Below are positions 1-64,000 of a stretch of 64,000 bases of DNA, piece after piece. The notes beneath the pieces were generated by a model. That model had not been told where the DNA came from. It saw nothing but the letters and a program-made list of their open reading frames with translations, and searched no databases. The stretch comes from an uncultured Candidatus Saccharibacteria bacterium (lineage in GTDB: Bacteria > Patescibacteriota > Minisyncoccia > Minisyncoccales > JAGGSE01): assembly GCA_964591195.1 (NCBI GenBank), contig CAZPZY010000001.1, forward strand, positions 7,111 to 71,110. Reading direction: 5' to 3'. The number at the start of each line of letters is the position of its first letter. Position 1 is the first letter of the stretch. The translations under genes were made by a program, and so were the position numbers.

Positions 1-1
1 G

Positions 2-1075
2 GGAATAGAGGTTTATCTTAGTGATGCCAAAGAAGCAAGTCAGGACTATGTCTATAAAATTGTAGGAAGATATTGCCTAGAAGAGATAAAACATCCAAAA
101 ACAAAAAAGATAATTGTAAAAGCCGGAGAAATAATTGATTGGAAGAAAGCCAAAAAGATAAAGGAAGCAGGTATTGAAAAGGTAAGGGTACGTTCTCCTT
201 TGTCCTGCAAGGGAAAAGAAGGAATCTGTCAAAAATGCTACGGATGGGATATGGCTAAAAACGAATTAATTCAGGAAGGTCAAGCGATAGGAATTGTTGC
301 CGCCCAAGCCATTGGGGAACCCGGAACCCAATTGACGCTAAGGACCTTCCATACAGGAGGAGTTGCCGGAAGCGGAGACATCACATCCGGACTACCGCGG
401 GTTCAAGAACTCTTTGAAGCCCGCGTCCCCGGAGGAAAGGCAGAAATCTCTCCTGTTGATGGTAAGATTTTAGAAATCACAAAGAATAGAATTGTCAAGA
501 TTAAAACCAATACGGGCCAGAAGGAAAGGATTGTTGAATACAAAATTCCTCCCAATTTAGCCATTTCAGTAAAACCAGGAGAAAAGATTAAAAAGGGTCA
601 GCCCCTTTGCGAAGGAAATTTAGACCTTAGAGAATTATTTAGGACCTCTGGAAAGGAGGCAGTCCAGAGATATATCATCAAAGAAATTCAAAAGGTTTAT
701 GCTAGTCAGGGAGCGGTCATCCATGATAAGCATATTGAGGTAATTGTTTCTCAGATGTTTTCCCGATTAAAAATTACTGACCCGGGTGATTCGGAATTTC
801 TGCCGGGCGAAATTGTCTCAAAGATAAGGTTTTCTGAAGTCAATAAAGAACTAAGAAAGGAAAAGAAAAAACCAGCGAAGGGCAAACAGATACTGCTGGG
901 CATCACGCCCGTAGCACTGACCACTGATTCCTTTCTTTCGGCTGCCTCCTTCCAGCAAACGCACCGGGTTCTTATCAAGGCCTGTCTTAAAGGCCAAGAG
1001 GATAAACTCCGAGGTCTAAAGGAAAATGTAATTATCGGAAAACTAATACCAGTGGGCACGGGCTTCAAAAAATAA
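2..1075 (+). CDS. rpoC: DNA-directed RNA polymerase beta' subunit, C-terminal part (reading frame open from the window edge; the M at 200 is internal)
   Basis: Frame 2 is open from nt 2 with no stop; motif AIGIVAAQAIGEPGTQLTLRTFHTGGVAG is the canonical bacterial beta' trigger-loop region. Confidence 0.9.
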   Translation, partial: GIEVYLSDAKEASQDYVYKIVGRYCLEEIKHPKTKKIIVKAGEIIDWKKAKKIKEAGIEKVRVRSPLSCKGKEGICQKCYGWDMAKNELIQEGQAIGIVAAQAIGEPGTQLTLRTFHTGGVAGSGDITSGLPRVQELFEARVPGGKAEISPVDGKILEITKNRIVKIKTNTGQKERIVEYKIPPNLAISVKPGEKIKKGQPLCEGNLDLRELFRTSGKEAVQRYIIKEIQKVYASQGAVIHDKHIEVIVSQMFSRLKITDPGDSEFLPGEIVSKIRFSEVNKELRKEKKKPAKGKQILLGITPVALTTDSFLSAASFQQTHRVLIKACLKGQEDKLRGLKENVIIGKLIPVGTGFKK

Positions 1076-1110
1076 TATTTGTCAAAATTAATTCCCAAAT
1101 AATCCAAACA

Positions 1111-3282
1111 GTGACTAAGAAAAAAAACAAATCCCGGAGAAAAAGAGCCAAGGGAATCAATAAAAGCAGAGGCAACAGTCATTTCTTCTCTCTGCCGGAA
1201 GAGATAAAGAAACTGCTCTTGGCGGTTTTGATGTTTCTCTTCTCCATTGTCTTCGGACTTAGTTTTTTTAACCTAGCCGGAATAAGCGGGAAGTTTCTAA
1301 AAAATATATTTGCCCTCCTTGTTGGGAAAACAGTATTCTTGTTCCCCCTAATTTTTTTGCTGGCTGGTCTATCTTTTCTTCACAGCAAGAAAAAACACAT
1401 CTTGCCTTCTCTTCTCCTGGGCTCCTCTCTCATTGCCATCGGGCTTTCGTCTATATTAGAACTCTTAACCCCTGGGACTGGCCAAGGAGGATATTTGGGA
1501 TACCTTGGAACCATATCTGCTAGATTGTTCGGGCCCTGGGTAAGCCAAATTATCTTCGGAACCCTTTTTCTCGCAGGAGGAATAGTGTTTTGGCAGATTC
1601 TCTCACCTGCAATTACGAGAAGAGAAAAAAAACCTCAGCCCGAGAAAAAAGAAACAGAAGAAAAGAAACCGATTATTAAACGGATATTCACCTCCAGCCC
1701 CCCAAAATTAGAACTAAAAGAGATTGAGGCACCACCCCCTCTCCCGGCCATAGAAGCCAAGAAGCCTCCAGAAGAACTAAAGGTAAAGCCACTTATCGAA
1801 TCCAAAGACCTGCTTTATCATCCTCCTCCGCTCAACCTGCTTGAAAAAGAAAGGGAAATTCCCCAAAGCGGCGACATTAAAGCCAATTCCCTGATTATCA
1901 AAAAAACCCTTCAGGACTTTGGCGTCCCAGTAGAGATGGGAGAGGCAAATATTGGACCAACAGTAACCCAATATACCCTAAAACCAGCAGATGGAGTAAA
2001 GTTATCTAAAATTACCGGGCTTGCCAACAACCTCTCTCTTTCTCTGGCCAGTCATCCGATTAGAATTGAAGCCCCTATCCCAGGGAGGTCATTGGTTGGG
2101 ATTGAAGTCCCGAATAAATACAGAGCAAGAATCCGGCTCCGGGATCTTATTTCCTCCCAGGAGTTCCAAAGATCGTCTCCCTTAACCATTGCCCTCGGAC
2201 GAGATGTTGCCGGGACTCCTCTCTATGCCGACCTATCCAGAATGCCCCACCTCTTGATAGCCGGCTCCACTGGTTCAGGCAAGACCCTTTTCTTAAACTC
2301 TCTGATTTTAAGTCTAATTTATCACCCAGCCACAAATCTCAACCCCTTCGGAGGCGGCCCTGAGATACTGCGGTTTATCCTTGTTGACCCAAAAAGGGTA
2401 GAATTCCCGGTTTATAACGACCTACCCCATCTTTTATTCCCAGTTATCTGCAAGCCAGACCTGACTGTTAACGCCCTAAGGTGGACAATATCGGAAATGG
2501 AAAGAAGGTTTGATATTCTTTCAGAAGCAAGGGCAAGGGATATCATAGGTTATAATAAATTAATAGCGAGAAAAAAGACATTAGAGCCGCTGCCCTACAT
2601 CGTTTTAATCATTGACGAACTGGCTGACCTAATGGCAGCAAAGGGAAAGGAAATGGAAGCAGGAATTGTCAGAATAGCCCAGATGGCAAGGGCAGTGGGA
2701 ATTCATTTGGTCTTGGCAACCCAAAGACCCTCAGTGGAGGTGATCACCGGACTAATCAAAACAAACATTACCAGCCGAATTGCCCTCCAGGTCGCCTCCC
2801 AGGTTGACTCACGGACCATCTTAGATATGGCAGGAGCAGAAAAACTCCTGGGCCGAGGGGATATGCTTTTTATCTCGGCTGAAACATCAAAGCCAAAAAG
2901 GATTCAGGCCCCCTATATTTCAGAAAAAGAGGTAAAAAAAATAGCAGAATATATAAAACTGAATGTGAAAAGTCCAAAATGGCAGGTGCCGGAAGAGGAA
3001 TTAACCGAGGATTCTTCTCTCCCAGAATTAGCCAAGACTTCTTCTCCCGCAGATTCATCAGCAGAAGATCCTCTTTATGAGGAGGCGAAAAAGACAGTTC
3101 TTGAATCAAAAAGGGCATCAGCGTCTCTTTTGCAACGCCGTTTAAGAATCGGCTATGCCAGAGCGGCCCGGCTTCTTGATATGCTTGAGGAAGAAGGAAT
3201 AGTCGGACCAGCCCGGGGAGCAAAGCCAAGAGAGATCTTCTCTCCTCCAGAAGAAGAAAACGAAGAATGGAAAAAGGTATAA
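1111..3282 (+). CDS. ftsK: DNA translocase FtsK/SpoIIIE (N-terminal TM helices, AAA+ motor, C-terminal gamma winged helix)
   Basis: Walker A LIAGSTGSGKT; HLVLATQRPSVEVITGLIKTN...RIALQVAS FtsK signature; C-terminal SLLQRRLRIGYARAARLLDMLEEEGIVGP gamma domain. Confidence 0.9.
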   Translation: MTKKKNKSRRKRAKGINKSRGNSHFFSLPEEIKKLLLAVLMFLFSIVFGLSFFNLAGISGKFLKNIFALLVGKTVFLFPLIFLLAGLSFLHSKKKHILPSLLLGSSLIAIGLSSILELLTPGTGQGGYLGYLGTISARLFGPWVSQIIFGTLFLAGGIVFWQILSPAITRREKKPQPEKKETEEKKPIIKRIFTSSPPKLELKEIEAPPPLPAIEAKKPPEELKVKPLIESKDLLYHPPPLNLLEKEREIPQSGDIKANSLIIKKTLQDFGVPVEMGEANIGPTVTQYTLKPADGVKLSKITGLANNLSLSLASHPIRIEAPIPGRSLVGIEVPNKYRARIRLRDLISSQEFQRSSPLTIALGRDVAGTPLYADLSRMPHLLIAGSTGSGKTLFLNSLILSLIYHPATNLNPFGGGPEILRFILVDPKRVEFPVYNDLPHLLFPVICKPDLTVNALRWTISEMERRFDILSEARARDIIGYNKLIARKKTLEPLPYIVLIIDELADLMAAKGKEMEAGIVRIAQMARAVGIHLVLATQRPSVEVITGLIKTNITSRIALQVASQVDSRTILDMAGAEKLLGRGDMLFISAETSKPKRIQAPYISEKEVKKIAEYIKLNVKSPKWQVPEEELTEDSSLPELAKTSSPADSSAEDPLYEEAKKTVLESKRASASLLQRRLRIGYARAARLLDMLEEEGIVGPARGAKPREIFSPPEEENEEWKKV

Positions 3283-4871
3283 ATCCTCCTTCAGAAGAGA
3301 TAATCAAAAATCTGCTAAAAAGGGGGACTAAGGTAAACCTGTCTCTACTTAAAAGAAAGATAGCCCAAAAATATGGAGTTTCCTGTCCAAGCAATATTGA
3401 ACTGCTGAAATCCTACCATAGATTGGTCAAAAGGAAAAAGATAAAAGAATCTCCAGAAGTTGAAAGGTTGCTACGCACCCGACCCATCCGCTCCCAATCC
3501 GGCATTGTTAATGTTTCAGTACTCACCAAGCCCTATCCCTGTCCAGGGCATTGCCTCTACTGCCCCTTCCAAGAAGGTATGCCCAAAAGTTATCTAAGGG
3601 GAGAGCCAGCGGCTGAAAGAGCAAAACGTCTAAATTTCAATCCCTATTATCAAACCAAAAAGCGGCTGGACTCTCTCCAAGCCCAAGGCCATCCCACTGA
3701 CAAGGTTGAGTTAAGAATAGTCGGAGGAACCTGGTCCTATTATCCAAAACAATACCAATCCTGGTTTGTCAAAGAATGCTTCCGGGCAGCAAACAATTCA
3801 AGAAAAACTAGGCAGGACCTAAAAACAGTCCAGAAAAGAAACGAAGTAGCAAAACAGAGAATTGTGGGCTTGTCCATTGAGACCCGTCCTGATTTTATCA
3901 ACAGCAAAGAAATTAAATGGTTAAGAAAGCTGGGGGTAACCCTGGTGGAACTGGGAGTGCAATCAATCTATGATGATGTCTTGAAATTGGTCAAAAGAGG
4001 TCATGGAAGAAGGGAGATAATTTTAGCCACAAAACTGCTTAAAGACGCCGGCTTTAAGGTGCTCTATCAAATGATGCCAAACCTGCCCGGCTCCAATCTC
4101 AAGAAAGATGAAAAAATGTTTGAAGAACTCTTTCAGGGTCCAGACTTCCAGCCAGACTACCTAAAGATATATCCCTGCGCCCTATTGAAGGAAGCGCCCC
4201 TTTACAGATATTATTTAGAAAAAAAATACAAGCCCTATTCAAAAGAGGAATTAATCCTTCTTCTTCAAAAAATCAAGCAAAAAATTCCTCCCTATGTCAG
4301 AATCCAAAGAATTGGCAGGGATATTCCCTCCTCGTACATTGTTGAGGGCGGAGCAAGGGCCTCAAATCTAAGACAATTGGTTCAGGAAAAGATGAAAAAA
4401 GAAGGAAATGCCTGTCTTTGTATCCGCTGTCGGGAGGTCAAAGAGAATTATAATCCTAAAGAAAAATTGTACCTATATCGCTGCGACTACCGATCATCAG
4501 AGGGGAAAGACATATTTCTGAGCATTGAAAACAAAAAGAGAACAAAACTCTTCAGTTTTTTAAGACTACGAATTCCTTCGTTTTACTTCAAAAGGGGAAA
4601 GGCGATATTCAGGGTTTTAGAAAACTCGGCAATTATCAGGGAGATTCAAACAATGGGGCAATCAACCCCTATTGGCAAAACCTGGGCCTCCCCCCAACAT
4701 AGAGGCCTGGGGAAAAAACTGATAAAGGAAGCAGAAAAGATTGCCCAAAAAGAGTTTGAGATAAAAAAAATTGCCGCTATCTCAGGAGTGGGAGCAAGAA
4801 ATTATTGGAGAAAACTGGGATTTAGACTAAAAGACACCTATATGGTCCGGTTTTTATCTCCGAGGACCTGA
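3267..4871 (+). CDS. elp3: Elp3-family radical SAM / GNAT acetyltransferase (tRNA-modification type)
   Basis: CPGHCLYCPFQEGMPKSYLRGEP matches the Elp3 rSAM signature (C..YCP...SY.G.EP); C-terminal GNAT motif QHRGLGKKL. Confidence 0.8.
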   Translation: MEKGINPPSEEIIKNLLKRGTKVNLSLLKRKIAQKYGVSCPSNIELLKSYHRLVKRKKIKESPEVERLLRTRPIRSQSGIVNVSVLTKPYPCPGHCLYCPFQEGMPKSYLRGEPAAERAKRLNFNPYYQTKKRLDSLQAQGHPTDKVELRIVGGTWSYYPKQYQSWFVKECFRAANNSRKTRQDLKTVQKRNEVAKQRIVGLSIETRPDFINSKEIKWLRKLGVTLVELGVQSIYDDVLKLVKRGHGRREIILATKLLKDAGFKVLYQMMPNLPGSNLKKDEKMFEELFQGPDFQPDYLKIYPCALLKEAPLYRYYLEKKYKPYSKEELILLLQKIKQKIPPYVRIQRIGRDIPSSYIVEGGARASNLRQLVQEKMKKEGNACLCIRCREVKENYNPKEKLYLYRCDYRSSEGKDIFLSIENKKRTKLFSFLRLRIPSFYFKRGKAIFRVLENSAIIREIQTMGQSTPIGKTWASPQHRGLGKKLIKEAEKIAQKEFEIKKIAAISGVGARNYWRKLGFRLKDTYMVRFLSPRT

Positions 4872-4887
4872 TTTTTTTCGCAGTTCT

Positions 4888-5784
4888 CTAATCTCTCTTG
4901 TTAAGTTTCCCGACTATATCTTCTCTCATATCTATAACTGCCTGCCTGGCTGCCAGATAAAACTCTTTTGGAGGAAATCTTTTTTTGTAGGGATTATTTC
5001 TGTAGGAAAAAATTATTCCTCGTGAACTATTTATAATTGCTCCTTTGCCTTCTTTGTCAAAGGCAAAAACAACATCTTTTGCCGAGCCCCCCTGGGCTCC
5101 ATAGCCGGGTAGCAAAAAGATGCTTCTTGGCATAATTTTTCTTAATTTCTTTATCTCCTGAGGATAGGTTGCTCCCACAACCGCCCCGACTATCCCGTAG
5201 CCCAATTCTCCCTCTGTTCCTTTGTTCCACTCGTTTATTTTTTCTCCCACTACCTCATACAACCTCTTGCCGTTTCTCATTTTCAGGTCCTGAAAATCAG
5301 CCGAGGAGGGATTTGATGTCTTTGTTAAAACAAAAAGTCCCTTGCCCTGGCTTTTTGCCACCTCAACAAACGGTTCTAAAGAGTCCCAACCAAGATAGGG
5401 ATTAACAGTTAGAGCGTCCACATCAAGCCCTTCTTTGGAAAGATATGCCTGACAATAGGCCTGAGCAGTTGAGCCAATATCATTTCTTTTGGCATCAACA
5501 ATTATTATCTTCTTTTTCTTTTTTAAATAAGAAATTGTTCTCTCCAGAGCCCTAAATCCCTTGCTGCCATAGACCTCATAAAAGGCAACCTGAACCTTAT
5601 AAACAGCAACCAGGTCAAATGTGGCGTCAATAATTTTTTTGTTGAAATTAAAAAGCGCCTGGGGTTTGTCCGAGCTCTTGAGAAAATCAGGAAGAAGTTC
5701 AAATCTCGGGTCCAGCCCTACACAACTGGGATTTTTCAACTTTCTTATTTGACCTAAAAGATGGTCGGCAAAATTTTTAGGCAT
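4888..5784 (-). CDS. pyrF: orotidine 5'-phosphate decarboxylase (long/type-2 form)
   Basis: IIIVDAKRNDIGSTAQ fits the OMP decarboxylase D-x-K-x-x-D-I-x-x-T catalytic motif; ~300 aa. Confidence 0.75.
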   Translation of the reverse strand: MPKNFADHLLGQIRKLKNPSCVGLDPRFELLPDFLKSSDKPQALFNFNKKIIDATFDLVAVYKVQVAFYEVYGSKGFRALERTISYLKKKKKIIIVDAKRNDIGSTAQAYCQAYLSKEGLDVDALTVNPYLGWDSLEPFVEVAKSQGKGLFVLTKTSNPSSADFQDLKMRNGKRLYEVVGEKINEWNKGTEGELGYGIVGAVVGATYPQEIKKLRKIMPRSIFLLPGYGAQGGSAKDVVFAFDKEGKGAIINSSRGIIFSYRNNPYKKRFPPKEFYLAARQAVIDMREDIVGKLNKRD

Positions 5785-5838
5785 AGGTTTAAACAGGTCT
5801 TGACCACCTTTGCAGAAAAAGCCCTAATAGATGCCTGC

Positions 5839-6969
5839 CTAATCGGTCCTCCTTAATATATGAACCGTGATGCTTCCACCTGTGCCGCCAATGTTGTGGC
5901 ACAAGCCGATTTTAGGAACAGGCCTTACCTGCCTACTTCCACACTTGCCCCTTAACTGGTTTACAATCTCATAAATCTGGGCAAGACCGGTAGGAGAAAT
6001 AGGATGGCCCTTTGCCTTCAGTCCTCCTGATGGATTTACCGGCAGACTACCCTCCAGATTTACTATCCCCTTTCTAATAAGTTCTGCTCCTTTCCCAGGT
6101 GGAGCAAAGCCCAGGTCTTCATAAGAGAACAACTCAACCGAGGTAAAGGCGTCATGGACCTCTGCTACCTGAACATCTCTTGCCTGGATATTTGCCTGAC
6201 GATAGGCAATTTCAGCCGCTATCTTGGTTGCCACAAAATGCCAGGGCTCTTCTCTATTAAATGTCATTATGTAGTCCGTGGCAAACCCAGAGCCAGCCAC
6301 CTCAATATCTGTCTTCTCTTGGCTCAGAACCACTGCTGCTCCACCATTGACTGAGAGGGAACAATCAAAAAGCCGAAAGGGCGAAGAAACCACTGGCGAG
6401 TTTTTTATTTTTTCTAAAGAAACCGGCCTTTTATAATAATATGCCTTGGGATTTTGAACAGCATTTTGATGATTTTTGAAGGCAATCAGGGCAAGGTCAT
6501 CCATTGTTGCCCCATATTTTTGGGCGTAAAGTTGCCAAACCAAGGCATTTCCCACCGGAAACAGAAGCCCCTCTTTTTGCTCAATCTCTCTTTCCTGGGC
6601 AGACAAAATCCGGTGAACAGTAACCTGGCTTTTATTATCAACCACCTTCTCTCCTGAACAAACAAGTATGTTCTTAAATCCCTTAAGATGAAGCGCTGTC
6701 CAGAAAGCCACCCCGCCACCACTACAGACAGAAGGTGTCTGAATAATCGGGCAGTGGGTCTTAAAAAGGTCGGACAAAAAAGAGGTCTTATGGGTCTGGT
6801 GTTCCTCTTGCCCGTCAGCGCTTTCCATCCCACTAAAAATAACAAGGTCAATATCGGAAATTTTCATCCCGGCATCTTCCAAGGCCTCCATTGCCGCCTC
6901 ATAACAAAACCCCCACCAGGGCTTTTGGGAATAATCAAATCTGGTCATCCCCACACCTTTAATATACAT
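5839..6969 (-). CDS. thiolase-fold acetyl-CoA C-acetyltransferase (archaeal-type acetoacetyl-CoA thiolase); likely true start at MYIKGVGMTRF
   Basis: Thiolase-like condensing-enzyme sequence with GVGMTRF N-terminus typical of archaeal-type thiolases; sits immediately downstream of HMG-CoA synthase. Confidence 0.7.
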   Translation of the reverse strand: MYIKGVGMTRFDYSQKPWWGFCYEAAMEALEDAGMKISDIDLVIFSGMESADGQEEHQTHKTSFLSDLFKTHCPIIQTPSVCSGGGVAFWTALHLKGFKNILVCSGEKVVDNKSQVTVHRILSAQEREIEQKEGLLFPVGNALVWQLYAQKYGATMDDLALIAFKNHQNAVQNPKAYYYKRPVSLEKIKNSPVVSSPFRLFDCSLSVNGGAAVVLSQEKTDIEVAGSGFATDYIMTFNREEPWHFVATKIAAEIAYRQANIQARDVQVAEVHDAFTSVELFSYEDLGFAPPGKGAELIRKGIVNLEGSLPVNPSGGLKAKGHPISPTGLAQIYEIVNQLRGKCGSRQVRPVPKIGLCHNIGGTGGSITVHILRRTD

Positions 6970-6970
6970 A

Positions 6971-8164
6971 CTAACTAATTGCGATTTGGGATTCCCTCCA
7001 TTTTTGGTACTCCTCAAAGGTTAATTTTTCTCCTTTCTCTAACTGCTCTTTTAGGTCGCTTTTAAATCCCTCTGACTGGGAGACCGCTCTTAGACAGATA
7101 GCCCCTGCCCCGCTTCCATAGCCCGACATTCCGAGTTGCTGCCCTTCTTTTATTTCTTCCAATATGGCAATTAAGGAGATGAAAATTGAACAGGTGTAGG
7201 AGTTTCCAATGTAGGGATTGTATTTCAGCCCGGGCCTGACCTTCTTTTCAAAAAAAGCCTGAAATTCCGGCAATGACCTTACCCGGTCAAGGTCCTTCTT
7301 GTATTCCTTGAACAATCCAGGATTCTCCAGGCACTGACTCAAGCGAAGATGGGGCTTCTCTTTCAAATTCTCGTGCCTCCAAAAAACAGCAGATGCCCAT
7401 TCGGTCATTTTTGGGAAGGGGGTATGCATAACAAAGAAATCAGCGGCTTGAACAAGGGTCTTCCCTCCCAGTGTTTTCAATAAATCTTGATTGTTCCTTT
7501 CCCAGTCCTCAAGGGCAAACTTCTGACAGCCAAGATAAGCCGACTTTGTTAGTTGGCCATTTACCTGGGGAAAGGGAAAAGAAGGGGCTGGTACCCTAAA
7601 GTCATCAACATCAGCGGCATACTGGCCTATATTTTCGTAATCAACCTCTAAAAGTTTCGGGTTAACCTCTACACGCATAGCCACAGCGGCACACCCTTGG
7701 GTCATTTCTGCTGCTGGGTTTGTTTCAGGGTAGATTGAACGGTCAAGAGCCAAGACAATGGCCGGCTTTCCCCTGTTGGCAACAGAGTATTCACAAGCAG
7801 AAATAAGAGCCTCTACCCCTCCCAGACAGGCAAACTTATATTGAAAAGGCAGTCTGGTTAGTCCAAGTTTCTTATTAATAAGCCGGACTCCAAATGGCTT
7901 AGAAAGGTCAGGGTCTGATTCGGTGGCAATAAAAAACCTTTCCACATCCTTATAGTCAATCTTCTTAAGAGCCTCAGCCGCTAGGTCCTCAACCCTCTCT
8001 TGATAGGGAATACGTGCCTGAAAAACGCCCAGCCCCTCGGTAGCGTAGGTTGAAGGAATGTTCCTAATCTTGGTCAGTTCTTCTAAAGACAAAAAATACC
8101 GGGGAATGGCCACGCTGATTTGAGATATTCCAACCGAAGGGATATCGGCTTTTTTTTCTGTCAT
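6971..8164 (-). CDS. mvaS: hydroxymethylglutaryl-CoA synthase
   Basis: Active-site region KFACLGGVEAL and C-terminal NSYTCSIFISLIAIL resemble HMGS (ACYAG...N.YT.S.Y..L.SLL). Confidence 0.8.
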   Translation of the reverse strand: MTEKKADIPSVGISQISVAIPRYFLSLEELTKIRNIPSTYATEGLGVFQARIPYQERVEDLAAEALKKIDYKDVERFFIATESDPDLSKPFGVRLINKKLGLTRLPFQYKFACLGGVEALISACEYSVANRGKPAIVLALDRSIYPETNPAAEMTQGCAAVAMRVEVNPKLLEVDYENIGQYAADVDDFRVPAPSFPFPQVNGQLTKSAYLGCQKFALEDWERNNQDLLKTLGGKTLVQAADFFVMHTPFPKMTEWASAVFWRHENLKEKPHLRLSQCLENPGLFKEYKKDLDRVRSLPEFQAFFEKKVRPGLKYNPYIGNSYTCSIFISLIAILEEIKEGQQLGMSGYGSGAGAICLRAVSQSEGFKSDLKEQLEKGEKLTFEEYQKWRESQIAIS

Positions 8165-8221
8165 AATCTATATTTTAACACATATTGCCAAAAAGACAAT
8201 TAAGAATTACAATAAGAAACA

Positions 8222-9223
8222 ATGAAGGCAACTGCCATAGCCAATGCCAATATCGCTCTAATAAAATACTGGGGGAAAAGAGATGAAAATCTATTTCTGC
8301 CCCAAAACAGCAACATCAGCTTAACAACCGACTGCCTCTCGGTCAAAACAACTGTTGAGTTTTCTTCAAGAAACAAAAAGGATATTTTAATCTTGAACAA
8401 CCGGAATTATCCCCCCAGTTCAAAGGAATATAAAAGGTATCTTAAACCATTTTTGGATAAAATAAGAAAGCTTGCTGGAACAAAGAGAAAAATTAAGATA
8501 GTCAGCCAAAGCAATTTTCCAAAGGGAGCCGGACTGGCTTCATCTGCCGCTGGCTTTGCTGCCCTGACTGCCGCAATAAATGAAGCCCTGGGTCTTGGGC
8601 TAAACGAAAGAGAAATGAGTATTTTGGCAAGACAGGGCTCTGGCTCTGCCTGCCGCTCAATCTATGGCGGTTTTGTAGAGTGGCGAAGAGGCAAAAAAGA
8701 TGATGGTTCTGACTCCTTTGCTCTTCAGATAGCCCCAGCAGATTATTGGCCAGATATTCGGATGGTCATTTGTCTTACCTCAAGAAAAGAAAAAAAGGTC
8801 AGTTCAAGAGAGGGAATGGCTCAAACAGTAAAAACCTGCCCCTTTTATCCCTGCTGGCTAAAGACAATTGACAAAGATATTAAAATCGCCAAAAGGGCAA
8901 TAAAAAATCGGGATATATCCCTGCTTGGCAAAATATCCGAGGAAAACTGCCTTAAGATGCATGCCTTGATGATAACTACAAAACCACCTATTATCTACTG
9001 GAATGAAAAAACAATTGCTTTTATCCATAAGATAAGAGAACTCCGTGAAAGGGGACTAAAATGCTATTTTACCATTGATGCTGGGCCCCAGGTAAAAATT
9101 TTATGTGAGAAAAAAGACCTGAAAGAATTGATTAAGGAGATTAAGAGGATGTCAGGAATTAAAAATGTAATAATAACAAGACCCGGCCCAGGTGTCGAAA
9201 TTAGTAAAAGCCACTTGTTTTAG
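8222..9223 (+). CDS. mvaD: diphosphomevalonate decarboxylase
   Basis: NIALIKYWGKRDENLFLP and GLASSAAGFAALTAAI are hallmark MVD / GHMP motifs. Confidence 0.9.
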   Translation: MKATAIANANIALIKYWGKRDENLFLPQNSNISLTTDCLSVKTTVEFSSRNKKDILILNNRNYPPSSKEYKRYLKPFLDKIRKLAGTKRKIKIVSQSNFPKGAGLASSAAGFAALTAAINEALGLGLNEREMSILARQGSGSACRSIYGGFVEWRRGKKDDGSDSFALQIAPADYWPDIRMVICLTSRKEKKVSSREGMAQTVKTCPFYPCWLKTIDKDIKIAKRAIKNRDISLLGKISEENCLKMHALMITTKPPIIYWNEKTIAFIHKIRELRERGLKCYFTIDAGPQVKILCEKKDLKELIKEIKRMSGIKNVIITRPGPGVEISKSHLF

Positions 9224-9908
9224 ACCCTTCTTTTTCCGTATTATTTCTCTGGCTTTTCAACTCCTTTTCCCATTCCTTTATCTGCTTATTTAATTTCTGC
9301 GGGACCCTCTTTTTTTCCTCTTCACTCCCCGCCAGGGATTGTTCCCATGCTTTCAATCTTCCTTTTATCTTGTCTCGTGTATTCCTAATTTCTTGCTTTT
9401 CTATCTCTGAGGATGATCTATTTTCATAGCCCAGTATCTCTGCCTTAAGAACCAAATACAAAAACCTTCTCAGATACTCCCTTTGTTTTTCCCTTTGAAT
9501 TCTGACCTCTTCAGTAAATCCTCTTACTCTCCCGCCTGACCTGATGATTCTCTCACGTAGACTAAGTGCCCTGGTTAGAGTCATAATCCCTCTCCGGATT
9601 TCTTCCCCTCCCTGCTCGAGAATACCATCTCTTCTCATTTTTATCCCCTCATCAATTAGTTTCCCACCCGCTTTTTCAAGCCACTCAATTCTACATTCGG
9701 CTTCCTTCCAAAAAATATCTATTCTCGTCGGTGGTGTCTCTATATTTATCCTTTCTATATCACTCTCTACGGACTCCAGGCCTGAAAACCCCTTATCCAA
9801 TAATTCCTCAGGTGTTTCCTCTGGGCTTGTTTCCATCCTTGGGCTTCTTTCTCTTCTCGTTTCCCTCATATTATCACCTATTTTATCTTTATTAAGCCAG
9901 GAAGTCAA
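9201..9908 (-). CDS. hypothetical highly charged (E/K/R-rich) coiled-coil protein
   Basis: 235-aa ORF; composition typical of this genome; the overlapping plus-strand ORF 9544..9987 has S/L/P-rich antisense-like composition. Confidence 0.4.
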   Translation of the reverse strand: MTSWLNKDKIGDNMRETRRERSPRMETSPEETPEELLDKGFSGLESVESDIERINIETPPTRIDIFWKEAECRIEWLEKAGGKLIDEGIKMRRDGILEQGGEEIRRGIMTLTRALSLRERIIRSGGRVRGFTEEVRIQREKQREYLRRFLYLVLKAEILGYENRSSSEIEKQEIRNTRDKIKGRLKAWEQSLAGSEEEKKRVPQKLNKQIKEWEKELKSQRNNTEKEGSKTSGFY

Positions 9909-10048
9909 ACTATACAGGTCAATCTTGGGAGTAAGCCCTAATAAAAGTTCAAACCCTAAAATGACAATCCAAAATTCAAAATCCTAAATCACATTCTTTC
10001 ATATTTTAGGATCTTCCTTAATCTTCAAGAATATGTTAAAAAAAGAGA

Positions 10049-11311
10049 ATGGAACTAAAGAATCTAATTAAAAAATTTGTTCCCTCCCCCTTGCTCAATT
10101 TTTATCATCTTTCCCTTTCTTTCTTAGGAGCGGTCTTTTATGGATTTCCCTCCCGGAAATTAAGGGTTATCGGCGTGACAGGGACAAATGGAAAAACAAC
10201 AACAACTGAAATGATAACAAAAATCCTTGAGGATAACGGATTTGGGGTTGCCCTGGCTAACTCAATCCGCTTCAAAATCAAGGAAAAAGAAGAAAAAAAT
10301 GAATTAAGAATGACAATGCCGGGAAGGGCATTCCTCCAAAAATTTTTGAGAAAGGCAGTAAAAGAAAAATGCCAATATGCTGTTTTAGAAGTAACCTCGG
10401 AAGGAATTATCCAATACAGGCATAAATTCATTGATTTTGACGCTGCCATTCTTACCAATTTAAGCCCGGAACATATAGAAAGGCATGCTGGATTTGAAAA
10501 CTACAAAAGAGCGAAGGCAGAATTGTTTCAGGCAACAAAAAATATCCATATCATAAATTTAGATGATAAAAACGCCGACTACTTTCTCCAGTTTCGGGCA
10601 AAAGAAAAATATCTCTATAGAAAAGTCAATGGCAAAGAGCCAATGGCAAAGATTGAAATTCAAAAAGAAGGATTTTCCAAGACCCTAAAATTTCCCCTTT
10701 CCCTAAACCTGCTGGGAGATTTCAACATCTACAACGCTTTAGCCGCTGTCTGCCTTGGCTTGTCTCAGGGGATTGATCTAGCAAAATGCAAAAGGTCATT
10801 GGCCTCTTTCAGGGGCGTAGAGGGAAGAATGGAGGAGGTAATTTCTGAACCCTTTAGGGCAATTGTTGACTATGCCTTTACCCCCAATGCCTTAGAAAAG
10901 GTTTATCAGACACTTGTCAATAGGTTCATAAAACAAACAAACGCCCAACTAATCTGCGTTTTGGGCGCCTGTGGTGGGGGAAGAGACAAATGGAAAAGAC
11001 CTGTCCTAGGGAAAATAGCCGCCAAATACTGCAATAAGGTCATTCTTACCAATGAAGACCCTTATGACGAAGACCCAATGGAAATTATAAACCAGGTGGC
11101 TGAAGGAACCCAGAGCCAGCAGAGCAAATCAGTTTATAAAATTTTAGACCGGCGTGAGGCAATCAAAAAATCATTGCAACTGGCAAAAAAGGGCGATGTA
11201 ATAATAATCACGGGCAAGGGGTGCGAACCCTCAATTTGTTTGGCACAAGGAAAAAAGATTCCTTGGGATGACAGAAGGGTCCTCAGAGAAGAGTTTGAAA
11301 AAAATCTATGA
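10049..11311 (+). CDS. Mur ligase family protein, MurE-like C-terminal motifs, unusually short N-terminus
   Basis: VIGVTGTNGKTTTT ATP site at residue ~43; TNLSPEHIERH middle-domain motif; C-terminal VDYAFTPNAL...GACGGGRDKWKRP...TNEDPYDEDP resembles MurE DYAHTPDAL/GGDRDKGKR/DNPR motifs. Confidence 0.65.
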   Translation: MELKNLIKKFVPSPLLNFYHLSLSFLGAVFYGFPSRKLRVIGVTGTNGKTTTTEMITKILEDNGFGVALANSIRFKIKEKEEKNELRMTMPGRAFLQKFLRKAVKEKCQYAVLEVTSEGIIQYRHKFIDFDAAILTNLSPEHIERHAGFENYKRAKAELFQATKNIHIINLDDKNADYFLQFRAKEKYLYRKVNGKEPMAKIEIQKEGFSKTLKFPLSLNLLGDFNIYNALAAVCLGLSQGIDLAKCKRSLASFRGVEGRMEEVISEPFRAIVDYAFTPNALEKVYQTLVNRFIKQTNAQLICVLGACGGGRDKWKRPVLGKIAAKYCNKVILTNEDPYDEDPMEIINQVAEGTQSQQSKSVYKILDRREAIKKSLQLAKKGDVIIITGKGCEPSICLAQGKKIPWDDRRVLREEFEKNL

Positions 11312-11712
11312 AAAAATTTGAAATACTGGAACACGAGGCAGACCTGAAAATCAGGGTGCTTGGAAAAAGCAAAAAAGAACTCTTTAAAAACGCAATGATT
11401 GGAATGGAAAGTGTTCTTCGGCCAGAGGGTAAAGGTCCAAAATCAGAACCAAAAGAAATAAAGATAAAATCTAATGACCTAAATTCCCTTTTGGTTGATT
11501 TTTTATCGGAAATCAATTATCTAAATGAAGTAAACAAAGAAATCTATAATAAAATAAAATTTGCTAAATTTTCTGATAAGGAATTGGAAGGGGAACTCTC
11601 CGGCTACAAGGTCGAAGGTTTTGGATTGGTCATAAAGGGGGCAACCTATCATAACTTAGAGATTAAGCAAAAAAATAAAATCTGGCAGGCAACAATTTTA
11701 TTTGATATATGA
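11308..11712 (+). CDS. archease (RtcB activator/chaperone)
   Basis: N-terminal FEILEHEADLKIRVLGKS...LFKNAMIGM matches the archease family; immediately upstream of rtcB with a 4-nt overlap. Confidence 0.75.
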   Translation: MKKFEILEHEADLKIRVLGKSKKELFKNAMIGMESVLRPEGKGPKSEPKEIKIKSNDLNSLLVDFLSEINYLNEVNKEIYNKIKFAKFSDKELEGELSGYKVEGFGLVIKGATYHNLEIKQKNKIWQATILFDI

Positions 11713-13151
11713 TTTCCAAAAAAACTTTCAAGAAAATAAATGACTATCTATGGGAGATTCCGAAATCCTTTAGGCCGGATATGAGGGTCCCGGCAAGGAT
11801 CTATGTTTCTGAAAAGATGTTGGAAAGTTGCTTTAAGGACGAGTCAATTGCTCAGCTTATTAATACCGCTACCCTTCCCGGAGCTGTAAAATATGCGATT
11901 GCTATGCCGGATATCCACGAAGGGTATGGTATGCCCATTGGAGGAGTAGTGGCTACAAAGTATCCAGAAGGAGCAATTTCGCCAGGGGGAGTAGGAATGG
12001 ATGAAAACTGTGGGGTAAGATTGTTAAAATCGGAATATACTGAAAAAGAAATTAACCCCTATTTAGACAAACTGGCAACAGAAATTCAAAAAGAGGTTCC
12101 CTCGGGACTAGGGAGAGGGAGAAAGATTAAATTATCGATTGAACAAATTAACAAAATTTTAGAAGGTGGTGTTCCTTATTTGGTTGAAAAGGGTTATGGA
12201 GAAAAAGAAGATATTGAAAATTGCGAGCATCAGGGAAGAATGGAAATGGCAGATGAGAATTGTGTTTCTGAAAAAGCAAAAAACCGGGGAAGAGATCAGG
12301 TAGGGACTCTTGGGAGCGGAAATCATTTTTGCGAAGTTCAAAAAGTTGAGGAAATTTTTGATGAGGAAGTTGCTAAAATCTTTGGATTATTTAAAGATCA
12401 AGTTGTAGTAATGATCCATACCGGTTCTCGCGGTCTTGGCCATCAAAATTGCACTGATTATTTAAGAATTTTAATGCCAATTTATCCGAAATATGGAATA
12501 AAATTGCCGGATAAAGAACTTTGCTGTGTTCCCTTTAATTCTCCTGAAGGTCAAAGATTTTTTAGGGCAATGTCTGCTGCTTGCAATTTTGCTTGGGCGA
12601 ATAGACATATGATAACCCATTATGTTAGAAAGGCATGGCAAAAAGTTTTAGGAAAAAATGTTAAATTAAAATTACTTTATGATGTCGCTCACAATATTGC
12701 CAAAATTGAAGAGCATAATATTGATGCTAAAAAAATGAAATTAATTGTTCATCGCAAAGGAGCCACTCGGGCTTTTCCACCAGGTCATCCAGAACTGCCA
12801 GAAAAATATAAAGAAACTGGACAGCCGGTTTTGACTCCGGGCTCAATGGGAACGGCTTCCTATGTCTTAGTCGGAACAGAAAAATCAAGAGAGGCATTTT
12901 ATACTGTCAATCATGGAGCAGGCCGTACCATGTCCCGGCACAGGGCAATGAAGACCACCTCTGGGCAGAGAGTAATCAACCAGTTGAAATTAAAGGGAAT
13001 TGTGGTAAAATGTCATTCAATGAGGGGAATTGCCGAAGAGGCCCCCTTGGCTTATAAAGATATTGAGGAAGTAATAGAGGTCGTCAACAATGCCAATTTA
13101 GCCAAAAAGGTAGCAAAATTATCTCCCCTTGCGGTAATCAAGGGGGAGTAA
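11709..13151 (+). CDS. rtcB: RNA-splicing ligase RtcB (3'-phosphate/5'-OH RNA ligase)
   Basis: HEGYGMPIGGVVAT, GSGNHFCEVQ and NHGAGR metal/GTP-site motifs. Confidence 0.9.
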   Translation: MISKKTFKKINDYLWEIPKSFRPDMRVPARIYVSEKMLESCFKDESIAQLINTATLPGAVKYAIAMPDIHEGYGMPIGGVVATKYPEGAISPGGVGMDENCGVRLLKSEYTEKEINPYLDKLATEIQKEVPSGLGRGRKIKLSIEQINKILEGGVPYLVEKGYGEKEDIENCEHQGRMEMADENCVSEKAKNRGRDQVGTLGSGNHFCEVQKVEEIFDEEVAKIFGLFKDQVVVMIHTGSRGLGHQNCTDYLRILMPIYPKYGIKLPDKELCCVPFNSPEGQRFFRAMSAACNFAWANRHMITHYVRKAWQKVLGKNVKLKLLYDVAHNIAKIEEHNIDAKKMKLIVHRKGATRAFPPGHPELPEKYKETGQPVLTPGSMGTASYVLVGTEKSREAFYTVNHGAGRTMSRHRAMKTTSGQRVINQLKLKGIVVKCHSMRGIAEEAPLAYKDIEEVIEVVNNANLAKKVAKLSPLAVIKGE

Positions 13152-13156
13152 AAACT

Positions 13157-14962
13157 ATGAAAAAAATATTCTCTATACTCGTCCTCATCGGTCTGGTAGC
13201 AGGTTTGTCTTCAGAGCCCGTTAATATCTGGGCAAGGAAAGAAATTGGAGGAAAAGAAATAAAAGAAAAGGTAGAGAATCTAATTCCTCATCAGCCAGAA
13301 GAAAAGTCAGAAGGAGGAAAAATCTCTTCCACCTCAAGGAAAAAGGTAGTGAAGGATATTGCTCCAGAGTTCCAATTTATCCAACCCAAAACAGGAGAAA
13401 AACTAAAGGGAAAATTTGAGATAAAAGGCAGGGTAAAAGACGCTGATTCAGTTGAAATCTATTACCAATTGTCAGGAGCAATCCTTCCTGTTTATCTAGG
13501 AAAAGCCCAATCAAAGGAAAAGGATATCTGGAAATACTCTTGGGACACAAATCTGTCTCCCAATGGCAACTACGAACTTTTTGTAAAAATTAACAACAAA
13601 TATGGCGAATATGAAAGTTCAAGAATTAATATTGAAATTGAAAATGAAGTTCCTCATGACCAAGAAAAAGAAAACAAACTAAAAGAAGAGATATCCCAGG
13701 CAAGCCATGAAATTGAAAAACAAGAAGAAGAAATATCCACAGCAAAGAAGGAAATAAAAAAGAAGATAACAGAAGAAATTAAAAAGGTAGCGGAGGAAGC
13801 AAAGAGGGCCATCCCTGAAGAAAAAAAGAAAATTATAGAATCAGAAGTTGACAAAAGCGTTCAAGAAGCAAGTAAGGTAGTGGCAGAAAGCATAGAAGAA
13901 CTGGCCAAAAAAACCGAGGAAGAAAAGATAACCGAAGAAGAAATAACCAAAAAGGAAAAAGAGAAAGAAAAAATAGACAATAAAATTAAATCTGTTCAGA
14001 AAAAATTGGAAACCTCGCCAGCAACAACCTCTAAAAAGATAATAAAAGAGGTATTGAAAAGCCATCAGAAGGAAAAAGAAAAAATCGATAAACAGTTAGA
14101 GATGGCCAAAAACAAATTAGGCGAAATTAAAAAAGAGAAAGAGAAAAAGATAAACGAAATAATAAAGACAATTGACAATGTCTCAAAGCCATTAGAGGCA
14201 GTTCAGCCGACAAGCACAGTTTTTAGAACCAAAAAGGCGGCTAAGATAAAAATCAATCCCCTTCTAAAAAATTTAGAGGAGAAGGTTGAGAAAAAAACAG
14301 CAGAAAAAATTAAAAAGCAGACGATATTGGTTAGGGATTCAGATAATGATGGGCTCTCGGATAAAGAAGAGATAGCAATAGGAACCAACCCCTTTAATCC
14401 TGACTCGGATAGAGACGGCTTCTTGGACGGAGACGAATATGTGGCAGGTTTTAATCCATTAAAGCCGGGACCAGCCGGAAAAATTGTCTATCAGAATCCA
14501 AAAAGGGTTCTGCCCCAAAAAACTGATATCTATAGGGTAGAGAGGGTAGAAACGGTTGCTTTGCCCCATGGAGGAAAGGGATTAAAATTCAGCGGGAGGG
14601 GCTTGCCAAACTCTTTTATTACCTTGTTTATTTTCTCAAAACCGATAGTGGTTGTAGTCAAAACAGATAGTAGTGGTCATTGGGAGTACACCCTAGACAA
14701 GCCCTTAAGTGATGGCCAACACACTGTTTATGCTACGCTGACTGACAACCAAGGGCAAATCAAGGCACGTTCTGAAACATTTGTCTTCGTCAAAAAAGGA
14801 GAAAATGTCTTCAGAATTCTTGAAACCCCTGCTGAAGCGGTCTCACCTGTTGAAAAATTAAAAGGCCCTTTTACTATCTTAATTCTTTCTATTGTTATAT
14901 TATGCCTAACAATCGCCCTTATTATAATTGATATTTTAGCCAGGAAGAGGAGAAATGTTTAG
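13157..14962 (+). CDS. secreted/cell-surface protein: signal peptide, K/E-rich coiled coil, Asp-rich Ca-binding (thrombospondin-type-3-like) repeats, Ig-like domain, C-terminal TM anchor
   Basis: N-terminal hydrophobic signal; DSDNDGLSDKEE...NPFNPDSDRDGFLDGDE repeats; C-terminal GPFTILILSIVILCLTIALIIIDILARKRRNV. Confidence 0.5.
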   Translation: MKKIFSILVLIGLVAGLSSEPVNIWARKEIGGKEIKEKVENLIPHQPEEKSEGGKISSTSRKKVVKDIAPEFQFIQPKTGEKLKGKFEIKGRVKDADSVEIYYQLSGAILPVYLGKAQSKEKDIWKYSWDTNLSPNGNYELFVKINNKYGEYESSRINIEIENEVPHDQEKENKLKEEISQASHEIEKQEEEISTAKKEIKKKITEEIKKVAEEAKRAIPEEKKKIIESEVDKSVQEASKVVAESIEELAKKTEEEKITEEEITKKEKEKEKIDNKIKSVQKKLETSPATTSKKIIKEVLKSHQKEKEKIDKQLEMAKNKLGEIKKEKEKKINEIIKTIDNVSKPLEAVQPTSTVFRTKKAAKIKINPLLKNLEEKVEKKTAEKIKKQTILVRDSDNDGLSDKEEIAIGTNPFNPDSDRDGFLDGDEYVAGFNPLKPGPAGKIVYQNPKRVLPQKTDIYRVERVETVALPHGGKGLKFSGRGLPNSFITLFIFSKPIVVVVKTDSSGHWEYTLDKPLSDGQHTVYATLTDNQGQIKARSETFVFVKKGENVFRILETPAEAVSPVEKLKGPFTILILSIVILCLTIALIIIDILARKRRNV

Positions 14963-16286
14963 GTTTCTTAAATTCATAAAAACCTATCCTGGAATTCTAT
15001 ATTCTCTTTTTTTAATTATCTTTATTCCGCTTGCCTTCTACCTCGTTACCCTCTTTAGTGTCAATGCCTTTCAGAAAAACATCAACACCGTCCTTCAAAC
15101 AAAAGCCATTTTGGCAGAAAACATCATTAATGTCTTTAGCCCCGGTCTTCTTTCTCAACCGGAGGCTCTAGAAAGAAAAATTGAGCAGATCACAAAAGAA
15201 AATCCTGAAATCAAGAAACTCCGCTTTATAAAGCAGGAAAATGGAGAATTTAAAATTATTGCCTCTCAGGACCCCAAAGAAACAGGGGCATTCATTTCCG
15301 ATCCCTCCTTGGCTATAAGCTGGTCTCAAGGCCAAGCCATAGCCAAGAAGATAGAGATAAACGGCACAAGGTTTTGGAGTGTTAATAAACCAATTTTTGA
15401 TCCCCAAACAGGAAAAAAAATAGGCATTGTCTCTCTGGCTCTTTCTTTGGAACAATCCGACCTTTTAATCACCCGCTTAATTCATATCAGTTATGCCATT
15501 GTTATTATTGCCAATGTCCTCATCCTCTTTCTTATCCTCCAGCATACCCGACTCTTTTCCTATGTAGCCCTCTACAAAAAACTTCAGGAACTTGACAAAA
15601 TGAAGGATGAGTTTATTAGAATGGCAACCCACGAACTTCGCAGTCCTATTATAAACATCAGGGGTTATATTGAAGTTCTGAGGGAAAAAATTGAGCCCTC
15701 CCTGGATGAAGAAGAGAAAGAATATCTGCGGAGGATTGATATCTCAGCAAAAAACCTGGGCAATCTTATTGACGACATTCTCCAGGTTTCCAGAATCCAG
15801 CAGGGCCGACTGGATATCACTCCAAAAAGGATTCAGCCGGAGATTGTTATCAAGGAGGTAATCAAAGAGTTGGAACTGAAGGCCCAGAAAAAGGGCCTGA
15901 AATTAGTCTTTCAGCCCCAAGAGGAACCCCTTTATATTATGGCAAACCCCAACCGACTGCGGGAGATTATCTTCAATCTTGTCAATAATGCCATCAAATA
16001 TACGCCCAAGGGATGGGTAAAACTTGAAACCCAGGCAGACAAGATAAGAAAAAAATACCGCATCTCTGTAGCGGATACTGGGCTAGGCATCTCGGCTCAA
16101 GCCCAAACAAAACTTTTCCAAAAGTTCTACCGGGTTAGAACCAGGGAAACAGCCGATATTCCAGGAACCGGGCTGGGGCTGTGGATTAGCAAAGAACTCT
16201 GCCAAAAAATGGGCGGACAGATATTCTTAGAAAGCATGGAAGGAAAGGGCTCAAAGTTCACCCTTATCTTTCCCTTAGCCTCTTGA
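14955..16286 (+). CDS. sensor histidine kinase (two TM helices, HisKA, HATPase_c)
   Basis: H-box MATHELRSPI; G-boxes DTGLGI and GTGLGLWISKELCQKMGG. Confidence 0.8.
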   Translation: MFRFLKFIKTYPGILYSLFLIIFIPLAFYLVTLFSVNAFQKNINTVLQTKAILAENIINVFSPGLLSQPEALERKIEQITKENPEIKKLRFIKQENGEFKIIASQDPKETGAFISDPSLAISWSQGQAIAKKIEINGTRFWSVNKPIFDPQTGKKIGIVSLALSLEQSDLLITRLIHISYAIVIIANVLILFLILQHTRLFSYVALYKKLQELDKMKDEFIRMATHELRSPIINIRGYIEVLREKIEPSLDEEEKEYLRRIDISAKNLGNLIDDILQVSRIQQGRLDITPKRIQPEIVIKEVIKELELKAQKKGLKLVFQPQEEPLYIMANPNRLREIIFNLVNNAIKYTPKGWVKLETQADKIRKKYRISVADTGLGISAQAQTKLFQKFYRVRTRETADIPGTGLGLWISKELCQKMGGQIFLESMEGKGSKFTLIFPLAS

Positions 16287-16494
16287 GCGAAATCAAAGCA
16301 AATGTGGCTAAAAATCTAATTTGGCAGGGATGGTAAGCCAAGGTTTGATGGGATAGTTCTATTTAAAGTATCAGAAACAAACCCCTGTTTAGACCTACGA
16401 TATTAACCATTGATACTCCCAGACCTTGCTATCCCGAGAAACTGCTAATACGTAGGTGTTGCAACATTTTCTTATCTATGGTATCCTAAAGGAT

Positions 16495-16767
16495 ATGCCT
16501 ATTACCAAATCGGCCAAAAAAGCCCTGAGGCAAAATCTAAAAAGAAGGGCAAGAAACCGTGAGAAGAAAAGGAAGATAAAAGCCCTGATTAAACAGGCAA
16601 AGGATTTTATTCAACTAAAAAAAACTGAACAGGCAAAAAAACTGCTGCCGATGATATATAAGTCCATAGACAAGGCAGCAAAGACCGGGGTTCTCAAAAA
16701 AAATGCCGCAAGCAGAAAAAAGGCAAAGATAGCCAAACTAATAAACAAAGAAACTAAATCTCTGTAA
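16495..16767 (+). CDS. rpsT: 30S ribosomal protein S20 (start at MPITKSAKKA; the 16456 start in the ORF track looks like a 5' over-extension)
   Basis: MPITKSAKKALRQNLKRRARNREKKRKIK is a classic S20 N-terminus; ~90 aa. Confidence 0.8.
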   Translation: MPITKSAKKALRQNLKRRARNREKKRKIKALIKQAKDFIQLKKTEQAKKLLPMIYKSIDKAAKTGVLKKNAASRKKAKIAKLINKETKSL

Positions 16768-17680
16768 CAAGCAAATCAAGACCAAGTTCAGGATTCATTT
16801 TTCCGCTTTTAATCTCAAGGTCTAATTCAAACAACCTTCGGTAAATCCTTTTTAACTGGCCCGAGGTAAATTTCCTCAAAAGGGGAAGGGTTTTTTTGAT
16901 TACATAAGGATGAATCCCGCTTGAGTAGGGGGAGAACCCCCTTTCAAGAAGGTCCTTAACAACCAAAAGGTTGCGAAATTGAAAATCAATCATTGAGAAT
17001 AAATAAAATGGAGATTCCCCCGAGTTTAGATGCGCCCTTATCAAGCCAAGGGCTGTTTTTCTATCTTTTTTGGCTATGGCATTGATGGTCTTAAAAATAT
17101 CGCTTTCTATTTTTGGCTTCACCAATGCCCGAACATCCTCTTCTTCTACAACAGAGTTTTTTCCTTTATAAGAGGATAATTTCCTGATTTCATTTGTCAT
17201 CCGCCAGGTGTCAGGACCCACAAAATCAATAAGTTGGCTCAATGCCCTTTGTTGAATTTTAACCCTGTATCGGGAAAATTCAGAGATTATCCATCTTTCC
17301 AGTTGTCTGCCTTTTAAGAAATCAAACTCTTGACTCCTTGAATTTTCAAGAAGAAATTTAAAAAATCTGTCTTTTTTCTCTATCTTCCTTGCTTCATAAA
17401 TCAAAATGGTGGCATTGGAAGACAAAATCCTCTTTTTGTTCTTGATAAACAAATCCTTGAATTCCTGATTTGAGAAAACGCCTTCTAAAATGAACAACCT
17501 TTTTTCTCCAAATATTGTGCCGGTTTCAATCTCCTGCCGAAAACTCCTAAAATCTAAATCCCTGCCTTCAAGGCGTCTTAATCCCGAGCCCTCCTTATGA
17601 ACCTCTTTATACCGGGCAATAAATTCATTCAACTTCCGCCGGCTTCTATAGGTATCTTGCCCATAGAGGAAAATAATCAT
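16754..17680 (-). CDS. holA: DNA polymerase III delta subunit
   Basis: N-terminal MIIFLYGQDTYRSRRKLNEF pattern and ~310-aa size typical of HolA. Confidence 0.7.
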   Translation of the reverse strand: MIIFLYGQDTYRSRRKLNEFIARYKEVHKEGSGLRRLEGRDLDFRSFRQEIETGTIFGEKRLFILEGVFSNQEFKDLFIKNKKRILSSNATILIYEARKIEKKDRFFKFLLENSRSQEFDFLKGRQLERWIISEFSRYRVKIQQRALSQLIDFVGPDTWRMTNEIRKLSSYKGKNSVVEEEDVRALVKPKIESDIFKTINAIAKKDRKTALGLIRAHLNSGESPFYLFSMIDFQFRNLLVVKDLLERGFSPYSSGIHPYVIKKTLPLLRKFTSGQLKRIYRRLFELDLEIKSGKMNPELGLDLLVTEI

Positions 17681-19290
17681 ATATCTAAAAGTTTAAGAAT
17701 TTTTTCTCTGTCTGCCAGCCACAGAAAGGTTGCCAGGCGTGGGCCCCTATCTTTGCCAAACAAGAGATTGTAAATATCCTTAAAAAACGCTCTCTGAGAC
17801 AGGGTAATTTTTTTTGGATCAAGCCCTGGCTCTTTAGGAATCTCATAGAGTATTTTTTTTAATTCCTCTACTGAGGAAGTGCCTGTCTCAATCCTCTCTC
17901 TTAATCTTCTTATCTGCTCTATTGATTTGAGGCTCATTTTTTTGAGATATTCTTGGTTAGGGTTTTCCAATAAAGAAAACCCTTGTTCAGGATTATATCT
18001 TTGAAGCCAGTTCCTGGCTCTTTTCAAACGAGACCTAACAGATTCCTTATCGTAGGCAATCCCCAATTTTTCCAATAATCTAATTGTCTTTTCTTGGTCC
18101 CATTGGGCAATCTGGCCCAGGGCGACCGCCTGACGAAAAGGAATTGGGTGTTTGTAAAATTTTTCCTTTTCAATGCTTAATTCTAAAGCCTGCCGACGTT
18201 CTAAATTAAGGACATTCTGTTGATACCTTTCAACCTCACTATCAAACTCATCATATTGGCGGTAGATCTCGCTGTCAAAAGCCAAGGTAAAAACACTGCT
18301 AGGCGATCTTCTTAAATACATCCATTTTAACAGGGAGGGCTCGTATATTTCCAAAAGTTGAAGCGGGGATACGGCATTGCCCTTTGAACTGGACATCTTT
18401 CCTTTCAGCCCCCGTAAGCCAATGAATTGGTAGCCGGCAAAAACAGGAGCCCTAATACCAAAAACCTCCCTGGCTATCACCTTAGAGACATCATAGCTCC
18501 CACCGGGAGAGGCATGATCAGCCCCTCCGGGCTCAAAAACCACTCCCTCTGCCATCCAGCGCATTGCCCAATCGGTTTTCCAAGCCAACTTTACTATATG
18601 TTCTTTGGTTATATCAATTTCATCAATCCTATTTGTCTTAAGACACTGATACCTTATTTTTGTCCTGCCATCATAAGCCAAGATTTTAACATTATCCTTG
18701 CCACTAAAGCGCGAATAAATAGAAATTGGATAATAGTTTTTTATGAACTCTTTAGGATCTATTCCCTTTTCTCTTTTTGCCTTCTCTGACATAAAGGAAA
18801 GAAGTATTTGGGCAATTTTTTGACGGGAATTTAATGCCTGAATAATAAACTGGTCATAACGGCCCGATTTGTATTCTTTGGTCTGATAACGATACTCAAG
18901 ATTTATCTCCAACTCAACCATTGCTCTCTCAAACTCTTTCTCAAATCTTTCTGCCCAGGAGTTATATTTTCCATCGGGGTCTGGAACAGAACTCAGGGGC
19001 GCCCCGATATATTTTTTGAAAGAATCATCTACCTCTGGAGGGACCCTCCGAAAGCGGTCAAAGTCATCCCAAGAAAAAATGAAACGGACCTTTTTGCCCT
19101 CTCTTTGAAGTTGTTTAGCCACAGCAAGGGAGGTCATTACATCGCGAAAGTTGCCAAAATGGACCGTTCCAGAGGGGGTAATTCCAGCGGCACAAACATA
19201 AACCTTCCTTGCAGGAAATTTTTTAAGAACCAATTTTGCAATTATTCTACTCCAATGCTGGCTATTGTCTTCCATAATTATTTTTGGCAT
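17677..19290 (-). CDS. lysK: class I lysyl-tRNA synthetase (archaeal-type LysRS); start probably at MPKIIMED rather than the upstream in-frame M
   Basis: PSGTVHFGNFRDV (HIGH-region variant) and KGKMSSSKG (KMSKS) in a class-I LysRS-like arrangement. Confidence 0.75.
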   Translation of the reverse strand: MPKIIMEDNSQHWSRIIAKLVLKKFPARKVYVCAAGITPSGTVHFGNFRDVMTSLAVAKQLQREGKKVRFIFSWDDFDRFRRVPPEVDDSFKKYIGAPLSSVPDPDGKYNSWAERFEKEFERAMVELEINLEYRYQTKEYKSGRYDQFIIQALNSRQKIAQILLSFMSEKAKREKGIDPKEFIKNYYPISIYSRFSGKDNVKILAYDGRTKIRYQCLKTNRIDEIDITKEHIVKLAWKTDWAMRWMAEGVVFEPGGADHASPGGSYDVSKVIAREVFGIRAPVFAGYQFIGLRGLKGKMSSSKGNAVSPLQLLEIYEPSLLKWMYLRRSPSSVFTLAFDSEIYRQYDEFDSEVERYQQNVLNLERRQALELSIEKEKFYKHPIPFRQAVALGQIAQWDQEKTIRLLEKLGIAYDKESVRSRLKRARNWLQRYNPEQGFSLLENPNQEYLKKMSLKSIEQIRRLRERIETGTSSVEELKKILYEIPKEPGLDPKKITLSQRAFFKDIYNLLFGKDRGPRLATFLWLADREKILKLLDI

Positions 19291-20159
19291 TTGGGGCAAA
19301 AATGAGCGGAGCGCCCTCCGATTTTCTGACGCTTGATTATGGCACCACATCTTGGACACCTTTGTCCCTCTTTCCGGTAAACCTTTATTACCCTGTCAAA
19401 CCCTCCCTTAGCGCCCCAGGGCAGGCGATAGTCAGAAACAGAGGCACCTTGAAGTTTTATTCCCAGAGATAAAATTTTCTTCATTGCTGAATAAATCTCC
19501 TTTAGTTCCTTTTCATTTAATTCCCTTATCTTCCTAAAGGGATTAATTCTCGCCTCAAATAAAATCTCATCAGAATAGATATTGCCAATTCCGGCAATTA
19601 CACCTTGGTCCATTAACACCTGTTTAATCGCTTTATTTTTCTTTTTCAAAACACCTTCCTTGAACTTCTCAAAGGTAAAACTTTTGTCTAATGGTTCCGG
19701 ACCCAGAGAACCTAATTCCTTTTTCAGTTCCTCTTCACTTAAGACCTCTAACTTGGCAAATTTTCTTAAATCAGAGAGGGCTAATTGCTTCCCGTTATCT
19801 AAATAAAATATCAGGTGTAAAAACCTGTTCATCGGGTCCTCGGTCAAAGGACCTTTAACAAGAGCCTGCCATTTATTGTCTTGCCGTTTCCATTCTCCCA
19901 AAAGCAGATGACCTGTTAATTTTTGGTGGATTAGGAGATTTTTACCAGAGGACAACCCAAAAATAATATTTTTTCCTCTCCGCCAAATTTTTTTAATTTT
20001 CTTGCCCTTGATCTCCTTTTTGAACTGAAGAAGGTCTTTGGGCTTTTTAATAAGCGAGGGGCTGTCAGTCCAAATGTCTAAAAAAACAGCCCCTAATATC
20101 CGGGGTCTGGTTTTCTTTAATATATTAATAGTAGTTTCCACCTCAGGAAGCTCAGGCAT
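19278..20159 (-). CDS. mutM: formamidopyrimidine-DNA glycosylase (Fpg/MutM)
   Basis: N-terminal MPELPEVE catalytic Pro2/Glu3; C-terminal zinc finger [25 protein letters not shown]. Confidence 0.85.
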   Translation of the reverse strand: [293 protein letters not shown]

Positions 20160-20173
20160 TTACAACTGTAAAA

Positions 20174-20542
20174 TTACTTAATAATGTTCCTTATTTTTTC
20201 AACGATTTCCCCGGGTGTGAAATGGGCTTTAATCAGATAGTCAGTTGCCCCCATCTTCAAACCCTTCTCAATGTCTTCTTTCTGACCCAAATTTGAAAGA
20301 ATGATTACGGGAATTAAACTGGAGGCGGGGTCTTCTTTTATCTTGCTTAAAACCTCAAATCCATCCATCTCAGGCAAGATAAGATCGAGCAGAATTAGGT
20401 CTGGCTTTGTTTCCTTTGTCTTTTTAACCCCCTCTTCTCCGTCTACTGCCTCTGAAACCTCATAACCATCTTTAGCCAATTTTTTGGCTATCAGTTCTCT
20501 CAAAAATTTGTCGTCCTCAATAATTAAAATTTTCTTTGCCAT
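20174..20542 (-). CDS. single-domain response regulator (REC only)
   Basis: KILIIEDD...DLILLDLILPEMDGF...ATDYLIK CheY-like receiver motifs; 122 aa. Confidence 0.8.
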   Translation of the reverse strand: MAKKILIIEDDKFLRELIAKKLAKDGYEVSEAVDGEEGVKKTKETKPDLILLDLILPEMDGFEVLSKIKEDPASSLIPVIILSNLGQKEDIEKGLKMGATDYLIKAHFTPGEIVEKIRNIIK

Positions 20543-20557
20543 ATTTAATGCGCGTTA

Positions 20558-20929
20558 TCATTTACCGATTTGTTTGACCACCTTTTTTAACACCTCTTCC
20601 GGGTCAAACTCGGTTTTGATTAGCCAGTCCTTCGCTCCCAATTCCTGAGCCCTACCTATCTCTACCGGTTGCCCGGAGTTGGAAATGATAATTACCGGAA
20701 TTTTCTTAAGATTTTCCTCTTTATTCATTTCTTCCATTACCTGAAACCCGCTCATTTTTGGCATAATAACATCAAGCAAGACAAGGTTTGGTCTCTCCTT
20801 CTTTATCATTTTTAATCCCTCTTCTCCGTTTCTTGCCAACAAAACACCATAGCCCTCTTTTTTCAATCTCTTTTGAAGAAGGTCCGACAGTATCTCCTCA
20901 TCTTCAACTATTAAAATTTTTTTTGCCAT
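20558..20929 (-). CDS. single-domain response regulator (REC only)
   Basis: KILIVEDE...LVLLDVIMPKMSGF...AKDWLIK receiver motifs; 123 aa. Confidence 0.8.
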   Translation of the reverse strand: MAKKILIVEDEEILSDLLQKRLKKEGYGVLLARNGEEGLKMIKKERPNLVLLDVIMPKMSGFQVMEEMNKEENLKKIPVIIISNSGQPVEIGRAQELGAKDWLIKTEFDPEEVLKKVVKQIGK

Positions 20930-20983
20930 CGTTTTTTGTCTTGAATTCTTTTACCTAATTCTACTACTTTCAGGGGAAGAATG

Positions 20984-22306
20984 TCAAGTCAAGGGTAAAG
21001 AAAAGTGAAACACAGACCCCTTGTTTTCCTCTGATTCTGCCCAGATTTTCCCCCGGTGTGCCTCAATAATATTTTTGGAAATAAATAGCCCCAGGCCGGT
21101 TCCTTCTGTTTCCATTCTCACTGCATTTGCCCCTCTAAAAAATTTAGTAAAGAGTCTGTCCTGTTGTTCCTTGGGAATACCTATACCCGTATCCCTTACG
21201 GAAAATTCTATCTCTTTCTTCTTCCGCTTAAGAGAAACAACAATTTTTCCTCCCGGGGGAGTGTATCTAACAGCGTTTTCCAGAAGGTTTTGAATCACCA
21301 AACTAATTTTTTCCTCATCAAGTTTAATCTGCGGTAGTTTTCCCTTTGGTCTTTTGAATTCAAACTTTATCTTTTTTCTCTTAATCTCTGCCTTGTGAGA
21401 ATTAATCACCGCCTGGCATATTTTTGTCAGATCGCGAAAAGCCGGCTTATAGATATATCTGCCTTCCTCAATCCTGGCAACGTCCAAAAGGTCGTTAACC
21501 AGATTAATCATCCGTTCATTGGACTGATAGGTTTTTTGAAGAAATCTCTTTTGTTCCTCAGTCAGGGGGCCCATATCCTCTGCCAAAATCATTCCCAAAC
21601 TCCATTTTATCGCTGACAGTGGAGTCCTTAATTGATGAGCGGCTACAGATACAAATTCGGTCTTCATTCTCTCTATCCGTTTTTCGTGGGTAATATCATG
21701 GAGTACAAGCAAACTTCCTATTCTTTCTTTCTCTCTTGTTATTGGGCTCGTTGTTATCTCCAGAATTAGGTTTTCATGGAGTTTAACCTCTTCTCGGAAG
21801 ACCTTTTTCTTTTTTTCGACTACCTGAACGACCAGTTTTAAGGAAGAAAAACGGCTCAAATTAGCAAGGGATTCTCCTTCTATCTCTTCCGCCCTAATGC
21901 CTAAAATCTCTTCCGCCTGAGAATTAACCAATGAAACCCTGTTGTCGGAATCAAAAACCAAAAGCCCGTCGGTTAGGTTGGCAATGATGGCAAGCGTCTT
22001 GTTTCTTTCCTCCTCAGCCTTCTTTCTGGCCTCATCAATATCTTCCAATATATTCAGCAGTGCCTTTCTCGCATCTTTTAGTTCTTTGGTCTTTTTTTCT
22101 AGCTGCTCTACCTTCCTTTTAATATCTGCCGCCTTGGCTATTTCCCTTATTCTCAAGACCATTTCTCTCTCCTTGGCTGCTTCCAGTTCTTTTATCTTTC
22201 GCTCCAATTCTTCTTTAACCCGAGTTAATTCAAGGTCTCTCCGGAGTAGCGTTTTCGTACCCTTCCTTAATTCTTCAGATTTAAATTCTTCTTGCTTTTC
22301 TCCCAT
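20984..22306 (-). CDS. cytoplasmic histidine kinase (N-terminal coiled coil, PAS, HisKA, HATPase_c)
   Basis: H-box AAHQLRTPLSAI; N/G boxes NLLENAVRYT, DTGIGI, GTGLGLFISKNIIEAHRG. Confidence 0.8.
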   Translation of the reverse strand: MGEKQEEFKSEELRKGTKTLLRRDLELTRVKEELERKIKELEAAKEREMVLRIREIAKAADIKRKVEQLEKKTKELKDARKALLNILEDIDEARKKAEEERNKTLAIIANLTDGLLVFDSDNRVSLVNSQAEEILGIRAEEIEGESLANLSRFSSLKLVVQVVEKKKKVFREEVKLHENLILEITTSPITREKERIGSLLVLHDITHEKRIERMKTEFVSVAAHQLRTPLSAIKWSLGMILAEDMGPLTEEQKRFLQKTYQSNERMINLVNDLLDVARIEEGRYIYKPAFRDLTKICQAVINSHKAEIKRKKIKFEFKRPKGKLPQIKLDEEKISLVIQNLLENAVRYTPPGGKIVVSLKRKKKEIEFSVRDTGIGIPKEQQDRLFTKFFRGANAVRMETEGTGLGLFISKNIIEAHRGKIWAESEENKGSVFHFSLPLT

Positions 22307-23274
22307 TATTTTTGTTTTTGGTCCTTATATTTTTCTAATTCCTCTTTTAATTTCTTAATCTCCTTCTTTAGTTCTATCATTCTCAATTCCCGGCCAACAG
22401 TTAATTTTTGAAATCTTTCCAATTCTGTCAATCTTTCCTGAAGTTCTTTTGTCCTTTCCTTAACCTTTTCTTCCAAACTCTCGGTCAGCTTTCTTAATTC
22501 TTTGGTCCTTTCTTGAACCTTTACCTCCAACCCCGCCTTCTCTTTTTCCAGGGCCTCTTTTGATTTTCTTAAATCCTCAACTGTTCTGTTAAAGGTATCA
22601 GCCAATTCTCCTATTTCTGTTTTTGACCTAACCTTAACCTTTACCTTAAGGTTCCCTTCTCTGATTTTCTGACAGGCACGGTTTAATTTTCTCAAGGGGG
22701 TCACTATTTCCCTTAAGAGAATGACTAAAATCAAAATAGTTATCAACAAGCCGCTCCCTGTGATTAAAAAGTCCCTTATCCACATATCTCTAATGGTTTT
22801 CTCTATGCTAGCCAGGGTAAACCCGACCCAGATGGTCTTGTTTTGGTAGCCAGGATAAATAATCAACTTTGTTTTTTCCCCTTCAAAAAAACTATCTTTA
22901 ATTAGCGGCTTTTGTGTGCTAATTACCTTTAGGATGTCAGGTTCTTTAATAATCCTTCCCCATTCTTTTTCAATACTGCTTTTATAAATAGTCCCATCTT
23001 GATTGACCACCCGGATATATTTCACATCTTTAAAGGTAGCCAGTTCTCCAATGAGGGCTTTTTCCATTCCGGGCACCAGAGCCAATCTATAAACCCAAAT
23101 CGGAGATGCCAAAGATTCATTTAGTGTCTCGGCTAGATGAATCTTTTCCCTAATTGCCGTTTCAATCAAATCCTTTTTATGCTGACTAATAGAGAAATAA
23201 ACAGAAGCAAAATTAGCAGTAATTAAAATTCCGAAAACAACAAAAATAATGGTGTAGAGTGAATGTTTTCTCAT
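22306..23274 (-). CDS. membrane sensor protein: TM, periplasmic domain, TM, HAMP, long coiled coil; no kinase domain
   Basis: Two hydrophobic segments flank a ~150-aa extracytoplasmic region; HAMP-like segment; stop TAA overlaps the ATG of the downstream kinase (TAATG). Confidence 0.6.
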   Translation of the reverse strand: MRKHSLYTIIFVVFGILITANFASVYFSISQHKKDLIETAIREKIHLAETLNESLASPIWVYRLALVPGMEKALIGELATFKDVKYIRVVNQDGTIYKSSIEKEWGRIIKEPDILKVISTQKPLIKDSFFEGEKTKLIIYPGYQNKTIWVGFTLASIEKTIRDMWIRDFLITGSGLLITILILVILLREIVTPLRKLNRACQKIREGNLKVKVKVRSKTEIGELADTFNRTVEDLRKSKEALEKEKAGLEVKVQERTKELRKLTESLEEKVKERTKELQERLTELERFQKLTVGRELRMIELKKEIKKLKEELEKYKDQKQK

Positions 23275-23278
23275 AAAC

Positions 23279-24223
23279 CTACTCTGGAATGGCTGATGAG
23301 CTGTGGCTGGCAGATACTACATCAATAAAAAGGTCTGAGAATTTTTTTGCTTTTTCCTTGCTTACCCCCAATTTCAATAATTCTTTTTCTGATAGAGATG
23401 CCCCTTGGTCAACGGCAACTATTTTGTAGGAAGGAAACCTTGATTTTAGCCAGATACCCAGTTCATAAGGGGTGATAAAGACCGGGTTAAAGAGTTGGCC
23501 CCATTTTCTAAAATCAGACAGAGACAATGAATCAAAACGCCCGTTGGTAAATAAAATCAAATCTATTTTTTTCAGTTGAACCAGTTCTTGATATTTCCGA
23601 GGGAAATTCAAATTGTACTGGATCTCCGGGTCAATTAAAATCCTGGCCCCCTTTGGGCTTTCAAGCAACCAGGCACCATGACCCAACCACTCGGTCTTAA
23701 CCCCTAACAATTCTTTTTCTTCTCCTATTTGAAATTTTAGGGCTTTGCTTCTCAGATCATATTTTTCCAGCTCTTTAAAAAATTCCTCCGGGTTTTTGAC
23801 TAACTCAGGAAAACTAGCATAACGGTCAGGCACAATATAAGAAGAGGGACCAATCAAACAAGCGGCATAGGCAGCGGCTTTAGGGCTTAGGCTATAGATA
23901 TTTCCAATTGGCAAAAAGGCAACATCTGGTTTATAAAACCTACCTATTAGTTGCAGATTAGAATCCAGCCCTGTAGGTCCGGAAAAATAAAATTTGGTTC
24001 CATTTTCAAACCCTATTACATAACCCACTGCTTCTCCTGTATAAATATAAGGGGCGACCCTTTTTTCTAAGAGCGCCTCTTTCCTGTCTAGGTTCTCCAT
24101 TGTTTTTTCTATTCTTTCCAAACTGATTTTCAGATTATTGGAAACACTAATGGCTAAAAAAATTCCAGTTAAAGATATAATTAAGACGCTAATTAAAATA
24201 GTGAGGATAAATTTGTTGCTCAT
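23279..24223 (-). CDS. membrane-anchored MBL-fold (Lactamase_B_3-like) protein, apparently circularly permuted and lacking the His metal site
   Basis: GPTGLDSNLQLIGRFYKPDVAFLPIGNIYSL...SYIVP (normally the C-terminal part of the fold) precedes WLGHGAWLLESPKGARILIDP...IDLILFTNGRFDSL (normally the N-terminal part; HxHxDH replaced by TNGRFD). Confidence 0.45.
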   Translation of the reverse strand: MSNKFILTILISVLIISLTGIFLAISVSNNLKISLERIEKTMENLDRKEALLEKRVAPYIYTGEAVGYVIGFENGTKFYFSGPTGLDSNLQLIGRFYKPDVAFLPIGNIYSLSPKAAAYAACLIGPSSYIVPDRYASFPELVKNPEEFFKELEKYDLRSKALKFQIGEEKELLGVKTEWLGHGAWLLESPKGARILIDPEIQYNLNFPRKYQELVQLKKIDLILFTNGRFDSLSLSDFRKWGQLFNPVFITPYELGIWLKSRFPSYKIVAVDQGASLSEKELLKLGVSKEKAKKFSDLFIDVVSASHSSSAIPE

Positions 24224-24302
24224 ACTATTTTTATTTTAGCATTTTTTTCTCAAAAGAAAAATGGGGCTGATAAAAAGCCCCATTTTTCTTCTTTTGTTCT
24301 GA

Positions 24303-25457
24303 TTACTTCAGTTCAAAGACCGAAAGGGAAGAGTCCTCAAATCCAGCCACATAGACATATGGTCCTGAGACATAAACTGACCAAGCGCCACCCAAGTAAT
24401 ATGGAGCGCCCCTCCCTTGAATGGAATCCACCAAGGTTGGTTTTTTCGGGTTGCTGATATCAAAGACTGAGAGAGCGCTGTCCTTAGCAGAGGCAACATA
24501 GGCATATTTCCCGGAAACAAAGACAGAAGAGGCACCTCCCAAAAAGTAGGGACTGCCGGCTCCGTGAACATTGCCCAAAAACAGGGGAGCAGTTGGGTCA
24601 GAGACATCAAAAATAGTCAGGGAATTGTCATACATTGAAGCAACATATGCCTTATTTCCAGAGACAAAAACTGAGGTTGCTCCGTCAAGATAATTTGGAT
24701 AACCGGCTCCTCTGGCAGTACCGACATGTTTTGGATGGGTTGGATCGGAAACATCAGAAACGCTCAAGGCATCATCACCAGCCGTAGCCACATAGGCATG
24801 GTTATGGCTTACAGCAACAGAACTGGCTCCGTCTAGGTAGGGGGATGCCTTGCCGGCAACCGAACCAAGATACTTCGGATTGCTTGGGTCGGAAACATCA
24901 ATCAAGGTCAGGGCCTTATCATCAAAGGCGGCAACATAGGCAATGTTCTTAACCACACAAACCGAGTTTGCTCCGTCAAGATAATTGGGGGAACCAGCAC
25001 CAGAAATGACTCCTAGGTGCTTTGGATTTTCCGGGTCAGAGACATCAAAAATAGTCAGGGCGTCATCTAAATAGGAAGCAACATAGGCACGGTTCCCAGA
25101 GACAAAAACAGAATCTGCTCCACCCAAGTAGTAGGGGGCCCCTGCTCCTTTCAATACCTTTACCAATTTAGGATGAGAAGGGTCGGAGATATCAAAGACT
25201 GAAAGAGCACTGTCCTGCAGAGAAGCAGTAAAGGCATAATTTCCTGCAATATGAACAGAACTTACCCCCTTCAAGAAATTTGGAGAGCCGCCTCCTGAAA
25301 TCTTTCCTACAAACTCAAGATTCCCCTTCTGAACTGGCGGCGGCAGTGGAGGAGTAGGGGATGGTGGCGAGGGCTTTCTCAACCAGATAAAGGAAAAACC
25401 GACAAAGGCAACAACTACAACGATAAATACTAACCAATAAATCTTATTATCCTTCAT
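24303..25457 (-). CDS. secreted LVIVD-repeat beta-propeller protein (seven ~43-aa repeats)
   Basis: Seven repeats of G-A-G-x-P-x-Y-L-x-G-A-x-S-V-x-V-S-G-N-x-A-Y-V-A-...-D-x-A-L-T-I-F-D-V-S-D-P-x-x-P-K; N-terminal TM/signal followed by a Pro-rich linker. Confidence 0.7.
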   Translation of the reverse strand: MKDNKIYWLVFIVVVVAFVGFSFIWLRKPSPPSPTPPLPPPVQKGNLEFVGKISGGGSPNFLKGVSSVHIAGNYAFTASLQDSALSVFDISDPSHPKLVKVLKGAGAPYYLGGADSVFVSGNRAYVASYLDDALTIFDVSDPENPKHLGVISGAGSPNYLDGANSVCVVKNIAYVAAFDDKALTLIDVSDPSNPKYLGSVAGKASPYLDGASSVAVSHNHAYVATAGDDALSVSDVSDPTHPKHVGTARGAGYPNYLDGATSVFVSGNKAYVASMYDNSLTIFDVSDPTAPLFLGNVHGAGSPYFLGGASSVFVSGKYAYVASAKDSALSVFDISNPKKPTLVDSIQGRGAPYYLGGAWSVYVSGPYVYVAGFEDSSLSVFELK

Positions 25458-25536
25458 ATTTTCCCCTCATTTTTTATATATGCTCGACCTTTTTTATTTT
25501 TCGACCTTTAATGTATTTTAGCAAATTGGAGGAAAA

Positions 25537-26439
25537 TTAAAAGTGCAAAGAAAGGGTCGGCTCGGGCAATTTTTCGGTCAAACTATAAAATTCAAATTTC
25601 TTTAGGCCCTCAATTGCCTTTTTTCTGTTGTATTTTTCAAAACTACATTCCTCTAAACCTATTCTTAAGGGAATGTCTTTTTTGATTTTAGCCAAATCTT
25701 TTGACAAAAAGGCATCTTTTTTATGCCTTAATAACAACTCTTTTATCTTTTGCCTAATCTTTTTTGCCTTTTCAGAGTTTTCCTCCAGTTCTCTATATAA
25801 ATCTTCCAAATTCTCAAATCTCTTGAGAAGGTCTATGGCTGTTTTCTCTCCTATCCCGGCAACCCCGGGAATGTTGTCAGAAGGATCTCCCCTAAGCGCC
25901 TTAAAATCAACAATCTGAGAGGGAAAAATTCCGTATTCTTCTTTAACCCTGTTTTGGTCGTACAAATGGGCGTTCTTGATTCCTCTTTTCAAAAGAAAAA
26001 CCTTTGTTCTTGAATCAATCAACTGCAAAATATCCATATCCCCGCTCAAGATAATCACCTCAATATCCGGAGGACTAATTTTAGAAATGGTCCCTATCAG
26101 GTCGTCTGCCTCAAATCCTTTTTTTTCAAAAATTGGGACGCCAAAAGCGGCTAAGACCTCCTTTACCTTTGGAATCTGAGAAACCAGATCTTTAGGTGTG
26201 GGGGGTCTTTTTGCTTTGTATTCCTTAAACCTTTTGTGACGGAAGGTTGGTCCTGGGGAATCAAAACAGGCAGCAATAAAATCGGGCTGAAACTCCCTTA
26301 TTGCTTTCAAAAAAACCAACAAAAATCCATAAACAGCGTTGACCGGCTCGGCCTTCTTTGTGGTAAGTAGAGGAAGGGCGTGGTATGCCCGATGAATAAG
26401 AGAATTGGCATCAATAAGAACAAGCCGCTTTCTCTGCAT
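25537..26439 (-). CDS. stand-alone 5'-3' exonuclease / flap endonuclease (Pol I N-terminal-domain type)
   Basis: LVLIDANSLIHRAYHAL start; acidic metal-site clusters; H3TH-like region; 300 aa. Confidence 0.8.
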   Translation of the reverse strand: MQRKRLVLIDANSLIHRAYHALPLLTTKKAEPVNAVYGFLLVFLKAIREFQPDFIAACFDSPGPTFRHKRFKEYKAKRPPTPKDLVSQIPKVKEVLAAFGVPIFEKKGFEADDLIGTISKISPPDIEVIILSGDMDILQLIDSRTKVFLLKRGIKNAHLYDQNRVKEEYGIFPSQIVDFKALRGDPSDNIPGVAGIGEKTAIDLLKRFENLEDLYRELEENSEKAKKIRQKIKELLLRHKKDAFLSKDLAKIKKDIPLRIGLEECSFEKYNRKKAIEGLKKFEFYSLTEKLPEPTLSLHF

Positions 26440-26526
26440 AATCCCATTTTAGTTAATTTTAGCCAAAACTGTCAAGGACTTCCATTCTTTTCAAAAATAG
26501 GATAAACTATACCTGTCAGGTATTTT

Positions 26527-27807
26527 ATGGACGTATCGCTATCATCATCCATTTCTAATGTAGTAAAAGAAATAAAGAATGTCCCGGGATTCAAGAAGAA
26601 GATAGAAAACGCTCTTCAAAAAAACATTACTGAACTTTTTGCAATTATCCTGGGAGGAGCCATTGGCTTAAGGGCCTCCGACATTCATATTGAGCCGCGA
26701 AAAGAAACAGTCCGGCTCCGTCTCAGAATTGATGGAATCCTGCAGGATGTAATCCTTATCAGTCCTAAAATCTATCACTCTCTTCTTTCCAGAATAAAAT
26801 TTGTCTCGGGATTAAAATTAAATGTAAGTGACCGGCCCCAGGATGGAAGATTCTCAATTATTCAAGGAGAAAGGAAAATTGAAACCAGGGTCTCAAGCCT
26901 CCCCTCTGATTTTGGAGAATCAATAGTAATGCGATTGCTAGATCCGAGAAATCTGATTGAGATAGAACAACTTGGCTTAAGAAAGGACCTGTTGGCACTT
27001 TTCAAAAAACAAATAAAAAGACCAAACGGAATGATTTTGGTAACAGGTCCTACCGGCTCTGGTAAAACAACAACCCTCTATGCCTTTCTGAAGCGGATAC
27101 AAAATCCAGAGATAAAGATAATCACCATAGAAGACCCCATTGAGTACAAACTAAAAGGAATCACCCAAACCCAGGTCAATCATAAAAAGGGATATGACTT
27201 CGCCTCGGGCCTAAGGGCGCTTATGAGACAGGACCCGGATGTGATATTGGTTGGAGAAATCAGAGACCTGGAGACCGCTGAAATTGCCTGCGAGGCCGCT
27301 CTCACTGGTCACCTTGTTTTATCTACCCTCCACACAAACGACGCTGCCGGCGCTATAGCCCGGTTGGTTGACATAGGGGTCCGACCCATTTCAATTGCCC
27401 CGGCAATCAATATGGCTATTGCCCAGCGTCTTGTAAGAAGGGTCTGTAAAAAATGCGTAAGGTATGTCAAGCCCTCTAAGGAGGAAAGAAAAAAAATAAA
27501 AGAAGGGCTGGCAAATGTAAGAAAAGATATTATTCCTCCAGAATTTTTTGCCACCGACTTCAAAATTCCAAAGATACAAGGTTGTCCTGACTGCAATTTC
27601 ACTGGATACCGAGGAAGAACCGGCATTTATGAGGCATTCGTGGTGGATGACCAGATGAAGGAATTTATTTTAACAAACCCCTCAATAACAGCCACAAGAA
27701 ATTTAGCCATAAAAAAAGGAATGGTCTTAATGCATCAGGATGGATTGATTAAGGTGCTGGAGGGTATAACCACAATTGAAGAGGTGGAAAGGGTAACTGG
27801 AGAATAA
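26527..27807 (+). CDS. GspE/PilB-family secretion/pilus-assembly ATPase (short form)
   Basis: Walker A VTGPTGSGKTTT; GEIRDLETAEIA...TGHLVLSTLHTND; C-terminal Zn motif CPDCNFTGYRGRTGIYE. Confidence 0.85.
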   Translation: MDVSLSSSISNVVKEIKNVPGFKKKIENALQKNITELFAIILGGAIGLRASDIHIEPRKETVRLRLRIDGILQDVILISPKIYHSLLSRIKFVSGLKLNVSDRPQDGRFSIIQGERKIETRVSSLPSDFGESIVMRLLDPRNLIEIEQLGLRKDLLALFKKQIKRPNGMILVTGPTGSGKTTTLYAFLKRIQNPEIKIITIEDPIEYKLKGITQTQVNHKKGYDFASGLRALMRQDPDVILVGEIRDLETAEIACEAALTGHLVLSTLHTNDAAGAIARLVDIGVRPISIAPAINMAIAQRLVRRVCKKCVRYVKPSKEERKKIKEGLANVRKDIIPPEFFATDFKIPKIQGCPDCNFTGYRGRTGIYEAFVVDDQMKEFILTNPSITATRNLAIKKGMVLMHQDGLIKVLEGITTIEEVERVTGE

Positions 27808-27815
27808 ATATAAAT

Positions 27816-28520
27816 ATGAGGTTCTGGATCTTCGCCCTGCTTTTTAGTGCCCTTCCCTTCTTAATCAGAGCCGCCTCTCCTCTTGATATTGTTATCAATG
27901 AGATTGCCTGGATGGGCCAACCTGATTCTGCCAAAAATGAATGGATAGAACTGTACAATAACAGAGAAAAAGAGATAGATACCTCTGGTTGGAGCATTGA
28001 AAATGCCGGCATCAATAGAAAAACCTTGAAGATATCTAAGGGAAGGGTACCAGGCAATGGATTCTTCCTTATCTGCAGAAAGAAAATGCCAGATTGTGAT
28101 TTTATCGCCAAGGACCTCTCCCTTGCCAATGACTACTTGAAAAATGGTCCACTGATCTTAAAAGACAAAGCGGGCAACATCATTGATAAAACACCAAAAG
28201 CAAAAAACAAAAAATGGCCCGCTGGCTCTGTTAAGACCGGACAGACAATGGCAAGAAAAAATCCAAAAGACAAAGGGGATCTAATCAGCAATTGGCTAAC
28301 AAGCCAAAGAAGCGGAGGAACACCTAAGGCGAAGAATCTCTTCATTTCTCCAAAAATTAAAAATCAGGAAAGGCAGGAAAGGCAGGGCTTCAAAATTGAA
28401 AACCAAAATCATTCGCTGAAGAAAACCTCGCCTGATACAATGCTAATTGCCTTTTCCCTGGCTATCTTTTCAGGAACAGGGGCTGTTCTCCTTAAAAGAA
28501 AAATAAAAGGGACCTCCTAA
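27816..28520 (+). CDS. secreted lamin-tail-domain (LTD) protein with C-terminal TM anchor
   Basis: Signal peptide; LDIVINEIAWMGQPDSAKNEWIELYNN is the LTD signature; C-terminal hydrophobic segment followed by KRKIKG. Confidence 0.65.
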   Translation: MRFWIFALLFSALPFLIRAASPLDIVINEIAWMGQPDSAKNEWIELYNNREKEIDTSGWSIENAGINRKTLKISKGRVPGNGFFLICRKKMPDCDFIAKDLSLANDYLKNGPLILKDKAGNIIDKTPKAKNKKWPAGSVKTGQTMARKNPKDKGDLISNWLTSQRSGGTPKAKNLFISPKIKNQERQERQGFKIENQNHSLKKTSPDTMLIAFSLAIFSGTGAVLLKRKIKGTS

Positions 28521-28584
28521 AATTTGATTTTCCTTAAAAAAATGCTAAACTACTAATGTGTCCTATTTAACTATAATAATAATT

Positions 28585-28793
28585 TCCTTGCTGAGGCATC
28601 TTGTTGAGGTGGAGCATATCGCAGCCGAGCCCCAGAATAGGTTTGCGCTTCAGAAAAGGTATGGACGGCTCGGCGAGATATAGAAGCGCCTGGGAATAAA
28701 TTTCTTCTTACCACTTACGGCGACTTCGTGCTCCCCGAGGCAAGATGCCTCAGCGAATTTGCTACCAGAGCGGTTAGCAATTAAACCAAACCT
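28585..28793 (+). ncRNA. candidate structured leader / cis-regulatory RNA upstream of trpS (family unknown)
   Basis: TATAAT at 28573-28578; 14-bp long-range helix 28590-28603 with 28741-28754; internal helices gccgagcc/ggctcggc and gcgcttc/gaagcgc in a pseudoknot-compatible order; two terminal hairpins immediately before the ATG. Confidence 0.3.
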
Positions 28794-29768
28794 ATGAATG
28801 TTTTCAGCGGTATTAGACCAAGTGGGGACCTACATATTGGCAATTATTTTGGGGCAATGAGGCAATGGATTGAACTCCAGAACAAATACAACTGCCTGTT
28901 TTGCATTGTAGACCTCCATGCGATAACCACCCCTTATGAACCCAAGGACCTTCAGAAAAACATTCTGGAAACAGCAATTGCGTACCTTGCTGCTGGTTTA
29001 GACCCGGAAAAATGTATTCTTTTTGTTCAATCAGATGTCAAGGAGCACTGTGAGTTGGCTTGGCTTTTAGGGACAATTACTCCTCTTGGCGACCTAAAAA
29101 GAATGACCCAGTTTAAGGAGAAGTCAAAAAGATATCCTCAATACATCAATGCCGGGCTTCTCAACTATCCTGTTTTGATGGCTGCCGATATCCTGCTCTA
29201 TCAAACAACACTGGTGCCTGTAGGAAAAGACCAGGTCCAGCATATAGAACTAACAAGAGAAATCGCCAGGAGGTTCAACAAAACATTCGGAAACGCCTTC
29301 AAAGAGCCAAAAGCATTACTATCCCAGGGACAAAAAATTATGTCTTTAGACGAGCCCAGGAAAAAGATGTCAAAAACTGGGAGCCCGAAGGGATACATTG
29401 GGCTTTTTGAAGAACCATCAAAAATAAGAAAAAAAATAATGAGCGCTGTTACTGACAGCGGGAAAACAATAAAGTACGACACAAAGCGGAAACCAGGGAT
29501 TTCTAACCTTCTGACTATCTATTCCCTTGTTTCGGGAAAAGATATCAAGGTTTTAGAAAGAGAACTAAAGGGGAAGGGATATAGAGAACTAAAGAAAAAC
29601 CTTGCCTCTCTCTTAATAGATTTTTTATCTCCCTTTAGAAGAAAACACAAGGAGTTTCTCACCCGGCAGGTTTATGTAAGAGAAATCCTAAAAAGAGGAG
29701 CGCATCGCGCCCGGCTCCAGGCACAGTCTACAATCAAAAGAGTAAAAACAAAAATGGGACTAATGTAG
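28794..29768 (+). CDS. trpS: tryptophan--tRNA ligase
   Basis: GIRPSGDLHIGNYFGA (HIGH) and KMSKTG (KMSKS); ~324 aa. Confidence 0.9.
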   Translation: MNVFSGIRPSGDLHIGNYFGAMRQWIELQNKYNCLFCIVDLHAITTPYEPKDLQKNILETAIAYLAAGLDPEKCILFVQSDVKEHCELAWLLGTITPLGDLKRMTQFKEKSKRYPQYINAGLLNYPVLMAADILLYQTTLVPVGKDQVQHIELTREIARRFNKTFGNAFKEPKALLSQGQKIMSLDEPRKKMSKTGSPKGYIGLFEEPSKIRKKIMSAVTDSGKTIKYDTKRKPGISNLLTIYSLVSGKDIKVLERELKGKGYRELKKNLASLLIDFLSPFRRKHKEFLTRQVYVREILKRGAHRARLQAQSTIKRVKTKMGLM

Positions 29769-29774
29769 GCTGCC

Positions 29775-29803
29775 TTTACATTTAGAAATTTTCCCTCTAT
29801 AAT
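29775..29803 (+). promoter_or_regulatory. sigma70-like promoter for the rib operon (TTTACA-17 nt-TATAAT)
   Basis: TTTACA 29775-29780, 17-nt spacer, TATAAT 29798-29803, ~25 nt upstream of the riboswitch aptamer. Confidence 0.4.
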
Positions 29804-29827
29804 ATAATTAGATATTTGAATTTTGTT

Positions 29828-30012
29828 GATAAAATTCCTTCGGGGTCGGGTGACCTCTCCTTGGCACAAAACTGCGGGAAGAGGAATTCCCAATCGGTGG
29901 TATAGCCCACGACTCTCGCCAAAAGCGGGACTGAACTGGTGAAATTCCAGTGCCGACCGTATAGTCGGGATGAAAGAAGGAATATTAACTGCCCCCGAAG
30001 GGGGCTTTTTAA
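29828..30012 (+). promoter_or_regulatory. FMN riboswitch (RFN element) with intrinsic terminator expression platform
   Basis: TTCGGGGTCGGGTGA...AATTCCCAATCGGTGGTATAGCCCACGA...GGTGAAATTCCAGTGCCGACCGTATAGTCGGGATGAAAGAAGG matches the RFN consensus; followed by GCCCCCGAAGGGGGC + TTTTTAATTTT terminator just before ribE. Confidence 0.85.
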
Positions 30013-30016
30013 TTTT

Positions 30017-30595
30017 ATGTTTACTGGTATTATAAGCCATCTTGGGAAGCTAAAGAAGGTAAAACAATCAAGATATACCTTCTTTGCCCCTAAATCTCTT
30101 TTGAAAAAACTAAAAAAAGGAGGGAGTATAGCGGTCAATGGTGTTTGTCTGACAGTGGTCTCTTTGGGCAAAACAACCTTCTCGGTTGATGTAATGCCTG
30201 AAACAATAAAAAAGACCTCTCTCGGCGACCTGAAGCCCGGAGATTATGTCAATCTGGAAAGACCTGTCTCGGCCAGAGGTCTTTTTGAAGGACATATCGT
30301 ATTGGGGCATATTGATCAAACAGGTACAATTGTTTCTATTAGAAAACAAGGAAACAGTTGGATCTTCAGGTTCAAGGCTCCACCTTCTGTTTTGAAATAT
30401 CTGGTCAATAAGGGCTCAGTGGCAATCAATGGCATATCCTTGACAGTAATTAAAACAGAGAAAGATTCTTTTACCGTAGGAATTATTCCCCATACCTGGA
30501 AAAAGACAATGCTTCACTTTGCTAAACCAGGAGATAGGGTAAACATTGAGGTGGATATTCTTGCCAAGCATATCAAAAAATTTCTTAAAGGATAG
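30017..30595 (+). CDS. ribE: riboflavin synthase (start at MFTGII; the 29939 start in the ORF track would read through the riboswitch)
   Basis: MFTGIISHLGKL canonical N-terminus; internal duplication with ...GISLTV repeats. Confidence 0.85.
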   Translation: MFTGIISHLGKLKKVKQSRYTFFAPKSLLKKLKKGGSIAVNGVCLTVVSLGKTTFSVDVMPETIKKTSLGDLKPGDYVNLERPVSARGLFEGHIVLGHIDQTGTIVSIRKQGNSWIFRFKAPPSVLKYLVNKGSVAINGISLTVIKTEKDSFTVGIIPHTWKKTMLHFAKPGDRVNIEVDILAKHIKKFLKG

Positions 30596-30662
30596 TACAT
30601 ATTCGGCAGTAGCCGAACAAACCCTAAAACAAAGGGTCGGTTAAAAAAGAAGAACAACAAAA

Positions 30663-31079
30663 ATGAAGAAAAACAAAAAAATCGCCATTATTGTCAGCCA
30701 GTATTGGAAGGAACTGACCCAAAAATTGCTTAATTCCTGCCTTAAAGAACTAAAAAAAGAGGGGATATCTCAAAAGCAGGTTGATGTCTTCAAGGTCCCC
30801 GGCTCTCTTGAAATTCCTCTTCTGGCAAAAAAATTGGCTAAAAAAAGAAAATACAAAGGACTTATAGCCCTAGGCGTGGTGCTCAAGGGGAAGACCCTTC
30901 ATTTCGAACAGGTCTCTCAGGAGTGCATAAGGGGATGTATGAAGGTTTCCTACGATTACGAGGTGCCAGTTGCATTTGAGGTTATTTGCGCCTACAAAAA
31001 GAAAGATGTTTTAAAAAGAACAGCTCGGAGGGGCAAAGAAGCGGCCTTGGCGGTTTTGGAAATGATTAGATTGTTATGA
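30663..31079 (+). CDS. ribH: 6,7-dimethyl-8-ribityllumazine synthase
   Basis: ~138-aa lumazine-synthase-like protein in the rib operon (KIAIIVSQYW...). Confidence 0.75.
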   Translation: MKKNKKIAIIVSQYWKELTQKLLNSCLKELKKEGISQKQVDVFKVPGSLEIPLLAKKLAKKRKYKGLIALGVVLKGKTLHFEQVSQECIRGCMKVSYDYEVPVAFEVICAYKKKDVLKRTARRGKEAALAVLEMIRLL

Positions 31080-31705
31080 ATCCATTTTCTTCAATACCAG
31101 AAGCCGTAAAAGAATTTAAAAGAGGAAATGCCCTGATTGTCCTTGATAGTCCAAGGAGGGAAAATCAAGCAGACCTCATTTTTGCTGGAGAGAAAATTAC
31201 TCCTAAAAAAATCAATTTTCTTCTTAAAAACTGCCGTGGACTTATCTGCGCTGCCATCTCAAAAGAAATAGCCACTAAATTAAAAGTCCCTCTAATGGTC
31301 AGTCCGGCAGAGAATAAAGAAAAAACCGGCGTCCAGTTCATGGTCTCTGTTGATGCCAAAAATGTAAACTCCTTTGGCATCTCCTCTTCTGACCGAGCAA
31401 AAACAATAAAAGTACTTGCCAGGCCAAACTCAACCCCTGAGGATCTAGTCAGACCAGGCCACGTCTTTCCTCTTTTGGCAAGAGAGAGGGGGGTGTTAGA
31501 AAGACAGGGCCACACCGAGGCAGCAGTGGATCTGGCTAAACTATCGGGGCTGTCGCCGGTTGGTGTCTTGTCTGAAATTTTAGACGAAAACGGCGAACCA
31601 GCCCGGCTGCCCGAGTTGATAAGGTTCTCTATTAGGTTCAAAATAAAAATCATCACCATTGAAGACCTTTTCAGATACCTAAAGAAACATCCCCTCCGGT
31701 CATAA
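31076..31705 (+). CDS. ribB: 3,4-dihydroxy-2-butanone 4-phosphate synthase
   Basis: DSPRRENQADLIFAGE matches the DHBP synthase R-E-N-E-G-D-L region; ~209 aa. Confidence 0.8.
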   Translation: MNPFSSIPEAVKEFKRGNALIVLDSPRRENQADLIFAGEKITPKKINFLLKNCRGLICAAISKEIATKLKVPLMVSPAENKEKTGVQFMVSVDAKNVNSFGISSSDRAKTIKVLARPNSTPEDLVRPGHVFPLLARERGVLERQGHTEAAVDLAKLSGLSPVGVLSEILDENGEPARLPELIRFSIRFKIKIITIEDLFRYLKKHPLRS

Positions 31706-31821
31706 TAACCAGAACTGTCCGTGCCAAGGGGCTTGGCCAACTAATCAAATTGTTGGGCAGGGCATTATTTAAAATTGCCCAACCAAATCCTTTCGGCCAG
31801 ACTTTAGAACATTCTGCCTTC

Positions 31822-31850
31822 TTGATTATTAAAGAAAGGCCTGCTATAAT
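31822..31850 (+). promoter_or_regulatory. sigma70-like promoter for rpsF-ssb-rpsR; -10 only 6 nt before the ATG (leaderless-type)
   Basis: TTGATT 31822-31827, 17-nt spacer, perfect TATAAT 31845-31850; rpsF ATG at 31857. Confidence 0.45.
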
Positions 31851-31856
31851 AGAGAT

Positions 31857-32261
31857 ATGCGTTTTTATGAACTTACATTCCTTATCTCTGCTGATGTCTC
31901 TGAGGAAGAAATAAAAAATCTGAGAGAAAAAATTACTTCGCTGGTCCAGAAAGAAGGAGTTCTAATCAATGGCCCCTTCTTCCAGAAAAGGCCGCTCGCT
32001 TACCCTATAAAAAAGCGGGACTGGGCCATTTTTGGAACCCTTGACTTCCAAATGAAGCCCAATGCCCTGATTAAGTTTGAAAGGAGGTTAAAGTCAGACC
32101 CTCGCATTCTCCGCTATCTCTTGATAAGAGAGGAAGAATGGAAAAGGGCAACCAGGACACCGCAGCCCTCTGTTCTCAAGAAAAAAACCAAAATATATAA
32201 GAGGGAAAAGGTCGAATTGAAGGAAATAGATAAAAAATTGGAAGAGATATTAGGGAAATAA
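31857..32261 (+). CDS. rpsF: 30S ribosomal protein S6
   Basis: MRFYELTFLISADVSEEE matches the S6 N-terminus (MRHYEIVFMV...). Confidence 0.85.
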   Translation: MRFYELTFLISADVSEEEIKNLREKITSLVQKEGVLINGPFFQKRPLAYPIKKRDWAIFGTLDFQMKPNALIKFERRLKSDPRILRYLLIREEEWKRATRTPQPSVLKKKTKIYKREKVELKEIDKKLEEILGK

Positions 32262-32262
32262 T

Positions 32263-32697
32263 ATGAATCTTAACAAGGCCTTCTTAATCGGCCGTTTAAC
32301 TGCTGACCCTCAAACAAAAAACCTCCCCTCAGGCACCCAGGTCTGCAATTTTGGATTAGCCACCGACAGATACTTTACTGACAAGTCCGGTCAAAAGCAG
32401 AAACAAACCGATTTTCATAACATTGTTGCCTTTGGGAAATTGGCTGAGATCATCTCTCAATATCTAACAAAGGGAGGCCTTGTCTTTATTGAGGGTCGGA
32501 TTAGAACAAGAAGTTGGGAGGATGCCTCTGGTCAAAAAAGATACCGGACAGAAATCATTGCTGAAAGAATCCAGCTGGGACCAAAAACGGCTGGGAGAGA
32601 AATCCCGCCAGAGCCAGTCCCGGAACCGGAGGTTAAAGAGGAAATCCCTATTGTAGAAGAAAATGAAGAGATTAATGTAAAGGATATACCCCTTTAA
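32263..32697 (+). CDS. ssb: single-stranded DNA-binding protein
   Basis: MNLNKAFLIGRLTADPQTK...FHNIVAFGKLAE OB fold; acidic C-terminal tail ...DIPL. Confidence 0.85.
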   Translation: MNLNKAFLIGRLTADPQTKNLPSGTQVCNFGLATDRYFTDKSGQKQKQTDFHNIVAFGKLAEIISQYLTKGGLVFIEGRIRTRSWEDASGQKRYRTEIIAERIQLGPKTAGREIPPEPVPEPEVKEEIPIVEENEEINVKDIPL

Positions 32698-32748
32698 TAG
32701 AATCGCAAAATCAAGGTTCAAGAATTAGAATTTACGATTTTAAATATT

Positions 32749-32946
32749 ATGGCTTGCTACTTTTGCCAAAGAAATATAAAAGAAATCAACTTTAAGGACG
32801 TTGAACTCCTGAAGAGGTATATTTCCAGTTTAGCCAAGATAAAGGGAAGAAAAAAAACCGGCGTTTGCGCCAGTCATCAAAGGAAGTTATCTAAGGCAAT
32901 AAAAAGAGCCAGATATCTTGGTCTTCTTCCCTATGTTACAAAGTGA
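32749..32946 (+). CDS. rpsR: 30S ribosomal protein S18
   Basis: CYFCQ...INFKDVELLKRYIS...GKI...RKTGVCASHQRKLSKAIKRARYLGLLPY typical S18. Confidence 0.85.
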   Translation: MACYFCQRNIKEINFKDVELLKRYISSLAKIKGRKKTGVCASHQRKLSKAIKRARYLGLLPYVTK

Positions 32947-32949
32947 GGC

Positions 32950-33945
32950 CTAGCCTTGAACTCCCTTTTTTTGAAGTATCTCCTTTTTAATTTGTTCGGC
33001 GATTTCCGGATTTTCCTTTAAAAATCGCTTGCTTGCTTCCATCCCCTGGCCTAGTTTCTTGTTCCCGTATTGAAGCCAACTGCCGGATTTTTTTATCACT
33101 CCAAATCCTACTCCTGTATTGATTAGGTCAGCCATCTTGGATATTCCTTCGTTATAGTATATGTCAAACTCGGTGGTCTTAAATGGTGGAGCCACCTTAT
33201 TCTTGACTATCTTCGCCTTAATTCTGCTCCCAATGATTTCATCGCCGTGTTTTATTTGGGCAATTCTTCTTAGGTTAATTCTCACCGAGGCATAAAACTT
33301 AAGGGCCAGTCCTCCTGGGGTTGTTTCAGGACTACCAAACCGCACCCCAACCTTCATCCTTGTCTGGTTGATAAAGATGACAATGGTCTTGGTCTTTGAA
33401 ATAATGCCAGAAAGTTTCCTTAGGGCTTGACTCATCAAGCGTGCCTGAAGACCAACCTGAAAATCACCCATGTCTCCAGTAATCTCTGCCTGGGGAACCA
33501 AGGCAGCAACAGAATCAACAACAATTACGTCTACCTTTCCGGATTTGGTCAATGTTTCAACAATCTGAAGCGCCTGTTCCCCGGAACTGGGCTGGGAAAT
33601 AAGAAGGTCGTCAACATTAACTCCAATCCTTCTCGCATAATCAGGATCCAGGGCATGCTCAGCATCAACAAATGCCCCCACCCCTTTTTGTTTCTGTGCC
33701 TCAGCCAAGATATGAAGAGCTAGGGTGGTCTTCCCAGAGCTTTCTGGCCCGTATATCTCAACCACCCTGCCCCGCGGCACCCCTCCTACTCCCAGAGCCA
33801 TATCCAAAGAAATAGAGCCGGTTGGTACCGCATCAACCTCAACAGGCCTTACCTCCTTCAGTTTCATTATCGTCCCTTGCCCAAACCGGCGATTGATTTC
33901 CTCAATCGTTTCCTCTAAGCCCTCTTTTCTCTCCTCTTTTTTCAT
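32950..33945 (-). CDS. recA: recombinase RecA
   Basis: [18 protein letters not shown] Walker A, L1/L2 regions; 331 aa. Confidence 0.95.
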
Positions 33946-33999
33946 CTTGGTCCTTTCATTTTATCCCTTTGGCTTCTTCCTGTCAAACACAATATCCTG

Positions 34000-35268
34000 T
34001 TAAAACAACACTCCCTGCTCGCCTGAAAAATTTTTTCTCTCTTCTTCTGAAAAAACCCTTATCCTCCCGTACACACCGTCATAGCCCGGCTCTCTTATTA
34101 CCTGTCCCTCTCTTGCCCTTATTATCCCCTCGGCAAGTTCTGGCAAGGTAATTCTTTCCAGGTCCTCCCTCTTTGCTTTTAATAAAACATTGAATTCTGA
34201 ACCAAATCTTTTAATTAATTTTTTGTATTCCTTTTCTACCTGAATTGTCTCAGGTCCCACCCCAAACACCTCAGAAATAATCTCAGCCAAAGGAATCAAG
34301 CTCTTAAAGGGAATAGCCCCTTTGGGATGAAAACCAACAGGTCTGTCAGCCAATTGCTCAACCCGATTTAAAACCCCAATCGTTAAAGGTCTACCGCAGC
34401 GGGGGCAGATCCCATTATATTTTTTGGTCTCATGAGGAGAAAGGGAGATATGGCAAAGCCGGTGACCGTCGTAATGATACTTCCCTTCCTCTGGATAGAA
34501 TTCAATGGTGTATAAAAATTTTTTGGGGTCCTTTCTTTTTACTGCTTCTATAATTGAAAAATAATTTAACTCTGTGTCAAAGACATTTGCCTCCCGTCCA
34601 ATTTTTTGGGGGCTATGGGCATCAGAATTTGAAATCAAACTAATCCTTCGGCCATCTGGAATTCGCCAAAGCATTGCCGGGTCAGCGCTTAGTCCTGTCT
34701 CTCCGGCATAGATGTACCTTGAATGCTCCTCAAAACACTCCTCTAAAGAATCAAATCCAGAACGAGAGCCAAAAAGAGAAAACCAAGGGGTCATCAGGTG
34801 GGCTCCAAGGACCAAACAATTTTCAGAGGTATTCAAAACAATCTTCGCCAGTTCCTTAGCGTCCAGTCCTAAAATAGGCCTGCCATCTGCTTTCAAATTG
34901 CCAATCAGAGACAATCGGGCATTGATTTTTTCAACAATCTCAAGAGAAGGAGAAAATATCAAAATATGGATTTTTCTTACCCTTCCTCCCTTGGAATAAA
35001 TACAACTGACCTCAGTAGTTAAAATAAAGCGTATCTGCTCAGGACCCGAGAACTGATGCCTTAATCTATATAGCCCTGGCTCTGCCGGCTCTAATTTCTC
35101 TTTTAGGTTCTTAAACCACTCAGGATGGGTATAATCTCCAGTCGCTATAACCTTTATTCCTTTAATCTCAGCCCACTTGGCTATATTCTCTAAATCCATC
35201 TGTGGGCTTGTTGCCCGAGAGTATCTGCTGTGAATATGGAAATCAGCAATAAAGTGCATTTTAACCAA
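34000..35268 (-). CDS. PHP-domain nuclease, endonuclease Q-like (with zinc ribbon)
   Basis: N-terminal FIADFHIHSRYSRA PHP motif; CPRCGRP zinc-ribbon-like motif; ~420 aa as in EndoQ. Confidence 0.45.
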   Translation of the reverse strand: MVKMHFIADFHIHSRYSRATSPQMDLENIAKWAEIKGIKVIATGDYTHPEWFKNLKEKLEPAEPGLYRLRHQFSGPEQIRFILTTEVSCIYSKGGRVRKIHILIFSPSLEIVEKINARLSLIGNLKADGRPILGLDAKELAKIVLNTSENCLVLGAHLMTPWFSLFGSRSGFDSLEECFEEHSRYIYAGETGLSADPAMLWRIPDGRRISLISNSDAHSPQKIGREANVFDTELNYFSIIEAVKRKDPKKFLYTIEFYPEEGKYHYDGHRLCHISLSPHETKKYNGICPRCGRPLTIGVLNRVEQLADRPVGFHPKGAIPFKSLIPLAEIISEVFGVGPETIQVEKEYKKLIKRFGSEFNVLLKAKREDLERITLPELAEGIIRAREGQVIREPGYDGVYGRIRVFSEEERKNFSGEQGVLF

Positions 35269-35279
35269 CGCCTACAACG

Positions 35280-36419
35280 TCATCCTTTTATTTTTCCTTC
35301 CCTGTCTATCTGCCTCTTTAATATCCGGGTATCAGAAATTGGCTTTCCGTCTTCGGCTAAAACAAACCTTATTTTTACAATCTTGATTGGCTTCTTTTTT
35401 AACTGCCTTCTCTTTTGGTTAATCAAAAGAGCCGTCTTTTCGGTCTCTGGCGAAACCACGATATAATCAAAATCCTCTTCAATAGTGGAACCAACTCTGT
35501 CTTCAATCTTGACAATCTCTGCCTCTTTATTAAATTCCTTTTTTACAAATGCCTCCAGCGCCTTCTTTCTTGCCTCAAATTTTTTTACCTTTCTTTTTTT
35601 TAGGGATTTAGCCATTTTGTCTGAGGTCAGCCCAATAAAAACATCGCCTAAATCAAAAGCCTTTTTTAGCAATCTTCTATGCCCTCGATGAATAACCTCA
35701 AATGTTCCCCCAACAACAACCCGGGGGTTTGCCAAAATTGTTCCCCTAAAGGACTCCCTCCTTAGCAGCCTCTTTAGGTTATCCAGATTGCTGCTGACAG
35801 TAATGACCCTTAGTCCCTGTCTTTTTGCCAGCCGCGCAGCAACCGGATCCACTGGGGTGTGGAGCCCCGGGGACCACCTGCTTGGAATTAGTTTCAAGTA
35901 ATCATCCCAAAAGAGCTTCTTTATTGGCCTGGCTTTTGGGTCCTTCTTAATATCTGCCGTGTAAACATAGCCTGCCTCACTCAAATTAATAACCTCCCTT
36001 ATTCCAAAATCAAGAGCAATCTGACAGGCAACATAATCAGTAGACCATCCCGGTCTCCAACCAGAAGCAATTATTATTGAATGGGAATCAAAACTGAGCA
36101 CCTTGCCCCTTTCATCTAAAATAACTGGCTCGGCATAATCTTTAAAAATTGTTCTTAAAAAATGGGCATTGAGACGGGTTGCGTGAATCCCCAGCCAGTC
36201 CTTATCTTCATCTTTTACCCAGGTGATTCTCTTGGCCGCCTCCTGATAGCGACGGGTAATCCCTCCCCCTCCAGGAACAATAATAAACCTCTTTCCTCTC
36301 TTTATCTCCCTTTTTATAAAAAGAGAAAATCTTTTTAGAAAAGAAACATTGATGCTGTCATCCGGAAAGGCAATGGAGCCGCCTAACGCAATAACAAAAA
36401 TTTTACTCTTAAATACCAT
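35280..36419 (-). CDS. pyrH: archaeal-type UMP kinase fused to a C-terminal HxGH nucleotidyltransferase (PPAT/RibL-like) domain
   Basis: N-terminal IALGGSI...IIVPGGGG...VYTADIKKDPKARPIKKL...VDPVAARLAKRQGLRVITV closely resembles archaeal UMPK; C-terminal VVVGGTFEVIHRGHRRLLKKAFDLGD is a cytidylyltransferase HxGH motif. Confidence 0.6.
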   Translation of the reverse strand: MVFKSKIFVIALGGSIAFPDDSINVSFLKRFSLFIKREIKRGKRFIIVPGGGGITRRYQEAAKRITWVKDEDKDWLGIHATRLNAHFLRTIFKDYAEPVILDERGKVLSFDSHSIIIASGWRPGWSTDYVACQIALDFGIREVINLSEAGYVYTADIKKDPKARPIKKLFWDDYLKLIPSRWSPGLHTPVDPVAARLAKRQGLRVITVSSNLDNLKRLLRRESFRGTILANPRVVVGGTFEVIHRGHRRLLKKAFDLGDVFIGLTSDKMAKSLKKRKVKKFEARKKALEAFVKKEFNKEAEIVKIEDRVGSTIEEDFDYIVVSPETEKTALLINQKRRQLKKKPIKIVKIRFVLAEDGKPISDTRILKRQIDREGKIKG

Positions 36420-36524
36420 TTGTAGTTGTCAGATAATTTGGTAATATTTATAATGCCTAGGCTGTCACTGAGCGCCTTGTTCTCAGATTATCTGTTATAA
36501 TAACATTTTTGAAAAGATATTCCA

Positions 36525-36932
36525 ATGAAAAAAACAGAGGTCAAAAAGGTAATCAGGGGAAAGGGAAGAGGAAGGCGCCTGGGGTTTCCGACCCTTAACT
36601 TTCCCTTAGAAAAAGATGAAAAAATAAAAAGGGGGGTCTGGGTAATAATTCTGGAGACAAAAAGCGGATCTTTTCCAGGGATTGCCAATGTCGGAAGGCC
36701 AGAAACATTCCTAGAGAACAGAGAAACAATTGAGGCCCATCTCCTTTCCCACCCCAAAGAAACAATAAAAGAGGCAAAGATTGTTTTCTTTAAATATCTA
36801 AGGAAGACAAAAAAATTTAATGACACTAAAGGCCTAAAAAACCAAATAAAAAAAGATATTGAACAAACAATCTCTTTTTTCAGGAAAGAGCGCAAAAGGG
36901 CCCACACATTGAACATTCCTTCCTCTTTTTAA
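36525..36932 (+). CDS. stand-alone riboflavin kinase domain (RibF C-terminal-type)
   Basis: GKGRGRRLGFPTLNFPL matches the flavokinase GxGRG..LGFPTAN motif; 135 aa. Confidence 0.7.
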   Translation: MKKTEVKKVIRGKGRGRRLGFPTLNFPLEKDEKIKRGVWVIILETKSGSFPGIANVGRPETFLENRETIEAHLLSHPKETIKEAKIVFFKYLRKTKKFNDTKGLKNQIKKDIEQTISFFRKERKRAHTLNIPSSF

Positions 36933-38136
36933 GTTGAGGGTTTTTTTGAAATTCTTTTTTCACCAACTCCCAAAACCTCTTTTGGTCAAGAACATATTTG
37001 CCCATTTCCTCCCAATCTACCCTTGCCCTTGCTCTAGCCATCTTCTTGTCCCTTAATATGGCTTTTTTATTTCCTCTGGCAATATCAGCAATATGGGCGG
37101 CGAGTTTGGTTACGACAACCCCCTCTCTGACATCCTCGACCTCAGGCAAGCCAATATGTTCTTTTGGGGTTACATAACAAAGGAAATCAGCGCCGAGGGC
37201 GCCAGCAAGGGCGCCACCGATGGCACAGCCAATATGGTCATAGCCAGCACCAATATCAGTAGGTAGAGGTCCTAAAACATAAAATGGGGCTGAATGACAA
37301 TATCTCTTTTCTAATTTAACATTTTCCTCAATCTCACTGAGGGGAATATGTCCTGGTCCTTCTATCATTACCTGAACGCCTGCTCTTCTGGCTCTTTTAG
37401 CCAGTTCTCCCAATGTTTTCAGTTCCTCAATCTGCGCCTTATCTGTAGCGTCTGCCAGACACCCTGGCCTTAGTCCATCTCCCAAACTCAGGGTAACATC
37501 ATATTCGGCGGCTATTTCAAGAATTCTGTCAAAATACTGATAAAGAAAGTTTTCTTTGCCATGATAGGTCATCCATTTTAACAAAAGAGACCCTCCCCGG
37601 CTGACAGATTTTATCACCCTCTTTTTAAGCAGGGGAATGGTCCTTTTTGTTACCCCCGCATGAACAGTGGCAAAATCAACCCCGTCCCGTGCCTGCTTCT
37701 CGAAAGCCTGAAGGTAACGGTCAAGGGTAAGAAATGGCAGTCCTTTTGATTCCACCACTGCCTGATAAATAGGCACGGTCCCAAAGGGACAAGGGCATTT
37801 TTTAATAAGGGTTCTTCTGATTTTGTCAATGTCTCCTCCCGTGCTCAAATCCATTATAGTATCAGTTCCTCCTTCAAGGGCCATCTTTAATTTCTCTACC
37901 TCCTTCTTTCTATCAACCCTTACTGGCGATGTTCCTATATTGACATTAACCTTTACCCTCAATCCCTTGCCTATACCAATGGGCTTTAAGCCCCTATGCC
38001 TTCTATTTGCCGGGATAACCACCAGCCCCCTTTTTATCTTTTCTCTTAAATCCTCCGGGTCAATACCTTCCTCCCTGGCAACCTTTCTCATTTCTTTTGT
38101 AATTTCCCCTTTTTTTGCTTCTTGAAGTTGAGTCAT
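36880..38136 (-). CDS. thiC: phosphomethylpyrimidine synthase ThiC
   Basis: IEGPGHIPL...APFYVLGPLPTDIGAGYDHI...ADFLCYVTPKEHIGLP and C-terminal CSMCGPFCA cluster motif. Confidence 0.9.
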   Translation of the reverse strand: MTQLQEAKKGEITKEMRKVAREEGIDPEDLREKIKRGLVVIPANRRHRGLKPIGIGKGLRVKVNVNIGTSPVRVDRKKEVEKLKMALEGGTDTIMDLSTGGDIDKIRRTLIKKCPCPFGTVPIYQAVVESKGLPFLTLDRYLQAFEKQARDGVDFATVHAGVTKRTIPLLKKRVIKSVSRGGSLLLKWMTYHGKENFLYQYFDRILEIAAEYDVTLSLGDGLRPGCLADATDKAQIEELKTLGELAKRARRAGVQVMIEGPGHIPLSEIEENVKLEKRYCHSAPFYVLGPLPTDIGAGYDHIGCAIGGALAGALGADFLCYVTPKEHIGLPEVEDVREGVVVTKLAAHIADIARGNKKAILRDKKMARARARVDWEEMGKYVLDQKRFWELVKKEFQKNPQLKKRKECSMCGPFCALS

Positions 38137-38211
38137 AATTTCTATGGATTGGCTGGCTTAAGTGCCAAATTAAAATCAATAATTTAAAATCCCAAATCTC
38201 AAAGCTTAGAT

Positions 38212-38403
38212 AAATCCGAATCTCGAATATCGAAATCCGAAACAAATTCGAATGTTCAAATGCTCAAAATTAAATGCAAAATGCAAATCTCAAAAATCAA
38301 AATGAAAGATTAAAATGCAAAAAGAATTCTCTTTGATTTTTTCTTTTTCATTTTGCATTTTGATTTTTGATTTTTGATTTGGTTTGGATTTGAATTTCGA
38401 ACC
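38212..38403. repeat. large AT-rich imperfect palindromic intergenic repeat, copy A (family of 4 in this window)
   Basis: Arms built from AAATCCGAA and AAATGCAAAATGCAAA / CAAAAATCAAAA units around a GAATTC centre; >95% identical to copy D at 61165..61330. Confidence 0.7.
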
Positions 38404-38439
38404 TGGCTTTAGGACTTGCCTAAAGGGTTAACAGATACG

Positions 38440-38592
38440 CCCCTATTATACCTCTTTTTGCAGTAATTTAACAGGGATTGTTGTGATTGCTCATTTTACC
38501 CACATATTCCCCATAATATCCACAAGATATCAACATTTATCCTATTTTTATCGCAACTTGCCTCTCCTTGACATTTATGTATAATGAATGTG
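38440..38592. promoter_or_regulatory. oriC-like DnaA-box cluster upstream of dnaA, plus the dnaA promoter
   Basis: TTACCCACA 38496-38504, ATATCCACA 38516-38524, TTATCCtat 38538-38546; TTGCCT-16 nt-TATAAT (38580-38585). Confidence 0.5.
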
Positions 38593-39948
38593 ATGTCCAA
38601 CGAAGAGCTCTGGGAAGCAGTTTTGGCCCAAATCCAATTAAACATCTCCCCAGCCAACTTTGCTACCTGGTTTAAGGGCACGAAAATCATCTCCCGGGAA
38701 AAAACCCAGGTAATGGTTTCTGTTCCCAGTTCTTTTGTTAAGGAGTGGTTAGAACAGAAATACAACGATATTATTTTAAAAATTCTCCATGGTTTAGATA
38801 GCAGCATAAAGGAGGTTAAATATTGTATTGAAAAACAGAGCCTAAAGATCAAGGCACCGAGAAAGAAAATATCCTACCAAGAAGAAGCCGGACAATTGGG
38901 CTTTGAAGGACTTGAAATAGATAAAGAAACAAACCTCAATCCAAGGTATACCTTTGAGAACTTTGTTGTCGGTTCTTTTAATGAATTAGCCCATGCCGCT
39001 GCTCAAGCAGTAATACAAAAGCCAGGACTGGTCTACAACCCCCTCTTTATTTATGGGGGAGTGGGTTTGGGTAAAACCCATCTCTTGGAAGCCATTGGTA
39101 ATGAGGTCTGTAAAAACTTTCCGGAGAAGAAAATAAAATACATCCCCTCCCAAAAATTTATAGAAGACGTAGTTAGGGCTATCAGGAAGCATAAGATGGA
39201 GTTGTTTAAGTCAAGTTATAGGGAGATTGATCTCTTAATAGTTGATGATGTCCAGTTTCTGGCTGGTAAAGAAAAAACACAAGAGGAATTTTTTCATATA
39301 TTCAATCTTCTTTACGAAAAAAATAAACAGGTTGTTATCTCCTCAGACTGTCCACCTCGAGCAATCCCCTCTCTTACAGAAAGATTAAGGTCTCGCTTTA
39401 CAGGAGGGATGATTGCCGATATTTCTCAGCCCGACCTTGAAACACGGATAGCAATACTAAAGACAAAGGCAAGAGAGGCAGGGGTTGATTTTCCTAATGA
39501 AATATATAACCTTATCGCCGAGTCAGTCCAAAAAAATATCAGGGAATTAGAAGGTGCTTTAAATCGGGTTATTGTCTATCAAAAAATAAATAACAAACCG
39601 CCAGACATTAATATCGTCAAATCCCTTCTAGGGAAAATAATAAAAGGAGGAAGAAAAAAAATTACCCACAAAAAAATAATCTCTACAGTGGCTGAGTTTT
39701 ATGGATTGACTGAAAAAGATATTATTATCCCCTCCCGTAAAAAAGAAATTGTAAAACCAAGACAGATTGCTATGTATCTGTTAAGAAGGGAATTAAACAG
39801 TTCTTTCTCTTTTATAGGAGAAAGATTTGGAGGAAAAGACCACACAACTGTCATTCATAGTTGTGAAAAGATTAACAGTCAACTACAAAAAGATAAAAAC
39901 CTAGAGGAAGAAATTCAAATGATCGCCCAGAGGATATATAATTCATAA
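38593..39948 (+). CDS. dnaA: chromosomal replication initiator DnaA (start probably the second ATG, MSNEELWEAV)
   Basis: GGVGLGKTHLLEAIGNEV AAA+ Walker A; C-terminal DNA-binding domain IAMYLLRRELN...SFIGERFGGKDHTTVIHSCEKI. Confidence 0.9.
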   Translation: MSNEELWEAVLAQIQLNISPANFATWFKGTKIISREKTQVMVSVPSSFVKEWLEQKYNDIILKILHGLDSSIKEVKYCIEKQSLKIKAPRKKISYQEEAGQLGFEGLEIDKETNLNPRYTFENFVVGSFNELAHAAAQAVIQKPGLVYNPLFIYGGVGLGKTHLLEAIGNEVCKNFPEKKIKYIPSQKFIEDVVRAIRKHKMELFKSSYREIDLLIVDDVQFLAGKEKTQEEFFHIFNLLYEKNKQVVISSDCPPRAIPSLTERLRSRFTGGMIADISQPDLETRIAILKTKAREAGVDFPNEIYNLIAESVQKNIRELEGALNRVIVYQKINNKPPDINIVKSLLGKIIKGGRKKITHKKIISTVAEFYGLTEKDIIIPSRKKEIVKPRQIAMYLLRRELNSSFSFIGERFGGKDHTTVIHSCEKINSQLQKDKNLEEEIQMIAQRIYNS

Positions 39949-40164
39949 GTGGTGGAAATTATAGGGATAAAGAAGGGGAAAGAGAGATGAAAAAGAACCT
40001 TATTTAATAATATACAAAATATCCACATCTTTTTCTTCTATAATTCCACAAGTAAATCAGATAATATAGTATATTCATTTCGTATTCATTATAAGGAAGA
40101 GGTATAACGATGTAGTAGTAATAACATAAATATATTTATCCTTTTTATTGTGTGAATAAATACA
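39949..40164. promoter_or_regulatory. second oriC-like DnaA-box cluster / AT-rich region downstream of dnaA
   Basis: ATATCCACA 40019-40027, AATTCCACA ~40043-40051, TTATCCttt ~40135, TGTGAATAA (reverse complement TTATTCACA) ~40151-40159; very AT-rich run 40050-40140. Confidence 0.5.
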
Positions 40165-41517
40165 ATGGATAAAAATAATTTAATAAAACTTCTTGAACGA
40201 GATAGTAAAAAGCTAATAATTAACGCATTAAAAGAAGATCTTGGTAGTGGAGATATAACAACCAGAACAATAATACCTGATAGAATGAAATGCGATGCTT
40301 TTATTTTTAGCAAAGAAAAAGGGATAGTTTGCGGTTTACCAATAATCAAAAGGGTTTTTAAGGTTTTAGACCCCAACGCTACCTTTAACCAATTACTAAA
40401 AGATGGGGATATAGTTTTACCAGGTCAAAAAATTATTGAAATCTCAGGAAGAGCAAGGAGTATCTTGAATGGAGAAAGGGTCGCCTTGAATTTCTTACAA
40501 AGGTTAAGTGGAATTGCTACCTATGTTCATAAATTTGTAAAAAAGGCAACTCCCTTTGGTGTAAAAATTTTAGACACAAGAAAGACAACTCCTGGTTTGA
40601 GAATCTTAGAAAAATACGCAGTCCGTGTTGGAGGAGGGATAAACCATCGCTTTGGGTTATGGGATGAAATTTTAATTAAGGGAAATCATATTGAATTAGT
40701 TGGGTTAAAGAAGGCAGTAAAAAGGGCTCAAAAGATAAAAAAGCGAATAGAGGTTGAGGTAAGAAATCTAGAGGAGGTAAAAGAAGCACTTAGCCTTGGT
40801 GTTGATATTATTATGTTGGATAATATGAACCTTAAAACAATAACCAGGGCAATTAAGATAATTGGAAAAAAAGCCCTAGTTGAGGTTTCAGGAGGGGTGA
40901 ATCTTAAAAACATTAAAAAGATAGCCGAAACAAGGCCTGATTGGATTTCAATAGGCCGACTTACCTATTCAGCCGGTGTATTAGATATGAGTTTAGTGGT
41001 GAGGAAAAAAAAGACCTCTCCTACCAAACAAACCTATATTTTACCAGAGGATTTAAGGGGGGAGTTAAGAAAACCTATTGGGGTAGTGATTTTAGGAAGA
41101 AAAAAACAGGTATTTAAAAAATTTAAACAGTTTATTAGTAAGGAAAAATTCCAAAGAATAATTACTGTTGGTGATTATTGTTCTTTTGAAATCCCCTCCG
41201 ATGTTAAAATTTTTGATGGGAAGATAAGGAGAAAGAAAATTAAAAGAGGTTTTCCTTATTCCCTTTCAGTTAGAAACCCGGCGGGGACAATTCAGAAAGA
41301 GGTTTGGGGAAAAATTAAAACAGGAATTAAAAGAAAAAAGAATATCTTTGTTAAAGGCGAGGAAGACCTTTTGGTAATTCCCTCCCTACTTACAGCCCCT
41401 GAGAATTCTTTAGTGGTTTATGGACTTCCTGGAAGGGGTATCTGCTTGGTAAAAAACTCTTCAAAAAATAAAGCCATTTTTAGGGATCTATTAGAGAGAT
41501 TTATTTTTCTTCCCTGA
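40165..41517 (+). CDS. nadC: nicotinate-nucleotide pyrophosphorylase (quinolinate PRTase) fused to a ~170-aa C-terminal domain of unknown function
   Basis: N-terminal ~280 aa with LKEDLGSGDITT QPRTase motif and TIM-barrel part; C-terminal VGDYCS...DGKIRR...NPAGTI...GEEDLLVIPSLLTAPENSLVVYGLPGRGI is not part of canonical NadC. Confidence 0.65.
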   Translation: MDKNNLIKLLERDSKKLIINALKEDLGSGDITTRTIIPDRMKCDAFIFSKEKGIVCGLPIIKRVFKVLDPNATFNQLLKDGDIVLPGQKIIEISGRARSILNGERVALNFLQRLSGIATYVHKFVKKATPFGVKILDTRKTTPGLRILEKYAVRVGGGINHRFGLWDEILIKGNHIELVGLKKAVKRAQKIKKRIEVEVRNLEEVKEALSLGVDIIMLDNMNLKTITRAIKIIGKKALVEVSGGVNLKNIKKIAETRPDWISIGRLTYSAGVLDMSLVVRKKKTSPTKQTYILPEDLRGELRKPIGVVILGRKKQVFKKFKQFISKEKFQRIITVGDYCSFEIPSDVKIFDGKIRRKKIKRGFPYSLSVRNPAGTIQKEVWGKIKTGIKRKKNIFVKGEEDLLVIPSLLTAPENSLVVYGLPGRGICLVKNSSKNKAIFRDLLERFIFLP

Positions 41518-41531
41518 CAGATTATTTATGT

Positions 41532-42074
41532 ATGAGCATAAAAAAGAACTATGTTACTGTTGTTAATAAAAAGGGAGAAGAAATTGGTAAGGCAGAAAAG
41601 TTAAGGGCTCATCAAGAAGGAAGGTTACATCGAGCGTTTTCCGTTTTTATTTTTAATAAAAAGGGGGAATTGCTTTTACAAAAAAGGGCTCAGGGGAAAT
41701 ATCATTCAGCCGGGCTTTGGTCAAATACCTGCTGTTCTCATCCCCGGCCCGGGCTTGATATAAAAAAAGAGGCGGAAAAGCGGCTTAAGGAGGAGATGGG
41801 AATTAGAGCGGAGTTAAAAGAGGTCTTTAATTTTATTTACAGAGCAAGGGTGGGTAGGTTAATTGAATATGAATTTGACCACGTTTTCTTCGGAAGATTT
41901 GACGGACAACCCAAAATAGACAAAAAAGAGGCGGAAGATTGGAGATGGATTTCTTTAGATAAATTAGAAGAAGATATAAGAAAAAATCCCAAAAGATATA
42001 CCTTTTGGCTTAAAAAGATAATTAAGAAAAATGGCTATCAATTTAAAGCCCTACTTAAAACTTGCCAGGATTAA
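41532..42074 (+). CDS. idi: isopentenyl-diphosphate delta-isomerase, type 1 (Nudix)
   Basis: HRAFSVFIFNKKGELLLQKRA...WSNTCCSHP matches the IDI-1 active-site region. Confidence 0.8.
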   Translation: MSIKKNYVTVVNKKGEEIGKAEKLRAHQEGRLHRAFSVFIFNKKGELLLQKRAQGKYHSAGLWSNTCCSHPRPGLDIKKEAEKRLKEEMGIRAELKEVFNFIYRARVGRLIEYEFDHVFFGRFDGQPKIDKKEAEDWRWISLDKLEEDIRKNPKRYTFWLKKIIKKNGYQFKALLKTCQD

Positions 42075-42876
42075 TAACTGGCGCGGCTATTTTTTAGGAG
42101 GGGTTTTCGGCTTTTTACTTGCTGAGGGGTGGCGTGCTCCTGTTTTTGATATCATTTGTTTGTTTGTTATTGGAATTTTATTGTTTACCTTTGGATTTTC
42201 AATAAATGATTTTTTTGATATTAAGGGAGATAAGTTTAAAAAAGACAAAAAAATCATTATTGGCAAGATAATCGGCGTGGGAAGGGCATTTTTCTTCTCT
42301 CTTTTCTCGGGGGTTCTAGGACTGGTTCTTTCTTTCCGTTTTGGTCTAAGGGCGTTTCTTGATGCCTTTTTGGCTGTTTTTCTTACCTTTCTTTATTCTG
42401 CTCCGCCGGTAAGATTAAAATCAAGACCCTTTTTAGACATAATCTCCCATGGTTTTTTTGCCGGTATTTTAATTTTTCTTTTTCCTCTCTTTGCCTTTGC
42501 CCCCAAAATAGACAGCCCGGAGAAACTTTTGTTGATTCCCATTTTTGTTCTCTCTATTACTGCTGAGACCAGAAATCACCTTAATGACTACCAGGCGGAT
42601 AGAGCCGAGGGACTGAAAACAACGGTTTGTTTTTTGGGTTATGAAAACTCCCAAAAACTCTTGAGGTTTTTCTTCTTCTTTTATCCTCTTACCCTTTTTC
42701 CTGTTTTTTGGCTTGTAGCCAGGAAGTTTTATTCTCTTTTTCTCTTCATTACCCTTTTCTTTCTTTTATTACTTCTGGCTAGGAAAAACCATCAGGCAGT
42801 TAGGGACTGGTTTTTGATGGACATTTACACCTTTTTTTCCTTTCTTTTCATTTTGATTTTTCATTATGGATCCTAA
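42031..42876 (+). CDS. UbiA-superfamily integral membrane prenyltransferase
   Basis: Asp-rich motifs NDFFDIKGD and NDYQADRAEG in a ~8-TM protein. Confidence 0.75.
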   Translation: MAINLKPYLKLARINNWRGYFLGGVFGFLLAEGWRAPVFDIICLFVIGILLFTFGFSINDFFDIKGDKFKKDKKIIIGKIIGVGRAFFFSLFSGVLGLVLSFRFGLRAFLDAFLAVFLTFLYSAPPVRLKSRPFLDIISHGFFAGILIFLFPLFAFAPKIDSPEKLLLIPIFVLSITAETRNHLNDYQADRAEGLKTTVCFLGYENSQKLLRFFFFFYPLTLFPVFWLVARKFYSLFLFITLFFLLLLLARKNHQAVRDWFLMDIYTFFSFLFILIFHYGS

Positions 42877-43846
42877 AAAGGTTGAACATTGTTTAGACAG
42901 GGCAATTGATTTTCTCTACCGCTCTCAATTGCCATGGGGAGAGTTTAAGACCCTTGCGAGTTGGAATTTTTTAATGATGCCTGCCTATTATGACAGCAGT
43001 CCCTTTGGCACTGGCCTGATACTTCATAATCTAAAAGGACTTAATGACGAAAGGGCAAGGAAGATGGTTGACAAGGCAATTGCCTTTTTGTTGTCTGAAA
43101 AAGAAAAGGGAGGGATTTGGAGGTTTTGGACCTCAAGAAACAAGAAAAGGATTCCTCCAGACCTAGACGATATTTCAGTGATTTCTTCTGGGCTTAAATT
43201 ATACGGCGTGCAATTTGAAGATAATAAAGATCTTGTTCTCAGCAACAGGAACAAAAATGGCTTATTTTTAACATGGATTCTTGACGAAAGACACAAGAAA
43301 AATCTATTTTGGAAAACAGCAGCAAAAGATGCTGATTGTGTTGTCAATGTCAATGTGTTAACATATCTGGAAAGGCCATTGCCTGAGGTTTGCACCTATA
43401 TTAATAAACTAATAAGCGAAAATCGCTCCAGTTCCTATTATTATCCCAGTAAACTGGCTTTTTTTTACTTTGTTTCCCGAGCAGCAAGGTCAGGGGTAAC
43501 ATGTTTCAAGAAAAACAGAGAATGGATTATCAATTCGGTCTTGTCTTGTCAGAAAAAGGATGGTTCTTTTGGAAACGAGATGGAAACTGCCCTTGGCCTT
43601 AATACCCTCTTTAACCTTAACTGTTTTGGAAAGGAAACAGAAGATGGTATAAGTTATTTATTAAGTCGGCAGAGGAGAAAGGGCGGATTCAAAAAGCAGG
43701 TTTACTTTTTGGGGATCCCCTGGTGGTTTTTGGCTCTAAGCCCCTTCTATGGTTATTATGGGTCTGAGGAAATAACCACCGGGGTTTGTATTGAGGCATT
43801 TAGGAACTATCTATCACAGAGACAATTTTATGGAGGAGGTGTTTGA
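42866..43846 (+). CDS. alpha/alpha-toroid protein with terpene-cyclase / prenyltransferase-like Q-x-x-x-G-(F/W) repeats
   Basis: Repeated motifs EKEKGGIW, QKKDGSFGN, RQRRKGGFKKQ spaced as in squalene-cyclase/prenyltransferase beta-subunit repeats; no TM. Confidence 0.4.
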   Translation: MDPKKVEHCLDRAIDFLYRSQLPWGEFKTLASWNFLMMPAYYDSSPFGTGLILHNLKGLNDERARKMVDKAIAFLLSEKEKGGIWRFWTSRNKKRIPPDLDDISVISSGLKLYGVQFEDNKDLVLSNRNKNGLFLTWILDERHKKNLFWKTAAKDADCVVNVNVLTYLERPLPEVCTYINKLISENRSSSYYYPSKLAFFYFVSRAARSGVTCFKKNREWIINSVLSCQKKDGSFGNEMETALGLNTLFNLNCFGKETEDGISYLLSRQRRKGGFKKQVYFLGIPWWFLALSPFYGYYGSEEITTGVCIEAFRNYLSQRQFYGGGV

Positions 43847-44969
43847 TACAATCATTGTTGGAGCCGGACCTGGCGGGCTGTCTGCTGGAAGATATCTAAA
43901 AGACGCCCTTATTCTGGACCAAAAGAAAGAAATTGGGTTGCCTGTTCAGTGTGCCGAGGGGCTATCAAAGAGATTTTTGGACGAAATGGACATTTCTCCT
44001 GAACCAGAATGGATATCTGTCACTATTGATACAACCCAGATTGTTTTGCCTAATGGGAAGGAGATTAATCTATATTTTCCGGGGCAAAGTTATGTGATAG
44101 ACCGGAAGGGATTTGAAAAATTTCTTGCCAGGATGTCTCAGGCGGAAATCCGCTTGGGTCAGAGGGTGGTTGATATAGAAAAGAGAGGGGGCCTTTGGGA
44201 GGTAAAAACAAGACAAGGCAAGATATTCAGGTCAAGATATCTTATCGGAGCAGATGGTCCCTTTTCAATAGTCAGGGAGAAGGTTTTTGGCCAAAAAATT
44301 AGGGTCCTACCTGTTGTTGAATACCTGGTAGAATTGACCAATAACCTTGATACCTCAAAACTTTTAATTTATCTTGACAAAGATTGGTTGGGCACCGGCT
44401 ATGCCTGGATATTTCCAAAATCAAAGAACAGGGCGAATATTGGCTTGGGTAGTGTGGAGAAGAAAGACAACCTAAACAAACTTTTAAGGGATTTTTTAGA
44501 AAACAAGGTAAAGAAGAATTTTGGACCCTATCACCTGTTGGAAAACAGAAGCAGTGTTGGGCCCTGGCTTGAGGGGCCGATAAAAATAGCCAAAGACAAT
44601 GCTTTTCTTGTTGGAGATGCAGCCGGGCTTGTTGACACCATTTCCGGGGGAGGCATAGGCAATGCAATGCTTTCTGGTCACTTGGCAGCCAAGGCAATTC
44701 TTAAGTCAGACCCTCCTTCTTACCAGAAGCAGGTTCAGTCGTTCTTTTCCGAAGACCTGTTTCAGGCACAAAAAATCCTTTATTCTTTTGACAATCAAAC
44801 CCTAAATGAACTTGGTCAGGTTTTGGAGAAAAAAAATGGGGATATTTTTTATCTGAAAAATCCGCAGGCACTTCTTGCTTTTCTCTCCAAGCCCCATTTA
44901 AGGAAAAATATTTTTGGGTTTCTTAAACTCTTTTTGATATACGCAAAATGGAAAGTCAAAAACACCTAA
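43830..44969 (+). CDS. FAD-dependent geranylgeranyl reductase family protein
   Basis: TIIVGAGPGGLSAG dinucleotide fold; GDAAGLVDTISGGGIGNAMLSGHLAA signature of GGR (ChlP / archaeal lipid saturase). Confidence 0.8.
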   Translation: MEEVFDTIIVGAGPGGLSAGRYLKDALILDQKKEIGLPVQCAEGLSKRFLDEMDISPEPEWISVTIDTTQIVLPNGKEINLYFPGQSYVIDRKGFEKFLARMSQAEIRLGQRVVDIEKRGGLWEVKTRQGKIFRSRYLIGADGPFSIVREKVFGQKIRVLPVVEYLVELTNNLDTSKLLIYLDKDWLGTGYAWIFPKSKNRANIGLGSVEKKDNLNKLLRDFLENKVKKNFGPYHLLENRSSVGPWLEGPIKIAKDNAFLVGDAAGLVDTISGGGIGNAMLSGHLAAKAILKSDPPSYQKQVQSFFSEDLFQAQKILYSFDNQTLNELGQVLEKKNGDIFYLKNPQALLAFLSKPHLRKNIFGFLKLFLIYAKWKVKNT

Positions 44970-46021
44970 AACGTTTTAGGCCCGAGATTGATAGGATTAT
45001 AAAAAGGTATCTTCCTAAAAGAGCCAGTAAGAGGTGGCTGGCTTTTGCCTTTGGGAGGTCAGGTGTTAGCCAGACAAACCTTAGGGTCGCTCAGGAGTGC
45101 TTTTTGGATCCCCTCTGGAATTTTTTAGAAAGAGGAGGAAAAAGGTGGAGACCGTTTTTTTTCTTATTACTGACCAAAGCCCTTGGAGGCAAGGTGGAAA
45201 AGGTCAAGGAGATCGCTGTTATTCTTGAATTGACCCATCAGGGCTCGCTGATCGTGGATGACCTTGAAGACAACAGCAGATTTAGGAGATCTGCGCCCTG
45301 CCTTCATCGTTTGTATGGTGTAGACGTTGCCATTAATGCCGGCAATTTCCTTTATTTCTTGCCATTTCTAACTTTGGAGAAAAATAAGAACAGGTTTCCC
45401 TGCTCAGTTCTAACCAGGGCGTATCAGGCCTGTATTCAGGAGATGGCCAATGTCCACTTGGGACAAGGAATGGATATCTATTGGCATAGGGGCAAAGGGA
45501 GGAAAATAGAAGAGAAAGAGTATCTGCGGATGGCTTCCTTCAAAACCGGCAGTTTGGCAAGACTGACAGCCCGACTGGCTTGCATTTTTTCTGGAGTTAG
45601 CGAACCAACATCTAAAAAACTGGAGAAGGCAGCGGAGAAGATTGGGGTTGCCTTCCAGATTCAGGATGACATTTTAGATATCACCCTTGGAGAGAAAGAA
45701 AGAAAGAGATTTGGGAAGGAATTTGGCAATGATATCAAGGAGGGGAAAAGGACCCTTATTGTTTTGCGGACATTAAAAAAGGCAAAGCCAAAAGAAAGAA
45801 AACAACTACTTGCCATTTTGGATAAACACCCCAACACGAAAAAAGAGATAAAAAGGGCAATAGAGATTATAAGAAAATATGATGGCGTTGAGCAGGCAAG
45901 AAAGACAGCCCAGCGCCTTTTAGACCAAGGATGGAGGATAATGGATAAAGCCCTTGTTCCTTCAAAAGCCAAGGAAGGCCTCAGGCAACTTGTTTATTAT
46001 CTGGGCAAAAGGGAAATATGA
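44948..46021 (+). CDS. polyprenyl (GGPP/FPP-type) diphosphate synthase
   Basis: First and second Asp-rich motifs LIVDDLEDNS and FQIQDDILD. Confidence 0.85.
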   Translation: MESQKHLKRFRPEIDRIIKRYLPKRASKRWLAFAFGRSGVSQTNLRVAQECFLDPLWNFLERGGKRWRPFFFLLLTKALGGKVEKVKEIAVILELTHQGSLIVDDLEDNSRFRRSAPCLHRLYGVDVAINAGNFLYFLPFLTLEKNKNRFPCSVLTRAYQACIQEMANVHLGQGMDIYWHRGKGRKIEEKEYLRMASFKTGSLARLTARLACIFSGVSEPTSKKLEKAAEKIGVAFQIQDDILDITLGEKERKRFGKEFGNDIKEGKRTLIVLRTLKKAKPKERKQLLAILDKHPNTKKEIKRAIEIIRKYDGVEQARKTAQRLLDQGWRIMDKALVPSKAKEGLRQLVYYLGKREI

Positions 46022-47172
46022 AAACAGACGATTCTCATTTTTACAAACTACCCTTAAAAAAGAAGATAGAATTTATTAAAAGGTTTTCCGGACTGAATAA
46101 AGAGGATCTTGAGATTCTCAAAAGATATCAAGAACTGCCTGATTTCTTTGATATAGAAAGCAATATTGGTCCATTCAAGATTGCTACTAATTTTTTTGTT
46201 GAGGGCAAGGAATATCTGGTACCCATGGAAACAGAGGAGCCCTCAGTGGTGGCAGCTGCCTCAAGAGGGGCAAAACTTGTCAAGGAGGGTGGCGGTTTTA
46301 GGGGCAGGTATTTAGGCAATCAAATGATTGGTCAGATTCAGCTTTTGGGGGCCAAGGACTTTAGAAAGAACAAGAAGAGAATTTTAGAGAATAAGAAAAA
46401 AATCCTTGATACTGCCAATCAGACCAATAGGTTTCTTTTAAGGATAGGAGGAGGGGCAAGAGACATAGTAGTTAAAAAACGGGGGAGGTTTTTGGTTTTA
46501 TATCTGTTTGTTGATACAAAAGATGCCATGGGAGCAAATATTGTTAATACGATGGTAGAGAAAATTTCTCCCCTCTTAACTAAATACACTCATGCCAGGG
46601 TTGGCTTGAGAATTATTTCTAATTTTGCTCCAAAAAGGATTGTTTCTGTTTGGGCAAGGGTGTCCATTGACTCATTAGAACTTAATGGTTTTTCTGGGGA
46701 AGAGGTTGCTGAGGGAATTCTTTCTGCCCAAAAATTAGCTGAACTAGACATATACCGGGCAGTTACCCACAATAAGGGAGTAATGAACGGCATAGATGCA
46801 GTTGCCTTAGCCACAGGCAATGATACCCGAGCAATTGAAGCGGCGGTTCATAGTTTTGCTGCCAGAAAAGGGAAATATCAACCCATAACCTGTTGGAAAA
46901 GAGAAAAGGAATACCTTAGAGGGGAGATTAGAACTCCTCTGCCTATTGCTACAGTAGGTGGAGCAACCTCAACCAAAAAGGCGAAACTAGCCCTAAAAAT
47001 TTTAGGAGTCAAAAATGCCCAGGAACTGGGTATTGTCGCCGGGGCAGTTGGCCTGGCAAACAATCTGGCTGCCCTTTCAGTTTTGGCAACAGAGGGAATT
47101 CAAAGGGGCCATATGAAAATCCATAAAGAGTTTGTCAAGAAGACAAGCCGACCCCGGAGTGGTCAATCTTGA
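46018..47172 (+). CDS. mvaA: hydroxymethylglutaryl-CoA reductase (catalytic domain only)
   Basis: DAMGANIVNTMVE motif and ~385-aa size of archaeal/class-I-like catalytic domain. Confidence 0.8.
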   Translation: MKTDDSHFYKLPLKKKIEFIKRFSGLNKEDLEILKRYQELPDFFDIESNIGPFKIATNFFVEGKEYLVPMETEEPSVVAAASRGAKLVKEGGGFRGRYLGNQMIGQIQLLGAKDFRKNKKRILENKKKILDTANQTNRFLLRIGGGARDIVVKKRGRFLVLYLFVDTKDAMGANIVNTMVEKISPLLTKYTHARVGLRIISNFAPKRIVSVWARVSIDSLELNGFSGEEVAEGILSAQKLAELDIYRAVTHNKGVMNGIDAVALATGNDTRAIEAAVHSFAARKGKYQPITCWKREKEYLRGEIRTPLPIATVGGATSTKKAKLALKILGVKNAQELGIVAGAVGLANNLAALSVLATEGIQRGHMKIHKEFVKKTSRPRSGQS

Positions 47173-48229
47173 TTTTTAGAGGGATAATTCCATTTTTTCT
47201 CCACTCCTTCTTAATTTTATCAGCCCTTTTTTGAGAAGAAACAAGGCAGATGCCACAGTCGCCTCCGCCTGCCCCGGCTATCTTGCCCGCTCCTCCAAAC
47301 CTTTCCGCAATTTCTGAGAGGATTTTTAGTTTTTCTGTTACGATCTCTGTTCCCGATTTCTTACTCAGTTCTTTTAGATATTTTTCATTTTCTTTGATTA
47401 GGTTTAGAATCTGTTTTTTGTTTTTTTCTCTTAAGGACAAAATCATTTTTTTTGTTGTTCTGCTGATGTCTGAAATGATTTTTTTATAAGCTTTTGGCGC
47501 TTTTTTTTGCCAGCTTTTTATTTTTTTTATTAGTTCTGGAGTAGAAGAAGGTCTGCCTGTCCAGCCAACCAAGAGTTTAAGTTCCTTTGGCAGATTTAGT
47601 TTTTCAACATAGAAATTGGGCCAGGGCATTTCAACAATTTTTCTCATATCTCTTTCTTTTTTAACTTGCTTTTTTAGCCAGTTGACATTAATCCCATGGC
47701 AGGCAAGATATCCTCCGTAGACCGAGGCAACAATATCTGCTCCGGAGCCGAGTTTTCCTTGGGCAAAAAAATGAGAAAGAGAGGCCAGTTTGAAGATTTT
47801 CTCTTTTTCTAATTTTTCTTTGTTGAACTTAAGCAAGGCAGCAATAATAGCCACGCTTGAAGCCGCTGAAAAGCCAAAGCCAATCTTTTCTTTGTTCTTA
47901 GCCCAAAGTTCTATCCTGAAGGGTTTCCATTTTCCTAAATACCTCAAACCAACCTCAATTGCTTTTCGGGCGAAGATAAGCAGTTTTTCTTCCTCTGGTT
48001 TTAGTTTCTTCAAAAAGTGCAGGTGGCCCTTTTTAAACTCTGCCTTTAGGTTTTTTAGATTATAGTTCTTTAGGGAAAGATGGATTTTTTTGTCTTGAGA
48101 ATTGGTAATTTTTGCGAAAATTCTTTTTTTAACAGCCACAACAATCGCTGGATTTTCAGGTTCCAATACCGCCCATTCGCCGGAAATAAATAACTTTCCT
48201 GGAACTGAGATGATAAATGACCTAGGCAT
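47135..48229 (-). CDS. mvaK2: phosphomevalonate kinase (GHMP family)
   Basis: N-terminal PGKLFISGEWAVLE (cf. GKLYWAGEYAILE of bacterial PMK); GFGFSAASSVAIIAAL GHMP motif. Confidence 0.7.
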   Translation of the reverse strand: MPRSFIISVPGKLFISGEWAVLEPENPAIVVAVKKRIFAKITNSQDKKIHLSLKNYNLKNLKAEFKKGHLHFLKKLKPEEEKLLIFARKAIEVGLRYLGKWKPFRIELWAKNKEKIGFGFSAASSVAIIAALLKFNKEKLEKEKIFKLASLSHFFAQGKLGSGADIVASVYGGYLACHGINVNWLKKQVKKERDMRKIVEMPWPNFYVEKLNLPKELKLLVGWTGRPSSTPELIKKIKSWQKKAPKAYKKIISDISRTTKKMILSLREKNKKQILNLIKENEKYLKELSKKSGTEIVTEKLKILSEIAERFGGAGKIAGAGGGDCGICLVSSQKRADKIKKEWRKNGIIPLKIKIDHSGVGLSS

Positions 48230-49235
48230 AATTTTTCACCCCTTTTGCTCCTAATCCTACATTAAAAAAATCAAGGTTTAGTTTTTTTAACAATTTGGTT
48301 AATTGTTTCTTGTCTTGATGAAAGCAAATAATTGCCCCTCCCCCTCCTGCTCCTGAAAGTTTGGCTGCGCCTCCTATATTCCTTACCGCCCTTACAATTT
48401 TCTCTATTTTTGGGGTAGAAACCCCCAGAACCCTGAGGGATTCCTGGGCAGTGTTGATTGAATCCTTGATTATTTCTGGGCTTCCTTTTTTAAGCCCCTC
48501 CCGCATTTTATATGTTGCCAGGGCAATATCCTTGATTTTTTCTTCCCTTAGTTTGCTGGACAGATTTCTGACCCTTTGGATAAGTTTGGCTGTTGTCATT
48601 CCCTTTTTTCGAGGGAGCAAAACAAGGACAATCTCTTTTAGAAATGGGGGGAGGTTAATATGGGTCCATTTCCCTTTTTCAAACCAGACGGTCCCGCCAA
48701 AGGTAGAGATAAAATTGTCCCCACCACTTGGCTTTCCGTGGTTGATTTTTTCTATCTCAAAAGCCATTTGATTGATTTCTTTTTTTGAAAGGTGAAATGA
48801 GAGAAACTCAGAAACTGCCTTGGAAAGAGAGACCGAAAGAGAAGCAGATGAGCCCAGTCCCATTCCAACAGGGAAATCGCTTTCTATCTCCAAAGAAAAG
48901 GGCTTTTTTATTTTCGCTTTTTCTAATATCAATCCTATCCCTGCCTTGCTGAGGTTTAAGGGATTTGATTTCAAAAATCTGAAGAGTTTTGAGAAATCGC
49001 CTTTTTTGTTTCCTTCTTGCCACAACTTCTGGCACCTTTTTGCTGTTTCTAATACCTGATTGATTTCAAATTCTCCTTCTTCTCCCAAGGGCTTATTTTC
49101 AATTTTTATTCTTTTTGCTCTCTTAATTTTTACCCTTGTTCTCTTTTCAATAGCCGAGACAATGGCTGGATAGCCATAGCAGACAGCGTGCTCTCCAATT
49201 AGATGTATTTTCCCCGGTGCCGAAGATTCGGCCAT
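48222..49235 (-). CDS. mvk: mevalonate kinase
   Basis: APGKIHLIGEHAVCYG N-terminus; PVGMGLGSSASLSVSL GHMP ATP motif. Confidence 0.85.
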   Translation of the reverse strand: MAESSAPGKIHLIGEHAVCYGYPAIVSAIEKRTRVKIKRAKRIKIENKPLGEEGEFEINQVLETAKRCQKLWQEGNKKGDFSKLFRFLKSNPLNLSKAGIGLILEKAKIKKPFSLEIESDFPVGMGLGSSASLSVSLSKAVSEFLSFHLSKKEINQMAFEIEKINHGKPSGGDNFISTFGGTVWFEKGKWTHINLPPFLKEIVLVLLPRKKGMTTAKLIQRVRNLSSKLREEKIKDIALATYKMREGLKKGSPEIIKDSINTAQESLRVLGVSTPKIEKIVRAVRNIGGAAKLSGAGGGGAIICFHQDKKQLTKLLKKLNLDFFNVGLGAKGVKNYA

Positions 49236-49512
49236 AGAATTGTAGAGTCTATTTCACAAAATGCAAAAACCTTGTTTTGTTTATCTAGCCCCTTTCTGAA
49301 GAGAGGCTTTCAATATCTTTTCTACGAATAAATCTTTCTTTGGTCTTTTTGACGACAATCAAATCTAAATTGCTACCAAGAGCCAATATTATAAAATCTC
49401 AGTTTAATTTTATCAAAAATTAGAACAAAAACAAATAGAGCCTGCCCCTTCCCTTCCCAAATCCTCAAATTTTTGATAGCGTTGCTTAACCTGGTTAAAC
49501 AATGGACAAAAG

Positions 49513-49711
49513 CCCAAAGCTAAAACGCAAGCACAACTTAAAGCGCAAATCTTATCAAATTCGAAACCCAAGATTCAAAACAATGACCAAAGTTCAAAAC
49601 CAAACCAAATCAAAAATCAAAATACAAAATGATAAATCAAAATTCAAAATGAATAAAATAATTTTGCATTTTAGATTATCATTTTGATTTTTGAGATTTG
49701 CATTTTGCATT
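49513..49711. repeat. AT-rich imperfect palindromic intergenic repeat, copy B
   Basis: Right arm AATTTTGCATTTTAGATTATCATTTTGATTTTTGAGATTTGCATTTTGCATT is near-identical to the reverse complement of the left arm of copy C; left side carries an AAAGCGCAAA unit as in copy C. Confidence 0.6.
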
Positions 49712-49861
49712 AAAAATTGTACAAGATTGAAAATCTGAGATTTTTATGATATTATTCTTGATTGTCAGAATCAATGACAAGGCAATTTGCTAAAAGTTTG
49801 CCTTTTGTTTCTGCCTTTTGCTATTTAGGAGGCTGCCATATAGATTGGTTTTTTTTAAGAT

Positions 49862-50014
49862 ATGAAAAAAAGACTTCCCCCGAGTGTCAGAAAGTATATC
49901 AGAAGGGAAAAGGCGCGGATTCGGCGCCAGGTTTTAGATCCATCTCTTCAGGAAAAATTAATTCAGGACCTGTATAAAAAATTTGAAGTGAAGAAAAATG
50001 TTCAAAGAAAATAG
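49862..50014 (+). CDS. possible small basic protein (50 aa), unannotated
   Basis: ATG..TAG ORF translating to MKKRLPPSVRKYIRREKARIRRQVLDPSLQEKLIQDLYKKFEVKKNVQRK; K/R-rich composition like genuine small proteins here; overlaps the next gene start by 17 nt. Confidence 0.3.
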   Translation: MKKRLPPSVRKYIRREKARIRRQVLDPSLQEKLIQDLYKKFEVKKNVQRK

Positions 50015-50897
50015 GATTTGTCAACTTTTAGGAATTAAATATCCGATTATCCAGGGAGGAATGGCTGGAATCTCTAATTCGTCTTTAACCTCAGCGGTTT
50101 CAAATGCTGGGGGGCTGGGGGTTATTGGCTCGGGATTAATGCCTGCTGATTGGCTTGAAAAAGAGATAGAGGCAACGCGAGAGAAAACAAATTTTCCTTT
50201 TGGAGTAAATCTTTTTATTCAAAATCCCAAAATTGAGCAACTGGTAAGGGTGGTAATAGAAAAGAAGGTGCCAGTTGTCTTCACTGGTGGAGGAAATCCG
50301 CTTCCATTATTCCCTTTTTTACACAAGGCAGGGATTAAAATTATTCCTGTTGTTCCTTCGCCGCGATTGGCAGCAAAAATGGAGGACAATGGCGCGGATG
50401 CTGTAGTGGTAGAAGGACTGGAGTCGGGCGGTCATATTGGAGAAAATACCACCTTTTGTCTTATCCCCCAAACAAAACAGGCCTTGAAAAGAATTCCCCT
50501 TATTGCCGCTGGTGGGATTTATGACAAAAGGACAAAGGAAGCCGCTTTTTTGCTGGGAGCAGAAGGGGTCCAGATGGGAACAAGATTTTTGGCTTCAAAA
50601 GAATGCCCTGTTTCTGATGCCTATAAGGAAAAAATTATCAAAGCCAAAAACGATGATATTGAGGTAATCTTAAGATTTACCGGGCATCCGATAAGGGTAA
50701 TTAGGAATCAATTTTCTGAGAGAATGAAGAAAATTGAGAGAATGGGGGCTTTTCCTGAAGAAATAAAAGCGGAAAGAATCGCTGGGGGGCTGTCAGGAAA
50801 AGATGTAGAGAACATTCCCCTAATGGCTGGCTTATGTGCAGCAGAAATCTCTGAGATTAAAAGTTGCCAACAGATAATTGAGGAAATTGCAATTTAG
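49998..50897 (+). CDS. fabK: FMN-dependent NPD/nitronate-monooxygenase family oxidoreductase, FabK-like enoyl-ACP reductase II
   Basis: YPIIQGGMAGISNSSLTSAVSNAGGLGVIG N-terminus as in FabK/NMO TIM-barrel proteins. Confidence 0.65.
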   Translation: MFKENRICQLLGIKYPIIQGGMAGISNSSLTSAVSNAGGLGVIGSGLMPADWLEKEIEATREKTNFPFGVNLFIQNPKIEQLVRVVIEKKVPVVFTGGGNPLPLFPFLHKAGIKIIPVVPSPRLAAKMEDNGADAVVVEGLESGGHIGENTTFCLIPQTKQALKRIPLIAAGGIYDKRTKEAAFLLGAEGVQMGTRFLASKECPVSDAYKEKIIKAKNDDIEVILRFTGHPIRVIRNQFSERMKKIERMGAFPEEIKAERIAGGLSGKDVENIPLMAGLCAAEISEIKSCQQIIEEIAI

Positions 50898-50905
50898 ATT
50901 TTAAT

Positions 50906-51559
50906 ATGAACCGCCTTGTTTCTGGTTTTTGCAGGATAGTTCTCAAGCCCTTGATAGATTGGTGTTTGATAAAGGAGGTAAGAGGTTTGGAAAATGTCCC
51001 CAAAGGTAATTTTATTTTGGCTGCTAATCACCAGAGCCACCTAGACCAGATCTGTACCGGCTATCTCTGTGTTCCCCGAAGGTTTCATATGCTTGGACAG
51101 ACAGACCAGTATAGCGGCTTGCCCAAACTTCTTTTGTATTTTATTTATTTTTTGGCTGGGGTTATCCCAGTAAACAGGAAAAGCAGACAATCAAGAAGCA
51201 GAGCGTTTCAGGAGGCAGTAAAAGCATTAAAAATGGGAGATATTGTCATCCTCTATCCTGAGGGAACAAGGACGAGAACTGGCCAGATTCAGCGGGCATA
51301 TTCCGGGGTGGCAAAGCTCCATCTGATAACAGGTGTGCCTATCTTGCCTGTGGCAATTGACGGCACATTTGAATTGATGCCGCCGGGCAAGGCCTTCCCT
51401 CGGATTAAAAGGATACTTAAGATCAGTGTGGGACCCCCTCTTTATTTTAGGGAAGAGATTGAAAGGGCAAAACTGCTTGATTGTCAGTCCCCTGAATATA
51501 AAACGATTAGTCAAAAAATTACAGACAAGGTAATGGAGAAAATTAAAGAACTGAAGTGA
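50906..51559 (+). CDS. plsC: 1-acyl-sn-glycerol-3-phosphate acyltransferase family
   Basis: H(X)4D motif NHQSHLD and YPEGTRTRTG block III. Confidence 0.75.
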   Translation: MNRLVSGFCRIVLKPLIDWCLIKEVRGLENVPKGNFILAANHQSHLDQICTGYLCVPRRFHMLGQTDQYSGLPKLLLYFIYFLAGVIPVNRKSRQSRSRAFQEAVKALKMGDIVILYPEGTRTRTGQIQRAYSGVAKLHLITGVPILPVAIDGTFELMPPGKAFPRIKRILKISVGPPLYFREEIERAKLLDCQSPEYKTISQKITDKVMEKIKELK

Positions 51560-52149
51560 AAAGGATATTTACCACAGCAAATAAACTTTTTGTTTTTTCA
51601 CTTCTTGAGAGGTTTTTGGTTGAAGAAATTAAGGGGAAGGAAAATATTCCCCAAAAGGGTAATTTTATTGTTGCTTCAAATCATTTGGATACTATGGATA
51701 GTTGGTTGATTGGCCTTGTCTTTAAGAATAGAGCCGAAAGCCTCTGCTTTGTTGCTAGAAGGGATAAAAACCTGAAGCAGATATGGAGGATTTTTATAGA
51801 TTTTTTTGCCCAGCCGATCGTCTTTGAGCGGGGTAGAACATCAAGAAAGGAAATTTTGAAAGAGGTAATAAGGCGGGCAAAGAGGGGCCAGATAATTGTT
51901 TTTTATCCGGAGGGAGATGTGAATAAAAAAAGAATTTTATTAAAAGGCAAAAATGGGGTGGCAGAAGTAGCCAAGAAGACGAGCTTGCCTGTCTTGCCTC
52001 TGGGTATTAGAAAAACAAAAGAGATGAAAAGAAAAATTATTATTGGCAAGCCTCTTTATTCTGACTCTCAAGAGGATGTTAATGGTTTTTTTAGAAAAAT
52101 AATGCTTGAAATCTCAAAACTATCAGGAAAGGCCTATCCCTATGATTAA
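51556..52149 (+). CDS. second lysophospholipid acyltransferase (PlsC-like)
   Basis: SNHLDTMD variant of the HxxxxD motif and FYPEGDV block. Confidence 0.6.
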   Translation: MKRIFTTANKLFVFSLLERFLVEEIKGKENIPQKGNFIVASNHLDTMDSWLIGLVFKNRAESLCFVARRDKNLKQIWRIFIDFFAQPIVFERGRTSRKEILKEVIRRAKRGQIIVFYPEGDVNKKRILLKGKNGVAEVAKKTSLPVLPLGIRKTKEMKRKIIIGKPLYSDSQEDVNGFFRKIMLEISKLSGKAYPYD

Positions 52150-53677
52150 AAAAATCCTTATTGCCAACCGTGGCGAGATTGCCCTAAGAATAATTAGAAC
52201 CTGTAAGAAAATGGGGATTAAAACCGTTGCCCTCTGCCCCCAGAAGGGAGAAGAATCCGACTTTATTGAAACTGCCTTGGCTGATGAGTTTTATTACTTG
52301 GAAAAAGAGGGAATCTCCGGCTATTTGGACATAAAAAGAATTTTGGAGATAGCCAAAAAATCTCAGGTAGATGCTATTCATCCTGGTTACGGATTCTTGG
52401 CTGAAAACTGGCTTTTTGCCAAACTCTGTAGGAGAAAGGGCATAAAATTTATTGGACCCAACCACGGAATTTTGAAGAGATTAGAAGATAAAATTGAGGC
52501 AAAGAAGATAGCCAAAAAAGTAAAAATTCCGGTTTTGCCCTTTAGCCAAAAATCAATCAATTCCCTGAAGGACCTGAAAAAATGGGTTTTGGAAATTAGA
52601 CCACCATTTGTTCTAAAGGCAAGGAAGGGAGGAGGAGGAATTGGGATTCGGGCGATAAATGGCCAGATTTCAATTGGTGAGGTTTTTACCACTGCCTTAG
52701 GGATTAGAAGGCAGATGTCAATGGCGTTTTCCAATACTGAGTTCTTTCTTGAAAAGTATCTTTCTCCGGCAAAGCATATTGAGGTCCAGATTGTCTCTGA
52801 CACCAGAAATTTTGTCCATTTAGGAGAACGGGAGTGCTCAATTCAAAGAAGGTTTCAGAAACTTTTAGAGGAATCTCCTTCTATCTTTCTGGATAAAGAA
52901 ACAAGAGAGAAGATTTTTAATTATGCCCTGAGATTTGCCAGAGCGCTAAGGTACGAAGGAGTAGGAACCATTGAATTTTTGGTCAGCCCCAAGAAAGATA
53001 TTTATTTTATGGAGGTCAATCCTCGGCTTCAGGTAGAGCACCCGATAACAGAAGCCAGAACAGGAATTGACCTGGTAGAACAACAGATACGGATTGCCCA
53101 AGGAGAGCCCTTGAGGTTTAGGCAGGAGGAGATAAGAATTTCAGGTCATGCTATAGAAGCAAGGATTTTGGCTGAAGATCCAGTTAAGGGGTTTGTGCCC
53201 TCAAGTGGACAGATTACCGAGTATTCTCCGCCAACTGGTTCAGGAATTTCCCTTCACACATTTTTGCATAAGGGTCAAAAAATCTATCCCTATTTTGACT
53301 CTCTTCTGGCAAAACTGGTCTCTTTTGGTCAAAATAGAGGAGAAGCCATTTCCCGATTAAAGAGGGCGTTGAGGGAGTTCTCTATCAAGGGAGTGCCGAC
53401 AACAATCCCCTTTTTCAATGCCCTATTGGAAGATAAAAGATTCTTGACAGGAAACTACTTTACTGACTTTATTGAAAAAAGCAGTATCTTGAAAGATATC
53501 TCCGCTTTTCAGGAGAAGAAAGAAATTGTCCCAGAGAGGGTTCCCTCAGAAGAAGAGGTGGCAAAAATTGTTTATCAGTTTTTTAGGAGATTTGAAAGAA
53601 AGGAAACAAGGACAAGAGGGATTTCTTCTTGGCAGATGGCTGAGAGGACAAATTTTTTTCAAGAAGATGAGATTTGA
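52142..53677 (+). CDS. accC: biotin carboxylase (start at MIKKILIANRGEIA)
   Basis: KILIANRGEIALRIIRT N-terminus, ATP-grasp motifs, EVNPRLQVEHPITE. Confidence 0.85.
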   Translation: MIKKILIANRGEIALRIIRTCKKMGIKTVALCPQKGEESDFIETALADEFYYLEKEGISGYLDIKRILEIAKKSQVDAIHPGYGFLAENWLFAKLCRRKGIKFIGPNHGILKRLEDKIEAKKIAKKVKIPVLPFSQKSINSLKDLKKWVLEIRPPFVLKARKGGGGIGIRAINGQISIGEVFTTALGIRRQMSMAFSNTEFFLEKYLSPAKHIEVQIVSDTRNFVHLGERECSIQRRFQKLLEESPSIFLDKETREKIFNYALRFARALRYEGVGTIEFLVSPKKDIYFMEVNPRLQVEHPITEARTGIDLVEQQIRIAQGEPLRFRQEEIRISGHAIEARILAEDPVKGFVPSSGQITEYSPPTGSGISLHTFLHKGQKIYPYFDSLLAKLVSFGQNRGEAISRLKRALREFSIKGVPTTIPFFNALLEDKRFLTGNYFTDFIEKSSILKDISAFQEKKEIVPERVPSEEEVAKIVYQFFRRFERKETRTRGISSWQMAERTNFFQEDEI

Positions 53678-54035
53678 ACTTTTCGGGAAAAATTTTGATG
53701 TTGAGATTTTGGAAAAAGAAGGGGGCGTTTTGATAAGGGTCAATGGGAAGGAGTTCTTTTTCAAAGAAGGAGAAGAAGAGGATAAAAAGGAAAGGGTAGA
53801 ATCCCTTAAAGGGGATTTCGGCCAAGAAAAGGTTTTGGCTCCAATTTCCGGTCAGATTATCAAGATTTTTCAAAAAGAGGGAGCAGAGGTAAAAAGAGGA
53901 GATGTGCTTTTAGTTCTTTCGGCTATGAAGATGGAAAACGAAATTCTTGTTGAAAAAACAGGAAGTGTCAAAAAAATTTTTTTCAAAGAAGGAGACATAG
54001 TAAAAAAGGGAGATGTTTTGGCAATTATAAAATGA
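53667..54035 (+). CDS. accB: biotin carboxyl carrier protein (biotinyl domain)
   Basis: APISGQI...VLSAMKMENEI biotin-attachment AMKM motif; the upstream in-frame extension overlaps accC. Confidence 0.7.
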   Translation: MRFELFGKNFDVEILEKEGGVLIRVNGKEFFFKEGEEEDKKERVESLKGDFGQEKVLAPISGQIIKIFQKEGAEVKRGDVLLVLSAMKMENEILVEKTGSVKKIFFKEGDIVKKGDVLAIIK

Positions 54036-54553
54036 AACTAACTATTAAGACATTTAAAAAGGTAGATTCAACCCAAAAGGTTGCCAAGAAATTGAAAAAG
54101 CCCTTGCCTTGGACAGTCATCCTGGCAGAGGAGCAAACCTCTGGTTATGGCAGAAAGAGAAATTTCTGGTATTCTCCAAGGGGTGGACTTTATTTTTCCA
54201 TTGTTCTGCCTAGTTTGAAGATTGAAAGTACAGAAACCTTAACAATTCTTTCTGCCTTCTCAGTGGCTAAAATTTTGAAAGAGGACTTCAATCTTGAGTC
54301 ATTTATAAAATATCCCAATGACGTCTATGTAGGAGGAAAAAAAATTTGTGGTATAATAACAGAGAACAGGCTTTCAGGAAACAGGGTTTTGTTTTCTGTA
54401 ATGGGCATTGGGCTAAATACCAATCTTGACAGATTTCCCAAAAACCTGGAAAATAAAGCCACATCCCTTAAAATAGAGACAGGAAAGGAGGTTGAGAATA
54501 AAAAATTAATGAAGAAGATAATCAGGCAGTTAAAGAAACAGATTGATTTTTAA
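54032..54553 (+). CDS. birA: biotin--protein ligase, catalytic domain only (no N-terminal HTH)
   Basis: EEQTSGYGRKRNFWYSPRGGLYFS matches the BirA GRGRRGR.W.SP.G.L..S loop; 173 aa. Confidence 0.7.
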   Translation: MKLTIKTFKKVDSTQKVAKKLKKPLPWTVILAEEQTSGYGRKRNFWYSPRGGLYFSIVLPSLKIESTETLTILSAFSVAKILKEDFNLESFIKYPNDVYVGGKKICGIITENRLSGNRVLFSVMGIGLNTNLDRFPKNLENKATSLKIETGKEVENKKLMKKIIRQLKKQIDF

Positions 54554-54565
54554 CCTAATTTGTAG

Positions 54566-54612
54566 TTGCTAACCGCTTTGGTAGCAAGTTTGCTGAGGGA
54601 AGATACCTCAGC
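54566..54612 (+). promoter_or_regulatory. two-hairpin module (TTGCTAACC-N5-GGTAGCAA palindrome + GCTGAGG-N7-CCTCAGC hairpin), inverted copy of the 3' end of the trpS leader
   Basis: Reverse complement of 54576-54612 matches 28745-28780 with 4 mismatches; lies 33 nt upstream of the carboxyltransferase ATG. Confidence 0.3.
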
Positions 54613-54644
54613 AGAAATTACTGAAGAAGTTAGATAACTTAACT

Positions 54645-56195
54645 ATGGCTTTTGAAAAAGAAAACAAGGAACTAAAAAGACGTTTAAATGCCTTGGAGCC
54701 GCCTGAGACAGTTGAGAAGCAACACCAAAAAGGGAAAATGACTGCCCGAGAGCGAATAGAGGTGCTTTTGGATCCAGAAACCTTTGTTGAGTTAAATCCT
54801 TTTGCTGAAACCAGAATTTCTTCTTTTGGGCTAGATAAAAAGAGATGCCCCGGAGACGGGGTAATCTGCGGGTTTGGGAAAATCAGAGGGAGGCAGGTCT
54901 ATGTTTTTTCCCAGGATTTTTCAAAGATCGGCGGAACATTGGGGGAGACCCATGGGAAGAAAATTTTAGGCGTTTACGAACTGGCTCTAAAGACCGGCTG
55001 TCCTATTATCGGTATTTACGACTCAGGAGGAGCCAGAATTCAGGAAGGGGTTGCCTCTTTGGATGCCTATGGCGAAATTTTCAGGATGCAGGTAAAATCC
55101 TCAGGAGTAATTCCTCAGTTATCAATAATTGTCGGTCCTTCTGCCGGCGGAGCCTGCTACGGCCCAGGACTTTCTGATTTCGTCTTTATGGTCAGGGGAA
55201 TCTCCTTTATGTTTATCACAGGACCCGAGGTGATTAGTAAGGTTGTTGGAGAAAAAATTTCAGCCCAAGACCTGGGAGGAGCGGTCTGTCATTCTCAAAA
55301 ATCTGGGACTGCCCATTTTATTTTTGAGAGTGAAAAGGATTGTTTCCGAGCGGTAAGGAAACTTCTCTCATATCTGCCCCAGAATAATTTAGAAAATCCT
55401 CCAGAGCAGAAAGCCATAATTTCAGGATTTCTTGAGACAAGGGAAAGGATTAGATTATTGGAGATTGTCCCCGAGGAAGAGAAAAAGGGGTATGAAATGA
55501 AGCAGGTGATTTCAGAGATTTTTGATAAGGATTCATTTTTTGAGGTCCAGCCGGAGTTTGCCCAAAATTCAATAGTGGGATTTGCCCGGCTAAATGGACA
55601 TACCGTAGGGGTGGTGGCAAACCAGCCAAGGGTCTTGGCTGGCGTTTTAGATATTAACTCCTCTGACAAGATATCAAGGTTTGTAAGATTCTGCGACGCC
55701 TTTAACATCCCTATTATCAACCTGGTCGATTGTCCGGGCTATTTACCTGGCAAGGAGCAGGAATGGGAAGGGATTATCAGGCATGGGGCAAAGGTCTTAT
55801 ACGCCTATGCCCAAGCCACTGTTCCCAAGATATCTCTGATTTTAAGAAAGGCATTTGGTGGTGCTTATATTGCCTTGGCGGCAAAGGGCCTGGGCTATGA
55901 CAGTGTGATTTCCTGGCCTGGGGCTCAGATTGCGGTAATGGGACCAGAACAGGCAGTGAAAATTATTTTCAAAAAAGAAATTTCAGAAAGCAAGAACCCG
56001 GAAGTCCTGGAAAAAGAAAAAATCAAGGAATTAAAAGAGAAATTTTTGAACCCCTATGAAGCGGCGCGATTGGGCAAGATTGATTTAATTATAAATCCAA
56101 AAGACACAAGGACTGTTTTGGTCAAATCCTTAGAGTCCCTTTTGAATAAAAGAGAACCCCGGGTTATCAGAAAACACGGCAACATCCCCCTTTAA
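54645..56195 (+). CDS. acyl-CoA carboxylase carboxyltransferase subunit (PccB/MmdA-like)
   Basis: 516-aa carboxyl-transferase-domain protein with tandem crotonase-like halves; clustered with accC/accB/birA. Confidence 0.8.
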   Translation: MAFEKENKELKRRLNALEPPETVEKQHQKGKMTARERIEVLLDPETFVELNPFAETRISSFGLDKKRCPGDGVICGFGKIRGRQVYVFSQDFSKIGGTLGETHGKKILGVYELALKTGCPIIGIYDSGGARIQEGVASLDAYGEIFRMQVKSSGVIPQLSIIVGPSAGGACYGPGLSDFVFMVRGISFMFITGPEVISKVVGEKISAQDLGGAVCHSQKSGTAHFIFESEKDCFRAVRKLLSYLPQNNLENPPEQKAIISGFLETRERIRLLEIVPEEEKKGYEMKQVISEIFDKDSFFEVQPEFAQNSIVGFARLNGHTVGVVANQPRVLAGVLDINSSDKISRFVRFCDAFNIPIINLVDCPGYLPGKEQEWEGIIRHGAKVLYAYAQATVPKISLILRKAFGGAYIALAAKGLGYDSVISWPGAQIAVMGPEQAVKIIFKKEISESKNPEVLEKEKIKELKEKFLNPYEAARLGKIDLIINPKDTRTVLVKSLESLLNKREPRVIRKHGNIPL

Positions 56196-56234
56196 AGGTG
56201 TTTTTTTGGAGCATAATATGTTATAAAATTGATA

Positions 56235-56476
56235 AAATGCAAAATGCAAATCTCAAAATGACAATTCAAAATGCAAAATTATTTTTAAACCCAAAGCGTA
56301 AAGCGCAAAGTGTAAAGCTAAAGCGTAAAGCTTAAAGCTATAAAAGAAAGGTTTCGCTTTTCGCTTTAAGTTGTAGTTTTGCGCTTTGCGCTTTGAGCTT
56401 TGCGCTTGAATGTTGATTTTGAATTTTGAGATTTAAGATTATCATTTTGATTTTTGATTTTTGCATTTTGAATTTT
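56235..56476. repeat. AT-rich imperfect palindromic intergenic repeat, copy C, with nested GC-richer inner palindrome
   Basis: Outer arms AAAATGCAAAATGCAAATCTCAAAATGA... / ...TCATTTTGATTTTTGATTTTTGCATTTTG; inner arms (AAAGCGTAAAGCGCAAAG)n / (CTTTGCGCTTTGCGCTTT)n. Confidence 0.6.
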
Positions 56477-56481
56477 AAATT

Positions 56482-56616
56482 ATGTCCATCACCTACCAAC
56501 CAAAAAAGAGAAAAAGGAAAAGAACCCACGGATTTCTGAAGAGAATGAAAAGCAAGGACGGAAGAAAAGTGTTGGCAAGAAGGAGGAAGAAAAAAAGATG
56601 GAGAATATCGGTCTGA
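56482..56616 (+). CDS. rpmH: 50S ribosomal protein L34 (missed by the ORF track: 44 aa)
   Basis: Translation [44 protein letters not shown] matches the L34 consensus (…QP..KRKR.HGFR.RM.T..GR.VL..RR.KGR..L.V). Confidence 0.85.
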
Positions 56617-56621
56617 GTGAT

Positions 56622-56966
56622 ATGTTGCCGAGAGAAAATCGTTTGAGGAAGAACAAAGACATAAAAAATGTCTTGACAAGGGGCAAGCCAGTAAGAGAGA
56701 ATTTTTTATTTTTGAAGATTGTCAAGAATGATTTAGAATCTCCGCGCTTTGCCATTGTTGTAGGAAAGAACCTTTCCAAAAAGGCGGTGATTAGGAATAA
56801 ATTGAAGCGCCGAATTTCAGAAATAATAAGAATAAAGTTAAAAATGAATGAAATAAAACCAGTAGATGGAGTTGTTATTGCCCTGCCCGGAGCAGAAAGA
56901 ATGGACTTTAGTGGACTCAAGCAGGCAATTGAGAAAATTTTTGCCAAAGCAAAACTAATAAAATGA
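56622..56966 (+). CDS. rnpA: ribonuclease P protein component (start probably MLPRENRL)
   Basis: RLRKNKDIKNVLTRG...FAIVVGKNLSKKAVIRNKLKRRISE matches the RnpA RNR motif region; directly downstream of rpmH. Confidence 0.75.
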   Translation: MLPRENRLRKNKDIKNVLTRGKPVRENFLFLKIVKNDLESPRFAIVVGKNLSKKAVIRNKLKRRISEIIRIKLKMNEIKPVDGVVIALPGAERMDFSGLKQAIEKIFAKAKLIK

Positions 56967-57688
56967 ATTTAATTATTTATCTTTACCATATATTGCTATA
57001 CCAGCCACTATATAATAGTTTGGTCCTTTTATATCACTATCTACCTGGCCATGATTTTGGATTGAGTATAATTGTTTTGACCTTGGTGGTACGGGTGATT
57101 CTCTATCCCCTGATGCATAGTTCTCTAAAGTCCCAAAAGGCAATGTCTGCTCTTCAGCCAAAACTCCAAGAGATTCAAAGAAAACACAAGGGTGATTTAG
57201 CCAAACAAAGTCAGGCAATTATGGAACTCTATCGTAAAGAGAAGATTAATCCTGCTTCAGGATTTTTGTCTCTTCTAATTCAACTTCCTCTTTTGATTGC
57301 TCTTTACCAGGTTTTTTGGAAATTTTCCACTCCCGGTCAGGTGGTTTATCTTTATAGTTTTGTTCCCAACCCAGGAGAAATTGAACCGATGTTTTTAAAC
57401 CTCTTGAACCTGGCAGAACCATCAGTCCCTTTGGCGATTTTGGCTGGCATTTTTCAATTTTTTCAGACCAAAATGATTACCCCTCCTAGTAAAAAAGGTG
57501 GTTCAAAAGATAGTATGAGCCGATTTACCCAGCTCTTTCAAAAAGAGATGCTTTATTTCTTCCCCATTTTTACGGTTTTAATTCTTTGGCGCCTTCCCAG
57601 CGCTATTGGCCTTTTTTGGATAACAACAACCCTATTCTCAATTGGACAACAATATATGGTTTATGGAAAAGGAGATTCTAATTCCTAA
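56963..57688 (+). CDS. yidC: membrane protein insertase YidC (short form)
   Basis: ...YQPLYNSLVLL...LSIIVLTLVVRVILYPL...NPASGFLSLLIQLPLLIALYQVF conserved YidC/Oxa1 core; canonical position after rnpA. Confidence 0.8.
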   Translation: MNLIIYLYHILLYQPLYNSLVLLYHYLPGHDFGLSIIVLTLVVRVILYPLMHSSLKSQKAMSALQPKLQEIQRKHKGDLAKQSQAIMELYRKEKINPASGFLSLLIQLPLLIALYQVFWKFSTPGQVVYLYSFVPNPGEIEPMFLNLLNLAEPSVPLAILAGIFQFFQTKMITPPSKKGGSKDSMSRFTQLFQKEMLYFFPIFTVLILWRLPSAIGLFWITTTLFSIGQQYMVYGKGDSNS

Positions 57689-58124
57689 GATAAAGGAAAT
57701 TATTGGCCAATTTTTGAATAAATCAGGGCTTGATATTACCCTCAAAAAGGTAGAGCAAGTCGAGCAGACCATCTTTTTGGATTTAGAGGGAGAAGATGCC
57801 AAGCATCTTATTGGCCAACGGGGGGAGGTATTGTTTGAGATTGAGCATCTCTTAAAGGCGATCTTGAGAAGAAAACTTAAAGAGGAATTTTACATTAATT
57901 TAGACATCGCCGGTTATCGGAAGAAAAAGGACAGATACCTACGCCAGCTAGCCCGTTCCCTTGCCCAAGAGGTGGCTTTGACCAAAACCGAGAAAGAACT
58001 TCCTCCAATGCCTCCGGCTGAAAGAAGGATAATTCATCTGGAATTGGCATCTATGCCCAATGTGACAACCCAGAGCATTGGCAAGGAGCCAAACCGACGG
58101 GTGATCATCCAGCCGTATCCCTAA
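57642..58124 (+). CDS. jag: Jag/KhpB-family R3H RNA-binding protein
   Basis: C-terminal R3H motif PPAERRIIHLELASMPNVTTQSIGKEPNRRVIIQP; canonical position after yidC. Confidence 0.7.
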   Translation: MDNNIWFMEKEILIPKIKEIIGQFLNKSGLDITLKKVEQVEQTIFLDLEGEDAKHLIGQRGEVLFEIEHLLKAILRRKLKEEFYINLDIAGYRKKKDRYLRQLARSLAQEVALTKTEKELPPMPPAERRIIHLELASMPNVTTQSIGKEPNRRVIIQPYP

Positions 58125-59937
58125 GTTCTTTCTCTGATTTTTTCATTTCTCTTATTTTCAAAAGTTCTTCAGGTGAGGTAGTGATAATCTGATGCTCAAT
58201 ATCTGATGAGACAACCCTTAACATAACATGTTTGGGCCCGGCAAAGAAAAGCCCTTCCCCAACTGCTGCCCCCAGAAGAAATTCTTTTTCTGCTTCAGTT
58301 AGATTGAATGTCTTTTGGAGAATATCAATGGAGGCAGGGCTCTGCTTCATCAAAAATTGAATGACCGAATTGGTAATAATAGGCGGACCATAGATTGACC
58401 TCATAAAGTCGCTAACATCCTGGGTAATTGTTGTTACCCCCAACCAATACTTTCTTGCCCTTTTGCATATACCAAAGAGAAAGGAAGCCGAGTCTTCACT
58501 TTTCATTAGCCACCAGGCCTCGTCAACAACCAGAATTCTCTTTTTCAATTCCGAGCGAACCTTATTCCAGATATACCTCATAATAATAAACATTGCCATT
58601 GGTCTTAATTCATCTTCTATGTCCCTGATGCCAAAAACAACCAAGGGCTTATTCATTGAGATATTGCTTGGCTGGTTAAAGAAGTCAGCGTAGGTTCCCT
58701 TGGTAAATTTTCTTAACCGCTTTACCAATGAATCTGCTCCTTCCATACCCATCAAGACCTGTTCCAGGTCTTCCATTAGTGGGGTTTTCGCCCGCCAGGT
58801 TGAAGGGTCGGTTTCCGGGGTAATATCCTTGATAGCGTATGTTTCGGTCAATGCCCTGTCCATAATCGCGTCTTCTTCTGGGGTCAAGCCGCCTAACATC
58901 AGCCGCATCAGCCCTACCAGATTGATAACATTTGACCTTAAGACGTCTTTTGGCAGTTCACCTTCCCTTATATTCTCCGGCAGGTCAAAGGGATTAATAT
59001 GGTTTGGTGAGGACAAAGAAATGTTGATAAACGAGCCCCCAACTGCTTCGGCTAATGGTTTGTATTCGTTTTCTGGGTCAATAACAATGCACTCTACCCC
59101 AAACATCAGATAGCGAAGTATCTCTAACTTAACGGCATAGGACTTACCACTGCCTGATTTAGCGAAGACAACAGAATTGGCATTTTCCAGATTAAATCTG
59201 TCAAACAAAACCAAGGAGTTGTTGTGCTGATTTATTCCGTACAGGATCCCTTCGTTAGCGCTCAGGTCAGAAGAGATAAAGGGAAAGATTGAAGAGAGGG
59301 GAGAGGTGTTCATTGAGGTATGAATCTTTAATTTGTCCAATCCATAGGGAAGACAGGAGTTAAATGCCTCTCTTTGCTGGTAAAGGGCCGGCTTGATGTA
59401 GACCAGTCTTGATTCCAGAATTGACCTAATAATTGTCTTTACATCCCTGATTTCCTTCCTTGTATCTCCATAAATGGTTATGTAAACACCGAGCCTGAAC
59501 ATCCTTTCCTGGCCAGTTTGAAGTTTTCTTCTTAGGTCTTCTATGTCGCGAAAGGAGGTTTCCAGCTTCGGATCGCTTATTAGTCCCTTCTTTTCCCTTT
59601 CGGCCAGTTCTGCCTGTATCTCGGTTGTTTTTTTCATAAGTTGCTTTAGAACATAACCAGTAGGCATCGGATGGATAAAGAAAGAAAGAAGAAGAGGTGA
59701 ATTTAGATTAATTACCGGCGCGACCCAGCCAGTACTTAGATACCTGGGATAGGAGAATACAAAAAACGACTTTGCCAATCTCTCTCCTAACTGGATAAAT
59801 TCCGGTTCAACCTTAACCGAGGCCGGGGCAATAAAGTCAACTATTGCCATCTCTTCTTCTTTTATCTCTTCCATTTCCAGGGCAGGACCTTTCTTCTTTT
59901 TCTTTATGGACTCAAGAATTTTAGAAATAAAAGTCAT
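58105..59937 (-). CDS. VirB4/TraC/TrbE-family type IV secretion ATPase
   Basis: Walker A VVFAKSGSGKSYAV; Walker B LVVDEAWWLM; GVTTITQDVSDF sensor region; 610 aa. Confidence 0.75.
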   Translation of the reverse strand: MTFISKILESIKKKKKGPALEMEEIKEEEMAIVDFIAPASVKVEPEFIQLGERLAKSFFVFSYPRYLSTGWVAPVINLNSPLLLSFFIHPMPTGYVLKQLMKKTTEIQAELAEREKKGLISDPKLETSFRDIEDLRRKLQTGQERMFRLGVYITIYGDTRKEIRDVKTIIRSILESRLVYIKPALYQQREAFNSCLPYGLDKLKIHTSMNTSPLSSIFPFISSDLSANEGILYGINQHNNSLVLFDRFNLENANSVVFAKSGSGKSYAVKLEILRYLMFGVECIVIDPENEYKPLAEAVGGSFINISLSSPNHINPFDLPENIREGELPKDVLRSNVINLVGLMRLMLGGLTPEEDAIMDRALTETYAIKDITPETDPSTWRAKTPLMEDLEQVLMGMEGADSLVKRLRKFTKGTYADFFNQPSNISMNKPLVVFGIRDIEDELRPMAMFIIMRYIWNKVRSELKKRILVVDEAWWLMKSEDSASFLFGICKRARKYWLGVTTITQDVSDFMRSIYGPPIITNSVIQFLMKQSPASIDILQKTFNLTEAEKEFLLGAAVGEGLFFAGPKHVMLRVVSSDIEHQIITTSPEELLKIREMKKSEKELRDTAG

Positions 59938-59938
59938 A

Positions 59939-60580
59939 TTACCTTATTAGTTGGGGAGGAATTGGCGGGAAATAACCTCTTTCAGCTGTTTTGGGATGAT
60001 GAAGATTCCAAAAAAGTTCTATTATTTGCTCGCTTTTTAGAAGTATGGCGTTCAGACCGCACCTTTTTAGCCCCAAAGAAAGAAATTCTACTCTTTGAAG
60101 AAGGAGGGTTTTGCACTTTTGAAATTGGCTTTCAGTTAAGGACAGCCCCTTTAGTTTTTTTTCTTTTTCACCTTTTTTAAGCATAAGCCCTTCAACCTCT
60201 ACCGGGTAAAGGGGAACAATTAAATAAAAACTTTTGGTCATAATCGTTCCGCTGGCTATTAATCTTTCAATAAATTCCCGATATCCTTTTGTCTGGTCCC
60301 TTAGGAGTTTGTTTTGCTGATTCTCTTCTAACTCTTTCAATTTCTCTACATAGCCGGTAAGGTTCAACCGTTGGGTGTGGACAACAATTTGGCAAAAAAA
60401 GTCCAGAGAATTGAGCAGGTTCTGAAACTGATATATGATTGCCTCCTGTTCTTCGCCTGATTTTAGGGCAAAGTTTAGCGAGGAGGTCAATAAAATTGCC
60501 CTTAAACTTCCATCCTTCAAGATGGCAATATTTTCTCTCACGTCCTTAATTTCCAAAAAGTGTTGGATTGGCGTTTTCAT
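59939..60580 (-). CDS. hypothetical protein in T4SS-like operon
   Basis: 213-aa ORF tightly coupled (2-nt gap) to the virB4-like gene; no recognisable motif. Confidence 0.4.
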   Translation of the reverse strand: MKTPIQHFLEIKDVRENIAILKDGSLRAILLTSSLNFALKSGEEQEAIIYQFQNLLNSLDFFCQIVVHTQRLNLTGYVEKLKELEENQQNKLLRDQTKGYREFIERLIASGTIMTKSFYLIVPLYPVEVEGLMLKKGEKEKKLKGLSLTESQFQKCKTLLLQRVEFLSLGLKRCGLNAILLKSEQIIELFWNLHHPKTAERGYFPPIPPQLIR

Positions 60581-60585
60581 ATTTT

Positions 60586-61023
60586 TTATTGTCTCCGACC
60601 AGTTTCAACCCGGATTGAAAGATTACGAAGTCGGTTTTCAGAGGAGGTCTTTTGGGGCAGGTTTCTTTTAGACAGATCTAAAGATGGCGAGGATGACCTG
60701 ACAAATGTTTCGGTAAACAAATCAGAGCCAAAGGACTTTTTCTTAAAGATAAAGAATTTCGGCGAACTGAGGTAATAAACAAATAGATTTTTTAGAAAGG
60801 TGGGGAAAGGTCGGCCCTTTATCTTGCCAAAGGCAAGAAAAAGGAAAAATCCGGCTATGGGCAGGGCTAAAAGCACAAACAGGGCAGTGTTTTTTTTGCC
60901 TAAAATTAGGTAAAGGATAAAGTCCAGCCCTGCTCCACTTGCCACAAAGAGAAACTGCTTGAAGGTAAGCGGACCTACTATCTTTGTTTCCATTTCAATA
61001 AATTGTGGAACTCCGTATTGCAT
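60586..61023 (-). CDS. small membrane protein (2 predicted TM helices), VirB3-like candidate
   Basis: Hydrophobic segments FLFVASGAGLDFILYLILG and LFVLLALPIAGFFLFLAFG; position immediately upstream of the VirB4-like ATPase operon. Confidence 0.4.
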   Translation of the reverse strand: MQYGVPQFIEMETKIVGPLTFKQFLFVASGAGLDFILYLILGKKNTALFVLLALPIAGFFLFLAFGKIKGRPFPTFLKNLFVYYLSSPKFFIFKKKSFGSDLFTETFVRSSSPSLDLSKRNLPQKTSSENRLRNLSIRVETGRRQ

Positions 61024-61034
61024 AGTGATATTAC

Positions 61035-61370
61035 AAATTCGAATTTCGAATATCGAAATCCTTCATCCCGCAGCTTTTCTCCTTTAACAACAAGAGGTTT
61101 CAATTAAATTACTAAATAAATTATCAATTATTCACCTTGAATAACTATCAAAAGGTGCGGGATAAACAAATTCGAATGTTCAAATGCTCAAAATTAAATG
61201 CAAAATGCAAAAATCAAAAATCAAAATGAAAGATTAAAATGCAAAAAGAATTCTCTTTGAATTTTTCTTTTTCATTTTGCATTTTGATTTTTGATTTTTG
61301 ATTTTTGATTTGGTTTGGTTTTGAATTTTGGTCATTGTTTCGAATTTCGGATTTCGGATTTCGGATTTTT
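61035..61370. repeat. AT-rich imperfect palindromic intergenic repeat, copy D, interrupted by a 99-bp insert (61065..61163) with perfect 8-bp terminal inverted repeats
   Basis: 61165-61330 >95% identical to copy A (38233-38395); insert bounded by ATCCCGCA ... TGCGGGAT; outer arms (AAATCCGAA)n / (TTCGGATTT)n. Confidence 0.7.
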
Positions 61371-61431
61371 CTCCACTGAGTTTTGAATTAGGATGGTTTG
61401 CCAAATTCAAATTATACCCATTCTCGCTTGC

Positions 61432-61923
61432 TTATTCAATAGGTTCTCTGTATTGGTCTGTTTGTCTTATGGTTTTTTCACCTACCTCCGGTACTTTCGG
61501 TTCCGGTTTTTCTGGTTGTCCTGAAATCGGCTCAGGTGGCTTTATCTCTGCCTCTTCAGATTCTTTCTCTTCTTTTTTAGGTTTAGGACCAGGTGGCTGG
61601 ATTCCATAATAGATCTGATTTAATTCCGCCTTAACTGGCAGAAAGATAAATCGGTTGATGTCGTGAAAAACCTCTTTGCTTAATTTTTCTTCAAAGTTTA
61701 GTATCTCTTCCAATTTTATTCTAAAATCCTCAACAGGTAAAAGTCCAAGCAGGACCCTGCCTATATATTTGGCAATTGCTTGACTTTTATCTGCGATATT
61801 ATGTCTCTGGCAGATTTGGGCAAATATTTTGGCGTTCTCTTGGGAGAAAATTGCTTCCTGGAGAGCAGAGGGAAGTTGTTCGTACAATTTCCACCATTCC
61901 TCCTTTGTGTATTCTTTTTCCAT
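61432..61923 (-). CDS. hypothetical protein with Pro/Glu/Lys-rich C-terminal tail
   Basis: 163-aa ORF between repeat D and the large membrane protein gene. Confidence 0.35.
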   Translation of the reverse strand: MEKEYTKEEWWKLYEQLPSALQEAIFSQENAKIFAQICQRHNIADKSQAIAKYIGRVLLGLLPVEDFRIKLEEILNFEEKLSKEVFHDINRFIFLPVKAELNQIYYGIQPPGPKPKKEEKESEEAEIKPPEPISGQPEKPEPKVPEVGEKTIRQTDQYREPIE

Positions 61924-61963
61924 AAATAAATTAAATTAAACAATTTCTTCACCTAATAATTCT

Positions 61964-64000
61964 TTAGGTCTGGCCCTTTTTGTCTTCGGTTGCCCATTTG
62001 TTTATTTTATCTTCCAATTTTCCTATTTTGCCTTCCAATGTTTTTTGCTCGCTTATATCCTTTAATTCCTCGTTAGCCAATCTTTCCGGATTCTTCTTCA
62101 GGGCTTTTTCTAAATTCTTTCTTTGCTCTTCTTTCAGTTGGTTAAATGCCTCCTCAAAGGCACTTCTAATCTCCGGACTAAGGCGGTTCAGTTTATCCTG
62201 CCAGGCATTTATCTGCTGGAGGCTTATCTTTTCAGGGGCAAAAAGACCGGATTCCGGGGCAAACATAGAGGTCAGATAGGTAGCCATTGTGGGATTATTG
62301 ACCACATACCACATAGTTCCCCTTTCTTTTGCTCCCTCCATATACTTGTCGGCAAACATTTTCTTAAATATCTTGATTGCTGCAACGTTGTTTTCTGGTA
62401 GCCAGTATTTGTGGATTGCATCCCATACCTCTTTGACTGACCGGTCATATTTTTCTTTTCTCTTATTAAATTCTTCATCTGATTCCCCGGCTCGCTTTTC
62501 TGGACCCTTTCCTAAACCCAAAGATTCGGCACTCATATCTCCTACTGCCTCCGGCTTTATTCCCTTTATTATCTGAGGAATAAAGGAGTAGTTTTCCTTG
62601 ATGAATTTGTTCATTAGTTTCTCTGCCTCCTTTTCTTCTCCTTTCTCTCGGAGTTCTTCTATATTGCTTAACTCCTTTTCTTTACCTTTTTCCCGGGCTA
62701 TCTTCAGAAGTTCCTCTCTTGATGGCTCTGTTATACCCATTCTTTTTCTTATCTCTGAATTTAATTTTGTAGCCACATCGTCGATATAATGGGGGTTGGC
62801 TCTGGCTATTATGTTAAAGGCAGTTCGGTTTCCTATTAGCGCCGCCTCGCCCATATCCCTTTTTATCTGCTCCTCAAATTTTTCTTTTTCTTCTGGCTTC
62901 ATTAACATTTTAGCGTCGTCCAAATTATTGTCATGGATCATTGCCTGGAGGACTCCTATCCGTTCTCCCCTGGTAGCAGTAGGTTTGTTGTATGCCTTTA
63001 ATTGTTCCTCAACCGGTTTGCCTGAGTTTTCTCTAAAGGTCCTGGATATATCCTCTTTTTCTATTCTGGCTGGGGCGCTGAGTGTCCTGCCAAGGCTCTG
63101 TTTAGCCACAATATAGGGAGAAGCGGCTACTGTTCCCAACTGACCTAGCCTTCTTTTCATCCATCCCTTGGCTCCTGCCTCTCCTTTTCCGTATTGGGTC
63201 CACTTTGGCATATATCTTGCCCACTCTTCTCCTTTTCTTCTTACCTTTTCCGGCATTGCTTCTCCAACCTTTTTTCCTGCCCATTTAGCGCCCGTTTGAG
63301 CCATCTTTCCTATGGCCTCACTTCCCGGCAAGATCTTTACACCTTCACTAGCGGCTGAGATTGTGGCGAAGAAACCTACCAAAAGAATGAAAATAGGAAA
63401 GATATATCTATAAAGCCCGGCAAGGATACTTGGTGCTGGAGAGGTTGTGATTACCCAGTCAACCATTGACTTGTTTGCTAAAAAGATAAAGAAAGCGCCA
63501 AAGATACCAATGACACACCATTGGATAAAGGAGGTCCACCAGTTGTCCCAGTAGAGAAATCCAGGGAAAAACATCTTTATGTACCTGTTTGGACCAAAGA
63601 CCCGGCTAACAAAGGCAATGGGCGAGAAAATGATTAAAATCCACAAAAAGACATATCTTGTTAAAAACAAAAGGCAGTAAAGAACTATTACCACAATGGC
63701 AACAATGCCGAAAATGATAAAGACCAAGGCGTCAATTATTGCCTTTAGAGGATCTTTTCCTCCCTGTTCTTGCAAGCCATTGCTTATGGCTTGGACAAAA
63801 CTGTTGTTAAACCCTCCTGTTAAGAGATGCTTCATTAAATAATTTGAAAAATCAATAATCCATCCGCAGATAACCGGGGTAAAATTAATTAAAAGGGCAA
63901 TGATAATAAGAACCGGCAGTGTCCTTTTTGCCTCATATTCCTTGATTCCTAAAATAATTCCCAGGGCTATGACAATCAGGCCAAGGACAAGGAAGATATT
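61964..64000 (-). CDS. large polytopic membrane protein with long coiled-coil hydrophilic C-terminal domain (VirB6/TrbL-like candidate); 5' end lies beyond the window
   Basis: Minus-strand frame stays open upstream of the annotated M (…NIFLVLGLIVIALGIILG…IDFSNYL-MKHLL…) to the window edge; multiple TM helices then a ~450-aa charged region. Confidence 0.5.
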   Translation of the reverse strand, partial: NIFLVLGLIVIALGIILGIKEYEAKRTLPVLIIIALLINFTPVICGWIIDFSNYLMKHLLTGGFNNSFVQAISNGLQEQGGKDPLKAIIDALVFIIFGIVAIVVIVLYCLLFLTRYVFLWILIIFSPIAFVSRVFGPNRYIKMFFPGFLYWDNWWTSFIQWCVIGIFGAFFIFLANKSMVDWVITTSPAPSILAGLYRYIFPIFILLVGFFATISAASEGVKILPGSEAIGKMAQTGAKWAGKKVGEAMPEKVRRKGEEWARYMPKWTQYGKGEAGAKGWMKRRLGQLGTVAASPYIVAKQSLGRTLSAPARIEKEDISRTFRENSGKPVEEQLKAYNKPTATRGERIGVLQAMIHDNNLDDAKMLMKPEEKEKFEEQIKRDMGEAALIGNRTAFNIIARANPHYIDDVATKLNSEIRKRMGITEPSREELLKIAREKGKEKELSNIEELREKGEEKEAEKLMNKFIKENYSFIPQIIKGIKPEAVGDMSAESLGLGKGPEKRAGESDEEFNKRKEKYDRSVKEVWDAIHKYWLPENNVAAIKIFKKMFADKYMEGAKERGTMWYVVNNPTMATYLTSMFAPESGLFAPEKISLQQINAWQDKLNRLSPEIRSAFEEAFNQLKEEQRKNLEKALKKNPERLANEELKDISEQKTLEGKIGKLEDKINKWATEDKKGQT

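What the first reader, a model, noticed from the sequence alone, without database searches (positions are those of the whole stretch)
42031..44969. UbiA prenyltransferase + terpene-cyclase-like toroid protein + geranylgeranyl reductase inside the mevalonate/GGPP-synthase cluster
Read directly: four consecutive same-strand genes with overlapping stops and starts. They encode a UbiA-family membrane prenyltransferase (NDFFDIKGD / NDYQADRAEG), a soluble protein with QxxxGG(F/W)-type alpha/alpha-toroid repeats, an FAD geranylgeranyl reductase (GDAAGLVDTISGGGIGNA), and a polyprenyl synthase with both DDxxD motifs. HMGR, PMK, MVK and IDI follow directly.

Established knowledge: UbiA-family DGGGP synthase plus GGR plus GGPPS is the archaeal route to saturated isoprenoid glycerol lipids. 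Scattered bacteria are reported to carry such mixed lipid gene sets.

Inference: this organism lacks a quinone- or chlorophyll-type obvious use for GGR and UbiA, so this may be a module for isoprenoid membrane lipids or another prenylated, cyclised product. It sits about 1 kb upstream of bacterial fatty-acyl lipid genes (fabK-like, two plsC, ACC at 49998..56195). That juxtaposition makes a mixed or unusual membrane chemistry plausible.
Basis: partly seen in the sequence, partly recalled or inferred. Interest (0 to 1): 0.75.

Follow-up and report, generated by a model that had tools for sequence, protein, structure and literature searches.

The report
Isoprenoid lipid operon with terpene cyclase
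An ultrasmall (Patescibacteria-type) bacterium carries, beside its ordinary fatty-acid lipid genes, an archaea-derived gene set for C20 isoprenoid lipids with a small ring-forming terpene cyclase inserted into it, which points to an uncharacterised, possibly ring-bearing, membrane lipid.

Summary
The genes are there as described. On the + strand, with overlapping stops and starts, lie IDI, UbiA, a 326-aa toroid protein, GGR, a GGPPS-like synthase and HMGR. PMK and MVK are convergent, and FabK-PlsC-ACC follows.

The UbiA is not MenA, UbiA, CyoE or ChlG, and it is not a canonical DGGGPS either. It belongs to an uncharacterised clade typified by AfUbiA (PDB 4TQ3), shared by Patescibacteria and many archaea.

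Orthologues in other Patescibacteria sit in GGR-UbiA-GGPPS-GGGPS(PcrB) operons. They occupy the slot that a DGGGPS-like gene holds in sister loci, near CarS-like and archaetidylinositol-phosphate-synthase-like genes and PlsY, PlsC and ACC. An ether-lipid role is therefore plausible.

No GGGPS, CarS or G1P dehydrogenase lies in this 64-kb window.

The toroid protein is a stand-alone class II terpene cyclase beta domain. It has a conserved DxDD(T) motif and catalytic Tyr and is closest to the cyclase domain of drimenol synthase, but it lacks that enzyme's diphosphate-binding arginines. The family is large and includes natural UbiA-cyclase fusions.

The most likely role is cyclisation of the geranylgeranyl chain of a UbiA-made lipid before GGR saturates it. 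This is a new variant of known kinds, and the biochemistry is untested.

The parts
41532..42074 (+). Type 1 isopentenyl-diphosphate isomerase (IDI). Its stop overlaps the UbiA start by 44 nt.
   Evidence: NF002995 154.3 bits (cut-off 127) and TIGR02150 117.8 bits (cut-off 105.8). An IDI gene is linked to UbiA in 16 of the related loci surveyed.
42031..42876 (+). Polytopic UbiA-superfamily prenyltransferase of an uncharacterised AfUbiA-like clade. It is the proposed geranylgeranyl transferase to a membrane acceptor.
   Evidence: Pfam UbiA 84.7 bits. Both Asp-rich motifs and YSAPPxRxKSRP are invariant in 32 clade members. Multiple hydrophobic segments. Best PDB match by profile is AfUbiA 4tq3 (8e-26), then MjDGGGPS 6m31 (1.3e-16). 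AF2 model pLDDT 88.7, with TM-score 0.73-0.76 to both. No NCBIfam equivalog cut-off is reached.
42866..43846 (+). Stand-alone class II terpene cyclase beta domain (TC-beta). It is soluble, with motif PPD99-L-D101-D102 and catalytic Tyr193.
   Evidence: Profile against PDB: drimenol synthase cyclase domain 9mhs 2e-21, AstC 2e-14, SHC 5e-13. AF2 pLDDT 92.2. Foldseek: AsDMS TMq 0.77, MstE 0.75. D99 is conserved in 28/28, D101 in 27/28 and Y193 in 28/28. DxDDT holds in the 150 top family representatives. No TM segment.
43830..44969 (+). FAD-dependent geranylgeranyl reductase. The listed ORF starts at TTG 43791, but ATG 43830 is the likelier start.
   Evidence: TIGR02032 187.1 bits (cut-off 158.8); PF22578 GGR_cat. 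Best PDB match is Thermoplasma DGGGPL reductase 3oz2, 3e-29. There are 120 or more close clusters, named Patescibacteria, Paceibacterales, Nealsonbacteria or Humimicrobiaceae where a name exists.
44948..46021 (+). trans-Polyprenyl diphosphate synthase, GGPPS-like. The product chain length is not proven.
   Evidence: Pfam polyprenyl_synt 226 bits. Best NCBIfam matches are IdsA_Meth (189.8 bits) and GGPP_syn (165.9 bits), both below cut-off. Best PDB matches are the GGPPS of P. horikoshii (1wy0, 1.6e-38) and T. thermophilus (1wmw).
46018..47172 (+). Class II HMG-CoA reductase. Its start overlaps the GGPPS stop (ATGA).
   Evidence: TIGR00532 337.1 bits (cut-off 259.95).
47135..48229 (-). Phosphomevalonate kinase.
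   Evidence: TIGR01220 270.7 bits (cut-off 165.7).
48222..49235 (-). Mevalonate kinase.
   Evidence: TIGR00549 208.9 bits (cut-off 163.05).
5839..9223 (.). Remote part of the mevalonate pathway: thiolase-like (5839-7017, -), HMG-CoA synthase (6971-8164, -) and diphosphomevalonate decarboxylase (8222-9223, +).
   Evidence: Read from the translations. The homologous genes in L006 carry Pfam Thiolase, HMG_CoA_synt and MVD-like/MDD_C.
49998..56195 (+). Adjacent bacterial acyl-lipid genes: FabK-like (49998-50897), two PlsC-type acyltransferases (50906-52149), AccC (52106-53677), BCCP (53526-54035), BirA-like (54032-54553) and carboxyltransferase (54645-56195).
   Evidence: FabK: TIGR03151 348.5 bits, below the cut-off of 453. 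The other genes were read from the translations. The same block (AccAD E 1e-275) directly precedes GGR-[UbiA]-GGPPS-PcrB in relatives L096, L115 and L148.

Best explanation
The block is the core of an archaea-derived isoprenoid membrane-lipid module in a Patescibacteria-type bacterium.

Shown:
- A complete classical mevalonate pathway, an IDI and a GGPPS-like synthase are present.
- The membrane UbiA enzyme has an intact diphosphate/Mg site.
- The soluble single-domain class II terpene cyclase has an intact acid motif.
- The GGR is of the archaeal type.
- All these genes are translationally coupled.

Inferred mechanism:
1. GGPP is made from mevalonate-derived IPP and DMAPP.
2. The UbiA ionises GGPP and attaches the geranylgeranyl group to a membrane-bound acceptor. 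The acceptor is most likely glycerol-phosphate based (GGGP or a lyso-lipid), as in DGGGP synthesis.
3. The TC-beta protonates the terminal double bond of the still unsaturated chain through D101 and closes one or more six-membered rings.
4. GGR saturates the double bonds that remain.

The product would be a phytanyl-type lipid carrying a cyclised chain end. It would be made alongside ordinary acyl phospholipids from the adjacent FabK/PlsC/ACC genes. The cyclase is an optional tailoring step, since sister lineages have the same operon without it.
For: Gene identities.

UbiA placement:
- It is nearest AfUbiA and MjDGGGPS by sequence profile and by fold, and further from the quinone-type enzymes ApUbiA and UBIAD1.

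Links to the ether-lipid pathway:
- Orthologues (42-44% identity) sit in IDI-GGR-UbiA-GGPPS-PcrB/GGGPS-HMGR operons in L025, L092, L096, L097 and L148.
- In sister loci the same slot between GGR and GGPPS-PcrB holds a DGGGPS-like UbiA (PRK12882 238-244 bits).
- A CarS-like gene (125 bits, cut-off 148) and an archaetidylinositol-phosphate-synthase-like CDP-alcohol transferase lie 8 kb upstream in L008, L009, L012 and L018.
- The module is embedded in fatty-acid and phospholipid operons: FabG-UbiA-GGR-GGPPS-IDI-FabZ-FabK-PlsC-ACC in L015 and L020, and ACC-GGR-UbiA-GGPPS-PcrB in L096.

Cyclase:
- Fold and catalytic D/D/Y are conserved, as are the aromatic cation-pi residues.
- The AsDMS diphosphate-binding residues R378, R380, R425 and R513 are not conserved (PMC12365925). 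This fits a substrate that is no longer a free diphosphate.

Functional coupling of UbiA and cyclase:
- Adjacency in three unrelated layouts: the window type, L001 and L090.
- Natural UbiA-TC-beta fusion proteins in 8 of the top 150 family representatives.

Gene order places the cyclase between UbiA and GGR.
Against: - No GGGPS, G1P dehydrogenase, CarS, CDP-alcohol transferase or PlsY is in the 64-kb window.
- No G1P dehydrogenase was seen in any locus.
- None of the five toroid-bearing loci has PcrB within 10 kb. Their UbiAs fall in a different bacterial subclade from the PcrB-linked ones.
- The UbiA clade fails all DGGGPS equivalog cut-offs.
- In archaea the clade is a distinct clade that reaches no DGGGPS cut-off and is usually next to GT4 or GT2 glycosyltransferases. 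If those archaea also carry a canonical DGGGPS, which was not checked, its native acceptor need not be GGGP.
- The nearest characterised cyclases act on a diphosphate (FPP).
- The alignment of the loop that holds R378 and R380 is uncertain.
- The chain length of the synthase product is unproven.
Confidence: 0.45

Rival explanations
1. Cyclase-first terpenoid route. The TC-beta cyclises free GGPP (or FPP) to a bicyclic diphosphate of the copalyl or drimenyl type. The UbiA then uses that cyclic diphosphate. It either transfers the ring system to an acceptor or acts as an intramembrane type-I-like terpene synthase. GGR reduces what is left. The product is a free or anchored cyclic diterpenoid that serves as a hopanoid- or sterol-like membrane rigidifier.
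For: - The closest characterised relatives of the toroid protein (AsDMS, AstC) cyclise a prenyl diphosphate.
- A copalyl-type diphosphate made from GGPP keeps its allylic diphosphate, so a UbiA enzyme could still ionise it (established chemistry, own knowledge).
- UbiA-like enzymes acting as terpene synthases downstream of class II cyclases are known, for example PtmT1 (own knowledge, not checked here).
- The UbiA-cyclase fusions fit either order of reaction.
Against: - The four diphosphate-binding arginines of AsDMS are replaced by A/K/E, D/N, I/L/Y and P/F. No alternative conserved basic cluster exists; only R205 is conserved, and that residue is also present in AsDMS.
- Sister operons work without the cyclase, so the UbiA must accept linear GGPP.
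Confidence: 0.25
2. Meroterpenoid or small-molecule pathway of the MstE type. The UbiA prenylates an aromatic or other soluble acceptor, the monodomain cyclase cyclises the prenyl chain, and the product is a specialised metabolite or redox carrier rather than a bulk membrane lipid.
For: - The MstE precedent: a monodomain class II cyclase acting on geranylgeranyl-dihydroxybenzoate. Foldseek TMq to MstE is 0.75 (described in bioRxiv 10.1101/2024.10.28.620730).
- Family members are fused to P450, PhyH-type dioxygenase or acyltransferase domains, or sit next to P450 and transporter genes.
- Small SAM methyltransferases follow IDI-UbiA-GGPPS in L007, L014 and L024, with weak UbiE/MenG similarity.
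Against: - No aromatic-precursor gene lies in the window or in any related locus.
- The operon sits in core territory (dnaA, mevalonate pathway, fatty-acid genes) of a reduced genome and is conserved across many Patescibacteria.
- HMM scores rank quinone and chlorophyll prenyltransferases below the DGGGPS-type models.
- Sequence similarity of the toroid family to MstE is marginal (7e-3).
Confidence: 0.15
3. The toroid protein is not a catalyst. It would be a lipid- or terpenoid-binding or structural alpha/alpha-toroid protein, and the operon would simply make saturated phytanyl-type lipid.
For: - Some family members are domains of very large surface-type proteins, such as P0144 (1619 aa) and P0168 (1400 aa).
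- Many family members have N-terminal signal or anchor segments.
- Sister operons lack the gene.
Against: - The acid motif D-x-D-D-T is essentially invariant (150/150, 144/150, 134/150 and 119/150).
- The partner Tyr is conserved in 131/150.
- The aromatic residues that line the AsDMS active site are also kept.
Confidence: 0.05
4. Ordinary cofactor biosynthesis: menaquinone or ubiquinone, heme O, or (bacterio)chlorophyll side-chain attachment and saturation.
For: Weak sub-threshold HMM similarity to ChlG (44.8 bits) and MenA (44.3 bits) for the UbiA, and to BchP-ChlP (83.8 bits) for the GGR.
Against: - All these scores are far below the cut-offs (313, 277 and 343 bits) and below the DGGGPS-type scores.
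- Fold matches rank AfUbiA and MjDGGGPS above ApUbiA and UBIAD1.
- No quinone, heme or chlorophyll genes are nearby.
Confidence: 0.03

Closest known systems
Archaeal archaeol pathway (GGPPS, GGGPS, DGGGPS, CarS, GGR) and its bacterial copies in Cloacimonadota/FCB bacteria (Villanueva et al. 2020, PMC7852524)
   Same: - A GGPPS-like synthase, a UbiA-family transferase and an archaeal-type GGR lie in one operon.
- Orthologous operons in related Patescibacteria add a true GGGPS, a CarS-like gene and an archaetidylinositol-phosphate-synthase-like gene, next to bacterial acyl-lipid genes.
- As reported for the bacterial cases, no G1P dehydrogenase is seen.
   Different: - The UbiA here is not a canonical DGGGPS (54-59 bits against cut-offs of 269-353).
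- GGGPS and CarS are absent from this window.
- A class II terpene cyclase is inserted between the transferase and the reductase, which I know of in no archaeol pathway (own knowledge).
AfUbiA, the Archaeoglobus fulgidus UbiA homologue of PDB 4TQ3 (Huang et al. 2014, PMC4106721)
   Same: - It is the best sequence-profile match (8e-26) and the best fold match (TM 0.73-0.76).
- It shares the YSAPP-R(F/L)K and DYExDKKAGLK(N/T)T motifs.
   Different: - The paper reports no natural acceptor for AfUbiA, so the match gives no function.
- Identity is only about 20%.
HAD-TC-beta drimenol / drimenyl-diphosphate synthases (AsDMS, PDB 9MHS/9M7D; fungal AstC)
   Same: - It is the closest characterised cyclase domain (2e-21; TMq 0.77).
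- The catalytic residues D331, D333 and Y427 and the aromatic cation-pi residues are conserved.
   Different: - There is no HAD phosphatase domain; the protein is a free-standing 326-aa beta domain.
- The diphosphate-binding arginines are not conserved.
- The partner is a UbiA transferase and a C20-type synthase, not FPP processing.
MstE-type monodomain class II meroterpenoid cyclases (PDB 6SBB)
   Same: - It has a single beta-domain architecture and works with a prenyl-transfer step.
- It acts, as proposed here, on a chain that is already attached to a head group.
- The fold match is TMq 0.75.
   Different: - Sequence relationship is marginal (7e-3).
- No aromatic head-group pathway is present.
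- The context here is core lipid metabolism, not a secondary-metabolite cluster.

Membership tests
UbiA prenyltransferase superfamily (PF01040) | Pfam gathering score, and two Asp-rich motifs (NDxxDxxxD and NxxxDxxxD) for Mg2+ and diphosphate binding | tested here: met
   84.7 bits against a cut-off of 34.2. N59, D63, D67, N182, D186 and D190 are invariant or nearly so in 32 sequences.
UbiA prenyltransferase superfamily (PF01040) | Polytopic all-helical membrane fold | tested here: met
   Hydropathy segments span the protein. AF2 model pLDDT 88.7, with TM-score 0.73-0.76 to 4tq3, 6m31 and 7bpu.
Canonical DGGGP synthase (EC 2.5.1.42) | Score above the NCBIfam equivalog cut-offs (PRK12882, PRK12883, PRK12884, PRK12872) | tested here: not met
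   54-59 bits against cut-offs of 269-353. None of the 32 clade members nor the 8 archaeal relatives reaches a cut-off. By contrast the DGGGPS-like genes of sister loci score 238-244 bits.
Canonical DGGGP synthase (EC 2.5.1.42) | Works with a GGGPS (PcrB family) encoded in the same genome or operon | tested here: inconclusive
   No PcrB in the window or within 10 kb in the toroid-bearing loci. Orthologues in L025, L092, L096, L097 and L148 are in one operon with a PcrB that passes TIGR01769. The whole genome could not be searched.
Quinone / heme O / chlorophyll prenyltransferases (MenA, UbiA, CyoE, ChlG/BchG) | Score above the family cut-offs; relevant cofactor genes nearby | tested here: not met
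   ChlG 44.8 bits against 313; MenA 44.3 against 277. ubiA_proteo and cyoE models are matched by only 15 and 7 of the 32 clade members. No such genes are in the window.
Class II (protonation-initiated) terpene cyclases | DxDD-type general-acid motif in an alpha/alpha-barrel beta domain | tested here: met
   PPD99-L-D101-D102 aligns to D331-x-D333 of AsDMS. The motif is conserved 150/150, 144/150 and 134/150. The fold is confirmed.
Class II (protonation-initiated) terpene cyclases | Demonstrated cyclase activity | not testable with these tools
   Needs enzyme assays.
HAD-TC-beta drimenol synthases (DMS-1 / AstC type) | N-terminal HAD phosphatase domain fused to the TC-beta domain | tested here: not met
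   The protein is 326 aa, and the match covers only residues 252-523 of the 526-aa chain 9mhs_B. No HAD Pfam hit.
HAD-TC-beta drimenol synthases (DMS-1 / AstC type) | Arg/Tyr cluster that binds the FPP diphosphate (R378, R380, R425, R513, Y373, Y426) | tested here: not met
   These positions are A/K/E, D/N, I/L/Y, P/F and W in the family. Only Y426 is kept (residues from PMC12365925). The loop alignment is uncertain.
MstE-type monodomain meroterpenoid cyclases | Single beta domain that acts on a prenylated aromatic acid; sequence membership of the MstE clade | tested here: inconclusive
   The monodomain architecture and a UbiA partner are met. Sequence similarity is only 7e-3. No aromatic-acid genes were seen.
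Geranylgeranyl reductase family (TIGR02032) | Curated family cut-off; GGR catalytic domain | tested here: met
   187.1 bits against a cut-off of 158.8; PF22578 2.4e-11. The equivalogs for DGGGPL reductase, ChlP and MenJ are all below cut-off.
Complete archaeal-type ether phospholipid pathway | G1P dehydrogenase, GGGPS, DGGGPS, CarS and a CDP-alcohol transferase all present | tested here: not met
   Within the window only the GGPPS-like synthase, the UbiA and the GGR are present. G1P dehydrogenase was seen in none of about 150 related loci. The rest of the genome is not testable.

The most novel reading that the evidence does not exclude
A stand-alone class II terpene cyclase works on the geranylgeranyl chains of UbiA-made, glycerol-linked isoprenoid lipids. 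Ultrasmall bacteria, and some DPANN-like archaea, would then build ring-bearing (labdane- or cheilanthane-like) ether lipids into a mixed acyl/isoprenoid membrane. This would be a new lipid class, a new way of putting rings into isoprenoid lipids (acid-catalysed, not radical-SAM), and a candidate biological source for orphan bi- and tricyclic terpane biomarkers.
Probability: 0.15. Interest if true: 0.9.

Novelty: new variant of a known kind. Interest (0 to 1): 0.66.

Why it matters
Patescibacteria are usually described as unable to make their own lipids. This lineage, however, carries a full mevalonate pathway, fatty-acid and phospholipid genes, and an archaea-derived isoprenoid-lipid module at its replication origin.

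If the module makes glycerol-linked isoprenoid lipids, these bacteria are natural mixed-membrane organisms, which bears on the 'lipid divide' question.

The inserted cyclase belongs to a large, uncharacterised family of single-domain class II cyclases. The family has about 1,000 clusters at 50% identity and is repeatedly coupled, and sometimes fused, to UbiA transferases. Working out its reaction would assign a function to this family and to the AfUbiA-type transferases. It might also reveal a new type of cyclic membrane lipid.

Tried and rejected
- Cofactor explanation (MenA, UbiA, CyoE, ChlG, ChlP, MenJ). Rejected on HMM scores and fold ranking.
- Prenyltransferase-beta or SHC assignment of the toroid protein. 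Prenyltrans scores 15.8 bits and SQHop_cyclase_C 21.4 bits, both sub-threshold. Profile and fold searches place it with single-domain TC-beta proteins instead.
- Search of the window and all held loci for GGGPS, PlsY, CarS, CDP-alcohol transferase, UPPS, FakA and a DGGGPS-like gene by tblastn. Negative for the window.
- Walking off the window ends through exact-protein look-ups. One protein was not on record and the other was only on a 2.7-kb contig. The genome-wide presence of GGGPS therefore stays open.
- The word-indexed protein search suggested a tiny toroid family of 41 clusters. The exhaustive profile search showed this was a sensitivity artefact: 1,023 clusters at E<=1e-30.
- The 763-nt MVK-FabK spacer. 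It holds only promoter-like sites and no ACP gene or RNA family.
- The afdb50 fold library was unavailable.
- Literature searches found no description of this UbiA-cyclase-GGR operon in CPR bacteria. The only related item is a one-line mention of GGGPS/DGGGPS homologues in one Parcubacteria genome.
- The NJ tree of UbiAs is rough. It uses BLOSUM distances and has no support values, so it is used only for gross topology.

Full report
**1. The observation**

The ORF map confirms the block. All genes below are on the + strand.

| Gene | Coordinates | Size |
|---|---|---|
| IDI | 41532-42074 | 180 aa |
| UbiA | 42031-42876 | 281 aa |
| toroid protein | 42866-43846 | 326 aa |
| GGR | 43791/43830-44969 | 392/379 aa |
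| polyprenyl synthase | 44948-46021 | 357 aa |
| HMGR | 46018-47172 | 384 aa |

Each start overlaps the preceding stop by 44, 11, 17, 22 and 4 nt. PMK (47135-48229) and MVK (48222-49235) are on the minus strand.

Pfam and NCBIfam confirm the identities:
- UbiA: 84.7 bits.
- GG-reductase family TIGR02032: 187.1 bits, above the 158.8 cut-off.
- polyprenyl_synt: 226 bits.
- Class II HMGR, Gram-positive-type PMK, MVK and type 1 IDI are all above their cut-offs.

IDI precedes the block. PMK and MVK are on the other strand. The fatty-acid genes start 0.76 kb after MVK, not about 1 kb after the stated interval.

Thiolase, HMGS and MVD lie 33 kb away at 5839-9223. dnaA (38584-39948) and the cumulative GC-skew minimum place the operon next to the probable origin.

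**2. The organism**

- The UbiA gene is 95% identical to that of 'MAG: bacterium AUK014' (L010).
- The whole layout recurs in GCA_053985605.1 (L006).
- Named relatives are Patescibacteria, Parcubacteria, Nealsonbacteria, Paceibacterales and one Humimicrobiaceae MAG.

**3. The UbiA**

- Homologues form a tight clade, followed by a gap from E<=1e-40 to about 1e-12.
- All 32 aligned members keep both Asp-rich motifs and YSAPPxRxKSRP.
- None reaches any NCBIfam equivalog cut-off. The best are DGGGPS and archaeal 'prenyltransferase' models, and the ChlG, MenA, UbiA and CyoE models score lower.
- A profile of the clade hits AfUbiA (4tq3, 8e-26) ahead of MjDGGGPS (6m31, 1.3e-16) and ChlG (2.7e-7).
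- The AF2 model (pLDDT 88.7) superposes equally on AfUbiA and MjDGGGPS (TM 0.73-0.76). It fits ApUbiA, UBIAD1 and the PRTase less well.
- The AfUbiA paper reports no natural acceptor (PMC4106721).
- A scan of one genome per species found relatives that are nearly as close in Aenigmatarchaeota (43-51%), Methanobacteriota, Thor- and Promethearchaeota, Altiarchaeota, Bathyarchaeota, Hadarchaeota and Thermofilaceae.
- These archaeal genes also fail the DGGGPS cut-offs. They usually sit beside GT4 or GT2 glycosyltransferases.
- In a rough NJ tree the bacterial sequences are monophyletic and nested among the archaeal ones, next to DPANN-type sequences. This suggests an inter-domain transfer.

**4. 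Context that bears on the acceptor**

I clustered the ORFs of 40 related loci. The Patescibacterial core is [FabG]-UbiA-[toroid]-[GGR]-GGPPS-IDI-mevalonate genes.

- The core is often followed by FabZ-FabK-PlsC-ACC (L009, L015, L020).
- About 8 kb upstream, L008, L009, L012 and L018 carry a CDP-alcohol transferase, a PHP protein, a CarS-like gene and fatty-acid kinase genes.
- The CarS-like gene scores 125 bits against the CDP-archaeol synthase model (cut-off 148).
- The CDP-alcohol transferase is closest to archaetidylinositol-phosphate synthase (120-133 bits, cut-off 180).

The key result concerns L025. There the operon is IDI-GGR-UbiA-GGPPS-PcrB-HMGR, and the PcrB passes the GGGPS equivalog (213 bits against 161.6).

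A metagenome scan with that PcrB returned 59 loci:
- Four more have the same UbiA clade between GGR and GGPPS-PcrB (L092, L096, L097, L148).
- Eleven have a DGGGPS-like UbiA in that position (E about 1e-11 to 1e-15 to the clade profile; the three scanned, L106, L117 and L124, score 238-244 bits on PRK12882, cut-off 296). Eight of these also carry CarS-like and CDP-alcohol transferase genes upstream within the stretch held.
- PlsY overlaps the PcrB stop, and NusA, ClpP and RNase Y follow.
- In L096, L115 and L148 the module directly follows FabK-PlsC-AccC-BCCP-BirA-AccAD. These genes are nearly identical in kind to the window's (AccAD E 1e-275).

So relatives of this organism hold a hybrid acyl/isoprenoid lipid gene cluster. 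In it the window's UbiA clade and a DGGGPS-like enzyme are positionally interchangeable.

There are limits to this argument:
- The window has no PcrB, PlsY, CarS, CDP-alcohol transferase, UPPS or FakA.
- No locus shows a G1P dehydrogenase.
- The toroid-bearing loci belong to the UbiA subclade for which no PcrB was seen within 10 kb.

**5. The toroid protein**

*Fold and nearest relatives*
- A profile of 28 homologues hits the class II cyclase domain of drimenol synthase AsDMS (9mhs, 2e-21). AstC (2e-14) and SHC (5e-13) follow, and MstE is only marginal (7e-3).
- The AF2 model (pLDDT 92.2) matches the AsDMS TC-beta domain (TMq 0.77), MstE (0.75) and the myxobacterial single-domain cyclases 8pak and 8paj.

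*Active-site residues*
- Mapped onto the AsDMS residues defined by crystallography and mutagenesis (PMC12365925), D331, D333 and Y427 correspond to D99, D101 and Y193. These are conserved in 28/28, 27/28 and 28/28 sequences.
- The aromatic cation-pi residues are kept.
- The diphosphate-binding R378, R380, R425 and R513 are not kept.

*Family size and fusions*
- The exhaustive profile search shows a large family: 1,023 clusters at 50% identity with E<=1e-30. Most are stand-alone proteins of 300-370 aa.
- PDxDDT is nearly invariant in the top 150.
- Eight of those 150 are natural fusions with a UbiA domain.
- Others are fused to P450, PhyH-like or acyltransferase domains.

*Linkage to UbiA*
- Cyclase and UbiA are also adjacent in two unrelated layouts, L001 and L090.
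- Within the Patescibacterial operon the cyclase is present in 5 of 27 bacterial loci. It is interleaved phylogenetically with cyclase-less sisters; for example L011 has it and L012 does not. It is therefore an accessory tailoring gene.

**6. GGR and synthase**

- The GGR is nearest the Thermoplasma DGGGPL reductase (3oz2, 3e-29) and the archaeal DGGGPL-reductase models. It is not nearest ChlP or MenJ.
- Its many close homologues are Patescibacterial.
- The synthase is nearest archaeal and Thermus GGPPS structures and the IdsA and GGPP_syn models, all below cut-off. C20 is likely but unproven.

**7. Interpretation**

The best-supported reading is an archaea-derived isoprenoid membrane-lipid module. 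The steps would be:
1. GGPP is synthesised.
2. UbiA transfers the geranylgeranyl group to a membrane acceptor, probably glycerol-phosphate based.
3. The TC-beta cyclises the unsaturated chain by acid catalysis.
4. GGR saturates the rest.

What is shown is the enzyme families, the intact catalytic motifs, the coupling of UbiA with the cyclase, and the ether-lipid context of the orthologues. The acceptor, the reaction order and the product are inferred.

The rivals are:
- a cyclase-first route through a cyclic diphosphate;
- an MstE-like meroterpenoid;
- a non-catalytic toroid protein;
- cofactor biosynthesis, which is disfavoured.

**8. Novelty**

The held literature mentions GGGPS/DGGGPS homologues in one Parcubacteria genome (PMC7852524). 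It notes that CPR mevalonate genes are usually linked to cis-prenyltransferases, whereas archaeal ones are linked to trans-IPPS (PMC6107057). A recent survey of class II cyclases covers the MstE and HAD-fused DMS clades and does not mention CPR; part of its sequence set was filtered to 350 aa or more.

I found no description of a UbiA-TC-beta-GGR-GGPPS operon. It is a new variant of known kinds, not a new category.

Noticed in passing
window 40165-41517 (+): Quinolinate phosphoribosyltransferase (nadC, TIGR00078 311.8 bits) is fused to a DUF359 domain, the archaeal-type GTP-dependent dephospho-CoA kinase. It lies directly upstream of IDI and is probably the first gene of the operon; a promoter-like site sits at 39914-39942. 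In relatives the DUF359 gene is separate.
   Followed up: partly
window 29832-29985 (+): FMN riboswitch (RF00050, 97 bits) ahead of the riboflavin genes ribE, ribH and ribB at 29939-31705.
   Followed up: no
window 36000-40200: dnaA lies at 38584-39948 and the cumulative GC-skew minimum is at about 36-40 kb. rnpA, yidC and jag follow the ACC genes at 56598-58124. This is the probable replication origin region, so the lipid genes sit in core genome territory.
   Followed up: partly
window 11308-13151, 17677-19359, 35280-36419: Archaeal-flavoured housekeeping genes: archease plus RtcB, a class I lysyl-tRNA synthetase, and a fusion of an amino-acid-kinase-fold domain with a cytidylyltransferase-like domain (Pfam AA_kinase + CTP_transf_like in the L006 orthologue).
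   Followed up: no
L106-L125, especially L117:312-15369; L115; L096: Related Patescibacteria-type contigs carry a hybrid lipid supercluster: DegV, an AIPS-like CDP-alcohol transferase, PHP, CarS-like, FakA, UPPS, GGR, DGGGPS-like, GGPPS, GGGPS and PlsY. The PlsY start overlaps the GGGPS stop. In some contigs the supercluster directly follows FabK-PlsC-ACC. No G1P dehydrogenase was seen.
   Followed up: partly
L008:6031-9166, also L019 and L020: DUF6580, a B12-binding radical SAM protein (DUF4070; weak match to the 'lipid biosynthesis B12-binding/radical SAM' model TIGR04072) and DUF362 lie immediately upstream of FabG-UbiA. Whether this is a lipid-modifying enzyme is unknown.
   Followed up: no
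proteins P0150, P0151, P0153, P0159, P0172, P0186, P0260, P0282; also P0155, P0164, P0183: Natural fusions of a UbiA domain with the TC-beta domain, some flanked by PhyH-like dioxygenase domains and coiled-coil/TPR tails. Separate fusions join TC-beta to P450, PhyH or acyltransferase domains. Their genomic contexts could not be looked up.
   Followed up: partly
L026, L029, L037-L043 (GT4); L023, L026, L027, L028 (GT2): In archaea the same UbiA clade is almost always next to a glycosyltransferase. The partner is GT4 in Bathyarchaeota, Hadarchaeota, Thermofilaceae and Methanobacteriota, and a membrane GT2 in Aenigmatarchaeota. This hints at a glycosylated prenyl lipid.
   Followed up: partly
L025, L092, L096, L097, L148: The PcrB-linked operons use a shorter, divergent GGR paralogue of about 341 aa. 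It scores higher on BchP-ChlP (128 bits) than on the DGGGPL-reductase models, unlike the window's GGR.
   Followed up: no
window 49236-49997: An unusually long (763 nt) divergent spacer between MVK and FabK. It has strong promoter-like hexamers on both strands (for example 49416-49388, 11 of 12 positions) and no ACP gene or known RNA.
   Followed up: partly

Follow-up and report, generated by a model that had tools for sequence, protein, structure and literature searches.

The closest described relatives of the locus analyzed here are the type IV secretion systems (T4SSs) of Patescibacteria, which are characterized by an abundance of TrsD, by pilin arrays, by the lack of a relaxase and, in Paceibacteria, by a position close to dnaA, rnpA, and rpmH (PMC12102498). 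The orthologous cluster of Southlakia epibionticum (SEML1_0006-0019) is essential for epibiotic growth (PMC10633639; PMC12857230), and a perspective article calls the role of the T4SS "completely unknown" (PMC11665869). In the window, i.e. the whole stretch of 64,000 nt that we analyzed, a minus-strand module comprises, in this order, genes for a VirB6-like protein, a 163-aa protein (p163), a spacer with a repeat termed D, and genes for a 145-aa PrgI/VirB3-like protein, a 213-aa protein, and a 610-aa VirB4 (Table 1). A preliminary description had read these open reading frames, all of which we recovered on the strand and at the positions it listed, as a minimal VirB4/VirB6/VirB3-like T4SS, with DNA uptake or cell-cell contact as possible roles. 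Its T4SS assignment is supported by a VirB4 match above the curated cut-off, a PrgI match above threshold, and TrbL_3/TrbL matches. The module probably represents the cytoplasmic-membrane core of a chromosomal Patescibacteria-type T4SS, a relative of the MPF-FATA systems minus their DNA-processing parts, operating by the mechanism proposed below.

Nothing fundamental sets the module apart from the published patescibacterial systems (Quinonero-Coronel et al. 2025, PMC12102498; Wang et al. 2023, PMC10633639). They have in common VirB4 with adjacent TrsD, PrgI/VirB3, VirB6, a nearby array of VirB2-like pilins, the absence of a relaxase and a coupling protein nearby, and a chromosomal location near dnaA, rnpA, and rpmH. 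Differences are the 408-nt repeat-bearing spacer between the p163 gene and virB3, the lack of a VirB1-like hydrolase in the present window, a conserved 163-aa family that is absent from the published component names, and pilin-domain proteins that are large (421 and 917 aa) instead of small pilins. The identification is thus correct but ordinary, as the machine has already been described in ultrasmall Patescibacteria (CPR); the p163 family is the sole undescribed element of the module.

Table 1 Features of the T4SS module and of the adjoining genes (window coordinates).
Feature	Coordinates	Strand	Basis
rpmH	56482-56616	+	L34-like 44-aa ORF
rnpA	56598-56966	+	Pfam Ribonuclease_P, contig gene table
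yidC	56963-57688	+	Pfam 60KD_IMP, contig gene table
jag	57642-58124	+	Pfam R3H, contig gene table
VirB4-type ATPase, 610 aa	58105-59937	-	NCBIfam conju_CD1110, Pfam P-loop_TraG, PDB 4ag5, motifs
TrsD-like protein, 213 aa	59939-60580	-	NCBIfam VirB4_plasma, TrsD/TraD, Pfam TraC-like PF26593
PrgI/VirB3-like membrane protein, 145 aa	60586-61023	-	Pfam PrgI PF12666, two TM
Non-coding spacer, 408 nt, splits the operon	61024-61431		Holds A/T-rich palindromic repeat D
p163, soluble, 163 aa, unnamed conserved family	61432-61923	-	AlphaFold, motif, gene position
Extended VirB6-like polytopic membrane protein	61964-64000 (open at window edge)	-	TrbL_3/TrbL, Foldseek TrwI

The 610-aa protein comprises the C-terminal two-thirds of the VirB4 N-domain and the P-loop ATPase domain, and a hydropathy scan detected no transmembrane (TM) segment in it. 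It matches NCBIfam conju_CD1110, the VirB4-like CD1110 family, with 382 bits (4.8e-114, model positions 162-732 of 752; curated cut-off 325 bits), Pfam P-loop_TraG (2.7e-27), the solved VirB4 C-terminal domain PDB 4ag5 (7e-42), and TrwK (1e-6). The Walker A (AKSGSGKS, residues 259-266), Walker B (ILVVDE, 468-473), and TITQ (503-506) motifs are present as previously noted, and identity to orthologues across 79 patescibacterial loci is 65-75%. An ATPase of the HerA/FtsK type was considered and rejected on these matches, the HerA/DUF87 match reaching only 34 bits.

No function had been assigned to the 213-aa protein in the preliminary description; according to its profile matches, it is a TrsD-type homologue of the extreme VirB4 N-terminus. 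It covers positions 109-268 of 894 in NCBIfam VirB4_plasma (8.7e-8), and the 610-aa protein continues contiguously over positions 269-893. It also matches TrsD/TraD (6e-4), and carries a precomputed Pfam TraC-like assignment (PF26593), which a local Pfam scan did not reproduce for the window's own protein. All 42 orthologues match VirB4_plasma and TrsD, 41 of them also conju_CD1110, and a hydropathy scan found no TM segment. Because of this homology, VirB4 is taken to be split in two here as in all related loci, the trsD-like gene ending one nucleotide upstream of virB4 in a different frame. Such a split, together with the interruption of the operon by the 408-nt repeat-bearing spacer, might be expected of a decaying remnant, i.e. 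a pseudogenized, non-functional cluster. We regard this as extremely improbable: in all 77 related loci with a trsD-like gene, this gene forms an ORF of its own, the ORFs being intact and identity 45-61%, the split is how TrsD and TrsE are naturally arranged in systems of the pGO1 type (PMC12102498), and the catalytic motifs of VirB4 are all intact.

The 145-aa protein exceeds the Pfam PrgI threshold (PF12666; 38 bits compared to 27 bits, 2.4e-9), residues 9-91 aligning with profile positions 6-89 of 91, in line with the VirB3-like character suggested earlier. A hydropathy scan confirmed its two TM/hydrophobic segments, and its gene lies directly upstream of the trsD-like gene in 74 related loci. 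The large membrane protein is polytopic and open at the window edge, as had been described, but counts 678 codons within the window and not more than 680. Extension of the contig completed the ORF to 796 aa (the gene call of the contig gives 795; source contig L001, 5584-7974), with the start at 5584, 354 nt past the window edge. A signal peptide and about six to seven TM segments (hydropathy scan) are followed by a C-terminal domain of 426 aa, 36% of which are charged. The AlphaFold model of a 95%-identical homologue shows a TM bundle, a disordered linker, and an all-alpha C-domain. Precomputed Pfam assignments place TrbL_3 (PF19590) on this protein and the majority of its homologues, with TrbL (PF04610) on some homologues; in local searches, 7 of 37 orthologues matched TrbL, and the TrbL_3 match of the window's own protein was not reproduced. 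Foldseek aligned the model with R388 TrwI/VirB6 (probability 0.92-1.00, target-normalized TM-score 0.44-0.51) at weak E-values of 0.17-1.7. The putative VirB6 identity is supported by the TrbL_3/TrbL matches and the TrwI fold matches. The neighbours of the ATPase hence carry T4SS signatures, namely PrgI/VirB3 and, on the large protein and its homologues, TrbL_3/TrbL (VirB6).

The preliminary description had found neither relaxase, coupling protein, nor pilin. While the first two absences stand among the annotated genes, the third holds within the window only: three genes with a VirB2-like T4SS_pilin domain start about 0.7 kb past its edge. This two-helix, VirB2/TrbC-like domain scores 30.3, 28.3, and 25.9 bits (threshold 26.6 bits) at the N-termini of proteins of 917, 421, and 449 aa, respectively, 310 aa of the last being covered by the sequence retrieved. 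The 917-aa protein contains 43 cysteines. Among pilin-domain proteins of this kind, the C-terminal fusion partners measure 300 to 2,000 aa. With the inner-membrane complex (VirB3-VirB4-VirB6) and VirB2 pilus of R388 and Agrobacterium VirB (MPF-T), the locus has in common the VirB4 fold and motifs, the VirB6-like TM bundle, and the pilin domain. In contrast to these systems, it lacks VirB5, VirB7-VirB11, and VirD4, its VirB6 is "extended" by the cytoplasmic or hydrophilic all-alpha domain, its VirB4 is split, and its pilin domains have large extracellular domains attached.

Among the annotated genes of the window and of the adjoining 6 kb, taken from the gene tables of the contig and supplemented by the longer of the other ORFs (all but a few of those >200 aa), there was no relaxase, VirD4, or TcpA, and the sole FtsK-like ATPase (1111-3282) bears FtsK alpha and gamma domains. 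For these reasons the system, judged by its gene content, is not a conjugation apparatus. A VirB8-like or VirB1-like gene was likewise not found in the window. In a close relative only, a LysM-CHAP hydrolase is encoded about 9 kb upstream of virB6.

The nearest characterized relatives of VirB4, PrgI, and TrsD are nevertheless conjugation proteins of Gram-positive plasmids and ICEs, as would be expected if the module were an integrated conjugative element or a plasmid remnant exporting DNA. The order VirB6, VirB3, VirB4 is that of MPF-FATA systems (PrgH-PrgI-PrgJ of pCF10, TrsC-TrsD-TrsE of pGO1/pSK41), and the likeness extends to the best matches, i.e. the CD1110-type VirB4 model, to which RefSeq assigns PrgJ of pCF10, the PrgI Pfam family, and a separate small TrsD, as well as to a monoderm architecture without outer-membrane core genes. 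Profile comparison with individual pCF10 proteins revealed no direct similarity. Unlike MPF-FATA systems, the module has no adjacent relaxase, T4CP (PcfC), VirB8-like protein (PrgL), PrgK-type hydrolase, or LPXTG adhesins, it has VirB2-like pilin-domain genes, which the Gram-positive systems lack, and it does not reside on a mobile element. A conjugative element is very unlikely, as neither relaxase, coupling protein, nor integrase is annotated in 70 kb and the G+C content resembles that of the remaining window without a compositional break. In addition, about 80 species have the cluster at the same place in the chromosome, and VirB4 shows stronger conservation than the products of the housekeeping genes beside it (median identities in the same loci: VirB4 68%, YidC 47%, Jag 43%, RnpA 42%). 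About 80 species-level Paceibacteria genomes have in this order the pilins, a small membrane protein, virB6, p163, virB3, trsD, virB4, and jag-yidC-rnpA, and neighbours of the rpmH/rnpA/yidC/jag type recur in nearly all related loci. In the window these four genes (56482-58124) adjoin the module, as previously claimed, and are convergent with virB4, the ends of jag and virB4 overlapping by 20 nt. The module lies about 20 kb from dnaA (38584-39948), around which cumulative GC skew has its minimum (38-40 kb). By these comparisons, the cluster is chromosomal and core, vertically conserved across Paceibacteria at a site near oriC, and not mobile.

The module might alternatively import host DNA or nucleotides into a cell unable to make them, like H. 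pylori ComB or archaeal Ced, as proposed in PMC11665869. The lack of nucleotide synthesis in Patescibacteria (PMC10633639) and weak NCBIfam matches of VirB4 to CedB (2.2e-14) and CedD are compatible with this idea. However, the CedB match scores 53 bits where the cut-off is 700 and thus reflects generic VirB4/HerA similarity, and ComEC, ComB, or Ced partners are not among the adjacent annotated genes. S. epibionticum without comEC is no longer competent but still grows, whereas its T4SS is essential (PMC12857230), a result that excludes the ComEC-dependent route only. Overall, we consider import unlikely.

For the preferred T4SS core, a mechanism can be proposed from the roles of VirB3, VirB4, and VirB6 in studied systems and, for pilus assembly, from diderm systems. 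TrsD and VirB4 would form a hexameric motor, anchored to the membrane by PrgI/VirB3 below a VirB6 oligomer that serves as channel or platform. ATP hydrolysis would then pull the two-helix pilin domains from the membrane for assembly or display on the surface; most of them carry extracellular domains that are large and often rich in cysteine. The surface structure so formed would contact the host cell, and proteins or other macromolecules may pass through or alongside it. With their C-terminal fusions, the pilin domains may be unable to polymerize like VirB2.

p163 could be part of this machinery. As stated in the preliminary description, no function can be assigned: Pfam, NCBIfam, PHROG, and PDB sequence searches gave no match. 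Its AlphaFold model consists of a six-helix domain (residues 1-108, pLDDT about 90) and a disordered tail, and Foldseek retrieved no PDB fold. The protein has no TM segments (hydropathy scan) and ends in a D-x-Y-R-E-P motif, in which Y-R-E is invariant and D156 and P161 are kept in at least 90% of the sequences. The family comprises 6,131 representative clusters in a library of 1.84 billion proteins. In about 58 of 68 related loci its gene is flanked by virB6 and virB3; p163 is a candidate accessory T4SS component. A disordered tail that ends in a conserved peptide would also suit an effector translocator, which injects proteins, whether toxins or factors that manipulate the host, into the host cell and uses the pilin-domain proteins only as conduit or adhesin. 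We take this arrangement to be reminiscent of C-terminal T4SS secretion signals. Effector translocation has been speculated upon (PMC11665869; PMC10633639), and Ptl and Brucella VirB export proteins without a coupling protein (PMC12102498). Neither the cluster nor its flanks, however, encode a candidate effector or a coupling protein, and the same data fit pilus or adhesin display, with which translocation is not mutually exclusive; we view this alternative as possible but doubtful.

Repeat D, reported in the preliminary description, is real and occupies 61164-61361 within the spacer. It contains the repeat families D2, D3, D5, and D7 and the inverted repeats I6 and I12, and over 141 nt it shares 98% identity with 38240-38380, a segment upstream of dnaA. 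Further copies are located at about 49557-49719 and 56232-56486, and the four copies could be aligned. The junction of p163 and virB3 spans at most 30 nt in 41 of 55 related loci, and 10 others carry an unrelated small inserted ORF. The repeat is predicted to fold into a hairpin that is long and made up of A/U pairs (-43 kcal/mol, z = -4.4). Owing to the spacer with this hairpin, virB6 and p163 could be expressed independently of virB3, trsD, and virB4.

In the ORF list, which covered 52-64 kb of the window, the T4SS-like module runs on the minus strand from a large VirB6-like membrane protein through a 163-aa protein (p163), a PrgI/VirB3-like protein and a TrsD-like protein to a VirB4-type ATPase (see the table). 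This order, with repeat D in the gap between the p163 gene and virB3, had been given in the preliminary description, and every particular of it was borne out by the ORF list, the hydropathy scan and the repeat analysis. The trsD stop codon lies 1 nt ahead of the virB4 ATG in a different frame, and the end of jag overlaps the virB4 stop by 20 nt. By exact-protein look-up of the 610-aa product we found the source contig, ENA ERZ27227320 k141_79881 (72 kb), which is identical to the window across the 15.9-kb overlap and on which the VirB6-like protein is complete with 796 aa.

Positions of the T4SS-like cluster and of other features named in the text (window coordinates, except for L001, a stretch of the source contig with the window edge at 5938, and L015, a related locus)
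Feature	Position	Strand	Source
VirB4-type ATPase ORF, 610 aa	58105-59937	-	ORF list
TrsD-like ORF, 213 aa	59939-60580	-	ORF list
PrgI/VirB3-like ORF, 145 aa	60586-61023	-	ORF list
Spacer between p163 gene and virB3, 408 nt	61024-61431		
Repeat D	61164-61361		
p163 ORF, 163 aa	61432-61923	-	ORF list
VirB6-like frame, 678 codons, open to window end	from 61964	-	ORF list
VirB6-like protein, complete	L001 5584-7974		source contig
Small membrane protein, 99-130 aa	L001 5207-5599	-	source contig
Three pilin-domain proteins, 917, 421 and 449 aa	L001 1-5210		source contig
rpmH, followed by rnpA, yidC and jag	rpmH 56482-56616; jag end 58124	+	
Other copies of the repeat family	38240-38410, 49557-49719, 56232-56486		
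dnaA	38584-39948		
Extra genes between virB6 and p163 gene in a relative	L015 6393-8291		
FtsK	1111-3282		
Mevalonate and other isoprenoid genes	5839-9223 and 42031-49235		
RtcB	11709-13151		
Class I LysRS	17677-19359		
LVIVD-repeat protein, 384 aa	24303-25457	-	
T2SSE/PilB-like ATPase	26527-27807		

The 610-aa protein belongs to the monoderm (MPF-FATA-like) type of VirB4-family ATPases. It matches the NCBIfam equivalog conju_CD1110 ('VirB4-like conjugal transfer ATPase') with 382 bits against a cut-off of 325, over model positions 162-732 of 752, and Pfam P-loop_TraG with 96 bits (2.7e-27); in the PDB it finds the VirB4 C-domain 4ag5 (7e-42) and TrwK (1e-6). Its Walker A (AKSGSGKS), Walker B (ILVVDE) and TITQ motifs are intact. 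Since the VirB4 match scores far above HerA/DUF87 (382 versus 34 bits), the HerA/FtsK clade, which the preliminary description had named as the alternative to its VirB4 assignment, can be set aside. A CedB- or ComB4-type identity found no support in NCBIfam (CedB 53 bits against a cut-off of 700, CedD 19 against 600), and the window gene tables contain no CedA/CedA1 or ComB partners.

The neighbouring 213-aa protein had at first been left without an assignable function. It aligns to positions 109-268 of the 894 positions of VirB4_plasma, the 610-aa protein occupying positions 269-893 of the same model; additionally, it matches TrsD/TraD in NCBIfam and is assigned Pfam TraC-like in the contig gene table. 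The orthologues agree, with VirB4_plasma and TrsD matches in 42 of 42 and conju_CD1110 in 41 of 42. Because of this contiguous alignment, the TrsD match, the orthologues and the TraC-like listing, the 213-aa protein is identified as a TrsD-type N-terminal piece of VirB4, encoded separately beside virB4. The split was found in every related locus (frames differ in 57 of 79, a stop codon lies between the two parts in the rest), and this conservation rules out a frameshift, sequencing error or pseudogene as its cause. A weak PHROGs match of the 213-aa protein to the terminase large-subunit family (1.6e-6) was set aside as uninformative, and its family profile (alignment A2) gave only chance-level matches in the PDB.

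The hydropathy scan predicted two TM segments in the 145-aa protein and none in the 163-, 213- and 610-aa proteins. The former matches Pfam PrgI, the Gram-positive counterpart of VirB3, with 38 bits against a threshold of 27, in agreement with the VirB3-like role first proposed for the module. The large membrane protein shows a signal peptide and ~6-7 TM segments, followed by a 426-aa C-terminal domain of which 36% is charged. Its proposed VirB6 relationship is supported: precomputed Pfam tables give TrbL_3 for the window protein and most of 72 database homologues and TrbL/VirB6 for some, and TrbL was matched by 7 of 37 syntenic orthologues in our own scan, but a local Pfam scan of the window proteins reproduced neither the precomputed TrbL_3 nor the TraC-like match, so that precomputed tables, orthologues and a fold search were used instead. 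AlphaFold modelled a 95%-identical homologue with two confident parts, a TM bundle at residues 45-325 and an all-alpha domain at 415-784, joined by a disordered linker (327-413). Foldseek repeatedly matched chains of R388 TrwI/VirB6 with probabilities of 0.92-1.00 and target-normalised TM-scores of 0.44-0.51, at weak E-values (0.17-1.7); the family profile (alignment A3) gave chance-level matches only against the PDB. By the domain tables, the orthologues and the fold matches, a VirB6 homologue is encoded near virB4; among the classes of a recent T4SS review, it suits that of the 'extended VirB6' (PMC12857230).

Beyond the window edge, the source contig encodes three divergently transcribed proteins, the last of them present with only 310 aa on the fetched stretch. 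Each consists of a signal peptide, an N-terminal two-helix VirB2-like domain matching Pfam T4SS_pilin PF18895 and a large extracellular domain. The PF18895 scores of 30.3, 28.3 and 25.9 bits are in two cases above and in one just below the threshold of 26.6, and two of the three have sub-threshold TrbC/VirB2 matches. By these domain matches, VirB2-like pilin genes lie near virB4. The preliminary description had seen no relaxase, coupling protein or pilin; this holds for the first two among the annotated genes, but the pilins are found just outside the window. The upstream extension that it had proposed completed the VirB6-like ORF and uncovered these pilins, but no VirD4 among the annotated genes. 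In related loci, pilin-domain ORFs have a median of ~475 aa, are at least 300 aa long in 52 of 61 cases and reach ~2,000 aa; the 917-aa protein on the source contig has 43 cysteines. Such a size, for which we found no discussion in the published survey (PMC12102498), sits awkwardly with a simple polymerising pilin, and therefore these proteins may be membrane-anchored adhesins or minor tip-like subunits and not a polymerising major pilin. The small membrane protein next to them has a hydrophobic stretch at ~29-72 that could hold two TM helices; it is conserved beside the pilin-domain genes of 23 or more related loci, has no family match and could be another unrecognised component.

To place the cluster among its relatives, one genome per GTDB species was scanned, giving 380 VirB4 relatives. 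The best 80 of these 380 are 65-75% identical and nearly all labelled Patescibacteria/Paceibacteria or unclassified 'bacterium', with one Pseudomonadota; among them are Nealsonbacteria, Wildermuthbacteria, Minisyncoccales, Paceibacterota and Ca. Microsyncoccus archaeolyticus PMX.50. According to BLAST of the window proteins against ORFs, almost all related loci have the order pilins, small membrane protein, virB6, sometimes one or two extra genes, p163, virB3, trsD and virB4, the virB4 end facing the convergent jag-yidC-rnpA. A subset differs in having its pilin genes placed between virB4 and jag. Relative to the window proteins, median identities in the same genomes were 68% for VirB4, 53% for TrsD, 47%, 43% and 42% for the flanking YidC, Jag and RnpA, and 37%, 36% and 32% for p163, PrgI and VirB6, in loci picked by VirB4 similarity, which favours VirB4 in the comparison. 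Despite that bias, this within-genome comparison shows strong constraint on VirB4.

The cluster occupies a chromosomal site near the replication origin: dnaA is ~18 kb away and the cumulative GC-skew minimum falls at 38-40 kb, which together place the cluster ~20 kb from the likely origin. The longer remaining window ORFs, as judged by gene tables and Pfam with a few of more than 200 aa left out, are housekeeping and metabolic genes only. No relaxase, VirD4/TcpA, T4CP or integrase was found among the genes annotated over 70 kb, again with a few ORFs of more than 200 aa left out, and neither relaxase nor T4CP occurs in the 22-kb locus of a close relative (GCA_053985605.1; VirB6-like protein 84% identical). 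The cluster itself has no VirB8-like (PrgL, TraM) or VirB1-like hydrolase (PrgK, TraG, CD419) domains. The upstream cluster of the close relative adds pilin-domain genes, ksgA and a LysM-LysM-CHAP protein, the latter ~9 kb upstream and found only there. FtsK of the window was ruled out as a coupling protein, its FtsK alpha and gamma domains being present. Conjugation would be one reading of an MPF-FATA-like cluster; conjugative MPF-FATA systems of the pCF10, pGO1, CTn2 and ICESaNEM316 types, however, carry a relaxase and T4CP as well as VirB8- and VirB1-like genes, and neither set was found among the genes annotated in the window cluster.

These features match the findings of the survey by Quinonero-Coronel et al. 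2025, which covered 2,474 Patescibacteria virB4 genes and described a distinct VirB4 clade related to MPF-FATA, accompanied by PrgI/VirB3, VirB6, arrays of VirB2-like pilins and, as the most abundant component, TrsD, a remote homologue of the VirB4 N-terminus (PMC12102498). VirB8, VirB1 and relaxase genes were very few there, T4CP genes were rarely close by, and the Paceibacteria T4SS genes lay close to dnaA, dnaN, rnpA, rpmH and ksgA (PMC12102498). In Southlakia epibionticum, Tn-seq by Wang et al. 2023 showed an orthologous cluster, pilins included and without coupling protein and relaxase, to be essential for epibiotic growth (PMC10633639). A 2025 review emphasised that no earlier T4SS had been essential to the bacterium carrying it and that, among monoderm systems, it alone has VirB2-like pilins (PMC12857230). 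We are highly confident of the identity of the locus, and the preliminary reading of it as a VirB4/VirB6/VirB3-like set is supported. The locus is a correct rediscovery of the known Patescibacteria T4SS and, the system being already in the literature, of low novelty: it is no new kind of system but a clean example from Paceibacteria in which the core order is complete.

In T4SSs that have been studied, VirB4 serves as a hexameric motor docked at the membrane, which drives pilin extraction as well, and VirB6 is an inner-membrane platform. By analogy, TrsD and the 610-aa protein would jointly form the motor, PrgI would anchor it under a VirB6 oligomer, and the motor would mobilise the two-helix, VirB2-like domains that the neighbouring proteins carry, so that a surface structure is built or displayed for host contact. 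We give this pilin-display mechanism a little less than an even chance. Proteins or other macromolecules may also pass through the machine, and a 2024 perspective, which called the role 'completely unknown', offered effector delivery and nucleotide uptake as ideas (PMC11665869); injection of effectors, import of DNA or nucleotides, conjugation and decay are rivals to pilin display. An orthologous cluster is carried by Ca. Microsyncoccus archaeolyticus PMX.50 (L034). We take PMX.50 to be a cultured parasite of archaea, in which case genetics or imaging would be feasible there in principle.

Apart from the large pilin-domain fusions outside the window, residual interest lies in the unnamed p163 family, a conserved partner with a tethered C-terminal motif. 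Searches of Pfam, NCBIfam, PHROGs and PDB sequences gave no match to the protein, its family profile (alignment A1) gave chance-level matches only in the PDB, and its AlphaFold model, in which residues 1-108 form a six-helix domain (pLDDT ~90) ahead of a disordered tail, found no PDB match with Foldseek. Judging by this model, p163 is soluble and all-helical and not NTF2-like. In the alignment, a C-terminal Y-R-E is invariant and the flanking D and P are conserved in at least 90% of sequences; the linker is disordered and varies from ~20 to 200 aa. In longer orthologues (294-335 aa), nothing but the length of the linker is different, and the ending DPY(R/K)E-x-PL is kept. The family comprises 6,131 representative clusters at E <=0.001, nearly all standalone proteins of 130-170 aa, and ~58 of 68 related loci have a member in the place between virB6 and virB3. 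It is conceivable, though on balance doubtful, that p163 is an unrecognised Paceibacteria T4SS component built of a six-helix domain, a disordered linker and a C-terminal D-x-Y-R-E-P peptide. Docking sites for this peptide might be the VirB4/TrsD motor or the extended VirB6 with its cytoplasmic domain, and p163 could act as a substrate or assembly adaptor in place of the missing coupling protein, or itself be a substrate. If true, p163 and pilin domains on large cysteine-rich ectodomains would make a machine unlike any studied T4SS. By hhalign, the family alignments showed no similarity above noise to single pCF10 PrgD to PrgM sequences, the use of single-sequence templates being the probable cause; neither p163 nor the small membrane protein beyond the window could be paired with PrgF or PrgG in this way. 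Many relatives, of which L015 is the example in the table, carry ~2 kb extra between virB6 and the p163 gene. The operon strand of this stretch encodes an acidic, helical protein of 159 aa, and the other strand a membrane-anchored one of 467 aa; the window cluster has neither.

The gap between the p163 gene and virB3 carries repeat D, which bisects the module just as the preliminary description had stated. A 141-nt stretch of it is 98% identical to 38240-38380, and further copies, imperfect and partly inverted, lie at ~49.6 and 56.3 kb; as operon-strand RNA, the repeat is predicted to form one long A/U hairpin (-43 kcal/mol, z = -4.4). The same junction measures <=30 nt (median 5) in 41 of 55 related loci, 430-530 nt in ten others and 785 nt in one. 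Most long gaps hold a small ORF of ~120-150 aa that differs between loci and was independently inserted, as in about 10 related genomes (L018, L037, L038, L052, L057, L059, L060, L061, L063 and L066); by eye, several of these resemble the 23S rRNA intervening-sequence four-helix-bundle protein and one the GxxExxY type, and two long gaps have ends that are inverted repeats of each other. The window junction has no credible ORF and only the hairpin repeat D. Given the variable inserted ORFs elsewhere and repeat D here, the junction looks like a place where small selfish insertions have landed repeatedly, an insertion hotspot inside a T4SS operon. Whether a transcript runs on from virB6-p163 into virB3-trsD-virB4 may be influenced by repeat D; a promoter and terminator scan of the spacer gave counts not above those of shuffled controls, and we therefore make no regulatory claim for it. 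Rfam over 56-64 kb returned only a sub-threshold Chlorobi-RRM match within the coding sequence of virB6 (26.8 bits, threshold 45), which was taken as chance.

The repeat family as a whole is A/T-rich, palindromic and intergenic with (CAAAAT/GATTTT)n-like units. One copy lies just upstream of rpmH and one just upstream of dnaA, the latter followed by the DnaA-box-like motif TATCCACA at ~38.5 kb. The family may represent a MITE/REP-like element, or else a hairpin for RNA processing or termination. Elsewhere in the window, the mevalonate genes are apparently complete (thiolase, HMG-CoA synthase, HMG-CoA reductase, two GHMP kinases and an MVD-like decarboxylase), and the isoprenoid set also includes a polyprenyl synthase, a UbiA-family prenyltransferase and a geranylgeranyl-reductase-like flavoprotein. 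Near them are class I LysRS, RtcB, archease and an MJ0043_C-domain protein, genes known mostly from archaea. Finally, a protein of LVIVD beta-propeller repeats, whose DNA forms the repeat family D1 of five 118-nt units at 147-nt spacing, adjoins a two-component system and the T2SSE/PilB-like ATPase.
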